Shown: positions 1-64,000 of the stretch, piece after piece
How the letters are laid out: each line of letters opens with the position of its first letter
Numbering within the stretch: position 1 is the first letter of the stretch
DNA from: Macrostomum lignano
Lineage: Eukaryota
DNA length: 64,000 bases
Assembly (NCBI GenBank): GCA_002269645.1
Contig: NIVC01003015.1
Location: forward strand, 61,257 to 125,256
Direction: 5' to 3'
Translations under genes and position numbers: made by a program
Notes under the pieces: model-generated
Database searches by the model: none
What the model was told of the DNA's origin: nothing
What the model saw: only the letters and a program-made list of their open reading frames with translations

Positions 1-169
1 TGGCTGCTTGCCTACTCGTTGGCTGCGGGTCGACTGTCGCCTTGATTCACAGCGGTGCCCATAGCCTTCCTCCAGTGACCAACTAGCTCTGACAACTCAA
101 TCCGGCCCACGGATCCTTTGAAACTTCACAATAGCAATCCGGCCTGTACAAGGCTTGTGCCTATTCTCA

Positions 170-780
170 GCTCTCTTCTCTCCCTCTCCTTATCTTTTCA
201 TTCCCCTTTCCCCCTCCTTTCATCTCTCATCTCATCTATCCTCCTATCTCCTCTCTCTTTTTCTCTCTTTATACCTTCCCTCATTTATCTTTTAACTCTT
301 CTCTTACACCTCCCCCTCATCTCCTCTTTCACCTGTCATCTTCTCTCTCAACTCTCCTCTGATTTCCTCTCCCACGTCTCTCCTCATCTCTCTCACCTCC
401 TCTTTCACCTCTCTCCTCTGCATCTCTCTCACCTCATCTCACGTCTCTCCTCATCTCCTCTTTCACCTCTCTCCTCATCTCACATCTCCCCTCATCTCCT
501 CTTTCACCTCTCTCCTCATCTCTTTCACCTCTCATCTCTCTCAACTCTCTCCTCTGATTTCCTCTCTCACGTCTCTCCTCATCTCCTCTCTCACCTCCTC
601 TTTCACCTCTCTCCTCTGCATCTCCCTCACCTCCTCTTTCACCCTCTCTCCTCATCTCCTCTCTCACCTCCTCTTTCACCCTCTCTCCTCATCTCCTCTC
701 TCACCTCCTCTTTCACCCTCTCCTCATCTTCTCTCTCACCTACCTTCATCTCTCACGCTCCACTCATCTCTCTGACCTAG
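170..780. repeat. CT-rich low-complexity tandem array
   Basis: ctctctcctcatctc-type degenerate repeats; explains ORFs 118..780 and 434..679. Confidence 0.9.
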
Positions 781-1589
781 TTTCTGGCCCTTTTAAGTAA
801 AACATTTCCCGACCCTTGTTGTACAGCAAAAGGAAACCGGACGAACTGAAATCTACTTGCTTGCCTCAGGTGGACCTACCAGAGATCGATCTGTAGAAGA
901 ACTACATACCGTAGTTGTCTAATTTGTAATTTGGGAAGTCCAGAAAGCTCTGATTGAAATTTGCATGATTTGTGAATGTAGCGTTGAACTCAACTTTAGT
1001 TGTACAAAAAACAAGGTAGATAAAACAAAGTATTTTCTTCAAAGTTACCGAAAATTCCTAGTCAAAAAAGAGAGAAAAAAGTCAGGTAAATGAAGTGATT
1101 GCAGTTTTAATTGAAGTTTTTAACAAACTCAAAATAATTCGACACGTGACAATATCCGAGAAAAGAAAATTTGTCTAATCTACCACTGCAAGTAGAAAAG
1201 CAAACAAAGTTAATAAAGTAATAAAGTAGAAATGGAAATATGGAAGCATTTGAATGCATTGCATTAAGGATACTTTATAATAAATCATGGAAGACTATGA
1301 GATTAATATTTTCATAATCCAGAATTGCTCTTCATACTTTGGCAAAAGGCCGTATGAAGTGCTTTTGCTTAAAAGTAGTAAAGCCGTTTAAAAATAATAA
1401 ATATTTAGAAGTGACATCTTAAAAAGGCAAGCCTATTAGCAGTAAATAAAACGGATAAAAAGGCACTTCAACCAACAATATTGAATCATTAACATAAAAC
1501 TGGTACTCTAGGCCTATTTTATAATAGAAAGCTTATATTTAAGCCAAGATTGTCAGAAATTAAACTGGAATTCTCACGAACTAAATACT

Positions 1590-1980
1590 GGGATATTAGC
1601 CCATAAAATGGGGATGATTAGACTAATAAATTTAGAATACTTCGTATTAATAACTAGTTGAAATTAATAAGATTCTAATAATGGCCATAGATTGGGATTA
1701 TTAGACCATAAATTTGAACTATTAAGCCATTAATTTGGGTTATTAGGCCATAAATTTGGGTTATTAGGCCATATAAATTTTGGTTATTAGGCCATATAAA
1801 TTTGGGTTATTAGGCAAAAAAATAGATTATTAGGCCATAAATTTGGGTTATTAGGCCATAAATTCAGATTATAAGATCATAAATTGGGACTTTTAGGACA
1901 CAAATTTGGGTTATTATGCCATAAAATTGGGTTATTAGGCCATAAATTGGTATTATTAGGACCTTAAAATTGGTATTATT
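1590..1980. repeat. 21-bp AT-rich minisatellite in a predicted ICMT 3'UTR intron
   Basis: Unit ttattaggccataaatttggg; bracketed on the minus strand by GTAAGT (2041) and CCAG (1565). Confidence 0.85.
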
Positions 1981-2078
1981 AGGGCCTTTAAACTGGGATG
2001 TTTCATCTAGTAAATGGGAAAATAATAAAGAGGAGACTTACCGGTTGTATGAAAATAGGATTAACCCCCCCCCCCAGG

Positions 2079-5000
2079 CTAAATGTTCGCTAGTTCAAAT
2101 CGTACAGGCCGCACAGACTCGTCATCCGTCATCCCGTCGGCGTCGCCGTCGCAGGCGGAGTCGGCATCGGCGTAGCCCCGAACGAACGGCACGCCCGACC
2201 AGACCCGACGCCGGTAGCGAACATACTCCCGACCGAAGAAGGCCACCAACAGTCGCTCCTCGTCTCGTATTCGCCGATTAAAGAATGCCCAGCTAGCCGC
2301 CGCGTAGGCAACTAAAGAGACGGGGTTGCATAGCAACAGCTGGGTGCCGCAGGCCCATAGCAACCAGCCTAGATAGGCCGGATGCCTGGCCAAGCTGTAG
2401 ACGCCTCGCCTAACAAGCTCGTGCTCCGGTCGCTTGCGCCATTCGATTGCGTGATTGAAATTGGCACCAGCCGTCAGCATGGCCGATTTCCGTATCGCCT
2501 CGCCGGCTGAGCACAGGGCCGCGCCGAGGGCGACCGCGCCCGGGCAGGCCTGCAAACATTTTAAAGCCATCCACTGCATCAGGCGCTTCTTCTTTCTAGG
2601 AATCAAGTACTTTTCCCGCGACGCACTTCTAGCCCGGATGAGTAGTTCTTGGAGTATTTTATCTCCATCTAAAGAATCTTTAAGCATTTGGGAACATAGA
2701 TTTCAATGTACTAATGGATGCAATGTACATTTCATTGTACATATCGAATGTACATCTCACTGTACATGTGATGTATATCTCGCTGTATATATGGAATGCA
2801 CATCTCACTGTACATATGGAATGCACATCTCACTGTACATATGGAATGCAAATCTCACTGTACATATGGAATGCACATCTCACTGTACATATGGAATGCA
2901 CATCTCACTGTACATATGGAATGCAAATCTCACTGTACATATGAAATGCACATCTCACTGTACATATGGAATGTACATCTCACTGTACATATGGAATGTA
3001 CATCTTACTGTACATATGGAATGTACATCTCACTATACGTATGAAATGTACATCTCACTGTACATATGGAATGTACATCTCATTATACATATGGAATATC
3101 TATCTCATACATATGGAATGTCCATCTTATTATACATATGGAATGTACATCTTACTGTATACAGGAAATTCTGCATTAGAATACATGCAAACATTCACAG
3201 GAGAGTCAAGGGGCTCAGGTCAGCTGACCTCCAAAGAAAATCAGGGGGGGTCATGACATAAACGTCCGAGAAACATGGAAAATTATACTTGAACGACTTG
3301 AAGGTGACCCAAGTGGCTCATGTATACCTAAACTGTACATGCCAGGCAAAAGTACATGAACAATTGACGACGCTCTTTCAAATCCGGAGCGATCGCGTGC
3401 TCGACGCAGAATTCCAGCCAACTAACCAGAGCGGCTACCCAATAGGCCAGGCTATTGTCCATCAAATAGGTGCCAAGCTGCAGGGCTGCTGGCGGATTGG
3501 CCAGTGCGGTGATGAAGTACTCCGACCAGTGAAAGCCGCTCAGGTAGCAGGCGTAGATGCCCACAGGCCAGCTTGGGCAGCCGGTGCTGACTGTGGCAGC
3601 CAGGCCAACGCCTGTGCCGAATACGCAGCCGAGGAAGCTGGCGCGTCTGGCGCTCTGACGCAGGTGCGCACTGCTGTGTGACCGAGGCCGGCTCGCGTCA
3701 CCGCTGCAGGTTTGGAAACATTATTTTCTTTTAAATATGAGGATTGTTAGGAGTTCGCATTGACTAAGCGATATTCTTACAGGACTTGAATCAGGGAAGT
3801 AGTGAGATTATCATAGTCTAGAGTGAGATTATTAAAGGATAGAGTGAGATTACTACTCGTATAGGATAGTGAGATTATGACAGGATAGAGTGAGATTATT
3901 ATAGGATGGAGTGAGATTATTATAGAATAGAGTGAGATTATTATAGGATGGAGTGAGATTATTATAGAATAGAGTGAGATTATTATAGGATGGAGTGAGA
4001 TTATTATAGAATAGAGTGAGATTATTATAGGATGGAGTGAGATACAGTGGACACAGTGGGATACAGTGAGAATGTGTGAGATTACTATAGAATAGAGTGA
4101 TATTTTATAGGATAGAATTAGATTACTATAGGATAGTGAGATTATCATAGGATAGAGTGAAATTATTATAGGATATAGTGAGATTACTATAGGATAGTGA
4201 GATTATCATAGGATAGAATGAAATTATTATAGGATATAGTGAGATTACTATAGGATAGTGAGACTATTAAAAATAGAGTGAGATTATTAAATGATTAAGT
4301 GGCATTACTATAGGAAAGAGTGAGATTAATATAGGATAGGATGGGACTATCATTAGGATAGTTGGAGTGTATGTAATGGATAGAGTGAGATAATTATTGA
4401 AGAGATTTGAAGATTATTAACACAGCAGACTAAAAATATACAAAAATATACAAATACGGAGACAATTTAAGAAAGCCTCAAATGCCATAACCCGGACCCA
4501 GTGCCCGACTCACAGATCAGCGCGCAGAGCCAGCGGCAGCAGCAGCAGGCAAGCCAGCGGTCCAGCACAGCAGCCAGTCAGAGTCGGCGGCAGCCAGCAG
4601 GGGAGGCAGCCAGTCGGCGATGGCCAGACTCGGTCAGGCAGCAGCAGGCAGCCGGCCAGGCAGGCAGTCAGGCCCAGTAGGAAGGCGCGCAGCGAGACGC
4701 TGGCGCAACCGGTAGGAACGGCGGGTCGGGGGGCGCCAACACCGAGTGGGCTGGCTGCCTCTGGCGGCTGGAGTTGCGAGGAACCTAGCTCAGCTTTGGG
4801 TAGCAACCGGATGAGGTACTTGGGCAGCAACTAGCTGAGGTACTTGGCTAGCAACCGAATGAGGTGTTTGGGTAGCAACCGGATGAGGTGCTTGGGTAGC
4901 AACCGGATGAGTTACTTGGGTAGCAACCGGATGAGGTGCTTGGGTAGCAACCGGATGAGTTACTTGGGTAGCAACCGGATGAGTTACTTGGGTAGCAACC

Positions 5001-5256
5001 GGATGAGTTACTTGGGTAGCAACCGGATGAGTTACTTGGCTAGCAACCGGATGAGGTACTTGGCTAGCAACCGGATGAGTTACTTGGGTAGCAACCGGAT
5101 GAGTTACTTGGCTAGCAACCGGATGAGTTAATTGGCTAGCAACCGGATGAGTTAATTGGGTAGCAACTAGCTGAGGTACTTGGATAGCAACCGGATGACG
5201 TAAAAATATCTGAATCATCTGGACATGGTATTCGTGAGATCCCTTACAGTAAACAT
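2079..5256 (-). CDS. ICMT: Protein-S-isoprenylcysteine O-methyltransferase, 4 exons: 5248-5256, 4514-4767, 3376-3703, 2079-2549 (~353 aa)
   Basis: Spliced translation gives SLRAFLLG, RASFLGCVFG, FHWSEY, SWLEF, GEAIRKSAMLTAGANFNH, LVRRGVYSLARHPAYLGW, GTQLLLCNP and EERLLVAFFGREY, all matching ICMT/STE14 motifs. Exon phases are consistent. The donor after exon 3 is uncertain (3376 by homology, 3334 if canonical GT). Confidence 0.9.
2710..3165. repeat. 25-bp minisatellite (ICMT intron)
   Basis: Unit catctcactgtacatatggaatgca; period 25. Confidence 0.9.
3790..4400. repeat. 21-bp minisatellite (ICMT intron)
   Basis: Unit gagtgagattattataggatg, degenerating rightwards. Confidence 0.9.
4797..5200. 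repeat. 24-bp minisatellite (ICMT intron 1)
   Basis: Unit ggtagcaaccggatgagttacttg; period 24. Confidence 0.9.
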
Positions 5257-6019
5257 CTGGCGTTATAAGCAAAAAATCACAAAGTGCAATGATAGCAGTG
5301 CATTTCAAATTAGAATTCAACAAAAATTCCGCAACGTACGAGTATGTAAAGCGCAAGTTGTTGAGCACTTTTTAAGGTTTCAATATTCAAAAGTCGTCAT
5401 TGCAAAAAATACGAGCATAGCAACGAAGCGCTGATTAGTTGAAGTTGTTTATTTTTCTTTCAATGCTACAGAGTGGAGGTGCCTGAGGTGCCCTCAATGC
5501 AGGTGATTTTGATCAATATAGTCCATTCAATTGACTACGCAATACAAATTAAAAAATCGATAAATACCATTCCAAGTGTATATGGGAGAAAGCTCACTAA
5601 ACTCATAACAGTTTCTTGGAAATAATGGGCATCGGTCTTTCTTAGAAATCTACTTTTTATTTGAAAAACTTCACTAGCTAGCTACAGATAACAACTAAAT
5701 GGATTAATGACAAAATATAATAGCGGCAGGTGGCAAGAGTTGATAGAAATAAAAGTAAATAATCTGTTAAATTTATTCAGATAATAAACACCAAGTGCCC
5801 TATAATAAGAATAATATGATTAGAAATGAGAAACAAAATCCAGGTTTAATGAAAGAAAAACAAATAGGAAAAGATCAAGCTTGTCGGAAAAGTCTGTCAC
5901 TATTAGGTCAGCCTCCGCGCTGCATCTGCCTGTCGATGCCCCCTGCAGCTGAGTCCAGTTAAGCCAAGTCACAATTAGGCGGCGTGAAAACCTGCCTTGG
6001 CAATTCTCATCCAGGGGGT

Positions 6020-6690
6020 GAAAATGGGAAGGGAGAGAATAAGAATGGAAGCGGGAGAGAGGGAAAATGAAAAGGGAGAGAATGAGAATGGAAGCGGGAG
6101 AGAGGGAAAATGAAAAGGGAGAGAATGAGAATGGAAGCGGGAGAGAGGGAAAATGAAAAGGGGAGATAATGAGAATGGAAGCGGGAGAGAGGGAAAATGA
6201 AAAGGTAGAGAATGAGAATGGAAGCGGGAGAGAGGGAAAATGAAAAGGGAGAGAATGAGAATGGAAGCGGGAGAGAGGGAAAATGAAAAGGGAGAGAATG
6301 AGAATGGAAGCGGGAGAGAGGGAAAATGAGAAGGGAAGAGAATGAGAATGGAAGCGGGAGAGAGGGAAAATGAAAAGGGGAGATAATGAGAATGGAAGCG
6401 GGAGAGAGGGAAAATGAAAAGGGGAGATAATGAGAATGGAAGCGGGAGAGAGGGAAAATGAGAAGGGGAGATAATGAGAATGGAAGCGGGAGAGAGGGAA
6501 AATGAAAAGGGGAGATAATGAGAATGGAAGCGGGAGAGAGGGAAAATGAAAAGGGGAGATAATGAGAATGGAAGCGGGAGAGAGGGAAAATGAGAAGGGA
6601 GATAATGAGAATGGAAGCGGGAGAGAGGGAAATAAGAAGGGAGAATGAGAATGATGGAAGTGGGATCCCGGGAGAGAGGTAAAATGAGAG
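6020..6690. repeat. 43/44-bp GA-rich minisatellite
   Basis: Unit gggaaaatgaaaagggagagaatgagaatggaagcgggagaga; explains ORFs 5820..6701 and 6007..6753. Confidence 0.9.
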
Positions 6691-6941
6691 GGGAGAGTCA
6701 AAGTGAGGAATTGTAGTCAAAATGCTAGTGGAAGCTAAGTGTGAATGATTCAAACCCTCAGTACTGACTTCATTGGATCAGAGTTCTAAACAATCTAAAA
6801 TTAAGAGAACAGTTACTATACTATACTATACATCTACACTAAGGACACAACAAGTCGAGCGTTATTTGCACAAGGGAAGGGCCAGCTAGTAACACGAGCA
6901 AGCAAAACGCTCCATCATAGTCACACTGAATTCAGTTGAAC

Positions 6942-8347
6942 CTACAGCGGCTCAGGCAGAAGCTTCTCAATATTATCCTCGCAGATAACTAGGAACCGCT
7001 CTGTCGCACGCGAGAACATGTACACATCGGCCGAGTCCACGTCGAACCACATCGCGCTTAGCCGAACCCGCCGCTGCAGGAGACGCTCGCTTAGAAATGG
7101 ATAAGTGGTCAGATTGATCATCTGCTGCAGGCAGTGCACCTGGGACAGCTGATCGTGCGGCTGGTAGCGCTTATCCGGATCGATGTGAGCTGAGATCGAC
7201 TGGCCTTCGATTGGCGAGCGAAACTTCATTGGCTGAGCGTCCCTCTCGGCCAGGTAGTGCTTTAGTGAGCTTCGGCCATACTTTCGAACCCATTCGGACA
7301 GCGCGTCCGGCCTCTGAGTGTCGATTGTGTCGCGCAGCTTCCAGAGCAAAGCCATCGCTTTGCAGTCGGAGTGGCCGCAGATGATCACATCCTTGATGTC
7401 GTTGTGAATGCAGCCGAGTTCAACGCCTGCGGCGGTGGCGCCTCGGCCCAGTTCGTCTGGCGGGGCCATGTTGCCGGCGTTACGCATCACGTACATGTCG
7501 CCGGCTTTGGTCAGGGTGAAATCATTCGGGAATAGGCGGGCGTCCATGCAGGAGATGAATACGGCCGAAGGCTTAGGGGTGGAGAAATTAGGAGAAATTA
7601 GTACTCTCTGAATCCAATAGTTACTAAGGCCTAGCTAGTAAAGACAGATAGTCAAGTGTTTTTTCTTAAGCATATCCTTATTTAATTTAAATAACTATAA
7701 TAAATATTAATTGTAGCTGAAATCACTATAGATAAACTAAACATGTAGACAAAACTTTGATATAAAAAACCTATTCAAATATAAATTACTTCATTGATAA
7801 TTTTTAGTTGCAAGCAATTTAAAGTCTAGTACTCTACTGCTGCAAGCATATATCATAACAAATTAGATTAAGGTAATATTCTAAGCCCAAAAATTCAAGA
7901 GCACTAGTAGTGACAAGAATTCAAAATAGCCAAGAAATGTTTACATTGAAAAAATCAAAATTTAAGAAAGAACTCTAAACCACAAGATCAAGTCAGCTCC
8001 AAACCTGTTTATCAGGTACTCTTGTTAAGCCATACAAAGCCAATTTTAGACTAGAGTTTAAAACCAGCATATTACTAAGTAGGCTAGCAGTAATCAGGTG
8101 GCTATTAATTTATTTTAGTATCAGATAAGTGTATATTGCTAATTAATGTAATTTTACTATCAATTCTGCGTGATAGCACATAAGGAATAATGATTTTTTC
8201 AGCCATGTATAAAAACAAAATTATGTAGGCGTAGCAAAGTTTTCTTACATTTGGATGGGATTTGATATCCCGAAGTTCATACTGGAAGAGCTTCTGAACA
8301 CTGTGTCTGTAGTTTAAAACACCTCTGAGAATTCGTTCGACACCCAT
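6942..8347 (-). CDS. Beta-class carbonic anhydrase, 2 exons: 8249-8347, 6942-7571 (242 aa)
   Basis: Exon 1 MGVERILRGVLNYRH...SHPN (donor GTAAGA) joins exon 2 PSAVFISCMDAR...RNAGN...CGHSDCKAM in phase 0. Zn ligands CxDxR and HxxC are intact. The N-terminus resembles invertebrate beta-CAs. Confidence 0.93.
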
Positions 8348-9336
8348 ATAGTTTGTCAAAGTAACTAAGTTAGAGTATTTTAACCTTTCTGGATAGTTGG
8401 TCAGTTGCTTCAGTCTAGTTTTCTAATTTTCGACGTGCTTATTATTAAAGTTGCATAAAAATTATACTTGATTTTTGTCAAAATTAAAATTTCAGGTAAC
8501 TCTTTAACCGAATCAAACAAAAAAGGTTTTAAAATTTTGTTTGCAACAAGAAAAGAGTGAATTTAATACAAAAAATAATATTGAAAGTCAAAATTTTTAG
8601 CCTTTAGAGTTTAAAAAATATCTTTAGTATTGTTTATTTTGCTTGGGAAAATTTGATTAGTAAGAAGTTAGCATTTTATTTTTGTGAATCCAAAATGCGT
8701 TGAAATCTTTGCATTTACACTTTGTCTTCTTAATATTTTAACTTCTTAAAATAAATGTGATTCGGCATGCTCAGAATTTTGAAATGTAGTGTAGTTAATC
8801 AATTAGGGGAATATTTAATATCATGTACGCAAAATACTATGACTATGTCTAACTGACTAACTCTAACCATACCATCGCTAGAGTAAAATTAAAGTCAAAA
8901 TCTTGAATAGTTGAGTCTGAATGAGTTTTTTGTCATTACACATTTACACATGCATAAGCCTATGAACCTGTTACATATATCATAAAAGGATAAACCAACA
9001 TATGTACCTTGTCCTTAACCTTATGTTATGCCCTAGTCTAAACCCTACAGCAACTGAGCAACCCTACTTGCTACTCCCCAACCCAAGGCCAGGTGGACCA
9101 TTGGATCTCACACTAGAAGTGTATTGGCCCTTTTTATCATGTTAATTAAGGCTATTTTTAAAATGTTCAAAATAAGATTGATTTATCAAAATATTAATCT
9201 AAAATTAATCTAATGTGCTAAAATAAAATCCTTGATGTCGTACATCAACATGATGTCGTAACTTGATGTTGTACATGATGTCGTACAATTTCATACATAT
9301 ATCATAAATATCTTGCATTTTGAAAAGTAGTATCTT

Positions 9337-9523
9337 CAGTGGCATAGCCAGGGGGAGGCCAAAGGGGCATGCCCCCCCCCAAAAAAAAATTTACCCCCTC
9401 CAAAATTCTAGAGAAAAAATTGCCACTCACCCTGAAATTGTGAAAAAACACCACCCTCTTATATTCCCTCCTCTGGATGCTAAATTCCCCCCCCCCAAAA
9501 AAAAATTTCTGCCTGTGCCAGTA
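9337..9523. mobile_element. Putative ~187-bp MITE
   Basis: Imperfect TIR cagtggcatag / ctgtgccagta. Flanks agtatctt and agcatctt (8 bp, 1 mismatch) could be a TSD. Internal G/C homopolymers sit in otherwise AT-rich DNA. Confidence 0.45.
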
Positions 9524-10782
9524 AGCATCTTTAATTGAAGCTCTTTGGACTAGAGCTATTAACTCATAAGCTTTTCTAAGCTACCTTAGTATTTAATAAT
9601 AAGATCTTATTAATAATATTTAGAGACTAACTAAAATTAATTATTAATGATAATTATTAGAAACTTATTAGTAGGCCTAATTAAATATGTTTAATACTAA
9701 GAATAATAAGAACTGGCTAAAATTGCCATTGTAAGAAAAAGTGACTGCCATAGACAAAAGGCTTATTTTTTTATTGATTTATTAAGTTGTAACAATTTTT
9801 ATTATTGTTACTTGTGAACAGAAGCACCAATAAAAAAAGAGCTGCTAGAAACAAAACTTGTAAATGTTGACTATTAGCAGGTGTGCTAAAAAGTAGGAGC
9901 AGGCAGTTTTGTACATTTTTAGATTAAAATTTGACCATTTTTGCAACATTTGTTATATATATAGTCATAAAAGAATCATGTATATATAAATATTAGTCTC
10001 CAGTATGTCCTACTTATAAATAGGCCTAGCTACAAAACAACAGTAGAGTTCCACCATGGCTACAAATATAGAGCTTTTTTATAGAACATAGATATGGTTA
10101 TAGGAATGTATATTTCTATATTTGTTTTCCATATTTTTCAAGGATAAATTTCAAGTCTCTAGGGTTAGAGACTCAAATATATAGCAGAGACTTTCATTGC
10201 TATATATACATTGTATAGTTGGGATGATAAGAATTAAAATAAAGATGAATATTTTCATTTTTAATGTATAAGTCCCTTAAGGTTGGTGACTTAAAGATCA
10301 TATATTTTTTATGCCAATATGCACATTGTATGGCTGAGATAATGTTGGCTAAAGTTAGTATGACTATATGTAATACTCAGTGATAAGTTAAACTATTGTT
10401 GTCAATCTATTATTTCATCACTATATAATATTAGTTAGAAATATGAGACTTTAATGGTAGAACTACGCTCATATTTACATTAAAGTTACAATTGTTAAAA
10501 GTTATAGGAAGTTACAGTCTTACAAAAACTATTAGTTTTAGATTTGGATATGGATAGGCTATGGGGAAAGTTTAAACTGGGCTATGGATATAGTTATCAA
10601 GGAAAATTTTGGTTACAGTAGAACTCTAAAATATTGGTCATGATTTAATTTTGTTTTTAAATTTTGTATGCTTTTTTAGTTTCAAAGATTTCTTAAAACT
10701 TAGTACTTTGATATAATTAAATATTTAGTATACTAAATTTATATTCTTTTGATTTCAGTTGTACAGTTGTCAAATTGAATTC

Positions 10783-13700
10783 ATGGACACTTCAATACAG
10801 CTAGCAGGTCTTGCTGTTGCACCAGGTATGTTTGTAGTTATTTGTATTTTGCATTTGTTTTATTTTTAAGTTCTTATTTTATTTTGATTTAAACTTACTG
10901 AAGCACAGTGAGAATAGATACCTGCTAAAGCACAATAAGAAGAGATACCCACTGAAGCACAGTCAGACTAGATCCCCACAGAAGCATAGTAAGAATAGAT
11001 GTAACCCACTAAAGCACAGTGAGAATAGATACCCACGGAAGCATAGTAAGAATAGATACCCACGGAAGCATAGGAAGAATAGATACCCACGGAAGCATAG
11101 TAAGAATAGATGTAACCCACTAAAGCACAGTGAGAATAGATACCCACTGAAGCATAGTAAGAATAGATGTAACCCACTAAAGCACAGTAAGAATAGATAT
11201 CCACTGAAGCACGGTGAGAATAAATACCCACTGAAGCACAGTGAGAATAGATACCCACTGAAGCATAGTGAGAATAGATACCAACTGAAGCACAGTACGA
11301 ATAAATACCCACTGAAGCACAGTGAGAATAGATACCCACTGAAGCATAGTAAGAATAGATACCCACTGAAGCACAGTGAGAATAAATACCCACTGAAGCA
11401 CAGTACGAATAAATACCCACTGAAGCACAGTGAGAATATATACCCACTGAAGCACAGTGAGAATAAATACCCACTGAAGCACAGTGAGAATAGATACCCA
11501 CTGAAGCATAGTAAGAATAGATACCAACTGAAGCACAGTGAGAATAAATACCCACTGAAGCACAGTACGAATAAATACCCACTGAAGCACAGTGAGAATA
11601 AATACCCACTGAAGCACAGTACGAATAAATACCCACTGAAGCACAGTGAGAATAAATACCCACTGAAGCACAGTACGAATAAATACCCACTGAAGCACAG
11701 TGAGAATAAATACCCACTGAATCACAGTACGAATAGATACCCACTGAAGCACAGTGAGAATAAATACCCACTGAAGCACAGTACGAATAAATACCCACTG
11801 AAGCACAGTGAGAATAGATGCCCATTGAAGCATGCAAATAAGAATGGCAGGCATCAGTTATCCATCAGCATCTGTCGCTTCATCTCATTAAGGCGACAGA
11901 ATCTGCCGCGCCGATGACGCAATCATTGCGGGCCAGGGCACGCACGAATATCAAAATTGGATTCACTCCAGCCTGCTTGGCAGAGTTCAAATGGAACGAG
12001 ATGGAGCGGCTGCTTCAGCGGACGGTGAGCAACATGAGACCGAGACGGCCTCTGGAAAAGTAAGATAGGCTTGTTTTGCCTGACTTTTATAATTTTGAAT
12101 TTCTATTCGGGTTTCTTTCTGTTATTGCTTCCAGGCCATTGTGAGAGTGGAGTCGCACAATCGCACATTCCCGTCATCCATGATCGACGCTATTGTTGTC
12201 GCTCAGGTGAGGCAATGTGTGTTTCGTGAATTGGCTTGCTTTATAGACTTCAGTTTTGAGGGATTGACAAGATTTATATAAGTTAAATACGCTCTGAAAC
12301 AGACAGACAGACAGACAATAAGGCAGACATACAGACAGACAGACACTAAGGCAGGCAAGCAGACAGGCAGACACTAAGCCATACGGACAGACGGACTGAC
12401 AGACAGACAATAAGGCAGGCAAGCAGACAGGCAGACACTAAGCCATACGGACAGACAGACACTAAGGCAGAAGGACTGACAGACAGACACTAAGCCATAC
12501 GGACAGACAGATAGACACTAAGGCAGGCAAGCAGACAGGCAGACACTAAGGCAGACGGACAGACAGACACTAAGCCATACGGACAGACGGACTGACAGAC
12601 AGACAATAAGGCAGGCAAGCAGACAGGCAGACACTAAGCCATACGGACAGACAGACACTAAGGCAGAAGGACTGACAGACAGACACTAAGCCATACGGAC
12701 AGACAGATAGACACTAAGGCAGGCAAGCAGACAGGCAGACACTAAGGCAGACGGACAGACAGACACTAAGGCAGACGGACAGACAGACAGACATACACTA
12801 AGGCAGACGGACAGACAGACAGACAGACAGACACTGTCAAGTCGCGCCCAGAAAACGATGACAAGGCCGCCCGTGGGCTTGATTTGAGTCAAGTACGAAG
12901 TTGTGTATTTGAGACGAGCGAAATATTGCAATAAACGTGAGATACGAGGTGGTAGGTGGCGAGACCAATATATAGGCTTAAAAGACAAAAAAGTAAGTGG
13001 GCTTAAAGCTCAGCATCGATCACTACTGAATATTATCATGTCAAGGGGAGAGAGGGAAAGTACGCAGAGCAGCGTACACCGGAGTAGGCCGGTTTGGTTA
13101 GTTAGGCTGGCTGGCTAGTTAGAGTTACTCATTATTGGACTCAGGTGAGTCAGGTGCAGTGTAGTACATCAAAACACGCCCGGCACCTCAGACACTAAGG
13201 CAGACGGACAGACAGACAGACACTAAGGCAGCCGGACAGACAGACAGACACTAAGGCAGACGGACAGACAGACAGACACTAAGGCAGCCGGACAGACAGA
13301 CAGACACTAAGGCAGCCGGACAGACAGACAGACACTAAGGCAGACATACAGACACTAAGGCAGACAGACAGACACTAAGGCAGACAGACAGACAGACAGA
13401 CACTAAGGCAGACAGACAGACAGACAGACAGACACTAAGGCAGACAGACAGACAGACAGACACTAAGGCAGACAGACAGACAGACATACAGACACTAAGG
13501 CAGACAGACAGACACTAAGGCAGACAGACAGACAGACAGACAGACACTAAGGCAGACAGACAGACAGACACTAAGGCAGACGGACTGACAGGCAGACGGA
13601 CAGACAGACAGACACTAAGGCAGACAGACAGTATTGCAGGAACTGTAAAACGCCCGCGAAACGCAGCAAGTGCATTAATTAAACACGCCGAGTCACTCCA

Positions 13701-14100
13701 GGTGGTCCGCGTTACCAACCGGGTGGCCCACTGCACCCTGCTGGCCTGCAACCGGGTCAAGCTGCATCCCGGCTTCAAGGCGCAGATTCGCCGAGAGGAT
13801 GTCCGCGCCACCGAGCGCGATCGAGTTGAGTTGGCCGACTGTTTCAGAGCCGGCGACATTGTCCAGGCTCGGGTGCTGACTCTCGGTCAGAACGGAGCCT
13901 ATCTGCTGACCACCGCCCAGAACGAGCTCGGTGTTGTTGTGGCCTCCGGACAGCACGGCAGCAAGCTGGTGCCTGTGAGCTGGAATGAGATGAGATGCCC
14001 GATAACAGGGCAGGTTTACAAGCGTAAGGTGGCCAATGTGCCCGAAGAGTTTGTTAAGGTCTTTATTGAATACGTGTTGAAGCAGGCAGAGTTGATCTAA
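10783..14100 (+). CDS. EXOSC1: Exosome complex component CSL4, 4 exons: 10783-10825, 11893-12059, 12135-12206, 13702-14100 (226 aa)
   Basis: Spliced [22 protein letters not shown]...IHSSLLG...[13 protein letters not shown]...[12 protein letters not shown]...[15 protein letters not shown]...[13 protein letters not shown]...MRCP...RKVA. Canonical GT-AG junctions; total 681 nt in frame. Confidence 0.93.
10905..11830. repeat. 27-bp minisatellite (EXOSC1 intron 1)
   Basis: Unit gaatagatacccactgaagcacagtga. Confidence 0.9.
12295..13630. repeat. Two interrupted (GACA)n arrays (12295-12835, 13188-13630) in EXOSC1 intron 3
   Basis: GACA runs punctuated by cactaaggca; about 350 bp of unique spacer between them. 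Confidence 0.9.
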
Positions 14101-14109
14101 TGGATACCC

Positions 14110-14370
14110 AAACTAAAAATCTTCGCCATAGCAACCAGAACTGTAAATCGTTTCCATAGTAACGGCATCCATGGCAACCAAGATAGAAAATTGTCTCCAA
14201 AGCAAACAGAACAGAATATTTTTCCATAGCAACCAGAACAGTAAATCGTTTCCATAGAAGTCACAACTTAAAATCGCTTCCATGGCAACCAAAACTCAGA
14301 ATCGTCTCCATAGCAACCAAGAATAAAAATTGTCTCCATAGTAACCGCAATTGAAAATCGTCTCCGTAGA
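14110..14370. repeat. Degenerate repeat downstream of the EXOSC1 stop
   Basis: Recurring ccatagcaacca / ccatggcaacca motifs. Confidence 0.6.
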
Positions 14371-14721
14371 ATAAAACCCGCAGCGCTGAATCGCCCCTAA
14401 GCTGTAAAAGCTTATCGGAAAGCAAGTTCAATAAATTAAAAAATCTATTTAATGCCAATCATATACTAACAATAGTAGTATGTTGTATGAGTTCAAGGTA
14501 AATTAGGCCCAGCATTTTTTAAAGAAATTGTTATTGCATTGGAAATCAGCATTTCAATTGTTTATTGTGTATGACTAATAAGTTGCTCGATTTAAGTATA
14601 TGCGGCTTTGGTATCTGATATTTTTAGGCAACGTTGCTGCGTTTGTTTTCTTTATCATTTTTACTTTTTCTTAGACAGATAGCTAATAGTTTGTAAGGAG
14701 AGTAGGCACTTGTTTTTACTA

Positions 14722-15010
14722 GGAGCGGAGCAGCTCAGCGGCGAACGCATCTGACTCTCGCGCCACGGCCCCTGGTTCGATTCCGTTCGTGACCGCATTC
14801 ATTTGGGGCTTGCGTGTGCGCGATAATTGGCCAGGGGGTTGTTGTGCGATTCACAGCCATGAGTTCCAAACAGCACCAAAGGCACAGAGAGTGTACATGG
14901 CTGACAGAATTGGAAATTCAGGACCGCTGTACACCCTGTGTGAGCGAATGCATGAGTGCGTGCCTGCCTACAGTATTGGCGCGCTTGTATTTACTACCAT
15001 ATTATTATTA
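14722..15010 (+). mobile_element. tRNA-derived SINE, family A, copy 1
   Basis: A-box-like cagctcagcgg and B box ggttcgattcc. The body is shared with copies at 22.5, 25.6, 46.5 and 60.5 kb. Confidence 0.8.
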
Positions 15011-15134
15011 TATTTAAAATTTCCGGATGAATTTCCTATAACTTGTGCCAAATTGTACTTATTAATCGCTGAAGTCTGATAGTCCGTGGGTTTCTGTTGT
15101 AATATTTAGCGAACTTCTTGTTTAATTGCTCACA

Positions 15135-15960
15135 AATTTTCCTTAAAATTGCATGCAAATTTCACATAGAATCGTTCACAAATTTCACATAGAATCGCTC
15201 ACAAATGTTCCTTAAAATCACATACAAATTTCACATAGAATCGTTCACAAATTTCACATAGAATCGTTCACAATTTTCGCATAGAATCATTCACAATTTC
15301 ACATAGAATCGTTCACAAATGTCACATAGAATCGTTCACAAGTTTCACATAGAATAATTCACAAATTTCACATAGAATTGTTCACAAATTTCACACAGAA
15401 TCGCTCAAAAATTTTCCTTAAAATCGCATACAAATATCACATAGAATCTTTCACAAATTTTCATTAAAATCGCATACAAATATCACATAGAATCACTCAC
15501 AAATTTTCATTAAAATCGCATACAAATTTCACATAGAATCACTCACAAATTTTCATTAAAATCGCATACAAATTTCACATAGAATCACTCACAAATTTTC
15601 ATTAAAATCGCATACAAATTTCAGATAGAATAGTTCACAAATTTTCATTAAAATCGCATACAAATTTCAGATAGAATAGTTCACAAATTTTACTTAAAAT
15701 CGGTTACAAATTTCACATAGAATCGTTCCAAATTTTCCTTAAAATCGCTTACAAATATCACAGAATCGTTCACAAATTTCATAAAGAATCGCTCACAAAT
15801 TTCTCATAGGATCGCTCACAAATGTCACATAGAATCGCTCACAAATATCCCTTGAAATCGCTCACAAATTTCCCGAAGAATGACTATCAAATTTCCCATA
15901 GTCGCTCACAAGTGTCTCCTAGAATCTAGAATGCCCTAAAATCGCTCACAGATTTCCCAT
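15135..15960. repeat. ~23-bp AT-rich minisatellite
   Basis: Unit aaatttcacatagaatcgttcac, alternating with a ttaaaatcgcatac variant. Confidence 0.9.
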
Positions 15961-16309
15961 GGCTCACTTAGTTTCCGAAGAATTTCCTGGAGAAGGTTGC
16001 CACTAAAGAACTCTAAAACCGGTTAAAGACCCATGCAGAAAAGTTCAAAGAGTTCAGCAGTAGAAATGCATTAAGTTTTATATTCTTCCGCCCGTTAATT
16101 CCAAATGACTTCGGAAAGTGAAGGAGTCCAACGAACTTTACATTAACTGCTTATAATGAGTGCTCTTTTCACACTAAGAAGAGCAATTTCCAATTCCTAC
16201 TGGGTAGAAGAAACGAATTGAATTGATTTATCTAGTCTGTTTGGTCATTCTTTGGAGTTTGTAGCGTAAATTAATACCCTCTTTTTACGGCTAGAGCTTC
16301 GGCTTGTTG

Positions 16310-17072
16310 AATAAATATAGCTTTTTGCAGCCCATTTGGGCTTACGCGCATCGAATTTAATCCAAGATAGGTTTGTCAAAGTAATGGAGCTTTTGTCTAT
16401 GGTAGCAAGGCTGGCACAGCGGCATTTAATTTGGTCCAACAAGCATCAGTTTGATCCATTTAGTTCATTTGCAGCTCGGTCCCAGAATTGTGGACCATAT
16501 GCTAGGCTATTGAACGAATGTCATTGGCTTGTGATCGAAGCACTCGACGCAGGTGAACACCCAAAGGACATTGCAAGGTTGCTGAATGTAAAAGAAAAGG
16601 TGGTTTACAGCATCCAGCAGCGCGTTGAAACTCTGCCGGCAGAGATTGCCTGCGAAAGGGTGGCAATCGCCAAGGAAAGTTGCTCGAGAGCCTCAGGTCC
16701 AACTGCTACTCGATGCAGTGGAGACGAACCCTTTGTTGACGTTTCAGAAAATGCAGCAGAAGTTGAGGGAACAGCTCCAGTTGGTTATCAGATTTCGACT
16801 ATCAGCAGAGCTCTGGAAAAGCAACTGAAAATTTTTGGTAGAGACGCTGACATTCCAGCGGTGTGCAACAACCTGCAGACGGTTGAGAGAAGGCAAGAGT
16901 TTGTCCAATGGCTCACGAGTGTTTGGACCAAATTGATGCTTTTTGGACCAAATTAAATGCCGCTGCGCCAGCCTTGCTACCATAGACAAAAGCTCTGTTA
17001 CATTGGCAAACGTATCTTGGATTAAATTAAATGCGCGTAAGCCCAAATGGGCTGCAAAATGCTATATTTATT
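16310..17072 (+). mobile_element. Non-autonomous Tc1/IS630-like element with ~150-bp TIRs and a frameshifted transposase DNA-binding remnant
   Basis: 16310-~16458 is the reverse complement of ~16921-17072. Internal frames read LVIEALDAGEHPKDIARLLNV (HTH), SPRKV...AVETNPLLT and STISRAL. No DDE domain. Confidence 0.75.
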
Positions 17073-17583
17073 GAAGTATTGATTGAGTATCGATTAATTA
17101 AGCCGCTTTCACCAGCTGGAAGATTATTTTTTTTGGTCGCGTTTCGTCTCAAACTCTAATCTCAGCTTAAAACAGAGTATTCAGGAAGGCTGAGTCGTGG
17201 CCAACCAGGATTCTTTCTGGGGTGGATTTGGGAAAACGAAGAAGCAAAATAATCCTCTTACTGTGTAGTGTCCTTGCACAGATCTTGCAGAGCCTTATTC
17301 TCTTCCCTCGCCTTATAGCAGCAGAGATTCTGTTTTTGTTCTGGCAGTGCGATTTCAGTTTCTGTATATAAATTTATACACATAAAATACACCGCGTTAG
17401 CGTTGTCATAAATTTTCTGTTTGCTACTCACCGGAAGGGGCGGACAAAATAAAATATAAAAAAAAAACTCTTGACGAAGGCCTGGCCTAGGGAGAGAAAG
17501 TGAGTAAGAAGGAACAGCATTTGACACACACAAAGAAGAAGCACATTCGAGAGTCTAATAGTGGCAAGGTTTCATCGGTGCGG

Positions 17584-18210
17584 ATGGGCGGCAGTCAGTC
17601 CTGGCTAAGCTGCGACGCCACTTATCCAGAGTCGGACGGTGCGCCGTACACAGCCGAGCTGGAGAGCGGCGATCCAATCATAGCAGTGTTTATGCTGCTA
17701 GGCACCCTGGCTGGCCTGCTGTTGCTAACTGTTATAACTCACTGCGGCGTCATCGCCTGTCGGGCCTGTAGAAGTCGGCATCGAAAGCGTCGGCATCGTA
17801 AAACCACCCAGCATCAGTTTGGTGCAGCCTCCGCCGGCTCCACGGTTGGTCATTCAAATCCATCGGTTCTTGTCACTGTTGAGCATGCTTCAACTGGCGC
17901 CTCGTCCTTTGCTGCCGCCACCGACGTTGACGGCGACGAAGTTGTTGACGAAGGCGACGAGGACGGCGATGAGAGCGACTCTTCGTCTATGGCGACATCG
18001 TCTGACACGTCGATTGACAGCACAACGGCTAGGATTGCCGCTCGTTTGGCGGCGCAACGTCGACGTAGTCGATTTTTAGAACTGCGCGTCGGATCGCCGG
18101 CCTTGTCGGCGGCGGCGTCGGTAGCTTCTGCTTCCCCCGCGCCTGGCGGTGGATCGCCTGTTGCTGGCGCTGTCCGAGGCGGGTTCGATAATCCGGCCTT
18201 CAATAATTGA
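17584..18210 (+). CDS. Orphan single-pass membrane protein (208 aa)
   Basis: ATG at 17584. One hydrophobic helix (IIAVFMLLGTLAGLLLLTVI), then Cys residues and a basic cluster, an acidic/Ser tract and C-terminal GFDNPAF. GC-rich exon-like composition. Possible 5'UTR intron 17500-17560. Confidence 0.65.
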   Translation: MGGSQSWLSCDATYPESDGAPYTAELESGDPIIAVFMLLGTLAGLLLLTVITHCGVIACRACRSRHRKRRHRKTTQHQFGAASAGSTVGHSNPSVLVTVEHASTGASSFAAATDVDGDEVVDEGDEDGDESDSSSMATSSDTSIDSTTARIAARLAAQRRRSRFLELRVGSPALSAAASVASASPAPGGGSPVAGAVRGGFDNPAFNN

Positions 18211-19060
18211 ATGGTTGCCTTTTTTCTTCTAACTATTTGTTGTGGTAAATGGCTTTCAAGGTGGACAAGAACAGTAATTTAAGTGTGTACTCTGTGGCTG
18301 AGATAAAACAGTTTTATAGACCATGCTCTTTACAAGGGTCCAGCCGAGCTTGGATTTTTGACTTGTGTAATTATAGCTCGTAGATTCTAAAAATATAAGT
18401 AGTATTATACAAATGTCTCCGCCCCCCCCTGCGACGCCACTTACTGGCAAACTGAAGCTAGTTGAGGTCGGTTGGCATTGTAATATTATTGAAAGAAAAT
18501 TCGAAACAAATTGTCATGCTTCTCGAGTCATTTCATCATCGATTCATTCTCGATTTTTTAAACATTTCTAACACAGTTTTTCTTGCAACTAATCAAACTA
18601 CCACTTTATACTCGAAAATGATTAATTTTACATGTAAGTCCGAAAACTCCAATCAAATATAGTCGTCAGAAATCTCAGATTCAGTTGGACTCTACTTTAT
18701 ACTACTTATCTATAGTTGCTAAGTAGTCCGATCCCTATGGTCCGATCCCTATATGACTATCCCTATCCCTACTTTATGGACTCTACTGACCCCTGGGCCT
18801 GGAAGAGCAGTATAATTCAAGTCAAACAGATTTTGTTTCCTGTGCGTGCGTAAACCCTCTTCCTCGAGATTACTGACGACGCGTTTGCGAAATCGAATCT
18901 GTTCGGCTGGAAATTGGGTGCGACCTTAAAGTATTCTTAGTAAGATGATTTTTTGTCTATGGCCAAAACCCATTATGAATCTGACGTATCATAACAAAAT
19001 CTGTTAGCTAATCTGAATCGAATATTCATTTCATTCTAAGACACTGTCAATCATTCTCAA

Positions 19061-19265
19061 TCCATGAGCAAGACACTTAACTCTGCATTGCTTCAGTTCA
19101 CCCAGCTGTAAAATGGGTGCCAGCATTAGCTGGGGTAATTGAGGCTGTGTGTGGCGACCCCCCAGTCCTTGGACTGAACAGCCGTACGCAGCCTTCAGAT
19201 GCGCCGCGCAATAGCTGCGGCTGAGCTGTCGGTTGCTGCCCTATTAGGGCAGGTGTAATAAATTA
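19061..19265 (+). mobile_element. 5'-truncated CORE-SINE-like fragment
   Basis: tgagcaagacacttaac...cagttcacccagctgtaaaatggg aligns ungapped to the MIR/CORE core as I recall it (about 39/54 by eye). Confidence 0.65.
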
Positions 19266-19632
19266 TTGCTATTATACATGTATATTATCTGTGCTCTGCT
19301 ATTGAGCAATTACAAGTTAAGCTGAGTTGGCCGCGGTTAGTATGCAGTTGAATAGGCTTCTTGCGGTAGGTACCCCACAGGGCAGCTTACCGTGAGCTGG
19401 TGGCAAATTAAGCTGAACTCTCTATAGTTAACCCTGATGTAATTGCGTAGCGATCAGGGTCCTAGAGGGTCCTAGAGATCAGGGTGTAAGAGTGCCAATC
19501 TAATGACATTCATTATGTCAATGTTCTCTTCAGCTTAATAAAAGCAAAACTCGTTCGTCAAGAAAGAGACAGAGAAAGATTAGCAGAGTAAATTGAGCGC
19601 GGCAAAGAAGAACTCACGCAGAAGAAGATCGA

Positions 19633-22600
19633 ATGCTTCAGTCGGGGCCGCTGCATTCAACGCATGGCGCTGCCACCTCGTCAGGCAAAGCGGCTGCGGC
19701 AGCCGCCGAGTCCGCCGATGTTGACCAGCCCGAGGATGCCCAGTCGGTGTCGCTGGTCACTTTATTGGCCCTGTCAAAGTTTCAAACTACCGAATCGGCT
19801 TTCGGTGGTAGGTTTCAGCAGCAGCAAGAGCAGCAGCAGCAGCAAAAGCAAATGCCAATGTCCGCTGTTGACCTTGACAACAGTTTGCTACGGCGTAGAT
19901 TAGCCGAGTCTCGCGAAGAGAATACCGAACTAGTTCGTCAGAATCATCAACTATTGACTAATTTGGAAAAGCTATCGTGGGAATTGTCGCGACTGCAGTC
20001 TCGAATGCGGAAACTCGATTTGGAGGCTAAGCAGGCTGGCTCTGCCAATGGCGTAGAGACTTACAAGGTTCGTGCGAGTGATAGTCTGTAGGGATGGAGG
20101 TTGAGAGTCTGTAGGGATGGAGGTTGAGAGTCTGTAGGGATGGAGGTTGAGAGTCTGTAGGAATGGAGGTTGAGAGTCTGTAGGGATGGAGGTTGAGAGT
20201 CTGTAGGGATGGAGGTTGAGAGTCTGTAGGGATGGAGGTTGAGAGTCTGTAGGAATGGAGGTTGAGAGTCTGTAGGGATGGAGGTTGAGAGTCTGTAGGG
20301 ATGGAGGTTGAGAGTCTGTAGGGATGGAGGTTGAGAGTCTGTAGGGATGGAGGTTGAGAGTCTGTAGGGATGGAGGTTGAGGGTCTGTAGGGATGGCGTT
20401 CGAGGGCCTGTAGGGATGGAAGTTGAGAGTCTGTAGAGACAGTTAAGAGTCTGTAGGGACGGAAGTTGAGAGTCTGTAGACAGTTGATAGTCTGTAGGGA
20501 CAGTTGAGAGTCTGTAGAGACAGTTGAGAGTCTGTAGGGACAGTTGAGAGTCTGTAGAGACAGTTGAGAGTCTGTAGGGACAGTTGAGAGTCTGTAGGGA
20601 TAGTTGAGAGTCTGTAGGGACAGTTGAGAGTCTGTAGGGACAGTTAAGAGTCTGTAGGGACAGTTGAGAGTCTGTAGGGACAGTTGAGAGTCTGTAGGGA
20701 CAGTTGAGAGTCTGTAGGGATAGTTGAGAGTCTGTAGGGATAGTTGAGAGTCTGTAGGGATAGTTGAGAGTCTGTAGGGACAGTTGAGAGTCTGTAGGGA
20801 TAGTTGAGAGTCTGTAGGGATAGTTGAGAGTCTGTAGGGACAGTTGAGAGTCTGTAGGGACAGTTGAGAGTCTGTAGGGACAGTTGAGAGTCTGTAGGGA
20901 CAGTTGAGAGTCTGTAGGGACGGGCTCTAAGAGACTATTGACAGATTTGACGGAGCAACGGACTATAGCAAACGATTCCTTCCCTAAACACCACCACTCA
21001 GGAGCAGCTGGACGAGCTGGAATGCCAAAACCGGAAGTTGAACCGCCAGCTAGATCAGACGGAGTCCGAATGGCGCGCCAAGCTTCAGCAGAGTCTGGAC
21101 GCCGCCGAGACGCTTCGCGTTGAAGCCCGCGAGCTTAGACTGAAAGCGGACCAATCTGACTGCGAACTGCGCATACTGCGAGATGAAGCCGACGCTACAG
21201 CTAAGGACCTGACGGAGCTGGCTGAGCTGCGGGCCCAGGTTTGTCCATTCATACAGTACGGGCTATATAAATATCTAATAGGGGGTTTTTATTCAGTCTA
21301 GCAATCCATTTCCCTAGGAAAGAACAAAGTGATTGATTTTCAGATGGGTTCCAGAATAAACCATATAAACTTTTTGGGATGGGAGGCTGGCCCAGCAACT
21401 GAGGATCTGGGAGGCTGGCCCAGCAACTGAGGATCTGGGAGGCTGGCCCAGCAACTGAGGATGTGGGAGGCTGGCCCAGCAACTGAGGATGTGGGAGGCT
21501 GGCCCAGCAACTGAGGATCTGGGAGGCTGGCCCAGCAACTGAGGATCTGGGAGGCTGGCCCAGCAACTGAGGATGTGGGAGGCTGGCCCAGCAACTGAGG
21601 ATGTGGGAGGCTGGCCCAGCAACTGAGGATGTGGGAGGCTGGCCCAGCAACTGAGGATGTGGGAGGCTGGCCCAGCAACTGAGGATCTGGGAGGCTGGCC
21701 CAGCAACTGAGGATCTGGGAGGCTGGCCCAGCAACTGAGGATCTGGGAGGCTGGCCCAGCAACTGAGGATCTGGGAGGCTGGCCCAGCAACTGAGGATCT
21801 GGGAGACTGGCCCAGCAACTGAGGATCTGGGAGGCTGGCCCAGCAACTGAAGATCTCAAGAAAGAGATCATCACAGTCGCACTAATCCCACCTCAGGTGG
21901 CGCACCTGAAGGAGCAGCTGTCGGGCAGAGACGCCGGCCGACAGGAGCTCGAGTCTCGCGTCTCGGGTCACGTCGCTGAGCAGGTCCGCCTGCGCCAGGC
22001 GCTCAGCCGCTCCGAAGCCACCGTCGGCCAGTTGCAGAGGCGCATCGGCGAGCTGGAGCGCCAGCTGGTGTCGGGCGACGCTGAGCGCACCGAGCTGGAG
22101 CGCCGCCTGGCGGAGGCGGCGGAGCTGCGCCAATCAGCCGACCGGCTGGCCGCTGAGCAAGCCAATTGCGTTCAACGCGAGACGCGCCGCGCCGACGAAG
22201 AGGTGGCGAAGCGGCTGGCGGTGGAGAAGCGATTGGAGGAGGCGCTGGCCAGCGACCAGTGCCGCGACCGCTACGAGGCCGAGGCCGGCCGGATGCGCGA
22301 CAAAGTCGACCGATTGAAGGCTCGCCTGGCCGAGCTGACCGCGGCCGGTGAACGGTCGGCCCAGGCGGCCGAGGCTGCTCGAGGTCGCGTCGAGTCCGAA
22401 CTGGGAGCCGCCGAGGGCCGATTAGCGGCTAAGGATGCTCGGATTGCCGAGCTGGAGGCTCAGGTAGGACGTTTGATGAGGTGAAACCGGCAAAGTGGAA
22501 TAACGAATTTTTAAGGCTACGGGCACCCTGGCGCAACGCCTTCGGCGACATCGTCCCGCACTCAACGCTGACGGCAATCCTGCTCATTCCGCTGACGCAG

Positions 22601-25600
22601 GAACGCACTCGCACACATGCTCACACAGGGTGTACAGCGGCCCTTGTGACTTTCTAATCGTCAGGCATGTACACTGACGTAGGGTCACTTTCTGATACAG
22701 GCGAATTTGTCTATGGCGAAACCCCATTCAGCGCTATGCGTCCTTCTACGCGTCCTTCAACTTCAGGTTGTCCATGCGTCTGGAAGCAAATCCAGAGCTA
22801 CAAGTTTCACATTACTTACATCTAGGATCATACGCTCGTAAATTTCTTTGTTTTCATGTTTTACTACAGTGTGTTTATAGTGTTAAATTGGTAGAACTTT
22901 CTGTGTAGAACGCATTTACATGCCTCAACCCAAACCATCTGAAAATTTTCTAATTTCAAAACTAAAAAAACTCGCTACTTGCCTACTCTATTAAGTAGTG
23001 TAGTTAGCGTTTTGTAATCGAAGGCGACTATATAATATTTGTCAGGTCGCATCTTCTTCCGCATTGGCCGACCAGCTGCGCCTGTGCGAGCGCCGATTGA
23101 AACGACGCGACACCGATTTAAAGCGCGCCTCGGCCAGCGTTGCTAAGGGCGACCAGCTGTTGGCTACGGCCGAAAATAAAATTGCTAAACTGCAGGCCGA
23201 GCTGGATGAGACGGCCAAGCTGGCTAGCCAGCGAGCTGACATGCTGGAGGCTGCGGAGGCTGCGGCTGAAGCGGTGAAGACTGAATTGCAGGTTAGTAAA
23301 GACTTAAGAGAAATTTATTTGATTGATAACTTTCATCGATTTTCCGCTGGTTTAATCGGAATCTTGAAAAAAATTTTGGATTAACGATTGTTATGCTGGA
23401 TTATCGATTCATCTATCGGATTATCGATTCTTCGAGCGGCTTGTTAATCCTTCTACCGGATCGTTAATCCCTTTTACCGGATCATTAATCCCTTCTACCG
23501 GATCTTTAATCCCTTCTTATTGGATTGTTAATCCCTTCTACCGGATCGTTAATCCCTTTTTACCGGATCTTTAATCCCTTTTTATTGGATTGTTATTCCC
23601 TTCTACCGGATCGTTAATCCCTTTTTACCGGATCTTTAATCCCTTCTTATTGGATTGTTAATCCCTTCTACCGGATCGTTAATCCCTTTTTACCGGATCT
23701 TTAATCCCTTCTTATTGGATTGTTAATCCCTTCTACCGGATCGTTAATCCCTTTTTATCGGATCTTTAATCCCTTCTTATTGGATTGTTAATACCTTCTA
23801 CCGGATCGTTAATCCCTTTTTACCGGATCTTTAATCCCTTTTTATTGGATTGTTAATACCTTCTACCGGATCGTTAATCCCTTTTTACCGGATCTTTAAT
23901 CCCTTTTTATTGGATTGTTATTCCCTTCTACCGGATCGTTAATCCCTTTTTACCGGATCTTTAATCCCTTCTTATTGGATTGTTAATACCTTCTACCGGA
24001 TCGTTAATCCCTTTTTACCGGATCTTTAATCCCTTCTTATTGGATTGTTAATCCCTTCTACCGGATCGTTAATCCCTTTTTATCGGATCTTTAATCCCTT
24101 CTTATTGGATTGTTAATACCTTCTACCGGATCGTTAATCCCTTTTTACCGGATCTTTAAATAATCCCTTCTTATTGGATTGTTAATCCCTTCTACCGGAT
24201 CGTTAATCCCTTTTTACCGGATCTTTAATCCCTTCTACCGGTTCGTTAATCCCTTTTACCAAATTCTACCGGGTTTTTAATTCCTCCCAGATTTTTAATC
24301 TCTCTTACTTACTGAATTAACAACCCTTCCTTCGGCTTAACTCCCATCTTCGTATTCCCAAATCCTCCACAGTCGGTCAGAGCGGCCGCGGCTGACGCTG
24401 ACCGCCGCCTAGCCGAGCTGGGCCGCGAGAACCGCGACCTTGGCCAGGCAGCCCGGACAGCCGAACGGAAATCGGCCGCCATCGAGGCCGAGCTTGGCCG
24501 GCTAGGCGAGGCGAGCCAGGCAGCCATGGCCGAGCTGGAATCCCGGGCCGACGCAGCCACCGGACGCGTGACAGAATTGGAGGAGGCGCTGACCGCCTGC
24601 CTGGCCGAGACAGCCAATTTGAAAGCAATTCACGACCGGACTGTCAGTCAGTTGGCCGATCGGGGCACCAAGTTGGCCGAGGCGGAGGCGGCTTTGAAGC
24701 AGGTGGGCTGCTAATCTGTCTATTGTTCTGTAGAAGTTCTATTGTACCTTCTAAGAAGCATAGCTGAGAGAGAACGGGTATAGGGTTCTCTGAGTCTATT
24801 GTCGGAGAGTGCTCTGAGTCTAGTGTCGGAGGGTTCTCTGAGTCTAGTGTCGGAGAGTTCTCTGAGTCTAGTGTCGGAGAGTTCTCTGAGTCTAGTGTCG
24901 GAAAGTGCTCTGAGTCTAGTGTCGGAGAGTTCTCTGAGTCTAGTGTCGGAGAGTGCTGTGAGTCTAGTGTCGGAGAGTGCTCTGAGTCTAGTGTCGGAGA
25001 GTTCTCTGAGTCTAGTGTCGGAGAGTGCTGTGAGTCTAGTGTCGGAGAGTGCTCTGAGTCTAGTGTCGGAGAGTGCTCTAAGTCTAGTGTCGGAGAGTGC
25101 TCTAAGTCTAGTGTCGGAGAGTTCTCTGAGTCTAGTGTCGGAGAGTTCTCTGAGTCTAGTGTCGGAGAGTTCTCTGAGTCTAGTGTCGGAGAGTGCTGTG
25201 AGTCTAGTGTCGGAGAGTGTGCTCTGAGTCTAGTGTCGGAGAGTTCTCTGAGTCTAGTGTCGGAGAGTTCTCTGAGTCTAGTGTCGGAGAGTTCTCTGAG
25301 TCTATTGTCGGAGAGTTCTCTGAGTCTAGTGTCGGAGAGTGCTGTGAGTCTAGTGTCGGAGAGTTCTCTGAGTCTAGTGTCGGAGAGTTCTCTGAGTCTA
25401 GTGTCGGAGAGTGCTGTGAGTCTAGTGTCGGAGAGTGCTCTGAGTCTAGTGTCGGAGAGTTCTCTGAGTCTAGTGTCGGAGAGTTCTCTGAGTCTAATGT
25501 CGGAGAGTGCTCTGAGTCTAGTGTCGGAGAGTGCTCTGAGTCTAGTGTCGGAGAGTGCTCTGAGTCTAGTGTCGGAGAGTGCTCTGAGTCTAGTGTCGGA

Positions 25601-27533
25601 CAGTCTTCGGGCACTTCAGTCACCCTGGCGCAATGTCTTCGGCGACATCGTCCTACGCAACTAGCGCTGGGGCAATTCTGCCCATTCCGCGGGTCCTGAG
25701 CACATACAAGCGCGACAACACTGCGCAGGCACGCACTCATGCACACGCGCACACAGTGTGCAGCGGCAGTGACTGTCTAATCGTCAAGCATGTACACTTT
25801 GTGCCTTTGGGGGGGGGGCTGGCCCTCATGGCTGTGAATCGCATGACAACCCTCTGGCCAATTGTCGTGCTCAAAAGCCCATAATGAAAGCGGCCTTACA
25901 GAGCCCTGTGTTTCTATAAAATCCCCAACTCGCCAATCCGAACCCGCGCAGAGCCAATCAGCGCTGCGCCAGTCCGAGGCCGATCGGGAGCGGCAGTCGG
26001 CGGAGATCCGCACCAGCCGGGCGCGCCAATCGGCGCTAGAAAACGAGCGCTCAGAATTGCAGGAGCAACTTGGCGAACGCGAATTGCAGCTGTGCTCAGA
26101 GCGAACCGCTCATCGTCAGGCTGAGCAGCAGCGATCGGCCCTTCAATCGGCTGTTCAACGATCGCAAACAGCGGCTGACGGTCTGCGCGGCCGGCTGCAG
26201 GAGTGCCAAGCTGAACTAGCCAGGCTGCAGGAGCGGGCGCTGGTCGCCGAGGACCGGCTGGCTCGCCAAGACGACGAGGCCAAGCTGGAGGCTCGGGCCC
26301 GCTCGGAGCTGGAGGCGAAACTTCGCGCCAGCCTGGACGATGCCGAGGAGAACCGACGCTGGGCCCGCCGGTCGGAGGAGCGAGTCGCCGAGCTGGAGAC
26401 CGAACGGTCGGCATTGAAAGGCCAGGCGGAGAAGCGGGAGAAAGCCCAGCGCGAATTGGAACGGCAACTGCGCTCGGCTGAGGATCAGGCGGCCAGATCT
26501 GCGACTGAGGCGCTGCAGGCAAGGCAGGAAGTTGAAACTCTGCAGCGGGAGGCCCAGCAGCTTGCAGCCAAGTACGAGCATTTTGATGTGTGCCCTGGCA
26601 TTTCAATATGCCATATCGCCACAAATATCCCATGTCCAAGTATCCCATGTCCAAATATCCCATGTCCAAATATCCCATGTCCAAATATCTCATGTCCAAA
26701 TATCCCATGTCCAAATATCCCATTTCTAAATATCCCATGTCCAAATATCCCATGTCCAAATATCCCATGTCCAAATATCCCATGTCCAAATATCCCATGT
26801 CCAAATATCCCATGTCCAAATATCCCATGTCCAAATATCCCATGTCCAAATATCCCATGTCCAAATATCCCATGTCCAAATATCCCATGTCCAAATATCC
26901 CATGTCCAAATATCCCATTTCTAAATATCCCATGTCCAAATATCCCATGTCCAAATATCCCATGTCCAAATATCCCATGTCCAAATATCCCATGTCCAAA
27001 TATCTCATGTCCAAATATCCCATGTCCAAATATCCCATGTCCAAATATCCCATGTCCAAATATCCCATGTCTAAATATCCCATGTTCAAATACCCCATTA
27101 TCCAACTTTCTCATCGTCCAAATATCCTAAAAATTCCGATTCTGCCGGCGCGCCCGCAGGCTGTCAGAGCAGGAGCAGTCGGGCCAAAAGCAGCGCAGCT
27201 CCGCCCAGGACTTGGCCGGCCAACTGGCCGAAGCGCGCGGCCAGCTGACGGCGGTCAACGAGCAACTTGCCGGCTGTCGAGATCGCCTGCGCGAGGCCGA
27301 GACGCGGCGCGAAGCCGAAGCCCGCCAGCACTCTGAAGAGACGGCTGGCCTGCGCGCCGAGCTGAAGGAAGCCAGGCGGCGAGCCAAGGCCGAGGCCGGC
27401 AAGTCGGCGACGCTGGAGTCCGCGGCTGGAGAGCGGGCCGACCTGCTGGCAGAGGCTGAGGCCAAGCTGAAGCACCTGAGCCAGGTGAGTGGGGTTTCAA
27501 GACTGTCTCTCTGTATGTCTGTCTGCCTGTCTT

Positions 27534-27623
<90 letters not shown>

Positions 27624-28944
27624 CATCTATCCATATATCCATATATCCATCTATCTATCTATCCATCTATCCGTCCATCCAACTATCCATCTATCCGTCT
27701 ATCCATCTATCTATCCATCTATCTATCTATCTATCTATCCATCTATCTATCTATCTATCCATCTATCCGTCTATCCATCTATCCATCTATCTATCCATCT
27801 ATCTATCTATTTATCTATCTATCTTTCTATCTATCTATCCATCTATCCGTCCATCCAACTATCCATCTATCCGTCCATCCAACTATCCATCTATCCGTCT
27901 ATCCATCTATCTATCTATCTATCTATCCATCTATCCGTCTATCTATCTATCCATCTATCTATCTATCCGTCTATCCATCTATATATCTATCTCTCCCCTT
28001 CAGGAGTACTCGAACGCCCGCCGGCGCGTCAAGGAGCTGACGGCCATTGTAGACGCTGCCCACGGCGAGCTGACTCAGAAGGAGGCGGACGTCGCCCGGC
28101 TAAGCAAGGCGGCCGAGTCAATGCTGGCCGAGCGGCGCCAGCTCTCAGACGAGCTGACCGCGGCCAAGTCGGCGCTGGCCCAGGCGGAGAGCCGGGCCGC
28201 GGCCGGGCACCGTCAAGCCCAGGCCGAGGCGGCGACTGAGCGTCAGCGTCGGGCCGACGAGCTTCGCAGAATTGAAGAGCGTCACTCGACTGAGGCGGCC
28301 GCGCTTCGTGCTCAGCTGGAGACGGCCAAGTCAGCCGCCGCCGAGTCGGCGAGGTGCTCAGCAGGGCTTATTAGTGCTTCTTTCTTAATTGCCATTCTAT
28401 ATGAGTAGTCAGTGTAGCGCATGAGAGAATCGCTCCTAACGCGTTTTAATTATATAGTCCCTAACTATTGTTCAAATGCTATTTTAGACAGTATAAAAAT
28501 CGCTCCTTAACCTCGCTCCTTCTCAAACGCCCTGAGAATCGCTCCTAAATCACCTGACAATCGCTTTTAAATCGCCCTGAGAATCGCCCATCTCACTACA
28601 AAATTCAAAGCACCGCTCTCCTCTTCTGCCTGCTCAGGGAGTTGCAAGCCGCTGAGAAGCGAGCCAGCTCATTGGAGCACGAAGTTCAAGTGCTGCACCA
28701 GGCCCTTGACGACGCCAATAATAGCCTGGTTGTCAGGGACGCTTCTGTCGCTAGGCTGGAAGCTCGAATTAATCGTTGCGGTCGAAGCTCGGTTGGCGCC
28801 GTGGCCGCGTCAGCCGCCGCGCTAGAACAGTCGACGACGGTCAGCAGCTCGCAGAAGGATTCGGCTGCCGCAGTGACATCTGCCGCATCTGACGAGTTGC
28901 GTCAATTGCTGGCGCAGATTGGCTCCGAAGGCGACGCGTTATGA
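19633..28944 (+). CDS. CCDC18: CCDC18-like long coiled-coil protein, 9 exons: 19633-20067, 21002-21238, 21897-22463, 23046-23291, 24373-24702, 25952-26571, 27160-27484, 28004-28353, 28638-28944 (1138 aa)
   Basis: All junctions are GT-AG and phase-consistent (3417 nt). [19 protein letters not shown] resembles CCDC18 LVTQNHSLMTKFESIHFEL, and [20 protein letters not shown] resembles AANEALLTKESELTRLQAKI (both from memory). The gene model is strong; orthology is moderate. Confidence 0.7.
20085..20920. repeat. 23-bp to 20-bp minisatellite (CCDC18-like intron 1)
   Basis: ttgagagtctgtagggatggagg grading into cagttgagagtctgtaggga. Confidence 0.9.
21378..21852 (-). repeat. 28-bp minisatellite family, locus 1 (CCDC18-like intron 2)
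   Basis: Unit ggctggcccagcaactgaggatctggga is the reverse complement of the arrays at 36.7 and 38.3 kb. Confidence 0.92.
22521..22680 (-). mobile_element. SINE family A, 3' fragment (CCDC18-like intron 3)
   Basis: Reverse complement contains gtgtacatgcctgac...gccgctgtacaccctgtgtgag and the cagggtgc tail. Confidence 0.7.
23450..24270. repeat. 21/22-bp minisatellite with a ~65-bp three-unit higher-order repeat (intron 4)
   Basis: Cycle of ttaatcccttctaccggatcg / ttaatccctttttaccggatct / ttaatcccttcttattggattg. Confidence 0.9.
24790..25600. repeat. 24-bp minisatellite (intron 5)
   Basis: Unit tctgagtctagtgtcggagagttc. Confidence 0.92.
25608..25862 (-). mobile_element. SINE family A, headless copy (intron 5)
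   Basis: Reverse complement matches the body of the 14.7 and 46.5 kb copies (aattggcc...gattcacagccatgag...ggcacaaagtgtacatg...gcggaatgggc). Confidence 0.75.
26615..27095. repeat. 15-bp minisatellite (intron 6)
   Basis: Unit aaatatcccatgtcc. Confidence 0.93.
27535..27990. repeat. (TATC)n microsatellite (intron 7)
   Basis: Long TATC/CATC run ending at the acceptor cccttcag (28003). Confidence 0.93.
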
Positions 28945-29654
28945 TTTTAACTGCTCGTAATTTTTTTCTTTTTCTGTCTAGCCTGAAATTAGGCAAAAAA
29001 GCTTTTTCGCTACTTTTAGTAGCTTTCGCGAGTATAACTTTTTGCAAAATCCATTGGCTGGATCAGTGGAACTCTGCCTTCGTTTTCGTAAAATTCGTAG
29101 CTAGCATTGTTTTATATATATGATAGAGATTATCAGTTCCGATCGTTATTTAGCTTTCTTTCAGATTCTTTCTGTATATTGAATAGTGGGCTCGCCTCAT
29201 TCCTGGGAGTGGTTTAGCTGGCTCTACTAAAGCAGTTATATTGTGATATGCATGAGCCTCTATTGGTTGCCTTTTTGTTATTACTTTTTGAGAGCAGAAA
29301 ATTCATTCGTTTTTTTTCTGAAACACCGTCCAATTTGAATTTTGTTGTTTTGTTATCTTCTTTTCAGATGCAATTTTTCTAGTAGCCTAGTAGTTGCTGC
29401 TAATACTCTTGTGTTTTACACGTAACTTACAGGTTAGCCTCTTGTTAGTTATAATACTCACTCACTGTCTTGTGTATTCATTTCCAAATGTTTAGTACCA
29501 TTTATTTAATAGCATTTTTGTAACCTCTAAAAACAATGAACTGAGACATTCCTTTTAATAAATACATATGCGTGTATATTGATTATAGACTTGCTAGGAT
29601 ACTTAACTTGTAATATGTACGTGTATTAATATTCAAGATATCGCAAACCTACCC

Positions 29655-30092
29655 CTGAATGTACCCACTCTCCAGACCAACCTTTCTACCCCCTAATGTA
29701 CACACTCTCCAGACCAACTTCTCTACCCCTAATGTACACTCTCTCCAGACCAACTTCTCTACCCCCTAATGTACACTCTCTACAGACGAACCTCTCTATC
29801 CCTAATGTACACTCTCTCCAGACCAACTTCTCTACCCCCTAATGTACACTCTCTACAGACGAACCTCTCTACCCCTAATGTACACACTCCAGACCAACCT
29901 CTCTACCCCTAATGTACACACTCCAGACCAACCTCTCTACCCCTAATGTACACACTCCAGACCAACCTCTCTACCCCTAATGTACACACTCCAGACCAAC
30001 CTCTCTACCCCTAATGTACACACTCCAGACCAACCTCTCTACCCCTAATGTACACACTCTCCAGATCAACCTCTCTACCCCTAATGTACGCA
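29655..30092. repeat. 34-bp minisatellite upstream of ATF4
   Basis: Unit ccctaatgtacacactccagaccaacctctctac. Confidence 0.9.
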
Positions 30093-30179
30093 CTCTTAGG
30101 AACAAGCCCTTTAATTCGTATAATTTAATAAAATCGCGCATCAAACTATGCATAGTTTCCCACGCCACCCATTGCTGCC

Positions 30180-30188
30180 ATGGAATAG
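30180..30188 (+). promoter_or_regulatory. ATF4 uORF1 (ATG GAA TAG)
   Basis: gccATGGaatag: two codons plus stop in strong Kozak context, about 60 nt downstream of a TATA-like tataatttaataaaa (~30119). Confidence 0.75.
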
Positions 30189-30302
30189 TCAATCGCCGCC
30201 AGCTCCCCAAGCTAAACGCACTCCGGTGCAGCCGTACAAACCAAGCAAAAAATTCTTCTTTCGCTAAATCAGCGCAGGCTCCGAGCCTTTCAACAAGCCA
30301 AG

Positions 30303-30512
30303 ATGGCGTCCTTTACGATCTATCAATCGATATCTTCAATTCAACAGTACCAGCTGTTAGAATACCAACCAATATCTTTTATATTGCCAATAGTATCTGA
30401 CCAGAAAGAACAGCAGTTTGTCAGCCATGCTAGAATTGCTGCTACAACAGGCGGACGCGGGGTTTTCCACCGCGCCAGCGGCTCCGCCTTCGACTGTCGT
30501 CGACGCTGCTGA
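30303..30512 (+). promoter_or_regulatory. ATF4 inhibitory uORF2 (69 aa) overlapping the main ORF out of frame
   Basis: aagATGG Kozak context. Overlaps ATG 30427 by 86 nt in another frame. No other ATG between uORF1 and the main start. Confidence 0.75.
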
Positions 30513-31233
30513 TTTCTTCAGCAGCGCCGGGGGCGTCGGAGGCGTCGGCTGGCCAGCGGAGCTTGCCTGCGGTGGTGCGGAGTTCGAATCGGGAGCGGAG
30601 GCGACGGACGACGCAGAATTTGATGCTTTTATTGAGACGCTTCAACTGCCGGTCATTGAGCCGACGATCGCTCTGATTGAAGCCGATGCTTCGGCTGACG
30701 ATCAACAAGTCGACGAGTTGCTGCTGCAACAGCTGCTCAGTCCCGAAGACGACTGCTTGATGCTGCACCTGCTGGACGGCGCTGAACCCTCCACCGTCGG
30801 TGTTGAAACTTTAGAGGAGGACAGCGCATCGTCGAGTCCGCCTATGAGCTACTCGACAACGACAATGCAGTCGCCGAATTCGCCGAGTCCATCAACGGTG
30901 TCGTCGCGATCCTCGGCGGCATCGACGAAATCGTCCAAGATGTCGAAGAAGCCAAAGTCCGATCAGCCAGTGGCTTCGGGCGGCGGCGGCCGAGTGCAGA
31001 AGAAGAAGGAGGCCAACCGGGAGGCGGCCTATCGCTACCGGTTGAAGCAGCGACTCGGCGATTCCGTTGTCGATCAGCAGCGCAGCGAACTACAATCGAG
31101 CGTCGACGCCCTAGCTAACCGGGTTAAAGCGGCGGAAACCGAAGCTCGATTTCTAGTTAGCATGTGTCGCCAAATTTTCTCAAGCCGTCGGCAATTATCG
31201 CTGCGCCAGCAGCAGCAGCAGCTTAGTGTCTAG
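30427..31233 (+). CDS. ATF4: ATF4/ATF5-like bZIP transcription factor (268 aa, intronless CDS)
   Basis: C-terminal basic region KKKEANREAAYRYRLKQR plus zipper ending EARFLVSMC resembles ATF4 (KKMEQNKTAATRYRQKKR...EIQYLKDL). Acidic N-terminus, a DSASSSP..SY degron-like segment and the diagnostic uORF layout. Confidence 0.8.
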   Translation: MLELLLQQADAGFSTAPAAPPSTVVDAADFFSSAGGVGGVGWPAELACGGAEFESGAEATDDAEFDAFIETLQLPVIEPTIALIEADASADDQQVDELLLQQLLSPEDDCLMLHLLDGAEPSTVGVETLEEDSASSSPPMSYSTTTMQSPNSPSPSTVSSRSSAASTKSSKMSKKPKSDQPVASGGGGRVQKKKEANREAAYRYRLKQRLGDSVVDQQRSELQSSVDALANRVKAAETEARFLVSMCRQIFSSRRQLSLRQQQQQLSV

Positions 31234-32064
31234 GGCCTTATCCAGTTATTTCATTAAAAATAATACAATAAATGTGCGCTTAACTCTACTGATAGTAAAA
31301 ATGCGCACATTTTTAACTTAAAATTTGAGTTGCCGTTTTAAGGCTTGGAGAAAATTTGGACGTCAATGCTTTAACAATTAAAAATATCAATAAACTTCTT
31401 TTGCGTCTCCCCCCCCCCAGCTCTTGCTCCGAACTTCTCTGCACCGTTTGGTTTTGTCTCCGTCGTGTCGCTTTTGCGTTAACGTTGCTGGTTACTGTTG
31501 CTTTAACATACTTTAATCATATATAAGCATCACTAAATTGTTTTATTATCCTTGATTATACTTACTATCAAAAAGCTTTGGTGTGGTCTTATTTGTTTTT
31601 GTAACCAACCAATCTTGCTGGATTTGTTTTTTAGGGTAAGTTTTTTCTCTCTTTGAAAATTCTTTTTCTCAACAGTACATTCTGTACTTTAATATAAATA
31701 TGTATATTAATTCATACACGTTTATGTGAAGTAGTTATTTACGGTCTGCCGTGCGTCCGCTAAAGAAACAAGCCCTATATTTAAATTTTAGCACACTGTG
31801 CGATCCTTGGAGGCGTCTGTCTTATTCAAGCCTCAAATTATTTATTAAATACGCTATTAAATATCTAGACTGGTACTATTAACTGGCTTCTCTTTTGTTT
31901 GTTTGTTCTTCAATTCTATTCTCTCCTGCAAGAGCACTACTGCACTACTATAAAAACACTGTAGGCGTCTTTTGCGGTTAAACATCTTTTGGATCAATAA
32001 AAATATACGTGCCAGTCCTGAACCCACGCGACTGCGGCTTCTTGTGTTGCTTTTTTGCTAATAT

Positions 32065-33735
32065 TTCTGGAGGTATGCTGGTAATAGACAGGTTTCTGTA
32101 GGTATGCTGGTCATAGACAGGTTTCTGTAGGTAGGCTGGTCATAGACATGTTTATAATAGCAGGCTGGTCATAGACAGGTTTATGGAGGTATGCTGATCA
32201 TAGACAGGTTTCTGTAGGTAGGCTGGTCATAGACAGGTTTCTGAAAGCAGGCTGGTCATAGACAGGTTTCTGTAGGTATGCTGGTCATAGACAGGTTTCT
32301 GCAGGTATGCTGGTCAAAGACATGTTTATAATAGCAGGCTGGTCATAGACAGGTTTATAGAGGCAGGTTGGTCAAAGACAGGTTTATGGACGTAGGCTGG
32401 TCATAGACAGGTTTCTGTAGGTAGGCTGGTCATAGACAGGTTTCTGTAGGTAGGCTGGTCATAGACAGGTTTCTGTAGGTAGGCTGGTCATAGACAGGTT
32501 TCTGCAGGTATGCTGGTCATAGACAGGTTTCTGTAGGTAGGCTGGTCATAGACAGGTTTCTGTAGGTAGGCTGGTCATAGACAGGTTTCTGAAAGCAGGC
32601 TGGTCATAGACAGGCTTATGGAGGTAGGCTGGTCAAAGACAGGTTTCTGTAGGCAGGCTGGTCATAGACAGGTTTCTGAAAGCAGGCTGGTCATAGACAG
32701 GTTTCTAGAGGTAGGCTGGTCATAGACAGGTTTCTGTAGGTAGACTGGTCATAGACAGATTTCTGTAGGTATGCTGGTCATAGACAGGTTTCTGCAGGTA
32801 TGCTGGTCATAGACATGTTTATAATAGCAGGCTGGTCATAGACAGGTTTATGGAGGTAGGCTGGTCATAGACAGGTTTCTGGAGGTAGGCTGGTCATAGA
32901 CAGGTTTCTGAAAGCAGGCTGGTCATAGACAGGCTTATGGAGGTAGGCTGGTCAAAGACAGGTTTCTGTAGGCAGGCTGGTCATAGACAGGTTTCTGAAA
33001 GCAGGCTGGTCATAGACAGGTTTCTAGAGGTAGGCTGGTCATAGACAGGTTTCTGTAGGTAGACTGGTCATAGACAGGTTTCTGCAGGTATGCTGGTCAT
33101 AGACATGTTTATAATAGCTGGCTGGTCATAGACAGGTTTATGGAGGTAGGCTGGTCATAGACAGGTTTCTGGAGGTAGGCTGGTCATAGACAGGTTTCTG
33201 AAAGCAGGCTGTTCATAGACAGGTTTATGAAGGTATGCTGGTCATAGACAGGTTTCTGCAGGTATGCTGGTCATAGACAGGTTTCTGCAGGTATGCTGGT
33301 CATAGACAGGTTTCTGTAGGTAGGCTGGTCAAAGACAGGTTTCTGTAGGTAGGCTGGTCATAGACAGGTTTCTATTGATAGGCTGGTCATAGACAGGTTT
33401 TTGTAGGTAGGCTGGTCATAGACAGGTTTCTGTTGGTAGGCTGGTCGTAGACACGTTTATGGAGGTAGGCTGGTCATAGACAGGTTTCTATTGATAGGCT
33501 GGTCATAGACAGGTTTCTGTAGGTATGCTGGTCATAGACAGGTTTCTGCAGGTATGCTGGTCAAAGACATGTTTATAATAGCAGGCTGGTCATAGACAGG
33601 TTTCTGTTGGTAGGCTGGTCGTCGACACGTTTATGGAGGTAGGCTGGTCATAGACAGGTTTCTGAAAGCAGGCTGGTCATAGACAGGTTTCTGAAAGCAG
33701 GCTGGTCATAGACAGGTTTCTAGAGGTAGGCTGGT
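32065..33735. repeat. 29-bp minisatellite in a predicted GLCE 5'UTR intron (31636-33899)
   Basis: Unit tcatagacaggtttctgtaggtaggctgg; largest array in the window; bracketed by GTAAGT and ctcgcAG. Confidence 0.9.
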
Positions 33736-33940
33736 TAAAGAAAGGTTCTGATGGTTCTGGTCATTGACAGGTTTTGGTCTATAACTCAGGTGTTAACTAA
33801 TATTTCTTCACGAGAAGGAAACCATACTACTAATTGAATTGACTTGTTAAGTAGCAAACACCGTTTCTTGTATCTATATTTTTGTTACTTCACTCGCAGA
33901 CTTGAATTGGCTCAGTCGGCGTGCTTGCGTGCGGGGACAC

Positions 33941-36562
33941 ATGAAGCTTCTGCCGCACCGACGGCTGGCCAGTCCGCGCCGCCTGCTGATCTTGCTGTGC
34001 CTGGCCCTGTCCATTGTGCTGGCCTATTATTTGCTATCGGCTCCAGCGGCTGACAAGGCTGCATTTGTTTATAAAGAGACTGCAGCGGATAAAGAGCCAA
34101 CTAAGATGCTAACGACTGTTTTGGCTCGGCCTCAGCCGGTCGCCGCTGTCCCCCAGTCGGCAGTAAAAGTCACGGATATCGACTGTCTAATTGAAGACAC
34201 CGAACAGGTGGCCTGCATTCGCCGCGGCGCCGATGTCTACGTGCCGTTCGACTATTTGAAACGGCGCTACGAGCTGTCCGGCGGCCTGTCGGAGGACGGC
34301 CGTCAGCTGCACTGGTACGCCAGCTATGCCAGGCTGCACCGGCCCAGTCTGCCCTATTCGCCCTATGGCGCTTTCTTACACTTTGCCGACTATACGGTTG
34401 AACGGCGAGAACGGGTACTGCGAGTGTCCGGCAGGCGCGGCGTCCCAATCAGCCGGCAATGGGATCCGCGCGGGCACGAATACGTTATACAGGTGGCCCA
34501 GTACGGCCTGAGCCATTTCAGCAAGGCTAGCATCGAGACTGAGACAAGACGGAGGGAAAACAGTAACGGTAATAATAATAATAATGATAGTGATGAGGAC
34601 AGCGACGAATTTGCGGCTACGAGATCGTTCGGCGAGGCTGCCACCGACTGGACGGTGCCAGACGGTGCTCAGCTGACTGAACTGACCGGCAACGCCACGG
34701 CCAGGGTCTCTCCGCCGCCTCCGCCGGCGGCACAACAGCAGCGACATTCAACTGCCTCACTGCTTCGTTTCAACGTGCCGGCCGATTTGTCACGCGGCGC
34801 CCGACTAAAACTGGCCCGCGATTCGCCCACCTCGTCCGGTCGGACAGTGCTCCGTCTGGTTGACTTCCTGTCCGTGTCGGCCGCCAGCGTCACCGTCCAG
34901 ATGACGACGAACCGGCGCGGCACCGTCCGGCTGCACTACGGAGTCGGCTATGCCGAGGATTACCGAGCGCCTGGCGACCGATCCGACATCTATTTCGCCA
35001 TCGGCTCGCCCGGCGACGGCTGGCGAACCGTCACTCGCAACCTGCGCGTCGATCTGGAGAAAGCCTTTGAAGATGACGATGACGACAGCGAAGAGGTGGC
35101 CGCCGTTGGCAGCGTCGACATCGGCGCCGCGGATGAGGACGAAAGCGTCGCTGGCGTCGAAGACCGTCAACGTCGGAATAGAAAGTCGCGCGGTCGCGGA
35201 CGCGGTCGCGGACGCAGCCGTCGGGGTACTCGTCGACGGCCCGGCCGAGGTCGCCGACGTCAGCGCAACAACGAAGGCGACGGCGGCGGCGGCAACCGCA
35301 ACCGTCCGGTTGCCATTCGTCGGGTTCAGTGGATCTCCCTGCGCGGCGTCGGTTACCTCGGCCGGGTGGAATTCGCCACCGCGGCCGCTGCCCGTCCGGA
35401 TTTCTATCGGGCAGCCGGCGACTGGCTGGTGGCCAATCAGAACGCCAGCACCGGGGCCTGGCCGATCTGGGCTAGGCGGGCCATCGGCAGCAGACGGGAT
35501 CGGAGGCGGCTGGTGAGTTCGGGATTGCACCCTGACAGCTGACACACTAGACCCATGCCTACCTGTCACCTGACACACTAGACCCATGACCTACCTGTCA
35601 CCTGACACACTAGACCCATGACCTACCTGACAGCTGACACACTAGACCCATGACCTACCTGACAGCTGACACACTAGACCCATGACCTACCTGACAGCTG
35701 ACACACTAGACCCATGACCTACCTGACAGCTGACACACTAGACCCATGACCTACCTGACAGCTGACACACTAGACCCATGACCCACCTGACAGCTGACAC
35801 ACTAGACCCATGACCTACCTGACAGCTGACACACTAGACCCATGACCTACCTGACAGCTGACACACTAGACCATGACCTACCTGAACCCTGACACACGAG
35901 TCCTCCCAACCTGCCACAACCTGCGCCAGGTGCTGCAGCCGGGCTGGTGCTCTGCCATGGGCCAGGGCCAGGCCATCTCCCTGCTAGTCCGGCTGCACCG
36001 TCACTGGCCAGACCGGAGCGACTACCTCGCAGCAGCTGTCCGCGGCCTGGCGCCATTCCACCGCGACGCCGCCTCGGACAGCACAGCCGGAGTAGCGGCC
36101 CGCCTATTCAACCAGTTCACCTGGTACGAAGAGTACCCTGTACCTGGCGGCCTGTTTGTTCTCAACGGTTTTGTCTATTCTCTGTTCGGCCTGTACGACC
36201 TCCGACAACTGCTGACTGACTTGACGGCCAAACAGAATGGCAGCAGCAGCAGCAGCAGTCAGCAGCTGATCGACGGTGCGTCACTGCACTCTCACCTGGC
36301 CAATGTGTCCCGGCTCTACTCAACCGGCATGGAGTCGCTTAAGTCCGTCATCGGCCTGTTTGATCACGGCGACGGTACTTACTACGATTTGCGTCACGTG
36401 ACCAATCCAACTGAGGAGCCGCGCCGGGCCAGGTGGGATTATCACGGCGTTCACGTGACCCAGCTGATGGCGCTCACTACACTGGAGCCGGATCCCAGAC
36501 TGCTGGCCGCGCTGGACAGATGGGAGAAATATCTGAACGGCTATAGAGTGTCGCATAACTGA
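33941..36562 (+). CDS. GLCE: D-glucuronyl C5-epimerase (heparan sulfate), 2 exons: 33941-35512, 35930-36562 (734 aa)
   Basis: Type II signal anchor; YVPFDYLKRRYE, FADYTVERRERV, GVPISRQWDPRG, IQVAQYGLSHFS, GWCSAMGQGQAIS, WYEEYP, FVLNGFVYSLFGLYDL, YYDLRH, ARWDYH, YRVSHN*. Catalytic Glu/Tyr positions are conserved. Confidence 0.95.
35530..35885. repeat. 32-bp minisatellite (GLCE intron)
   Basis: Unit actagacccatgacctacctgacagctgacac. Confidence 0.92.
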
Positions 36563-36676
36563 CAGATGGAGCTGCTGGGGGGGGGGCTGTCTTGGCTTGT
36601 TGGCTTTTTGCGTCTTCCACCTAGCATGCTGTATTGATTTGTACATATGTTCCTTTGCGTGAGTCTCAACTAACTA

Positions 36677-37460
36677 GCCTCCCAGATGCTTAGTTGCTAG
36701 ACCAGCCTCCCAGATGCTTAGTTGCTAGACCAGCCTCCCAGATGCTTAGTTGCTAGACCAGCCTCCCAGATGCTTAGTTGCTAGACCAGCCTCCCAGATG
36801 CTTAGTTGCTAGACCAGCCTCCCAGATGCTTAGTTGCTAGACCAGCCTCCCTGATGCTTAGTTGCTAGACCAGCCTCCCAGATCCTCAGTTGCTAGACCA
36901 GCCTCCCAGATCCTCAGTTGCTGGGCCAGCATCCCAGATCCTCAGTTGCTGGGCCAGCCTCCCAGATCCTCAGTTGCTGGGCCAGCCTCCCAGATCCTCA
37001 GTTGCTGGGCCAGCCTCCCAGATCCTCAGTTGCTAGACCAGCCTCCCAGATGCTTAGTTGCCGGGCCAGCCTCCCAGATCCTCAGTTGCTGGGCCAGCCT
37101 CCCAGATCCTCAGTTGCTGGGCCAGCCTCCCAGATCCTCAGCTGCTGGGCCAGCCTCCCAGATCCTCAGTTGCTAGACCAGCCTCCCAGATGCTTAGTTG
37201 CCGGGCCAGCCTCCCAGATCCTCAGCTGCTGTGCCAGCATCCCAGATCCTCAGTTGCCGGGCCAGCCTCCCAGATCCTCAGTTGCCGGGCCAGCCTCCCA
37301 GATCCTCAGTTGCTGGGCCAGCATCCCAGATCCCCAGTTGCTGGGCCAGCCTCCCAGATCCTCAGTTGCCGGGCCAGCCTCCCAGATCCTCAGCTGCTGT
37401 GCCAGCATCCCAGATCCTCAGTTGCTGGGCCAGCATCCCAGATCCTCAGTTGCTGGGCCA
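36677..37460 (+). repeat. 28-bp minisatellite family, locus 2 (predicted GLCE 3'UTR intron 36659-37463)
   Basis: Unit ctcagttgctgggccagcctcccagatc; GTGAGT at 36659 and ccacAG at 37463. Confidence 0.9.
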
Positions 37461-38314
37461 CAGCCACCACTTCGAGATCGCTAACTTATGAGCTATTTAC
37501 CGATGCGCTCAGTCAAGTAGTAAAATTTTACCTTTCATTACATCTGCGTGTTTATCGGTCTTTTAAAGACCATTTCATATCCTTTAATGATCCCAGATCT
37601 CCAGTTGTGTCTCGCATAGAAAATTTGGCAGAGTTAAATTTAATTCAAGTACTGAGCAGTATTCTATTCATTCGCATGCTTGCGGCATTTGCCACTAATA
37701 ATTTATATTGATAAAATCGATATCTGCGAATTTCCGATGATTGCGTTATTTATGCGCTGATTATATCCCCACAACGAGTAGCATATCTGCGCGTATATAA
37801 AAGTATTGCGAATTTCGCCTCTCTCTCCAGTCCAGTTTTGATTTTTATATTTGAAATGTACGCGATCGAGTGTTAATGTATACCAATGTTTAATGCTGAT
37901 TTGCATTATACAATCTCTGACTTCATTGCTGCGCTGAAATTGGTATTAAATAACTTCAGCGTCTTCTTCATATTTGCTATTATTACACTGTTATTACTGT
38001 TATTATTAGTTCAATCAGCTGCTCTCCGGTCTCTTCTGCGTAGACAATGCGTTGTAGCTTTCTAGTGAAATTCATCTGATCCCCTTTCATTAGACTGACG
38101 CATCATTTTGCTGAATATTTTATTTACTTTATTTGTACATATATACGAGCTCGGAGCGTCTATGTTAAATGCGATCCTCTGCATGTATTGTCCGCTGGAC
38201 TTTTGACGCACACATCGGCTGAGAATTATTTTAACTCTGCTCTTTTCTTTAATGCTCAAGTGGTGGGTTAGCTAAATAGCCATTGATCTTAGCTGCTAAA
38301 TGCTGGGTTGCCGC

Positions 38315-39292
38315 CTTCCCAGATGTCCAGTTGCTGGGCCTCCTTCCCAGATCCCCAGTTGCTGGGCCTCCTTCCCAGATCCCCAGTTGCTGGGCCTCCT
38401 TCCCAGATCCTCAGTTGCTGGGCCTAGAGTGTCAGTTGCTGGGTCATCCTCCCAGATCCTCAGTTGCTGGGTCATCCTCCCAGATCCTCAGTTGCTGGGT
38501 CATCCTCCCAGATCCTCAGTTGCTGGTCCAGTGTCTCAGATCCCCAGTTGCTGGGCCTCCTTCTCAGATCCCCAGTTGCTGGGCCTCCTTCCCAGATCCC
38601 CAGTTGCTGGGCCTCCTTCTCAGATCCCCAGTTGCTGGGCCTCCTTCCCAGATCCCCAGCTGCTGGGCCTCCTTCCCAGATCTGGGCCTCCTTCTCAGAT
38701 CCCCAGTTGCTGGGCCTCCTTCCCAGATCCCCAGTTACTGGGCCTCCTTCTCAGATCCCCAGTTGCTGGGCCTCCTTCCCAGATCCCCAGTTGCTGGGCC
38801 TCCTTCCCAGATCCCCAGTTGCTGGGCCTCCTTCCCAGATCCTCAGTTGCTGGGTCATCCTCCCAGATCCTCAGTTGCTGGGTCATCCTCCCAGATCCTC
38901 AGTTGCTGGGTCATCCTCCCAGATCCTCAGTTGCTGGGTCATCCTCCCAGATCCTCAGTTGCTGATCCAGTGTCTCAGATCCTCAGTTACTGGGCCCTCC
39001 TTCTCAGATATCAGTTACTGGCCCTCCTTCTCAGATCCTCAGTTGCTGGGCCTAGAGTGTCAGTTGCTGGGCCATCCTCCCAGATCCTCAGTTGCTGGGC
39101 CTAGAGTGTCAGTTGCTGGGCCATCCTCCCAGATCCTCAGTTGCTGGGTCATCCTCCCAGATCCTCAGTTGCTGGGCCAGCCTCCCAGATCCTCAGTTGC
39201 TGGGCCATCCTCCCAGATCCTCAGTTGCTGGGTCATCCTCCCAGATCCTCAGTTGCTGGTGGTCCAGTGTCTCAGATCCCCAGTTGCTGGGC
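38315..39292 (+). repeat. 28-bp minisatellite family, locus 3 (upstream intron of STX17)
   Basis: Variant units ccagttgctgggcctccttcccagatcc and ...gggtcatcctcccagatcc. Confidence 0.9.
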
Positions 39293-39348
39293 CGCTACGC
39301 CCTGTCTCCCGCCATCAACCGGTGCTCCCCTCCACCGCCCGCCGGCAG

Positions 39349-40800
39349 TCCGACCCAGCCAGTCAGCAGCAGCCGGACCTGATGAGTCTGGCCGTGCTGC
39401 GCCATTCGGCCAACCGGTTCGTCCGACTGGCCGAAGTTGACAGCGGCCGGCTGGCGCAGCACCGGGCTAACCTGGCTGAGCTGCGGCGGGTTCAAGCTGA
39501 CGACTCCGCCGCCTCCAGCTGCGGGCAGCTCAACAGAGAGCTGGTCAACGCGAGCAGATGCGTCGGCCAGCTGAAGCTCCGGCTGCAGGAGCTGCGCCAG
39601 CTTCAGGAGCACGTTCGGCCGTCTGATCGGTCCGCGTTCGATGCCATCGTTCGGCCAACGGTTGCCATGGTTACTGAGCAGATTCGCGATTTTACGCAGG
39701 TATCAGCATTGCAGCCGGGCTGTGGGGGTGCTGAACTGCAGGATTAAGGGGATCATGACCTTCAGGATTAAGGGGATCATGACCTGCAGGATTAAGGGGA
39801 TGATGACCTGCAGGATTAAGAGGATCATGACCTGCAGGATGAAGGGGATGATGACCTTCAGGATTAAGGGATGATGACCTTCAGGATTAAGAGGGTGATG
39901 ACTTTCAGGATGAAGGGGATGATGACCTTCAGGATTAAGGGGATGATGACCAGGATTAGGGAATGTTGACCTTCAGAATTAGTTGAGATAAGCTTCAGGA
40001 TCATCAGTGATAAATTGAGGATTATGTTCCAATTAAACATGTTCTTCGAGTTTCTAGGTCACCTAGCTTAATGATGGTAAAGTCAACTATGAAATGATTA
40101 AAAGATGTCATCTTCAGCATCTCTCCCTCCCCTCACGGCAGGCTTACATTGACGCCACCGTATGCCTGGACGCAGTGCTGACTGGCGAGGCAGCAACGGC
40201 TGCCAAGGCAACAGCAGAGCCGCCTGCAAGCAGCGACTCCCCGCCAGCAAGCCCCGCTCCACCGCCCAGATGGCCTCCTACGTGTTCGACGACTCCCCGG
40301 CCCTGCCGGACTCCACCCCGGCCCTGGCGCTGGAGGCCGCCACAGAGAGTCTGGCCCGCGATCTCGCCGACCTGGAACAGTTGATGTCGCAACTGTCGGC
40401 AACCGTCGCCTCTCAGGCCGACGGCGTTGCCAGCGTCGAGTCCAGCATCGTCCAGGCCGAGGCCAATGCAGAGGACGGCGTTCGCTGGCTCCGACGAGCG
40501 GTGGGCTACCGGGCCTACTACCTGCCAGTGGCCGGAGCCGCCACCGGCGCCCTGCTTGGCGGTCCCGTCGGTTTGCTGATCGGCTTGAAGGCCGGCGCCG
40601 CGGCCGGCCTGCTCGGCGGGGTGGCCGGCTACGCCAGCGGGCGCATCATCGGCGGCGGCGACGGTGGAGGTGGCGCTGAAGGCTCCGTTCGAGGGGAGAA
40701 GATCGAATTGCAGACCGTTGCTAAGGCTGACGATGCAGCGATGACGCCGGATGCTGTGGATGCTGTAGTTGATGCCGCTGAGCAGTCTAAGACCGATTGA
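39349..40800 (+). CDS. STX17: Syntaxin-17-like Qa-SNARE; exons 39349(ATG 39382)-39699 and 40142-40800, with a frame break near 40265
   Basis: Habc-like LAQHRANL...ELVNASRCVGQL, SNARE motif LADLEQLM...VASQADGVASVE, and twin Gly-rich TM hairpin LPVAGAATGALLGGPVGLLIGLKAGAAAGLLGGVAGY typical of STX17. Start uncertain (possible exon 38252-38266). Confidence 0.88.
39735..39960. repeat. 24-bp minisatellite (STX17 intron)
   Basis: Unit caggattaaggggatcatgacctt. Confidence 0.88.
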
Positions 40801-41129
40801 CAATTCAAATTTATCCAGCATTAAGGATTTGTTTTTAATGCGTAGAGACAGAAGCAAGCGGCCCTCCTTATATTTGTGTCAGTTTTTTTTCCATTTTTAA
40901 TATCCTGTCGCTATTGTTATGCTGATTTTTATGGATCATTTTGCTTCCCTCCTTATTTGTCATTATTGGCGCTGGTCGGCTTGTTTATACGCCCAGTAGC
41001 TAAGATTATATTTCGCTATATATCGATAAGGTGAATAACGATCAGTAATGATCAGGTTCTTCATATCTAAACTGCTACTTACGCTCGTATGCTCAGTAGT
41101 TCAGTAGCAAAGTAACACTCGGGTAATTT

Positions 41130-41645
41130 TCTTATCCAAACTGCAAGTTTTACATACTTCACTACATATCGGTGGCTCAGTTTCGGAAGTAGGGATCGGG
41201 GTTCGGGGTTTCATTATCCAAACTGCAAGTTTTATATACTTCACTACATATCGGTGGCTCAGTTTCGGGAGTATGAATCGGGGTTTCATTATCTAAACTG
41301 TAAGTTTTATATGTTTCACTACATATCGGTGGCTCAGTTTCGGAAGTATGAATCGGGGTTTCATTATCTAAACTGTAAGTTTTATATGTTTCACTACATA
41401 TCGGTGGCTCAGTTTCGGAAGTATGAATCGGGGTTTCATTATCTAAACTGTAAGTTTTATATGTTTCACTACATATCGGTGGCTCAGTTTCGGAAGTAGG
41501 GATCGGGGTTCGGGGTTTCATTATCCAAACTGCAAGTTTTATATACTTCACTACATATCGGTGGCTCAGTTTCGGGAGTATGAATCGGGGTTTCATTATC
41601 TAAACTGCAAGTTTTATATGTTTCACTACATATCGGTAGCTCAGT
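41130..41645. repeat. 75/81-bp tandem repeat
   Basis: About 6 units of tttcattatctaaactgtaagttttatatgtttcactacatatcggtggctcagtttcggaagtatgaatcgggg. Confidence 0.9.
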
Positions 41646-42315
41646 GGAGAAGTAAATTTGGGAGTCTTATCTAAATTATATGCTACTTTATATACTTCGC
41701 TACATATCGGTAGCCGAGCAGCGCTATAAGGTTCGACTATTCTTATCTGTATGTAGCGAAAGAAGGTATTCCTAACCTTTTGTTGTCGAAATTTTACGGG
41801 CTAGGCCTCCATCTGATCTGTCTCAATCCTTCCCTGTCTTTCCCTCATTTTTGTCTCTAATAAGCATATTGTCAACACTCATTTAACCTTTGTAGATTGT
41901 ATCTCACGCATAAGATTGAGAAAAGCACCTTGTTTAATTATTTTTTCATGCCTGTTAACGCCATCGTGTCCTTAAACCTGATAAAGTTATTCAACTGTTC
42001 AAGTTTATTTGACCAAATGGTACATAGTACAGCAATGCCTTTGGGTTCACTTTTGCTCTGTTTGTTTTTCTGCTTTTTTCAAGTTATTGCCTTTGTATAA
42101 AATTTTTGGACCAGCAATTGTTCTTTATTTAAATCAGTCTCCAATGCCATTTTGTTTTATTCATTTCCGCTTTATGTTTTCCTTCTAGCTTCCAAATCAA
42201 TGACGCATGTAGCGGCTAAATGATTGAATGAGTGACCCACCTATCAGATAAATGATTGAATGAGTGACCCATCTGTCAGATAAATGATTGAATCAGTGAA
42301 CTCATCTATCAGATA

Positions 42316-43625
42316 CGAGGGTCACTCAGAAAGTTCTTAGCTTGAACACGAAAACAGCAACAAATGAACTAAAAAACGACTACAAGTGCTCAAAATACTC
42401 TCCACCGGCATTGATACAGGCTTGCATCCTGTGAAACCAGCTGTCGAAGCACTGCCGCCAATCCTCATCCCGGAGCTCCTCGATGATGTTTTTAAACTCA
42501 TTCACAGCTTCTTCCGGTGAAGAAAAGACCTGGCCCTTCAGAATTTCCTTGCACTTCGGAAACAGAAAAAAGTCGCACGGTGCCAGGTCTGGACTGTAAG
42601 CAGGGTGAGTCATCAGCTGGACCCCACAGTCAGCCAGAAACTCCAGAGTTTGAGCCGCCGTGTGCGCGCTGGCGTTGTCGTGGTGCAGAAGCACCCCACG
42701 CATTCCGCACCTTGGGCGCCTCTGGCTCACAGCAGAAAAGACCTTGGGCAGGCAAACCGTTGTGTACCAGTCAGCGGTGACTGTCTGGCGATCTTCAAGT
42801 GAAACGGAAGCCACATGCCCAGTGCGCATGAAGAAACAGGCCACCATCTGCTTGCCGACACTCCGGCTGCGTCGAAACTTGGTGGGGCTGTCCTCGTCTC
42901 CAAAGGTCCACATGGCTGACTGGCGCTTGCTTTCGGGGTCGTATTGATAAATCCAGGTCTCATCGCCCGTGAGGATGTCCCAGATACGCCGGCTGGTCCC
43001 GGATTCGAATTTCTGCAGCATGAATCGGCACCAAGCCACCCTGGTGTCCTTCTGCACGTCCGACAGCTGATGGGGGATCCACCGGGAAGCCAGCTTCCGC
43101 ACTCCAAGGTGTTCGTGCATAATGGCGTGCACACTCCCCGATCCAATACCGATCTCCTGCTGGATCTGCTGGTAGGTCACTCGCCGGTCAGCGGCAATCA
43201 TGCTGGACACAGCGCAGATATTTTCTGGAGTCACTGCGTCACAGGGTCTCCCGGATCGATGTTCATCTTCGAGGCTTTCTCGACCTCGGCGAAACTCAGC
43301 GAACCAGTTTTTGACGGTTGCGTATGAAGGACATACATGGGTGAAAACGTTCTGTAAAGTTTGATACGATTCGGCCGGCGACTTGCCTTGCTTGAAGTGC
43401 AGGTACATCATTGCTCTGAAGTCGCGATTTTCCAGCTTCATTGTTGAATTGAAGATCTCAGGGGGTGAACTGACTTTAACTCGCTGCAGTGGACTCAAAA
43501 GTGGCTGCTTCTGTTTGAAATTTTTGCTGCGATACTTTTAAAAGTTGGTCTTTGCCATAGACAAATTTCATGCTTCTACGTCTCGTGGATCCTACTCAGG
43601 CTAAAGACTTTCTGAGTGACCCTCG
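42316..43625 (-). mobile_element. Full-length mariner transposon (1310 bp), irritans-like
   Basis: TIRs CGAGGGTCACTCAGAAAGT at both ends, extending to about 30 bp with mismatches. TA duplicated (42314-15 and 43626-27), restoring the satellite unit tcagaTAaatg. Confidence 0.97.
42380..43441 (-). CDS. Mariner transposase, intact DD34D (353 aa)
   Basis: MKLENRDFRAMM..., HTH, WIPHQL, TGDETW, HHDNA, YSPDLAPCDFFLF; 34 residues between D2 and D3; no stops or frameshifts. Confidence 0.97.
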   Translation of the reverse strand: MKLENRDFRAMMYLHFKQGKSPAESYQTLQNVFTHVCPSYATVKNWFAEFRRGRESLEDEHRSGRPCDAVTPENICAVSSMIAADRRVTYQQIQQEIGIGSGSVHAIMHEHLGVRKLASRWIPHQLSDVQKDTRVAWCRFMLQKFESGTSRRIWDILTGDETWIYQYDPESKRQSAMWTFGDEDSPTKFRRSRSVGKQMVACFFMRTGHVASVSLEDRQTVTADWYTTVCLPKVFSAVSQRRPRCGMRGVLLHHDNASAHTAAQTLEFLADCGVQLMTHPAYSPDLAPCDFFLFPKCKEILKGQVFSSPEEAVNEFKNIIEELRDEDWRQCFDSWFHRMQACINAGGEYFEHL

Positions 43626-44999
43626 TAAATGATTGAATCAGTGACTCATCTATCAGATAAATGATTGAATCAGTGACTCATCGTCAGATAAATGATTGAA
43701 TCAGTGACTCATCTGTCAGATAAATGATTGAATGAGTGACTAATCTGTTAGATAAATGATTGAATCAGTGACTAATCTGTTAGATAAATGATTGAATCAG
43801 TGACTCATTTGTCAGATAAATGATTGAATCAGTGACTCATCTGTCAGATAAATGATTGAATGAGTGACTAATCTGTCAGATAAATGATTGAATCAGTGAC
43901 TAATCTGTTAGATAAATGATTGAATCAGTGACTCATTTGTCAGATAAATGATTGAATCAGTGACTTATTTGTCAGATAAATGATTGAATCAGTGACTCAT
44001 TTGTCAGATAAATGATTGAATCAGTGACTCATTTGTCAGATAAATGATTGAATCAGTGACTCATTTGTCAGATAAATGATTGAATCAGTGACTCATTTGT
44101 CAGATAAATGATTGAATCAGTGACTCATTTGTCAGATAAATGATTGAATCAGTGACTCATTTGTCAGATAAATGATTAAATCAGTGACTCATTTGTCAGA
44201 TATATGATTGAATCAGTGACTCATTTGTCAGATAAATGATTGAATCAGTGACTCATTTGTCAGATAAATGATTGAATGAGTGACTAATCTGTCAGATAAT
44301 TTATTGAATCAGTGACTCATTTGTCAGATAAATGATTGAATCAGTGACTCATTTGTCAGATAAATGATTGAATGAGTGACTCATCTGTCAGATAAATGAT
44401 TGAATGAGTGACTAATCTGTCAGATAAATGATGGAATCAGTGACTCATTTGTCAGATAAATGATGGAATCAGTGACTCATCTGTCAGATAAATGATTGAA
44501 TCAGTGACTTATTTGTCAGATAAATGAATGAATGAGTGACTCCTCTAGCGGCTAGATGAGCGAGATTTTCTATATTAACAATATATACGACATGTAATTT
44601 TTAACCTTCCAGCTATTTTTATCGTTACTCCAGAAGTGCATTACATTAACAATACTATTAGTCTCTAAGGTTGTTATCATTTGTATACCCAAATGTGCTC
44701 GCTTAAATTCTTTTCCGGATTTATTTTTATTGTTTTCACCTGTTGGCTTCCTGGTTTTGGCTAAATTATATTACCTATCTGATTAGTCGCATGCTTGACG
44801 ATTTTGCCCGTGCTCTCAGCATTTTACGGTGCTTTGCGATTATTGAAAATAAATTTGGTTACAAATATTGGCAACCTACTACTAATAGTATACTGAGAAT
44901 AAGTATTGCGCTGCTTCTCAACTGTGTAAAAATTTCTTTAAAATTCTAAACAAGTCAGGTAAATTTTTGTTTTACTTTCTTCTATAATTCATTCACCTT

Positions 45000-45565
45000 T
45001 GTGTGACCATTGCGGCGGGCAAAGACCCGATTTCCAGTGACCATTGTGGAGGGCAAAGACCCGATCTTCAGTGACCATTGCAGCGGGCAAAGACCCGATC
45101 TCCAGTGACCATTGCGGAGGGTAAAGACCCGATTTCCAGTGACCATTGCGGAGGGCAAAGACCCGATTTCCAGTGACCATTGCGGAGGGCAAAGACCCGA
45201 TCTCCAGTGACGATTGTGGAGGGTAAAGACCCGATTTCCAGTGACCATTACGGAGGGCAAAGACCCGATTTCCAGTGACCATTGCGAAGGGGCAAAGACC
45301 CGATCTTCAGTGACCATTGCGGAGGGCAAAGACCCGATCTTCAGTGACCATTGCGGAGGGCAAAGACCCGATCTTCAGTGACCATTGCGGAGGGCAAAGA
45401 CCCGATCTCCAGTGACCATTTGCGGCGGACAAAGACCCGATCTTCAGTGACCATTGCGGAGGGCAAAGACCCGATCTTCAGTGACCATTGCGGAGGGCAA
45501 AGACCCGATCTTCAGTGACCATTGCGGCGGGCGAAGACCCGATCTCCAGTATGACCATTGCGGAG
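45000..45565. repeat. 34-bp minisatellite
   Basis: Unit cagtgaccattgcggagggcaaagacccgatctt. Confidence 0.92.
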
Positions 45566-46481
45566 GGGCAAATACCAGCCTTCCAGCAAACATTATTGAG
45601 GTCAATAAATCCTGCTGAGAATATTGGATTTTTAATAATTTTACGAGTACCTCGAATAAAAATTGTCTTATTGTCGAGCAGGCACTGTCACGTAATCAGG
45701 GGTGTCAGGTGAGGACAGGTGAAGTCCCTAGAGGGGGGGACATCCGTGAGACATCGTGTGCGTTGTTTCCGCGCTCAGCAAGAACCCTCCCGACTTTGCA
45801 CGCTTCAATTGGCCTTGAATTACTCTCTCTGTCTCTCTCTTGGAAATATGGTTGGGAAATGCGAGATTTTCCGGGGTACAGAGGATGGAGGGTCTCCCTC
45901 ACGTCCCTGGGATATTATCATCCGAGCAATTCATGCTTAACTAAGGATTTATGACCGCCTAGCCTTTAGTCCCAGTTTTATCCCAAGCAGGCCCTCCGTT
46001 GCAAAGATAGGTTGTGTGCGTTTTCAAAAACGAATGCGAGCTGAGCGAATAATGCTGCATATGCGTTCAAAGCTGCTGCTCCTAGAAGCGAGTTTATTTC
46101 TGTTGCACTTTGCTGCATAGAATAATTTGATATGCGAGTCCAACTCGAGTTGCCCCAGAACGTTCACAGTGACAAAAGCTACAAGTTGCAGTAGCTTGCA
46201 AAATATCTATTGAATTCGTGACTAAAATGAATACACGTCAGTTACATGTGCCGGTCCAGATTTTCTAGCTTTGGATTGCACTACAAGCGCACGGAAGCGA
46301 ACCAATGGGGTCGTGGCGCGATCAGAGTCAGGCGAGACTCATTATGTGTCTCGTAATACGGATCGCTAAGGGCAGGGCTGGTCTCGTTAGCTCACATGAA
46401 ACGGAATAAGTCTTGCCTATATCAAACCAAAGCATCTTCAGTATCTACTGGCCAAAGCTTTGACCATAGACGAATTGACGA

Positions 46482-46722
46482 ATGCGACCACGTTAATTTG
46501 GGGCTTGTAGGCGCGAAAATTGGCCATGGGGGTTGTCGTGGGATTCACATGAGAGCCAACCCCCCCCCCCAAGGCACAGAGAGTGTACATGCCTGACGGG
46601 ATAGGAAAGTCAGGGTCATGTACACCTGTGTGAGCGTGTGCATGAGTGCGTGTCTGCGTACAGCATTGGCGCGCTTGTGTGTGCTCAGAAGTCTGCGGAA
46701 TGGGCTGAATTGCCGTCAGCTC
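46482..46722 (+). mobile_element. SINE family A, headless copy
   Basis: taatttggggc...aattggcc...aaggcacagagagtgtacatgcctgac...tgtacac...gcgcgcttgt...gcggaatgggc. Confidence 0.78.
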
Positions 46723-46853
46723 TGGTTTTGGGAATAATAATAATTACTAATGATATTATTAATATACTACATACGCTATACCAAACAGTTTCTTCCTAGC
46801 CAGCTAATTATTCAGTAATTTTACAAACGACAGACACTCGGCTCTGCAAGCCG

Positions 46854-47576
46854 TCAAGCGGAGTCGAGCTCGAGACCGACGCCGCCGGCCTCCTCCAGCC
46901 GCCGGATCCAGTCCTCGCATTTGCGCCTCGACTGTCGCGTCCTGCGGCTCAGACTGCCCGCGTAGTGCCCGGCCGTCGCTGCCGTTGCCGCCGATTTCGC
47001 GGCAACGTTCTCTTGCTCCCGGCAGTGATGAAGCGGCTGTGGCGGCGGCTGCGGCGGCTGAGGCGACTGAGGCGGCTCAGCTCCGAGTCCCAGCGAGCCG
47101 ACGCACGGGCACGATCTGGACCGGCGGCACGGCCCAGCGTCGGCCTCTTCGACGACGTCATCGACATCGTCGTTGTTGTCGCTCCGTCGACCTCCGACAT
47201 TGCCGACATCCTGCCTGACTGACGGCGCCTGGACGTCGAGACTGCCAGCAATGGAGCCGCCGCCGCTGATCAAGGAGGCTACGCTGCCTCCTAGTGAGTG
47301 CTGCTGCTGCTGCTGACTGGGCAGCTCGAGCCTGTCTGCTGCCGGCTTGCCAGCAGCATCCTCGAGTTGGTCGCCACCTTCTTCTTCGGCGTCCTGCTGT
47401 TGCTGCAATAAAAGTCTGGGAAAGCTGACGCACTTGAAGATTCCACCGCCGCCGCTGCTGGCGCCGCTGGCAGCAGCTTGGTCCGGGTCTTTGTCCACCG
47501 TGTTCTCTACTCGGATTCGAATGCTAGCTGTTGCTGTTGTCGTTGCCTCTTGTTGCTGCTGCTGCTGCTGCTGCAT
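46854..47576 (-). CDS. Orphan low-complexity poly-Q/Gly protein (240 aa; may be the terminal exon of a larger gene)
   Basis: GC-rich open frame preceded by acceptor aaacAG|gagATG at 47579. RSRSCP motif; ends RRKCEDWIRRLEE...LELDSA*. No family recognised. Confidence 0.55.
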   Translation of the reverse strand: MQQQQQQQQEATTTATASIRIRVENTVDKDPDQAAASGASSGGGGIFKCVSFPRLLLQQQQDAEEEGGDQLEDAAGKPAADRLELPSQQQQQHSLGGSVASLISGGGSIAGSLDVQAPSVRQDVGNVGGRRSDNNDDVDDVVEEADAGPCRRSRSCPCVGSLGLGAEPPQSPQPPQPPPQPLHHCREQENVAAKSAATAATAGHYAGSLSRRTRQSRRKCEDWIRRLEEAGGVGLELDSA

Positions 47577-47867
47577 CTCCTGTTTTTGTCTTTGAGTGAT
47601 GCAGATATAGAGGGAGAGTCATACAGAGAGGGAGAGAGAGAGGGGGACTTAAGCGAGTTGTGCCAGCTATTTGGAAAATTGGACCGGGATAAAAGCGATA
47701 GGAAGACAGAGAGAGAGGGAGATGGGACAGAGATGGAGACGGCTTATCAAAGCGCTCCAGCCAGTCAGCTGAGCACAGTTTAGCGCTGTGAGAAGGGATG
47801 AAATTCTGACTGGAAAAGAGAGCTGCAGTGTACGGGGAGACGGGATCGAGACTAGGGAGACTGGGAG

Positions 47868-48347
47868 GGTATGACGTAGACTGATGGGGATATGAGGTAG
47901 ACTGATGAGTATATGAGGTAGACTGATGAGTATATGAGGTAGACTGATGAGTATATGAGGTAGACTGATGAGTATATGAGGTAGACTGATGAGTATATGA
48001 GGTAGACTGATGAGTGTATGAGTAGACTGAGGAGGACATGAGGTAGACTGATGAGTGTATGACGTAGACTGATGGGGATATGAGGTAGACTGATGAGTAT
48101 ATGAGGTAGACTGATGAGTGTATGAGGTAGACTGATGGGGATATGAGGTAGACTGATGAGTGTATGAGGTAGACTGATGGGGATATGAGGTAGACTGATG
48201 AGTGTATGAGGTAGACTGATGGGGATATGAGGTAGACTGATGAGTGTATGAGGTAGACTGATGAGTGTATGAGGTAGACTGATGAGTGTATGAGGTAGAC
48301 TGATGAGTGTATGAGGTAGACTGATGAGTGTATGAGTAGACTGATGG
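47868..48347. repeat. 21-bp minisatellite
   Basis: Unit gaggtagactgatgagtatat. Confidence 0.92.
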
Positions 48348-49087
48348 GGATGGGGCGGAATCTGAGATTTTGAGGAACATCCGTCTAATTAGAGGGAAAA
48401 GGAAGGCACAGGCTGGTGTAGATGAGACGAGAGAAGAAAGAATTCCAACGAGTGCGGTCTTCTATTTGAGCGTCTTTGCTGAGTAATTAAAGATTAATTT
48501 GTCAAGCTTTGAAGAGTTAATTAGTGCTTGGCCTCAGATGCGCGCATGCACGGAAGCGCTTTGACGATTTTCTGAGCAAGAATGAAAATATTTTGAAGCA
48601 ATCGAGTGAGCAATAAAGTCGCTTCAACTTCAGCTCGAGGCTGTATACTTGAAAGTCGTGCAAATTTCGACAAAAACGGAAGTTTTCCGCATATTTCTGG
48701 GATTCCGAATTTAAACTGAAGACATCGTCTTAGAACGAGTCTAGCAATTAGAAAGTACATAAGGTGTGAAAAACTTGATTCATTAGTTACGAGAGTTTTT
48801 TTAAAACACTTCAAAATTTCCATCTAGCTAATGCATTTTAAAGCGAAAAACCTGGCTGCAATGTCAGCTGTACGTGGTCTGCAAGTGTTATAGTTATATT
48901 TTACTACAGCATTCATGCTTAGATTAGAATGCTCCTACATTCATGCCCTGCTGGCTCAGCGGGGAGTCTTTTGGGAGTTAAATTCTGCAGCTAACTCATA
49001 TACGACATGATATACAGATAACTGTGTTCATCAATTTTGCAATTTTCCATCAAGATACGCATTGCCAAGGGGCTCGGCGGGACTTCT

Positions 49088-50335
49088 GAAAGAGCTACTA
49101 GTAGTGACTTCACACAGGCTACTAGTAGTGACTTCACAGAGGCTACCAGGAGTGACTTCACACAGGCTACTAGTAGTGACTTCACACAGGCTACTAGTAG
49201 TGACTTCACAGAGGCTACCAGGAGTGACTTCACACAGGCTACTAGTAGTGACTTCACACAGGCTACCAGGAGTGACTTCACACAGGCTATCAGTAGTGAC
49301 TTCACACAGGCTACTTGTAGTGACTTCACACAGGCTACTAGTAGTGACTTCACACAGGCTACTAGTAGTGACTTCACACAGGCTACCAGTAGTGACTTCA
49401 CACAGGCTACTAGTTGTGACTTCACACAGGCTACTAGTTGTGACTTCACACAGGCTACTAGTAGTGACTTCACACAGGCTATCAGTAGTGACTTCACACA
49501 GGCTATCAGTAGTGACTTCACACAGGCTATCAGTAGTGACTTCACACAGGCTATCAGTAGTGAATTCACACAGGCTACCAGGAGTGACTTCACACAGGCT
49601 ACTAGTTGTGACTTCACACAGGCTACTAGTTGTGACTTCACACAGGCTACTAGTTGTGACTTCACACAGGCTACTAGTTGTGACTTCACACAGGCTACTA
49701 GTTGTGACTTCACACAGGCTATCAGTAGTGACTTCACACAGGCTATCAGTAGTGACTTCACACAGGCTATCAGTAGTGACTTCACACAGGCTATCAGTAG
49801 TGACTTCACACAGGCTACCAGTAGTGACTTCACACAGGCTACTAGTTGTGACTTCACACAGGCTACTAGTTGTGACTTCACACAGGCTACTAGTTGTGAC
49901 TTCACACAGGCTACTAGTTGTGACTTCACACAGGCTATCAGTAGTGACTTCACACAGGCTATCAGTAGTGACTTCACACAGGCTATCAGTAGTGACTTCA
50001 CACAGGCTATCAGTAGTGACTTCACACAGGCTACCAGTAGTGACTTCACACAGGCTACTAGTTGTGACTTCACACAGGCTACTAGTTGTGACTTCACACA
50101 GGCTACTAGTTGTGACTTCACACAGGCTACTAGTTGTGACTTCACACAGGCTACTAGTTGTGACTTCACACAGGCTATCAGTAGTGACTTAACACAGGCT
50201 ATCAGTAGTGACTTCACACAGGCTATCAGTAGTGACTTAACACAGGCTATCAGTAGTGACTTCACACAGGCTACCAGTAGTGACTTCACACAGGCTACTA
50301 GTTGTGACTTCACACAGGCTACCAGTAGTGACTTC
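49088..50335. repeat. 24-bp minisatellite (~52 units) upstream of the IL-17-like gene
   Basis: Unit gtagtgacttcacacaggctacta; explains ORFs 48991..50313, 49037..50347 and 49062..50192. Confidence 0.93.
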
Positions 50336-50745
50336 GCAAGAAAATAAATAAAACATCTTTAAAAATAAGAAACTTATGTAGGAAACAACTGTAAGAAGAC
50401 AGTTTGTCTTTATAAGAAAGAATGAGATGAGACTCTTTAAAAACAATATTTTAGTGACATTGGACTTGCGCTTCCAAAGCAGTCATTTATGGTGCAAACT
50501 ACACAAATTTTTTGTTTACATTCACTTCCTGTTTAGTTGCTAAATTGGGAACTCCTACAGCTTGGCTTAGCAAACAGATTTGTTTAACCACTTCAATATC
50601 TGTCTCCTAGCTTTACTGATAACAGTTATTTATTGATGTTTAAGTTTTCCTTCCATAAAAAAGTTCGATAGCATAAAAAGCTCGAAAAAAGCTCTCCGCC
50701 CTGCTCATCGGTTGAAGATTTTGATGCCACTTTGGAGGAAACTTG

Positions 50746-52458
50746 ATGAAATCGGAAGAGCGGTCGGTGATAAAAGCAGGTGAGTCACTGCAATGATACT
50801 TGGTGAGTGGATTTGGTGTTTTTTTAAGCTCTAACGTATTCACGACTCAAACAGGTGTATTCACGACTCAAACAGGTGTATTCACGACTCAAACAGGTGT
50901 ATTCACGACTCAAACAGTTGTATTCACGACTCAAACAGGTGTATTCACGACTCAAACAGGTGTATTAATGACTCAAACAGAACAGGTGTATTCATGACTC
51001 AAAACAGGTGTATTCACGACTCAAACAGGTGTGTTAATGACTCAAAACAGGTGTATCCATGACTCAAAACAGGTGTATTCACGACTCAAAACAGGTGTAT
51101 TAATGACTCAAACAGGTGTATTAATGACTTAAACAGGTGAAATAATGACTCTAACAGGTGAGTTAATGACTCAAACAGGTGTATTATTGACTCAAACAGA
51201 ACAGGTGTATTCACGACTCAAACAGGTGTATTAATGACTCAAACAGAACAGGTGTATTCATGACTCAAACAGAACAGGTGTATTCATGACTCAAACAGAA
51301 CAGGTGTATTCATGACTCAAACAGAACAGGTGTATTCATGACTCAAACAGAACAGGTGTATTCATGACTCAAACAGAACAGGTGTATTCACGACTCAAAC
51401 AGGTGTATTAATGACTCAAACAGAACAGGTGTATTCATGACTCAAACAGAACAGGTGTATTCATGACTCAAAACAGGTGTATTCACGACTCAAACAGGTG
51501 TATTAATGACTCAAAACAGGTGTATCCATGACTCAAAACAGGTGTATTCACGACTCAAAACAGGTGAATTAATGTCTCAAACAGGTGAATTAATGACTAA
51601 AACAGGTGTATTAATGACTCAAACAGGTGAATTAATGACTCAAAACAGGTGAATTAATGTCTCAAAACATGTGTATTCACGACTCAAACAGGTGAGTTAA
51701 TGACTCAAACAGGTGAATTAATGACTCAAACAGGTGAATTAATGACTCAAACAGGTGAATTAATGACTCAAAAAGGTGAATTAATGACTCAAACAGGTGA
51801 ATTAATGACTCAAACAGGTGAATTAATGACTCAAACAGGTGTATTAATGACTCAAACAGGTATTTACTGTCTGTAACACTAATTAGGTCGGCCTCCCAGT
51901 CTAAAAATAGAGAGAAGTAGTTAATTAAGACCCCTGATTGCATTATCTATAATTAAACCCGCCAGCCTAAGCCTTATAACTACATGTAATTCCGACAAAC
52001 TTTCAGGCAGCAGAGCGCTGCTCCGTCTTCAACTGCTGCTAATCATCTGCGGCAGGATAGCAACTGCTCACTCGGTCACCGAGGACTTGCGCGAGGTTTG
52101 CGTCGGGGCCGAACTGTTGGGAAAGTTTCCTGACCCAACACGGGAGCCGCTATTGAACACGAACCAATCCTACAAAGTCCACGACTCCATAATTGGGCAA
52201 CCCGTCTGCTCATTTGAGCAGCAAGAAGACTACGATCCAAGGCGGATACCAACAAGGATTTTGCACGTGAAGTGCGCCAGTTCGGATGCGCTGTTGCCAG
52301 GCCGGTGCCTGACTCAAACTGTTCGAGTTCCGGTGCTGAACTCGGTGCATCGGACGGTTAGTTGGGTTGACGACTCGGATGCTAAGCTGCTGGTCTATAA
52401 AAAGGCCTACATTGATTGGGCCATAGACTGCGCCTTTGTCAGCAACTCCAATTGCTGA
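50746..52458 (+). CDS. IL-17-like secreted cystine-knot cytokine, 2 exons: 50746-50779, 52007-52458 (161 aa)
   Basis: Exon 1 MKSEERSVIKAG (phase 1, GTGAGT) joins ctttcAG (phase 1) to give signal peptide ALLRLQLLLIICGRIATA. Core PVCSF...DYDPRRIPTRILHVKC...C...VRVPVL...WAIDCAFV matches the IL-17 signature DxNRxPxxIxxAxC...C...VxVL...CxC. Confidence 0.75.
50835..51865. repeat. 21/22-bp minisatellite filling the IL-17-like intron
   Basis: Units ttcacgactcaaacaggtgta and ttaatgactcaaacaggtgaa. Confidence 0.92.
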
Positions 52459-52794
52459 GAGAGGCAAACTACGGGTCTGCGATCTGGTTTGACCTTCAAA
52501 TACACACCAGTTCAGTCTGCTATTCGACATCTTTTGAAATGAAAAATAGCAATTCGCTGGACTTCATTTTTTCTGTTTTTTTCTAATACGGAAATATAAA
52601 TATTGTAATAGAAATTAGAAAATGTGGATTAGGGATAAGACATATAGTGTGAGATTAGATTAGAGATTACTCGTAGAGAACGCATGCGGGACTTAAGCAG
52701 TGAGTAGAGATAAAATTAGATATGAGAGAGAGGCGAGAGATGAGAGAATGAGATTAGAGGGATGCCATTAGAATGAGGTTAGAGACCTCGCGGG

Positions 52795-53075
52795 ATTTTA
52801 GATTTGGTGTGTGAGAGTAGAGGTGAGAGTGAGATTTTAGATTTGGTGTGTGAGATTAGAGGTGAGAGTGGGATTTTAGATTTGGTGTGTGAGAGTAGAG
52901 GTGAGAGTGAGATTTTAGATTTGGTGTGTGAGATTAGAGGTGAGAGTGGGATTTCAGATTTGGTGTGTGAGATTAGAGGTGAGAGTGAGATTTTAGATTT
53001 GGTGTGTGATATTAGAGGTGAGAGTGAGATTTTAGATTTGGTGTGTGAAATTAGAGGTGAGAGTGAGATTTTATG
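52795..53075. repeat. 39-bp minisatellite
   Basis: Unit gattttagatttggtgtgtgagattagaggtgagagtga. Confidence 0.9.
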
Positions 53076-53627
53076 AGTATTGGTGTCAGATTAGTGCACA
53101 AGCATTAAAAAAGTTGTGCGCTTAATTTTATTTTGAAAAACAGAAAATCGTATTTTCCAAACATACTACTAGTAGTGGGAATAATCATATTTTATAAAAC
53201 CGCCGCCCACTTCCCGTGAAGTGATATTACATCAAAGGCCGAGAGAATCAGACACGAATGTCCATGGAAATTTTTTCTTTATCCCAGAATTTTTCTAACG
53301 ATTCTCTCCCGCCGTCACTGCCCACCTCTAATCTGCTATAATGACTGTTCAGCTGGAGCTTTGCTGCAGACTTGAATTCTCTTGACAGCCCGGATGCAGG
53401 ATGAAGGTGCTTAGCGAACCTTTGCACCTCCGTCCTCTACTTGTGCAACATTTTTGTGGTTGGTGCAAGGCTGAATGCAATTATCCTCTGTTTGGTAATA
53501 AGGAGAGGGGCCTTACCTGTCTGCCTCAACCCCCACCCACTCCCGAGGTTCTTGTTCGGTGCGCTCGCGGAGTTCTTAATATATTTGCACCTGGAGTGCA
53601 GAATGGAGTGCCATGGCTTGCTTTGAA

Positions 53628-54388
<761 letters not shown>

Positions 54389-55011
54389 CTTGAATCTCCA
54401 TTCACCTTTAATTAACGATTCCCCTGTTTCCACTCCAGGATCGCTAATCTAGCACTCCATCACCAGCCCCTTTTCTATCCGAAGCCTCCCACCCACCGAG
54501 TCAGTTTTTCTCCCTGGCCCAGCCTCCCAACGCCATCCTTAGACTAAGCTAATGATGAGTCAGCAGCCGCCCACTCTGACATGGGGAATTTGCCCTGCTG
54601 ATCCCCTGCCTCCGCCAGCAGGATGCGTTTCGCTTTCTGCGCATACAGTGCGGTGCGTGCGGCCAGTTATTGCCCTGATCCCGACAGGACCTGGCGAAAC
54701 AGACTGGACCAGCTGTTCGGGGGCGTTCGGTGCCCAGCTGAGAGGAGAGAGAAAGGGCTGGCAGAAACTAGAAAGTGGAATAACGCATATCCTACCCTTC
54801 TGCTTCTTTGTGTGTAACCTGTGCAAATTTGTATCCTTCGCAGGCAACAATACCCTTGCTTCAAAGGCGCTGGCAGCCTGAGGCTTTTGGGGAAAATTCC
54901 AACAAGTCAGACAGACTCTGATTAGTGAGGAACCACTAGCATTAACTTGACCCAGGTTTTGCGCCAATTTGAATTTTCAAAGAAATTTCATTGCTGTTAA
55001 ACAATTACTAA

Positions 55012-55876
55012 CCAGGAGCTTTAGCACCAGGGGCTTTAGCACCAGGGGCTTTAGCACCAGGGGCTTTAGCACCAGGGGCGCCAGCACCAGGGGCTTTAGC
55101 ACCAGGGGCTTTAGCACCAGGGGCTTTAGCACCAGGGGCTTTAGCACCAGGGGCGCCAGCACCAGGGGCGCCAGCACCAGGGGCTTTAGCACCAGGGGCG
55201 CCAGCACCAGGGGCGCCAGCACCAGGGGCGCCAGCACCAGGGGCTTTAGCACCAGGGGCGCCAGCACCAGGGGCTTTAGCACCAGGGGCGCCAGCACCAG
55301 GGGCGCCAGCACCAGGGGCGCCAGCACCAGGGGCGCCAGCACCAGGGGCGCCAGCACCAGGGGCGCCAGCACCAGGGGCGCCAGCACCAGGGGCGCCAGC
55401 ACCAGGGGCGCCAGCACCAGGGGCGCCAGCACCAGGGGCGCCAGCACCAGGGGCGCCAGCACCAGGGGCGCCAGCACCAGGGGCGCCAGCACCAGGGGCG
55501 CCAGCACCAGGGGCGCCAGCACCAGGGGCGCCAGCACCAGGGGCGCCAGCACCAGGGGCGCCAGCACCAGGGGCGCCAGCACCAGGGGCGCCAGCACCAG
55601 GGGCGCCAGCACCAGGGGCGCCAGCACCAGGGGCGCCAGCACCAGGGGCGCCAGCACCAGGGGCGCCAGCACCAGGGGCGCCAGCACCAGGGGCGCCAGC
55701 ACCAGGGGCGCCAGCACCAGGGGCGCCAGCACCAGGGGCGCCAGCACCAGGGGCGCCAGCACCAGGGCGCCAGCACCAGGGGCGCCAGCACCAGGGGCGC
55801 CAGCACCAGGGGCGCCAGCACCAGGGGCGCCAGCACCAGGGGCGCCAGCACCAGGGGCGCCAGCACCAGGGGCGCC
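55012..55876. repeat. 15-bp GC-rich minisatellite
   Basis: Unit gcaccaggggcgcca (left variants gcaccaggggcttta); a 1-nt deletion near 55765 shifts the register. Confidence 0.95.
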
Positions 55877-56185
55877 AATCAATCCAGATGCTAATTTTTA
55901 AAAATCCATAAAGGAGTTTCCTACACCCCAAGCCTCTTCCTAAAGTTGTTCGTTCCCTTCAGTTTTGGCTCCCGAACTGCCACCCCAAAACCTGCAAACC
56001 AATGAGATTTAAGGCAGCCTGTCAAGCATGCTGTAATCTGCCCCCCAGCCAGTTTGCAGCCTCTCACCACCACAGAAAAAGCCAGGATGGGCGGCTCCTC
56101 CCCACTCTAATCATCCGTTCGAACTGCCGCATTTTGTTGCAAAAGAGAGAAATCAGCAACAGCTGAAACACCTGCGGCTGGTCGG

Positions 56186-63135
<6,950 letters not shown>

Positions 63136-63139
63136 GTGA

Positions 63140-63690
63140 GATTCCTGAGGTCGAAGCAGTCAGTCATGAGAATCCTGAGATCGAAGCAGTCAGACATGAG
63201 AATCCTGAGATCGAAGCAGTCAGTCATGAGAATCCGAGATCAAAGCAGTCAGTCATGAGAATCCGAGATCAAAGCATTCAGTCATGAGAATCCCGAGATC
63301 AAAGCATTCAGTCATGAGAATCCCGAGATCAAAGCAGTCAGTCATGAGAATCCTGAGATCGTAGCAGTCAGTCATGAGAATCCCAATATCAAAGCAGTCA
63401 GTCATGAGAATCCCAATATCAAAGCAGTCAGTCATGAGAATCCTGAGATCGAAGCAGTCAGTCATGAGATTCCTGAGGTCGAAGCAGTCAGTCATGAGAA
63501 TCCTGAGATCGAAGCAGTCAGTCATGAGAATCCCGAGATCAAAGCATTCAGTCTTGAGAATCCGAGATCAAAGCATTCAGTCATGAGAATCCTGAGATCG
63601 AAGCAGTCAGTCATGAGAATCATGAGATCGAAGCAGTCAGTCATGAGAATCCCAAGATCGAAGCAGTCAGTCATGAGAATCATGAGATAA
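63140..63690. repeat. 30-bp minisatellite (hemicentin intron 8)
   Basis: Unit gagaatcctgagatcgaagcagtcagtcat, starting right after the donor at 63136. Confidence 0.9.
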
Positions 63691-64000
63691 TGGGTGATCA
63701 GTTATGAGAATCTACAGACAACTCAAACAACGAGGAGAGGCAGTCAGAAGTGACCAAGACTTGTAATGGTTGGCCATGAGAAGTCGGCCGAAAATCCCAA
63801 GAGTCACTTCTAGAGCAGAAATAGTTTCCGACAGTGAAAGCTTGCCAGAATTGATCATCTGGCTTTATTTCTTCCCCAGCAACACAAGCGAACTCGATTG
63901 TTAATCAGTCTAGCTAAGATGCACTTCAGATTCCATTATTAACTTGACACTGCTCGGATCAATTCTTGAAGCACTGGAAATTTTTTGCAGTAGTCTGATG

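What the first reader, a model, noticed from the sequence alone, without database searches (positions are those of the whole stretch)
30180..31233. Complete ATF4-type delayed-reinitiation switch (uORF1 plus overlapping uORF2)
A 2-codon uORF1 (ATG GAA TAG) is followed by an ATG-free spacer of 114 nt. uORF2 (69 aa, strong Kozak) then overlaps the bZIP start out of frame by 86 nt, and there is no other ATG in this leader. This is the arrangement that makes mammalian ATF4/ATF5 translation depend on eIF2-alpha phosphorylation; in mouse Atf4 it is a 3-aa uORF1 and a ~59-aa overlapping uORF2. It predicts a conserved integrated stress response output here, relevant to starvation and regeneration. An extra ATG at 30148 may lie at or upstream of the TSS.
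Basis: partly seen in the sequence, partly recalled or inferred. Interest (0 to 1): 0.75.

Follow-up and report, generated by a model that had tools for sequence, protein, structure and literature searches.

The report
Flatworm ATF4 gene with stress-switch uORFs
The leader of a Macrostomum lignano ATF4-family transcription factor gene carries the same two upstream reading frames that make ATF4 translation stress-inducible in mammals, and related flatworms keep them in their mature mRNAs, so this is a real but expected new example of a known switch.

Summary
uORF1 (ATG GAA TAG) lies at 30180-30188 and is followed by a 114-nt ATG-free spacer. uORF2 (69 codons, gccaagATGg) lies at 30303-30512 and overlaps the 268-codon main ORF (30427-31233) by 86 nt, out of frame.

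The window is Macrostomum lignano (NIVC01003015.1). The main ORF is a very divergent ATF4/crc-family bZIP.

Only two other species in the databases have close homologues, both as about 1.1-kb transcript contigs. Both transcripts begin with the flatworm spliced leader joined 2 nt upstream of the uORF1 ATG. Both keep a 2-codon uORF1, a 111-119 nt spacer, an identical uORF2 start context (AGCCAAGATGGC) and a 77-86 nt overlap in the same relative frame. This holds although synonymous sites are saturated. Trans-splicing therefore does not remove the uORFs.

Three amendments are needed:
- The spliced leader adds a further weak-context AUG 5 nt upstream of uORF1.
- M. lignano has no AG at that junction. 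The window has CTG there and the paralogues have ATG, so its own 5' end is undetermined.
- Dependence on eIF2-alpha phosphorylation is inferred, not shown.

This is a new member of a known kind and of moderate-to-low interest.

The parts
29649..30095 (+). Minisatellite (34-nt unit, about 12.6 copies) directly upstream of the gene. It bounds the possible core promoter to about 85 nt.
   Evidence: Tandem Repeats Finder. The array is also present upstream of paralogues L001 and L008.
30119..30133 (+). AT-rich TATA-like element (TATAATTTAATAAAA). It is a possible core promoter if the M. lignano mRNA is not trans-spliced. This is inference only.
   Evidence: Sequence reading. No transcript data are available for M. 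lignano.
30148..30150 (+). Upstream ATG (39-codon ORF ending at 30267). It lies 5' of the position that corresponds to the first exon base in the relatives' mRNAs, so it is probably not in the mature leader.
   Evidence: An AG at 30154-30155 is the nearest upstream candidate acceptor.
30175..30177 (+). CTG at exactly the position occupied by the spliced-leader AUG in the relatives' mRNAs. It is ATG in paralogues L001 and L008. The genome has no AG acceptor here (TTGCTG|CC).
   Evidence: Alignment A1. Spliced-leader sequence and acceptor motif [T/C]TNCAG are from PMC8629364.
30180..30188 (+). uORF1, two codons (ATG GAA TAG) with G at -3 and G at +4. It is the inferred reinitiation-permissive uORF.
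   Evidence: Conserved as ATG GAT TAA and ATG GAG TAG, 2 nt after the spliced leader, in two other species.
30189..30302 (+). ATG-free spacer of 114 nt between uORF1 and uORF2. This is the scanning interval in which the ternary complex is reacquired.
   Evidence: The spacer is 119 nt in species A and 111 nt in species B, and 118 nt in the paralogue L008 (measured); L001 carries the same 4-nt insertion. The one extra ATG in species B is in frame with uORF2.
30217..30229 (+). Conserved 13-nt block CGCACnnCGGTGC inside the spacer. It could form a 4-bp hairpin with loop UCCG, CUCG or UUCG. Its function is unknown.
   Evidence: 11 of 13 positions are invariant in three species. Folding energy is not better than shuffles (z -0.3 to -1.3).
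30296..30307 (+). Invariant uORF2 start context AGCCAAGATGGC.
   Evidence: 12 of 12 identical in three species despite saturated synonymous sites.
30303..30512 (+). uORF2, 69 codons. It overlaps the main ORF by 86 nt in the -1 frame relative to the main ORF. It is the inferred inhibitory uORF.
   Evidence: Homologous uORF2s have 64 and 60 codons and overlap by 86 and 77 nt in the same relative frame. The peptides are only 26-35% identical.
30427..31233 (+). Main ORF of 268 codons in a single exon, encoding an ATF4/crc-family bZIP protein. One sequence (P0001) is encoded by two M. lignano contigs: the window's (NIVC01003015.1, L002) and NIVC01000138.1 (L001). A third copy (L008) encodes the 269-aa P0004 = PAA47951.1, BOX15_Mlig008443g2.
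30991..31179 (+). Basic region and leucine zipper (residues about 189-251): RVQKKKEANREAAYRYRLKQR followed by heptads V, L, L, A, L, I.
   Evidence: Pfam bZIP_2 scores 21 bits, just under its 22.3 cut-off. The best PDB match is ATF-4 chain 1ci6_A. hhalign gives 98.6% against an ATF4/crc profile.
31267..31272 (+). AATAAA, the likely polyadenylation signal, 34 nt after the stop codon.
   Evidence: Sequence reading only.

Best explanation
The region is the 5' leader and coding exon of a Macrostomum lignano ATF4/crc-family bZIP gene. Its translation is most likely controlled by ATF4-type delayed reinitiation.

The proposed sequence of events is as follows. Ribosomes translate the 5'-proximal two-codon uORF1, and the 40S subunit stays on the mRNA and resumes scanning. 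When the eIF2-GTP-Met-tRNAi ternary complex is abundant, the 40S is recharged within the 114-nt spacer and initiates at the strong uORF2 AUG. It then terminates 86 nt past the bZIP start, so the main ORF is missed. When eIF2-alpha is phosphorylated, recharging is slower. Many subunits pass the uORF2 AUG and initiate at the main AUG 124 nt further on.

Shown here: the sequence architecture, its conservation, its presence in mature spliced-leader-bearing mRNAs of two related species, and the ATF4-family identity of the protein.

Inferred: the position of the M. lignano 5' end, the reinitiation behaviour of uORF1, and the dependence on eIF2-alpha phosphorylation.
For: - Architecture: exact coordinates are confirmed.
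- Origin: the window is 100% identical to M. lignano NIVC01003015.1. Two paralogous copies keep both uORFs.
- Homologous transcripts: four Logan contigs from four sequencing runs represent two species, with 47% and 39-42% protein identity to the window protein. They start with 16-23 nt of the M. lignano spliced leader, whose sequence is confirmed in PMC8629364. The leader is fused directly to CCATGGA(T/G)TA(A/G). The contigs then show a 111-119 nt spacer, an identical AGCCAAGATGGC, uORF2s of 64 and 60 codons overlapping the main ATG by 86 and 77 nt, and the same relative frame.
- Extra ATGs: every extra ATG downstream of uORF1 in those leaders is in frame with uORF2.
- Selective conservation: synonymous sites are saturated (43-46% third-position identity), while both uORF start regions are invariant.
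- Protein identity: the best PDB hit is ATF-4. In a search of 1.84 billion representatives, the best hits outside the three close-homologue clusters (the window protein and its two homologues) are mostly ATF4/crc-type proteins with C-terminal RKKEQNK(N/T)AATRYR. They include entries named 'bZIP transcription factor crc' and 'atf-4'. hhalign gives 98.6%.
- Wider occurrence: two more distant ATF4-like genes (L010, L012) have the same logic of a short uORF, a spacer, and an overlapping uORF2 of 62-71 codons.
- Reference system: the human ATF4 leader has a uORF1 of 3 sense codons and a 60-codon uORF2 overlapping in the -1 frame (PMC11058473).
Against: - No M. lignano transcript could be retrieved. 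The M. lignano genome lacks an AG at the junction used by the relatives (TTGCTG or TTGATG before CCATGG). The 5' end in this species is therefore unknown.
- In the relatives the spliced leader adds an AUG (tattgcATGc, weak context). It opens a uORF0 of 21-28 codons that overlaps uORF1 out of frame. In the paralogues L001 and L008 a genomic ATG at that place is in frame with uORF2 (113 codons in L008; L001 carries the same ATG and 4-nt insertion). The leader is thus more complicated than a clean two-uORF switch.
- Chance probability for a single leader is only about 1%.
- No functional data exist. I found no paper describing ATF4 uORFs in flatworms.
Confidence: 0.72

Rival explanations
1. The uORFs are real and conserved but act as a constitutive translational damper or an mRNA-stability (NMD) element. 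They keep the level of the bZIP protein low without coupling it to eIF2-alpha phosphorylation.
For: Nothing tested here concerns eIF2-alpha. An overlapping uORF with a strong start is repressive by itself. Recent work on human ATF4 shows that the simple delayed-reinitiation model is incomplete (PMC11058473).
Against: Pure repression does not need the specific pairing seen here: a minimal 5'-proximal uORF, a spacer of about 110-120 nt free of out-of-frame ATGs, and an overlapping uORF. That pairing is conserved in three species plus two distant ATF4-like genes. It is also the arrangement that confers stress induction in ATF4 homologues elsewhere.
Confidence: 0.15
2. In M. lignano itself the mature leader differs from the genomic reading. 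One possibility is trans-splicing at a downstream AG, for example after 30203 or 30232. That would remove uORF1, and the spliced-leader AUG would then open a substitute short uORF. Another possibility is a start site far upstream that includes the ATG at 30148.
For: About 30% of M. lignano genes are trans-spliced (PMC8629364) and the homologues are. The M. lignano genome has no AG at the homologous junction. Several AGs lie within the spacer.
Against: None of the AGs in the leader matches the [T/C]TNCAG acceptor motif. CCATGGAATAG is retained in all three M. lignano copies and in both relatives. The nearest upstream AG (30154-30155) would keep both uORFs and would put the spliced-leader AUG in frame with the uORF1 stop, giving an 11-codon uORF.
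Confidence: 0.1
3. uORF2 matters mainly through its encoded 60-69 residue peptide, or through a nascent-peptide stall, rather than through its position.
For: The N-terminal residues are partly shared (MA..YQ; 26-35% identity). The relative frame is kept across indels.
Against: Peptide identity is low, and 8 positions are invariant across the three peptides. Much of the conserved nucleotide sequence around the start is the initiation context. The C-terminal part is dictated by the overlapping bZIP frame. The uORF2 peptide has no Pfam match.
Confidence: 0.05
4. The arrangement is a chance configuration of ATGs in a GC-moderate leader.
For: 1.3% of shuffled leaders reproduce the pattern.
Against: The same arrangement, with invariant start contexts, is found in two other species at saturated synonymous divergence and in two distant ATF4-like genes.
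Confidence: 0.02

Closest known systems
Mammalian ATF4 (and ATF5) 5' leader: uORF1 plus overlapping uORF2, delayed translation reinitiation under eIF2-alpha phosphorylation (Vattem and Wek 2004; Lu, Harding and Ron 2004; described in PMC11058473)
   Same: Both have a minimal 5'-proximal uORF: 2 codons here, 3 sense codons in human and mouse. Both have a strong-context uORF2 of about 60-70 codons that overlaps the main start in the -1 frame. Both have an inter-uORF spacer of roughly 100 nt. In both, the downstream ORF is an ATF4-family bZIP with the domain at the extreme C-terminus.
   Different: The protein is extremely divergent: Pfam bZIP_2 falls just below its threshold, and the basic region reads NREAAYRYRLKQR rather than NKTAATRYRQKKR. 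uORF1 has one fewer sense codon, and its penultimate codon is GAN rather than the GCG common in ATF4 uORF1s (PMC13554125). No conserved stem-loop in the overlap could be shown. The homologous mRNAs are spliced-leader trans-spliced, which adds a leader-borne AUG. There is no start-stop uORF0 of the human kind.
Invertebrate ATF4 orthologues with uORF control: Drosophila crc (ATF4) and C. elegans atf-4 (own knowledge; Drosophila use of the ATF4 leader in PMC13554125)
   Same: The family is the same: the best database hits include proteins named crc or atf-4. The principle of uORF-gated translation of the single invertebrate ATF4/5 orthologue is also the same.
   Different: These are different phyla. 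The number and lengths of the uORFs differ. None of those systems is described as having the uORF1 AUG 2 nt from a spliced-leader junction.
Yeast GCN4 (four uORFs, delayed reinitiation)
   Same: The logic is the same: a reinitiation-permissive first uORF, then an inhibitory downstream uORF that is bypassed when the ternary complex is scarce.
   Different: The GCN4 inhibitory uORFs do not overlap the main ORF. There are four short uORFs and a much longer leader.
Flatworm spliced-leader trans-splicing with a leader ending in AUG (M. lignano 35-nt leader, PMC8629364)
   Same: The homologous mRNAs carry this leader. Its terminal AUG sits in the leader of the mature mRNA.
   Different: Here the leader AUG is out of frame with uORF1 and 5 nt upstream of it, forming AUGCCAUGG. 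The window's genomic copy has CTG at that position and no AG acceptor.

Membership tests
ATF4/ATF5/crc subfamily of bZIP transcription factors | A bZIP domain (basic region plus leucine zipper) at the extreme C-terminus | tested here: met
   The basic region and six heptads (V, L, L, A, L, I) span residues about 189-251 of 268. Pfam bZIP_2 gives E = 3.6e-4 and 21 bits, just under its 22.3 cut-off. hhalign gives 98.6% to an ATF4/crc profile.
ATF4/ATF5/crc subfamily of bZIP transcription factors | ATF4-type basic-region signature N-x2-A-A-x-R-Y-R-x-K, with Tyr where most bZIPs have Cys or Ser, and closest relatives that are ATF4 proteins | tested here: met
   The window has NREAAYRYRLKQR. The only bZIP among the PDB profile hits is ATF-4 chain 1ci6_A (E = 0.012). 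Most of the best non-self hits among 1.84 billion representatives carry NK(N/T)AATRYR, and some are named crc or atf-4. E-values are modest (7e-8 to 1e-3). Orthology, as opposed to family membership, was not tested by phylogeny.
ATF4/ATF5/crc subfamily of bZIP transcription factors | A beta-TrCP phosphodegron (DSGxxxS) upstream of the bZIP | tested here: inconclusive
   The window has DSASSSPPMSYS in the Ser/Pro-rich region that aligns with ATF4/crc proteins (profile positions about 125-190). The motif is not a canonical DSG and is not conserved in species B. The resemblance to the human degron is from memory only.
ATF4-type delayed-reinitiation leader | A very short (3 codons or fewer) 5'-proximal uORF1 | tested here: met
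   ATG GAA TAG at 30180-30188. It has two codons in all three species.
ATF4-type delayed-reinitiation leader | A last uORF that overlaps the main ORF start out of frame and has a good initiation context | tested here: met
   uORF2 runs 30303-30512 and overlaps by 86 nt, with A at -3 and G at +4. The homologues overlap by 86 and 77 nt with an identical 12-nt start context.
ATF4-type delayed-reinitiation leader | Both uORFs present in the mature mRNA | tested here: inconclusive
   This is met in the transcripts of two related species, where the spliced leader is joined 2 nt upstream of uORF1. For M. lignano itself no transcript was found, and the genome lacks an AG at that junction.
ATF4-type delayed-reinitiation leader | No competing out-of-frame AUGs between uORF1 and the main AUG | tested here: met
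   The window has none. The extra ATGs in species A and species B are both in frame with uORF2. Upstream of uORF1 the spliced-leader AUG (relatives) or a genomic ATG (paralogues) adds a weak-context uORF0.
ATF4-type delayed-reinitiation leader | Main-ORF translation induced by eIF2-alpha phosphorylation, dependent on uORF1 and repressed by uORF2 | not testable with these tools
   This needs reporters, ribosome profiling or western blots under stress.

The most novel reading that the evidence does not exclude
In macrostomid flatworms the ATF4 switch may be built onto the trans-splice site. The spliced leader's own terminal AUG and the uORF1 AUG form a conserved overlapping pair (AUGCCAUGG). Trans-splicing would then create a third, weak-context uORF0 of 21-30 codons that competes with the reinitiation-permissive uORF1. 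That would set how many ribosomes enter the stress-sensitive pathway.

M. lignano may have hard-wired this module into the genome. The acceptor AG is gone, the paralogues have ATG at the spliced-leader AUG position, and the window has the near-cognate CTG. This could have happened by decay of a TTGCAG acceptor or by retroposition of a trans-spliced mRNA that left a relic of the leader's 3' end (ATTG-ATG versus ATTGCATG).
Probability: 0.12. Interest if true: 0.55.

Novelty: new member of a known kind. Interest (0 to 1): 0.35.

Why it matters
The finding extends the ATF4 two-uORF arrangement to Platyhelminthes. The flatworm protein is so divergent that Pfam does not call its bZIP, yet the leader logic is better conserved than most of the coding sequence. 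That argues translational gating is an ancient, strongly selected property of this gene.

M. lignano is transgenic-tractable and regenerates. The leader could therefore serve as a ready-made in vivo reporter of the integrated stress response during starvation, regeneration and stem-cell dynamics.

The placement of uORF1 2 nt from a spliced-leader junction is a small new twist. It raises the question of how a leader-borne AUG interacts with reinitiation control.

For specialists in translational control the core result is expected rather than surprising.

Tried and rejected
1. M. lignano transcripts. An exact-protein look-up of the main ORF returned only genomic contigs. The uORF2 peptide is not on record. 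The gene identifier and the SRR run numbers occur in no paper searched. The trans-splicing paper has no supplementary files held as text.

2. More homologues. A second search with the three-sequence profile found no further close relatives, so the cross-species test rests on two other species of unknown name.

3. Conserved RNA structure.
- The invariant CGCACnnCGGTGC block folds into only a 4-bp hairpin that is no better than shuffles.
- RNAalifold on the uORF2/main-ORF overlap gave a weak consensus (-11 kcal/mol, positive covariation term, many broken pairs). No analogue of the human SL3 stem-loop can be claimed.
- Rfam found nothing in the window.

4. Spliced-leader relic or retrogene idea. 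An alignment of the leader anchored at the junction to the upstream genomic sequence scores at the 1.5% tail of random window positions for L001. The window's own value in that call was computed one base off register, so it is not used. This is too weak to claim. A mutated TTGCAG acceptor explains the same bases equally well. No spliced-leader-like sequence occurs elsewhere in the window.

5. L009, a contig of another ATF4-like protein, appears to be unspliced or intron-containing, with many ATGs. It was not informative.

6. The sigma-70 promoter and terminator scan was not used because it does not apply to a eukaryote.
Full report
**What is in the sequence.**
- uORF1 is ATG GAA TAG at 30180-30188, in the context gctgccATGg.
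- The next ATG on the + strand is at 30303, so the spacer is 114 nt.
- That ATG (gccaagATGg) opens a 69-codon ORF ending at 30512.
- The long ORF starts at 30427 (tcagccATGc) and ends at 31233 (268 codons).
- The overlap is 86 nt, and the main ATG lies 124 nt after the uORF2 ATG (frame +1).
- The only further upstream ATG near the gene is at 30148. It opens a 39-codon ORF ending at 30267.

A 34-nt minisatellite (29649-30095) lies immediately upstream. The stop codon of the preceding gene is at 28944.

**Where it comes from.**
The 268-aa product is encoded exactly on two Macrostomum lignano contigs of assembly GCA_002269645.1.
- The window is 100% identical to NIVC01003015.1 (L002).
- A third copy (L008, NIVC01004280.1) encodes the 269-aa PAA47951.1, BOX15_Mlig008443g2. 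UniRef labels it 'BZIP domain-containing protein'.
- The copies are 93-95% identical over the whole locus, consistent with the known duplicated genome.

**What the protein is.**
- Pfam gives only a sub-threshold bZIP_2 match: 21 bits against a 22.3 cut-off, residues 192-239.
- A profile of the three close homologues finds ATF-4 (1ci6_A) as the only bZIP among PDB sequences (E = 0.012). The alignment is KKKEANREAAYRYRLKQR against KKMEQNKTAATRYRQKKR.
- The same profile was searched with HMMER against 1.84 billion representatives. It finds three close-homologue clusters (the window protein and its two homologues), then 62 hits between E = 7e-8 and 1e-3.
- Most of these hits carry the ATF4 signature RKKEQNK(N/T)AATRYR at the extreme C-terminus. 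They include proteins named 'bZIP transcription factor crc' and 'cyclic AMP-dependent transcription factor atf-4' from Haematobia.
- Profile-profile comparison with 15 of these hits gives 98.6% probability over 79 columns.
- I conclude that the gene is a very divergent member of the ATF4/ATF5/crc family. Orthology was not tested by a tree.

**The decisive evidence: homologous transcripts.**
Only two other protein clusters in 5.8 billion sequences are close relatives. P0002 has 47% identity. P0003 and P0005 have 39-42% identity. Both come from Logan assemblies of sequencing runs, as contigs of about 1.1 kb.

Four of the five contigs, from four runs and two species, begin with 16-23 nt of ...TGCGAAGACTCAATTTATTGCATG. 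This is the 3' part of the 35-nt M. lignano spliced leader CGGTCTCTTACTGCGAAGACTCAATTTATTGCATG (PMC8629364). The fifth contig (L007) starts further downstream and does not reach the leader. The leader is joined directly to CCATGGATTAA in species A or CCATGGAGTAG in species B.

The homologous mRNAs are therefore trans-spliced. The junction corresponds to window 30177|30178, 2 nt upstream of the uORF1 ATG.

Downstream, both species have the following features.
- A two-codon uORF1 (MD* in species A, ME* in species B).
- A spacer of 119 nt (species A) or 111 nt (species B).
- The identical 12-mer AGCCAAGATGGC at the uORF2 start.
- A uORF2 of 64 or 60 codons that overlaps the main ATG by 86 or 77 nt.
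- The same relative frame as in the window.

In species B the true main start is the ATG at L006:253 (MLELL..., matching the window's MLELL...). It is not the GTG that the gene caller chose.

Each of the two leaders has one extra ATG downstream of uORF1, and both are in frame with uORF2. They therefore do not change the logic.

**Is this more than chance?**
- A single leader reproduces the pattern in 1.3% of dinucleotide shuffles, which is modest.
- Between the three species, third-codon-position identity is only 43-46% and four-fold-site identity is 40-62%. Neutral sites are saturated.
- The leader as a whole is 50-57% identical.
- It nevertheless contains fully conserved islands exactly at CCATGGA.TA (uORF1), at CGCACnnCGGTGC in the spacer, and at AGCCAAGATGGC (uORF2 start).
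- Conservation is thus concentrated on the two uORF start sites, which is what selection on the switch predicts.
- Two more distant ATF4-like genes share the GRV.KKESN...RYR basic region with the Macrostomum protein (P0061 on L010; P0033 on L011 and L012). They also show uORFs of 3-5 codons and a spacer of about 90-106 nt. A uORF2 of 62-71 codons (aaaaATGGC) then overlaps the main ATG in the same relative frame.

1. The mature leaders of the relatives contain one more AUG: the spliced leader's own terminal AUG, 5 nt upstream of the uORF1 AUG (AUGCCAUGG).
   - Its context is weak (U at -3, C at +4).
   - It opens a uORF0 of 21 codons (species A) or 28 codons (species B) that overlaps uORF1 out of frame and ends before uORF2.
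   - In species B its stop overlaps an ATG that is in frame with uORF2 (TAATGA).
2. The M. lignano genome has no AG at the homologous junction.
   - The window and L002 read TTGCTG|CCATGG. The paralogues L001 and L008 read TTGATG|CCATGG.
   - The window thus has the near-cognate CTG (30175-30177) exactly where the relatives' mRNAs have the spliced-leader AUG, and the paralogues have a genomic ATG there.
   - The paralogues also carry a 4-nt insertion in the spacer. In L008 this puts that ATG in frame with uORF2, giving a 113-codon ORF. L001 carries the same ATG and the same insertion.
3. The M. lignano mRNA therefore either starts at its own promoter or is trans-spliced at another AG.
   - A TATA-like TATAATTTAATAAAA lies at 30119-30133. 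That would put a start site near 30150 and leave the ATG at 30148 at or before the cap.
   - The nearest upstream AG is at 30154-30155. It is a poor match to the [T/C]TNCAG acceptor motif.
   - Use of that AG would put the spliced-leader AUG in frame with the uORF1 stop, giving an 11-codon uORF1.
   - Both options keep uORF1 and uORF2.
   - I could not retrieve any M. lignano transcript to decide between them.

**Mechanism.**
The best-supported explanation is ATF4-type delayed reinitiation.
- uORF1 is the shortest possible uORF that still has an elongation step, and it has a strong context. It should therefore be translated by most scanning ribosomes and allow 40S retention. This follows from established knowledge of short uORFs and of ATF4 and GCN4.
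- The 114-nt spacer sets the time available to reacquire the ternary complex.
- The strong uORF2 start captures recharged subunits and carries them 86 nt past the bZIP start.
- With eIF2-alpha phosphorylated, subunits recharge later and use the main AUG, 124 nt beyond the uORF2 AUG.
- The human reference has a uORF1 of 3 sense codons and a 60-codon uORF2 overlapping in the -1 frame (PMC11058473). Here uORF2 is likewise in the -1 frame relative to the main ORF.
- All steps after the architecture are inferred.

**Comparison with what is known, and novelty.**
- The two-uORF control of ATF4 is textbook for mammals and is used experimentally in Drosophila (PMC13554125).
- I found no paper describing it in flatworms.
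- The differences from the mammalian leader are set out under 'closest known'. Briefly, uORF1 is one sense codon shorter, no conserved stem-loop was found in the overlap, there is no start-stop uORF0, and the protein is far more divergent.
- The placement of uORF1 at a spliced-leader junction, with a leader-borne AUG, is new as far as I can see.
- This is a new member of a known kind. Its practical value is as a candidate stress reporter in a transgenic regenerating flatworm.

**What did not work.**
The dead ends are described under 'tried and rejected'. The main gap they leave is that no M. lignano transcript was found, so the 5' end in this species remains open.

Noticed in passing
window 30170-30179; L001 and L008 at the homologous place (L008:2740-2752): The genomic bases just upstream of CCATGG read ATTGCTG in the window and ATTGATG in the paralogues. 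They resemble both the 3' end of the spliced leader (ATTGCATG) and a mutated trans-splice acceptor (TTGCAG). This could be a relic of a retroposed trans-spliced mRNA or a decayed acceptor. An anchored alignment to the leader is only at the 1.5% tail for L001; the window's own value in that call was computed one base off register.
   Followed up: partly
L001:about 9790-9800 and L008:2810-2830 versus window 30250-30260: The type-B paralogues carry a 4-nt insertion (ATTC) in the uORF1-uORF2 spacer, which is 118 nt in L008 (measured there only). In L008 it puts the extra upstream ATG in frame with uORF2, giving a 113-codon overlapping ORF; L001 has the same ATG and insertion. The copies of one genome may therefore be regulated differently.
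   Followed up: partly
window 30217-30229: A 13-nt block CGCACnnCGGTGC in the spacer is invariant in three species except for two loop positions (UCCG, CUCG, UUCG). It could form a small tetraloop hairpin, but this is not thermodynamically significant. Its function is unknown.
   Followed up: partly
L006:106-110 (also L007:58-62): In species B the stop of the uORF0 opened by the spliced-leader AUG overlaps an ATG (TAATGA) that is in frame with uORF2. This is a UAAUG stop-start overlap of the kind that can favour termination-reinitiation.
   Followed up: no
L010:151-366 and L012:1438-1626: Two unnamed, more distant ATF4-like genes from Logan runs ERR3687831 and SRR30952581 have uORF2s that begin MAPKM and overlap the main ATG in the same relative frame. 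They share CAGCACAGATGT at the main start. The organisms are unknown.
   Followed up: partly
window 1-64000, for example 29649-30095, 32064-33774, 49094-50335, 53630-54387: The window is packed with dozens of unrelated minisatellite arrays. Units are 15-75 nt with 10-60 copies, and there are also AGAC and TGTC microsatellites. Two arrays flank the ATF4-like gene. Rfam finds no RNA gene in the window.
   Followed up: no
window about 20427-28944 (+) and about 33941-36562 (+): The neighbouring genes are on the same strand. Upstream, a 1138-residue product with no Pfam hit ends at 28944. Downstream lies a 734-residue protein resembling glucuronyl C5-epimerase (PF21174, PF06662). The spacings of 1.2 kb and 2.7 kb do not suggest an operon.
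   Followed up: no

What the first reader, a model, noticed from the sequence alone, without database searches (positions are those of the whole stretch)
50746..52458. Hidden two-exon IL-17-like cytokine with an altered cysteine knot
The ORF track shows only a headless fragment. A 34-nt ATG exon 1.2 kb upstream restores a signal peptide and a 161-aa secreted protein with the IL-17 DPxRIP...C...C core. The terminal CxC reads CAF (TTT at 52435-37, one base from TGT), and there are extra Cys at the N-terminus and extreme C-terminus, so the disulfide pattern may be rewired. An IL-17-family cytokine in a probable flatworm is of interest for wound and immune signalling; I cannot verify prior description.
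Basis: partly seen in the sequence, partly recalled or inferred. Interest (0 to 1): 0.7.

Follow-up and report, generated by a model that had tools for sequence, protein, structure and literature searches.

The report
Divergent IL-17-like cytokine gene, flatworm
This is a real two-exon gene of the flatworm Macrostomum lignano, already in GenBank as an unnamed "hypothetical protein", and it most likely encodes a very divergent secreted signalling protein of the IL-17 cystine-knot group, a family not reported for flatworms in the literature I could search.

Summary
The sequence observation holds exactly. Exon 1 (50746-50779) ends at AG|GTGAGT, and exon 2 (52007-52458) follows TTTCAG. Together they give a 161-aa protein, and codon 155 is TTT at 52435-52437. 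The window is M. lignano contig NIVC01003015.1. The same model is already deposited as PAA53852.1 "hypothetical protein" from an RNA-seq-derived annotation, so the gene is unnamed rather than hidden.

The IL-17 reading is probable but below threshold:
- Pfam IL17 is the only Pfam family hit, and only when the core is scanned alone: 13.6 bits against a cut-off of 24, E 0.094.
- IL-17 profiles I built give 16-17 bits (E about 3e-7 for one comparison). No shuffle out of 5000 reaches that score, and other window ORFs reach at most 4.4 bits.
- 37 of the top 40 single-sequence hits in a decoy-spiked set are true IL-17s.
- Human IL-17s score 49-72 bits on the mussel-built profile, and Bombyx PTTH scores 18-24 bits on these profiles. 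The profiles therefore prove superfamily membership, not IL-17 proper.
- No relative exists among 1.8 billion representative proteins, so no independent fold prediction was possible.

"CAF" is probably not a sequencing error. In the best-supported alignment Cys3 is also missing, which gives the known "T1C" knot type also found in Mytilus IL17-18 and IL17-21.

The parts
50746..50779 (+). Exon 1 coding part: ATG plus 31 nt (MKSEERSVIKA and the first base of Gly12), phase-1 donor AG|GTGAGT
   Evidence: Identical to the start of the deposited gene span.
50780..52006 (+). Intron of 1,227 nt, GT...AG, with acceptor CTTTCAG. It is mostly a 21-nt tandem array (50836-51861, about 46 copies).
52007..52458 (+). 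Exon 2 coding part: residues 12-161 plus TGA at 52456-52458
   Evidence: tblastn places residues 11-161 at 52003-52455.
52007..52068 (+). Rest of the predicted signal peptide (through Ala32). The hydrophobic core is LLRLQLLLIIC and the likely cleavage is ATA|HS.
   Evidence: Highest hydropathy windows lie at residues 16-30. AlphaFold predicts a helix over residues 5-38. The -3/-1 rule was applied by eye; no dedicated predictor was available.
52099..52101 (+). Cys43, the extra N-terminal cysteine, in EVCVGAELLGKFP
   Evidence: It aligns with the N-terminal Cys...KFP segment of bird IL-17F, P0077.
52207..52275 (+). IL-17 'motif 1' block: C79-S-F (the CPW/SPW position, knot Cys1) ... D88-P-R-R-I-P93 ... 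I-L-H-V-K-C101 (knot Cys2)
   Evidence: Pfam IL17 aligns residues 79-108 to profile positions 3-32. HMMER and hhalign give the same placement. The motif definition is from PMC4517768.
52288..52290 (+). Ala106, at the knot Cys3 position in the best-supported alignment
   Evidence: Pairwise alignment to Mytilus IL17-13 and alignment A4.
52306..52308 (+). Cys112, most likely knot Cys4, followed by LTQTVRVPVL (compare mussel C-RPVSYRIPVF)
   Evidence: Searches agree. Searches give other placements, so this assignment is uncertain.
52429..52437 (+). C153-A-F155: knot Cys5 is kept and knot Cys6 is replaced by Phe (TTT at 52435-52437)
52453..52455 (+). Cys161, the C-terminal residue and the extra cysteine that probably pairs with Cys43
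   Evidence: Terminal cysteines also occur in Mytilus IL17-18, P0006 and P0008. The pairing is inferred by elimination.
50793..50802 (+). Possible alternative first exon: ATGATACTTG|GTGAGTG, also phase 1, which would give MILG-SRALL...
   Evidence: Read. Not tested.

Best explanation
The locus is a transcribed two-exon gene of Macrostomum lignano. It encodes a 161-aa precursor that gives a secreted protein of about 14.5 kDa after signal-peptide cleavage.

The mature protein is a very divergent member of the IL-17 branch of the cystine-knot ligand superfamily. Its core has the invertebrate layout: Cys1 at the CPW/SPW position, then D-P-x-R-I-P, then Cys2, Cys4 and Cys5. Both partners of the Cys3-Cys6 bond are replaced (Ala106 and Phe155). 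This is the 'T1C' knot type already described for some invertebrate IL-17s.

Inferred disulfides are C79-C112, C101-C153 and a third bond, C43-C161, that ties the N-terminal segment to the C-terminal tail within or between chains.

By analogy with the family, it would act as a disulfide-stabilised dimer that binds the fibronectin-type ectodomain of an IL-17-receptor-like protein and signals through a SEFIR adaptor.

Shown here: the gene model, the motif and cysteine layout, and statistical similarity to IL-17s. Inferred: the fold, the disulfide pairing, dimerisation, the receptor and the biological role.
For: Gene model
- Canonical GT-AG splice sites and an exact match to PAA53852.1.
- The GenBank annotation of this assembly was made from RNA-seq-guided transcript assemblies, not ab initio prediction (PMC5730564).

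Family
- IL17 (PF06083) is the only one of 24,736 Pfam families to hit the core. It gives 13.6 bits, E 0.094, over residues 79-108.
- An HMM built from 22 Mytilus IL-17 isoforms gives 16.2 bits, E 3.6e-7 for one comparison. No plain shuffle out of 5000 reaches it (maximum 7.8 bits), nor any cysteine-fixed shuffle out of 5000 (maximum 9.2 bits).
- Of 359 other ORFs in the window, the best reaches 4.4 bits.
- An HMM of mussel plus human cores gives 17.4 bits. The reversed query gives -0.7.
- hhalign against 25 IL-17 cores aligns 74 columns across the whole domain, P 7e-4.
- I ran a single-sequence phmmer search of 145 IL-17s, 725 shuffled decoys and 358 window ORFs. The top 10 non-self hits are all true IL-17s, and so are 37 of the top 40. 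The hits come from both mussels and birds.
- The best pairwise alignment, to Mytilus IL17-13, spans Cys1 to Cys5. It matches RVPVL to RIPVF and YKKAYID to YVKTYID.
- The N-terminal EVC...KFP aligns with EDC...KFP of bird IL-17F.

Cysteine pattern
- The T1C type (loss of cysteines 3/6) is described in PMC11087794.
- Mytilus IL17-18, IL17-21, P0006, P0007 and P0008 read VGCTPV or VGCTAV, lack Cys3, and pass Pfam IL17 at 28-45 bits.

Consistency
- AlphaFold2 on an IL-17 alignment gives core pLDDT of 65-91. The model matches IL-17F and IL-17A in the PDB with TM 0.5-0.65.
Against: - The Pfam gathering score is not reached. The full-length protein gives no Pfam hit at all at E<=10.
- The protein is far more divergent than IL-17s are from one another across phyla. 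Human IL-17A-F score 49-72 bits on the mussel HMM, against 16 bits here. The human-only HMM gives 8.0 bits against a background maximum of 6.2.
- My IL-17 HMMs also score Bombyx PTTH at 18-24 bits and NT-3/NGF at 9-11 bits. They therefore establish the superfamily, not IL-17 proper.
- A T1C-only HMM gives 5.2 bits, below the best shuffles. The shared cysteine pattern is probably convergent.
- The alignment between Cys2 and Cys5 is unstable, with three different placements of Cys112.
- The P and W of the CPW/SPW motif are replaced by S and F.
- There are no homologues in 1.8 billion representative proteins, so the fold match is not independent. The single-sequence model has pLDDT 41.8 and matches nothing.
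- The presence of an IL-17 receptor or a SEFIR adaptor in this species was not tested.
Confidence: 0.6

Rival explanations
1. It belongs to the sister branch of the same superfamily, as a Trunk/PTTH-like ligand for a Torso-type receptor tyrosine kinase, rather than being an IL-17 proper.
For: Trunk is described as the closest relative of IL-17 and shares its receptor-binding logic (PMC11087794). My IL-17 HMMs score Bombyx PTTH at 18-24 bits, as high as or higher than this protein. The protein is too divergent for a reliable tree.
Against: Pfam IL17 hits this protein but not PTTH. The pairwise score to PTTH is 0.1 bits, against up to 13.4 bits to IL-17s. The D-P-x-R-[IYF]-P motif and the N-terminal Cys...KFP segment are IL-17 features (PMC4517768).
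Confidence: 0.17
2. It is a lineage-specific orphan secreted protein, or a non-functional transcript ORF, and its resemblance to IL-17 is chance or convergence on a short motif.
For: There is no homologue anywhere, not even a paralogue, in two large protein searches. Most of the score comes from one block of about 25 residues. The Pfam E-value is 0.094. The gene sits alone among tandem repeats.
Against: The calibrated E-value is about 3e-7 for the directed test, and no shuffle out of 10,000 reaches it. The alignment extends over the whole domain with the cysteines in register. True IL-17s dominate the top of a decoy-spiked search. The mature protein has an even number of cysteines, and both partners of one bond were lost together.
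Confidence: 0.15
3. The gene encodes a canonical CxC IL-17, and TTT at 52435-52437 is an assembly or sequencing error for TGT.
For: TTT is one transversion from TGT, and the position is the Cys6 column.
Against: In the best-supported alignment the partner Cys3 is also absent (Ala106). A Cys at 155 would then be unpaired and give seven mature cysteines. Pfam-positive IL-17s with the same loss exist. Raw reads could not be inspected.
Confidence: 0.05

Closest known systems
Invertebrate IL-17s of the 'T1C' knot type, e.g. Mytilus galloprovincialis IL17-18 and IL17-21 (P0006, P0007, P0008)
   Same: Signal peptide plus a C-terminal knot domain in a protein of similar size. Cys1, Cys2, Cys4 and Cys5 are kept, and Cys3 and Cys6 are both lost (VGCTPV / VGCTAV against IDCAFV). 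There are extra cysteines before the domain and at the very C-terminus. Two exons is the commonest mussel IL-17 gene structure (PMC8353272).
   Different: There is no specific sequence affinity: the T1C-only HMM gives 5.2 bits. The mussel proteins pass Pfam IL17 at 28-45 bits and this one does not (13.6 bits). It has CSF instead of CPW, 10 rather than 14 residues between Cys2 and Cys4, a longer beta3-beta4 hairpin, and one rather than two extra cysteine pairs.
Vertebrate IL-17A/IL-17F (PF06083; PDB 1JPY, 4HR9-type structures)
   Same: The D-P-x-R-[YI]-P-x-x-I-x-x-[AV]-K-C block has identical spacing. The N-terminal Cys...K(N)FP segment is shared. The distance from Cys2 to Cys5 is similar (52 against 50 residues). 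The alignment-guided model superposes with TM 0.5-0.65.
   Different: Vertebrates keep Cys3/Cys6 and have serines at Cys1/Cys4, whereas this protein does the opposite. The score on a human-only profile is only 8 bits. A receptor is not known for this species.
Trunk / PTTH / CFSH cystine-knot ligands
   Same: Same superfamily and strand order. PTTH aligns to IL-17 profiles from Cys1 to Cys6. These are also small secreted dimeric ligands.
   Different: PTTH keeps all six knot cysteines and lacks D-P-x-R before the conserved Pro. It shows no pairwise similarity to this protein (0.1 bits). Pfam IL17 hits this protein but not PTTH.

Membership tests
IL-17 (Pfam PF06083) | Score at or above the Pfam gathering threshold (24 bits) | tested here: not met
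   The full-length protein gives no family at E<=10. The core, residues 62-161, gives IL17 as the only family hit, at 13.6 bits and E 0.094, covering profile positions 3-32 of 81.
IL-17 (Pfam PF06083) | Motif 1: DPNR[IYF]Pxx[IL]xEA[RK]C (Huang et al. 2015, PMC4517768) | tested here: met
   DPRRIPTRILHVKC at residues 88-101 matches 8 of the 11 specified positions with identical spacing (N90R, E98H and A99V differ). Val occurs at the A position in several mussel isoforms.
IL-17 (Pfam PF06083) | CPW (invertebrate) or SPW (chordate) motif, 7 residues before the D of motif 1 | tested here: inconclusive
   The sequence is C79-S-F with the right spacing. The Cys is kept, Pro is replaced by Ser, and Trp by Phe. 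The third position is described as variable (PMC8353272).
IL-17 (Pfam PF06083) | Knot cysteines Cys2 and Cys5 (the bond kept in all types except T1B) | tested here: met
   C101 and C153 fall in these columns in every alignment made.
IL-17 (Pfam PF06083) | C-terminal C-x-C (Cys5, Cys6) with Cys3 four residues after Cys2 | tested here: not met
   The sequence reads C153-A-F155, and Ala106 lies at Cys3 in the best-supported alignment. This loss defines the described T1C subtype (PMC11087794), so it does not exclude membership.
IL-17 (Pfam PF06083) | Motif 2 (YExxxEx[VI][APT]V[GA]CTC[VA]) and motif 3 (LN[SC]VP[IV]YQxILVLR[RK]) | tested here: inconclusive
   Motif 2: YKKAYIDWAIDCAFV matches Y, A, C and V, with I for V. 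Motif 3 could be either CLTQTVRVPVL or LNSV (122-125), depending on the alignment.
IL-17 (Pfam PF06083) | Secreted: N-terminal signal peptide, mature size about 15-20 kDa | tested here: met
   The hydrophobic core lies at residues 16-30 and ATA|HS fits the -3/-1 rule. The mature protein is 129 aa and 14.5 kDa. This was judged by inspection only, without SignalP.
IL-17 (Pfam PF06083) | IL-17-type cystine-knot fold, dimeric | tested here: inconclusive
   The single-sequence AlphaFold2 model has pLDDT 41.8 and no PDB match. The model from an alignment of IL-17s has core pLDDT 65-91 and top PDB hits IL-17F/A, but that test is circular.
IL-17 (Pfam PF06083) | Cognate FN3-SEFIR receptor and CIKS/Act1 adaptor in the same genome; ligand binds the receptor | not testable with these tools
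No paper links SEFIR or IL-17 with flatworms.
Trunk / PTTH | Six-cysteine knot and sequence affinity to Trunk/PTTH; Torso as receptor | tested here: not met
   Only four knot cysteines are present. No Trunk sequences were available, and Torso was not tested.
Neurotrophin (NGF family) / Spaetzle | Sequence affinity to NGF/BDNF/NT-3 or Spaetzle | tested here: not met
   Pairwise scores are -0.7 to -1.8 bits. The protein is not listed against a 3-sequence neurotrophin HMM. There is no Pfam NGF hit.

The most novel reading that the evidence does not exclude
Flatworms may keep an extremely diverged, lineage-specific branch of the IL-17/Trunk ligand superfamily that standard domain scans miss. Its knot would be reduced to two core disulfides plus an N-to-C tether. 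It might signal through something other than a canonical FN3-SEFIR receptor, for example a Torso-like kinase or a flatworm-specific receptor. That would make it a new ligand-receptor pairing in a regeneration model.
Probability: 0.12. Interest if true: 0.7.

Novelty: new member of a known kind. Interest (0 to 1): 0.4.

Why it matters
IL-17 signalling is thought to be ancestral to eumetazoans. However, the comparative surveys I could read list no flatworm species in the parts I could read (PMC4517768 and PMC8353272, species tables; PMC11087794, main text only). No searchable paper links IL-17 or SEFIR with Macrostomum or with Platyhelminthes.

If this protein is a working IL-17-type ligand, it gives a named, testable cytokine in a transgenic, RNAi-amenable regeneration model. 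It would also show that routine Pfam thresholds miss such genes in fast-evolving lineages. It adds an apparently independent case of loss of the Cys3-Cys6 bond.

If it is only a chance resemblance, nothing follows from it. In either case the finding is an annotation gain rather than a new kind of system.

Tried and rejected
- Full-length Pfam scan and PDB sequence search: nothing meaningful.
- Word-indexed search of 5.8 billion proteins with the protein alone: it found only itself.
- Exhaustive phmmer against 1.84 billion representatives: four non-self hits, all bacterial repeat proteins. Their scores are sums of many identical weak matches of about 6.5 bits, with no cysteines aligned, so I rejected them as artefacts.
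- tblastn of the protein against the window: no paralogue or tandem copy.
- Profile search with the query plus two mussel T1C sequences: only three Mytilus-type proteins.
- Profile search with 26 cores: only Mytilus and vertebrate IL-17s among the 120 listed, and no flatworm protein.
- hhalign against six human IL-17s: only the 21-column motif, P 0.0026.
- Single-sequence AlphaFold2 and its Foldseek search: unusable.
- Spliced-leader trans-splicing at 52006/52007 as the source of the start codon: rejected by eye. An ATG joined directly to 52007 reads GCA GCA GAG ... TGC TGC TAA and stops after 11 codons. Exon 2 has no in-frame ATG.
- The bacterial promoter/terminator scan is irrelevant to this eukaryotic gene.
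- Literature searches for IL-17 or SEFIR in Macrostomum, planarians or Platyhelminthes, and for the gene id: nothing relevant.
Full report
**1. What is in the sequence**

The reading frame of the 52087-52458 ORF stays open back to a TAA at 51949 and contains no ATG, so on its own it is headless. An ATG at 50746 opens a 34-nt segment that ends in a consensus donor, GCAG|GTGAGT. The sequence CTTTCAG|GC at 52000-52008 is a good acceptor. Joining 50746-50779 to 52007-52458 gives 486 nt, which is 161 codons plus TGA.

The product is MKSEERSVIKAGSRALLRLQLLLIICGRIATAHS.... Its most hydrophobic stretch is at residues 16-30, and an A-T-A|H-S site fits the -3/-1 rule. The mature protein would be 129 aa and 14.5 kDa, with one N-x-S sequon at N64. 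Cysteines lie at 26 (signal peptide), 43, 79, 101, 112, 153 and 161. Residues 153-155 are C-A-F, and codon 155 is TTT at 52435-52437.

**2. Where it comes from, and whether it was hidden**

The exact 161-aa protein is GenBank PAA53852.1 (UniRef A0A267DZE3), [quoted passage not shown]. The gene is recorded on contig NIVC01003015.1 with a span of 1,713 nt, which is exactly window 50746-52458. The window is the last 64 kb of that contig.

The genome paper states that the deposited annotation was made from a genome-guided RNA-seq transcriptome (StringTie/TACO, TBONE, TransDecoder) and not from ab initio prediction (PMC5730564). The splice junction therefore has indirect transcript support, although I did not see reads. 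The gene is unnamed rather than hidden.

No other gene is called within 10 kb on either side. The gene sits among three tandem arrays, one of which fills most of the intron.

**3. Searches for relatives**

- The word-indexed search of 5.8 billion proteins found only the protein itself.
- An exhaustive phmmer run against 1.84 billion cluster representatives found four other proteins. All are long bacterial repeat proteins. For the best one, the score is nine identical 6.5-bit matches added together, with no cysteine aligned. These hits are artefacts.
- The window holds no second copy.

At ordinary sensitivity, then, the protein is an orphan. That also means no genuine family alignment exists for structure prediction.

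**4. Tests of the IL-17 reading**

*Pfam.* The full-length protein gives no family at E<=10. Scanned alone, the core (residues 62-161) hits IL17 (PF06083) and nothing else among 24,736 families. The score is 13.6 bits against a gathering score of 24, with E 0.094. It covers only residues 79-108, which is profile positions 3-32.

*My own profiles.*
- I took 22 Mytilus IL-17 isoform sequences from the supplement of PMC8353272 and built an HMM. The flatworm protein scores 16.2 bits, E 3.6e-7 for a single comparison.
- The alignment places C79 on the CPW cysteine, DPRRIP on D-x-N-R-x-P, C101 on Cys2 and C112 on Cys4.
- None of 5000 shuffles reaches this score (maximum 7.8 bits), nor any of 5000 shuffles with the cysteines held in place (maximum 9.2 bits).
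- Among 359 other stop-to-stop ORFs of the window, the best scores 4.4 bits.
- A profile of mussel plus human cores gives 17.4 bits. The reversed sequence gives -0.7.
- hhalign against 25 IL-17 cores aligns 74 columns from Cys1 to Cys5, with P 7e-4 and probability 26%.

*Reverse test.* I ran a single-sequence phmmer search with the mature protein against 145 true IL-17s, 725 shuffled copies of them and 358 window ORFs. The top ten non-self hits are all true IL-17s, as are 37 of the top 40. They include both mussel and bird sequences.

*Best pairwise alignments.*
- Mytilus IL17-13 aligns across the whole domain. It matches RVPVL with RIPVF after Cys4, and YKKAYID with YVKTYID before Cys5.
- Bird IL-17F also aligns the N-terminal EVC...KFP with EDC...KFP. 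That is the segment which in IL-17A/F carries the interchain cysteine (established knowledge of IL-17A/F structures).

**5. Calibration, and the limits of that evidence**

- Human IL-17A-F score 49-72 bits on the mussel profile. Mussel isoforms score 16-60 bits on a human profile, where the flatworm protein reaches only 8.0 bits against a background maximum of 6.2. This protein is therefore far more diverged than IL-17s of different phyla are from each other.
- The same home-made profiles score Bombyx PTTH at 18-24 bits and NT-3/NGF at 9-11 bits. The profiles evidently see the wider knot superfamily, so 16-17 bits establishes the superfamily and not IL-17 proper. This fits the published view that Trunk/PTTH is the sister group of IL-17 (PMC11087794).
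- Four things point to IL-17 specifically. Pfam IL17 hits this protein and not PTTH. The pairwise score to PTTH is 0.1 bits, against up to 13.4 bits to IL-17s. The D-P-x-R-[IYF]-P motif is present. The N-terminal segment resembles that of IL-17A/F.

**6. The cysteine pattern**

Published work describes these types (PMC11087794; PMC4517768 and PMC8353272):

| Type | Bonds kept or lost |
|---|---|
| T1A (ancestral, invertebrate) | All three: 1/4, 2/5 and 3/6 |
| T2 (vertebrate) | Lost 1/4, with serines in SPW and NSVP |
| T1B | Lost 2/5 |
| T1C | Lost 3/6 |

Mytilus IL17-18 and IL17-21, and their database relatives P0006-P0008, read ...VGCTPV... or ...VGCTAV.... They have no Cys3 and pass Pfam IL17 at 28-45 bits. 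Two of them also end in a terminal cysteine.

In the HMMER, hhalign, 26-sequence MAFFT and best pairwise alignments, the flatworm protein has Cys1 (C79), Cys2 (C101), Cys4 (C112) and Cys5 (C153). Ala106 sits at Cys3 and Phe155 at Cys6. That is the T1C pattern. Both partners of one bond are gone and the mature protein has six cysteines, so a sequencing error at 52436 is unnecessary and unlikely.

Two cautions apply:
- Other MAFFT runs place C112 at Cys3, with LNSV 122-125 on the LN[SC]VP motif, or in the preceding loop, with R118 at the Cys4 column. The homology of C112 is therefore not settled. In every version, C79 and C112 are the only core cysteines left to pair with each other.
- A T1C-only profile gives 5.2 bits, below the shuffles. 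The pattern is shared with the mussel proteins, but a common origin is not shown.

C43 and C161 remain and are inferred to pair, within or between chains.

**7. Structure**

AlphaFold2 on the single sequence gives pLDDT 41.8, and Foldseek then finds nothing below E 0.6. I also ran it on an alignment of the mature protein with 17 database IL-17s (alignment A6). The core then reaches pLDDT 65-91, and the model's best PDB matches are IL-17F and IL-17A, with E about 1e-4 and TM 0.5-0.65. Because the alignment consists of IL-17s, this shows compatibility with the fold and nothing more.

**8. How it most likely works**

Shown:
- a transcribed two-exon gene;
- a secretory N-terminus;
- an IL-17-type core motif with cysteines in register;
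- statistically supported distant similarity to IL-17s.

Inferred from family knowledge:
- a four-strand knot-like fold held by C79-C112 and C101-C153;
- a third bond, C43-C161;
- dimerisation;
- binding to the fibronectin-type ectodomain of an IL-17-receptor-like protein, with SEFIR/CIKS-TRAF signalling.

Roles in wound or immune signalling are speculation. I could not test for receptors in this species.

**9. Novelty**

The kind is known. IL-17s, including the T1C type, are described across eumetazoans, with many in other lophotrochozoans. No flatworm species appears in the species tables of the 2015 and 2021 surveys, nor in the main text of the 2024 one. No searchable paper links IL-17 or SEFIR to Macrostomum or Platyhelminthes, or mentions this gene id.

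The finding is best described as a probable new and very divergent member of a known family, currently annotated only as hypothetical. Interest is moderate.

**10. Verdict**

- Observation: confirmed.
- Interpretation: partly supported.
- IL-17-like ligand: probability about 0.6.
- Trunk/PTTH-like member of the same superfamily: about 0.17.
- Chance resemblance or orphan: about 0.15.
- Sequencing error producing CAF: about 0.05.

Noticed in passing
window 49094-50335, 50836-51861, 52794-53073: Three unrelated tandem arrays surround the gene: 24 nt x about 52 copies upstream, 21 nt x about 46 copies filling most of the intron, and 39 nt x about 7 copies downstream. They create long spurious ORFs on both strands.
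   Followed up: partly
window 50793-50809: A second ATG (50793) is followed by a second consensus donor (TTG|GTGAGTG, GT at 50803), also in phase 1. It would give MILG-SRALLRLQLLLIIC..., a shorter and more canonical signal peptide than the annotated MKSEERSVIKAG... start.
   Followed up: no
window 50724-50726: An out-of-frame ATG lies 22 nt upstream of the annotated start. If it is inside the transcript, it would open a short overlapping upstream ORF.
   Followed up: no
window 42383-43498 (-): A 372-aa ORF has Mos1/mariner-type transposase domains (HTH_48 at 45.9 bits, plus weak Transposase_1 and DDE_3 hits). It is a transposon copy about 7 kb upstream of the gene.
   Followed up: partly
window 33902-35539 (+): A 546-aa ORF carries a D-glucuronyl C5-epimerase beta-sandwich domain (PF21174, 44 bits). 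It is probably an exon of a heparan-sulfate epimerase-like gene.
   Followed up: no
not in the window: custom IL-17 HMMs: HMMs built from mussel and human IL-17s align Bombyx PTTH from Cys1 to Cys6 at 18-24 bits, and NT-3/NGF at 9-11 bits. Pfam IL17 does not hit PTTH. This fits the proposed IL-17/Trunk/PTTH kinship. It also warns that home-made IL-17 profiles are not family-specific.
   Followed up: partly
P0002-P0005: The exhaustive protein search reported E-values down to 1e-12 for bacterial giant repeat proteins. These scores are sums of many identical weak matches to residues 98-154 and are not homology.
   Followed up: yes
P0006 and P0008 (Mytilus-type T1C IL-17s): These Pfam-positive IL-17s carry two cysteines just before the CPW motif and two after Cys5, including the very last residue. 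This suggests an N-to-C tether as a recurring feature of IL-17s that have lost the Cys3-Cys6 bond.
   Followed up: no
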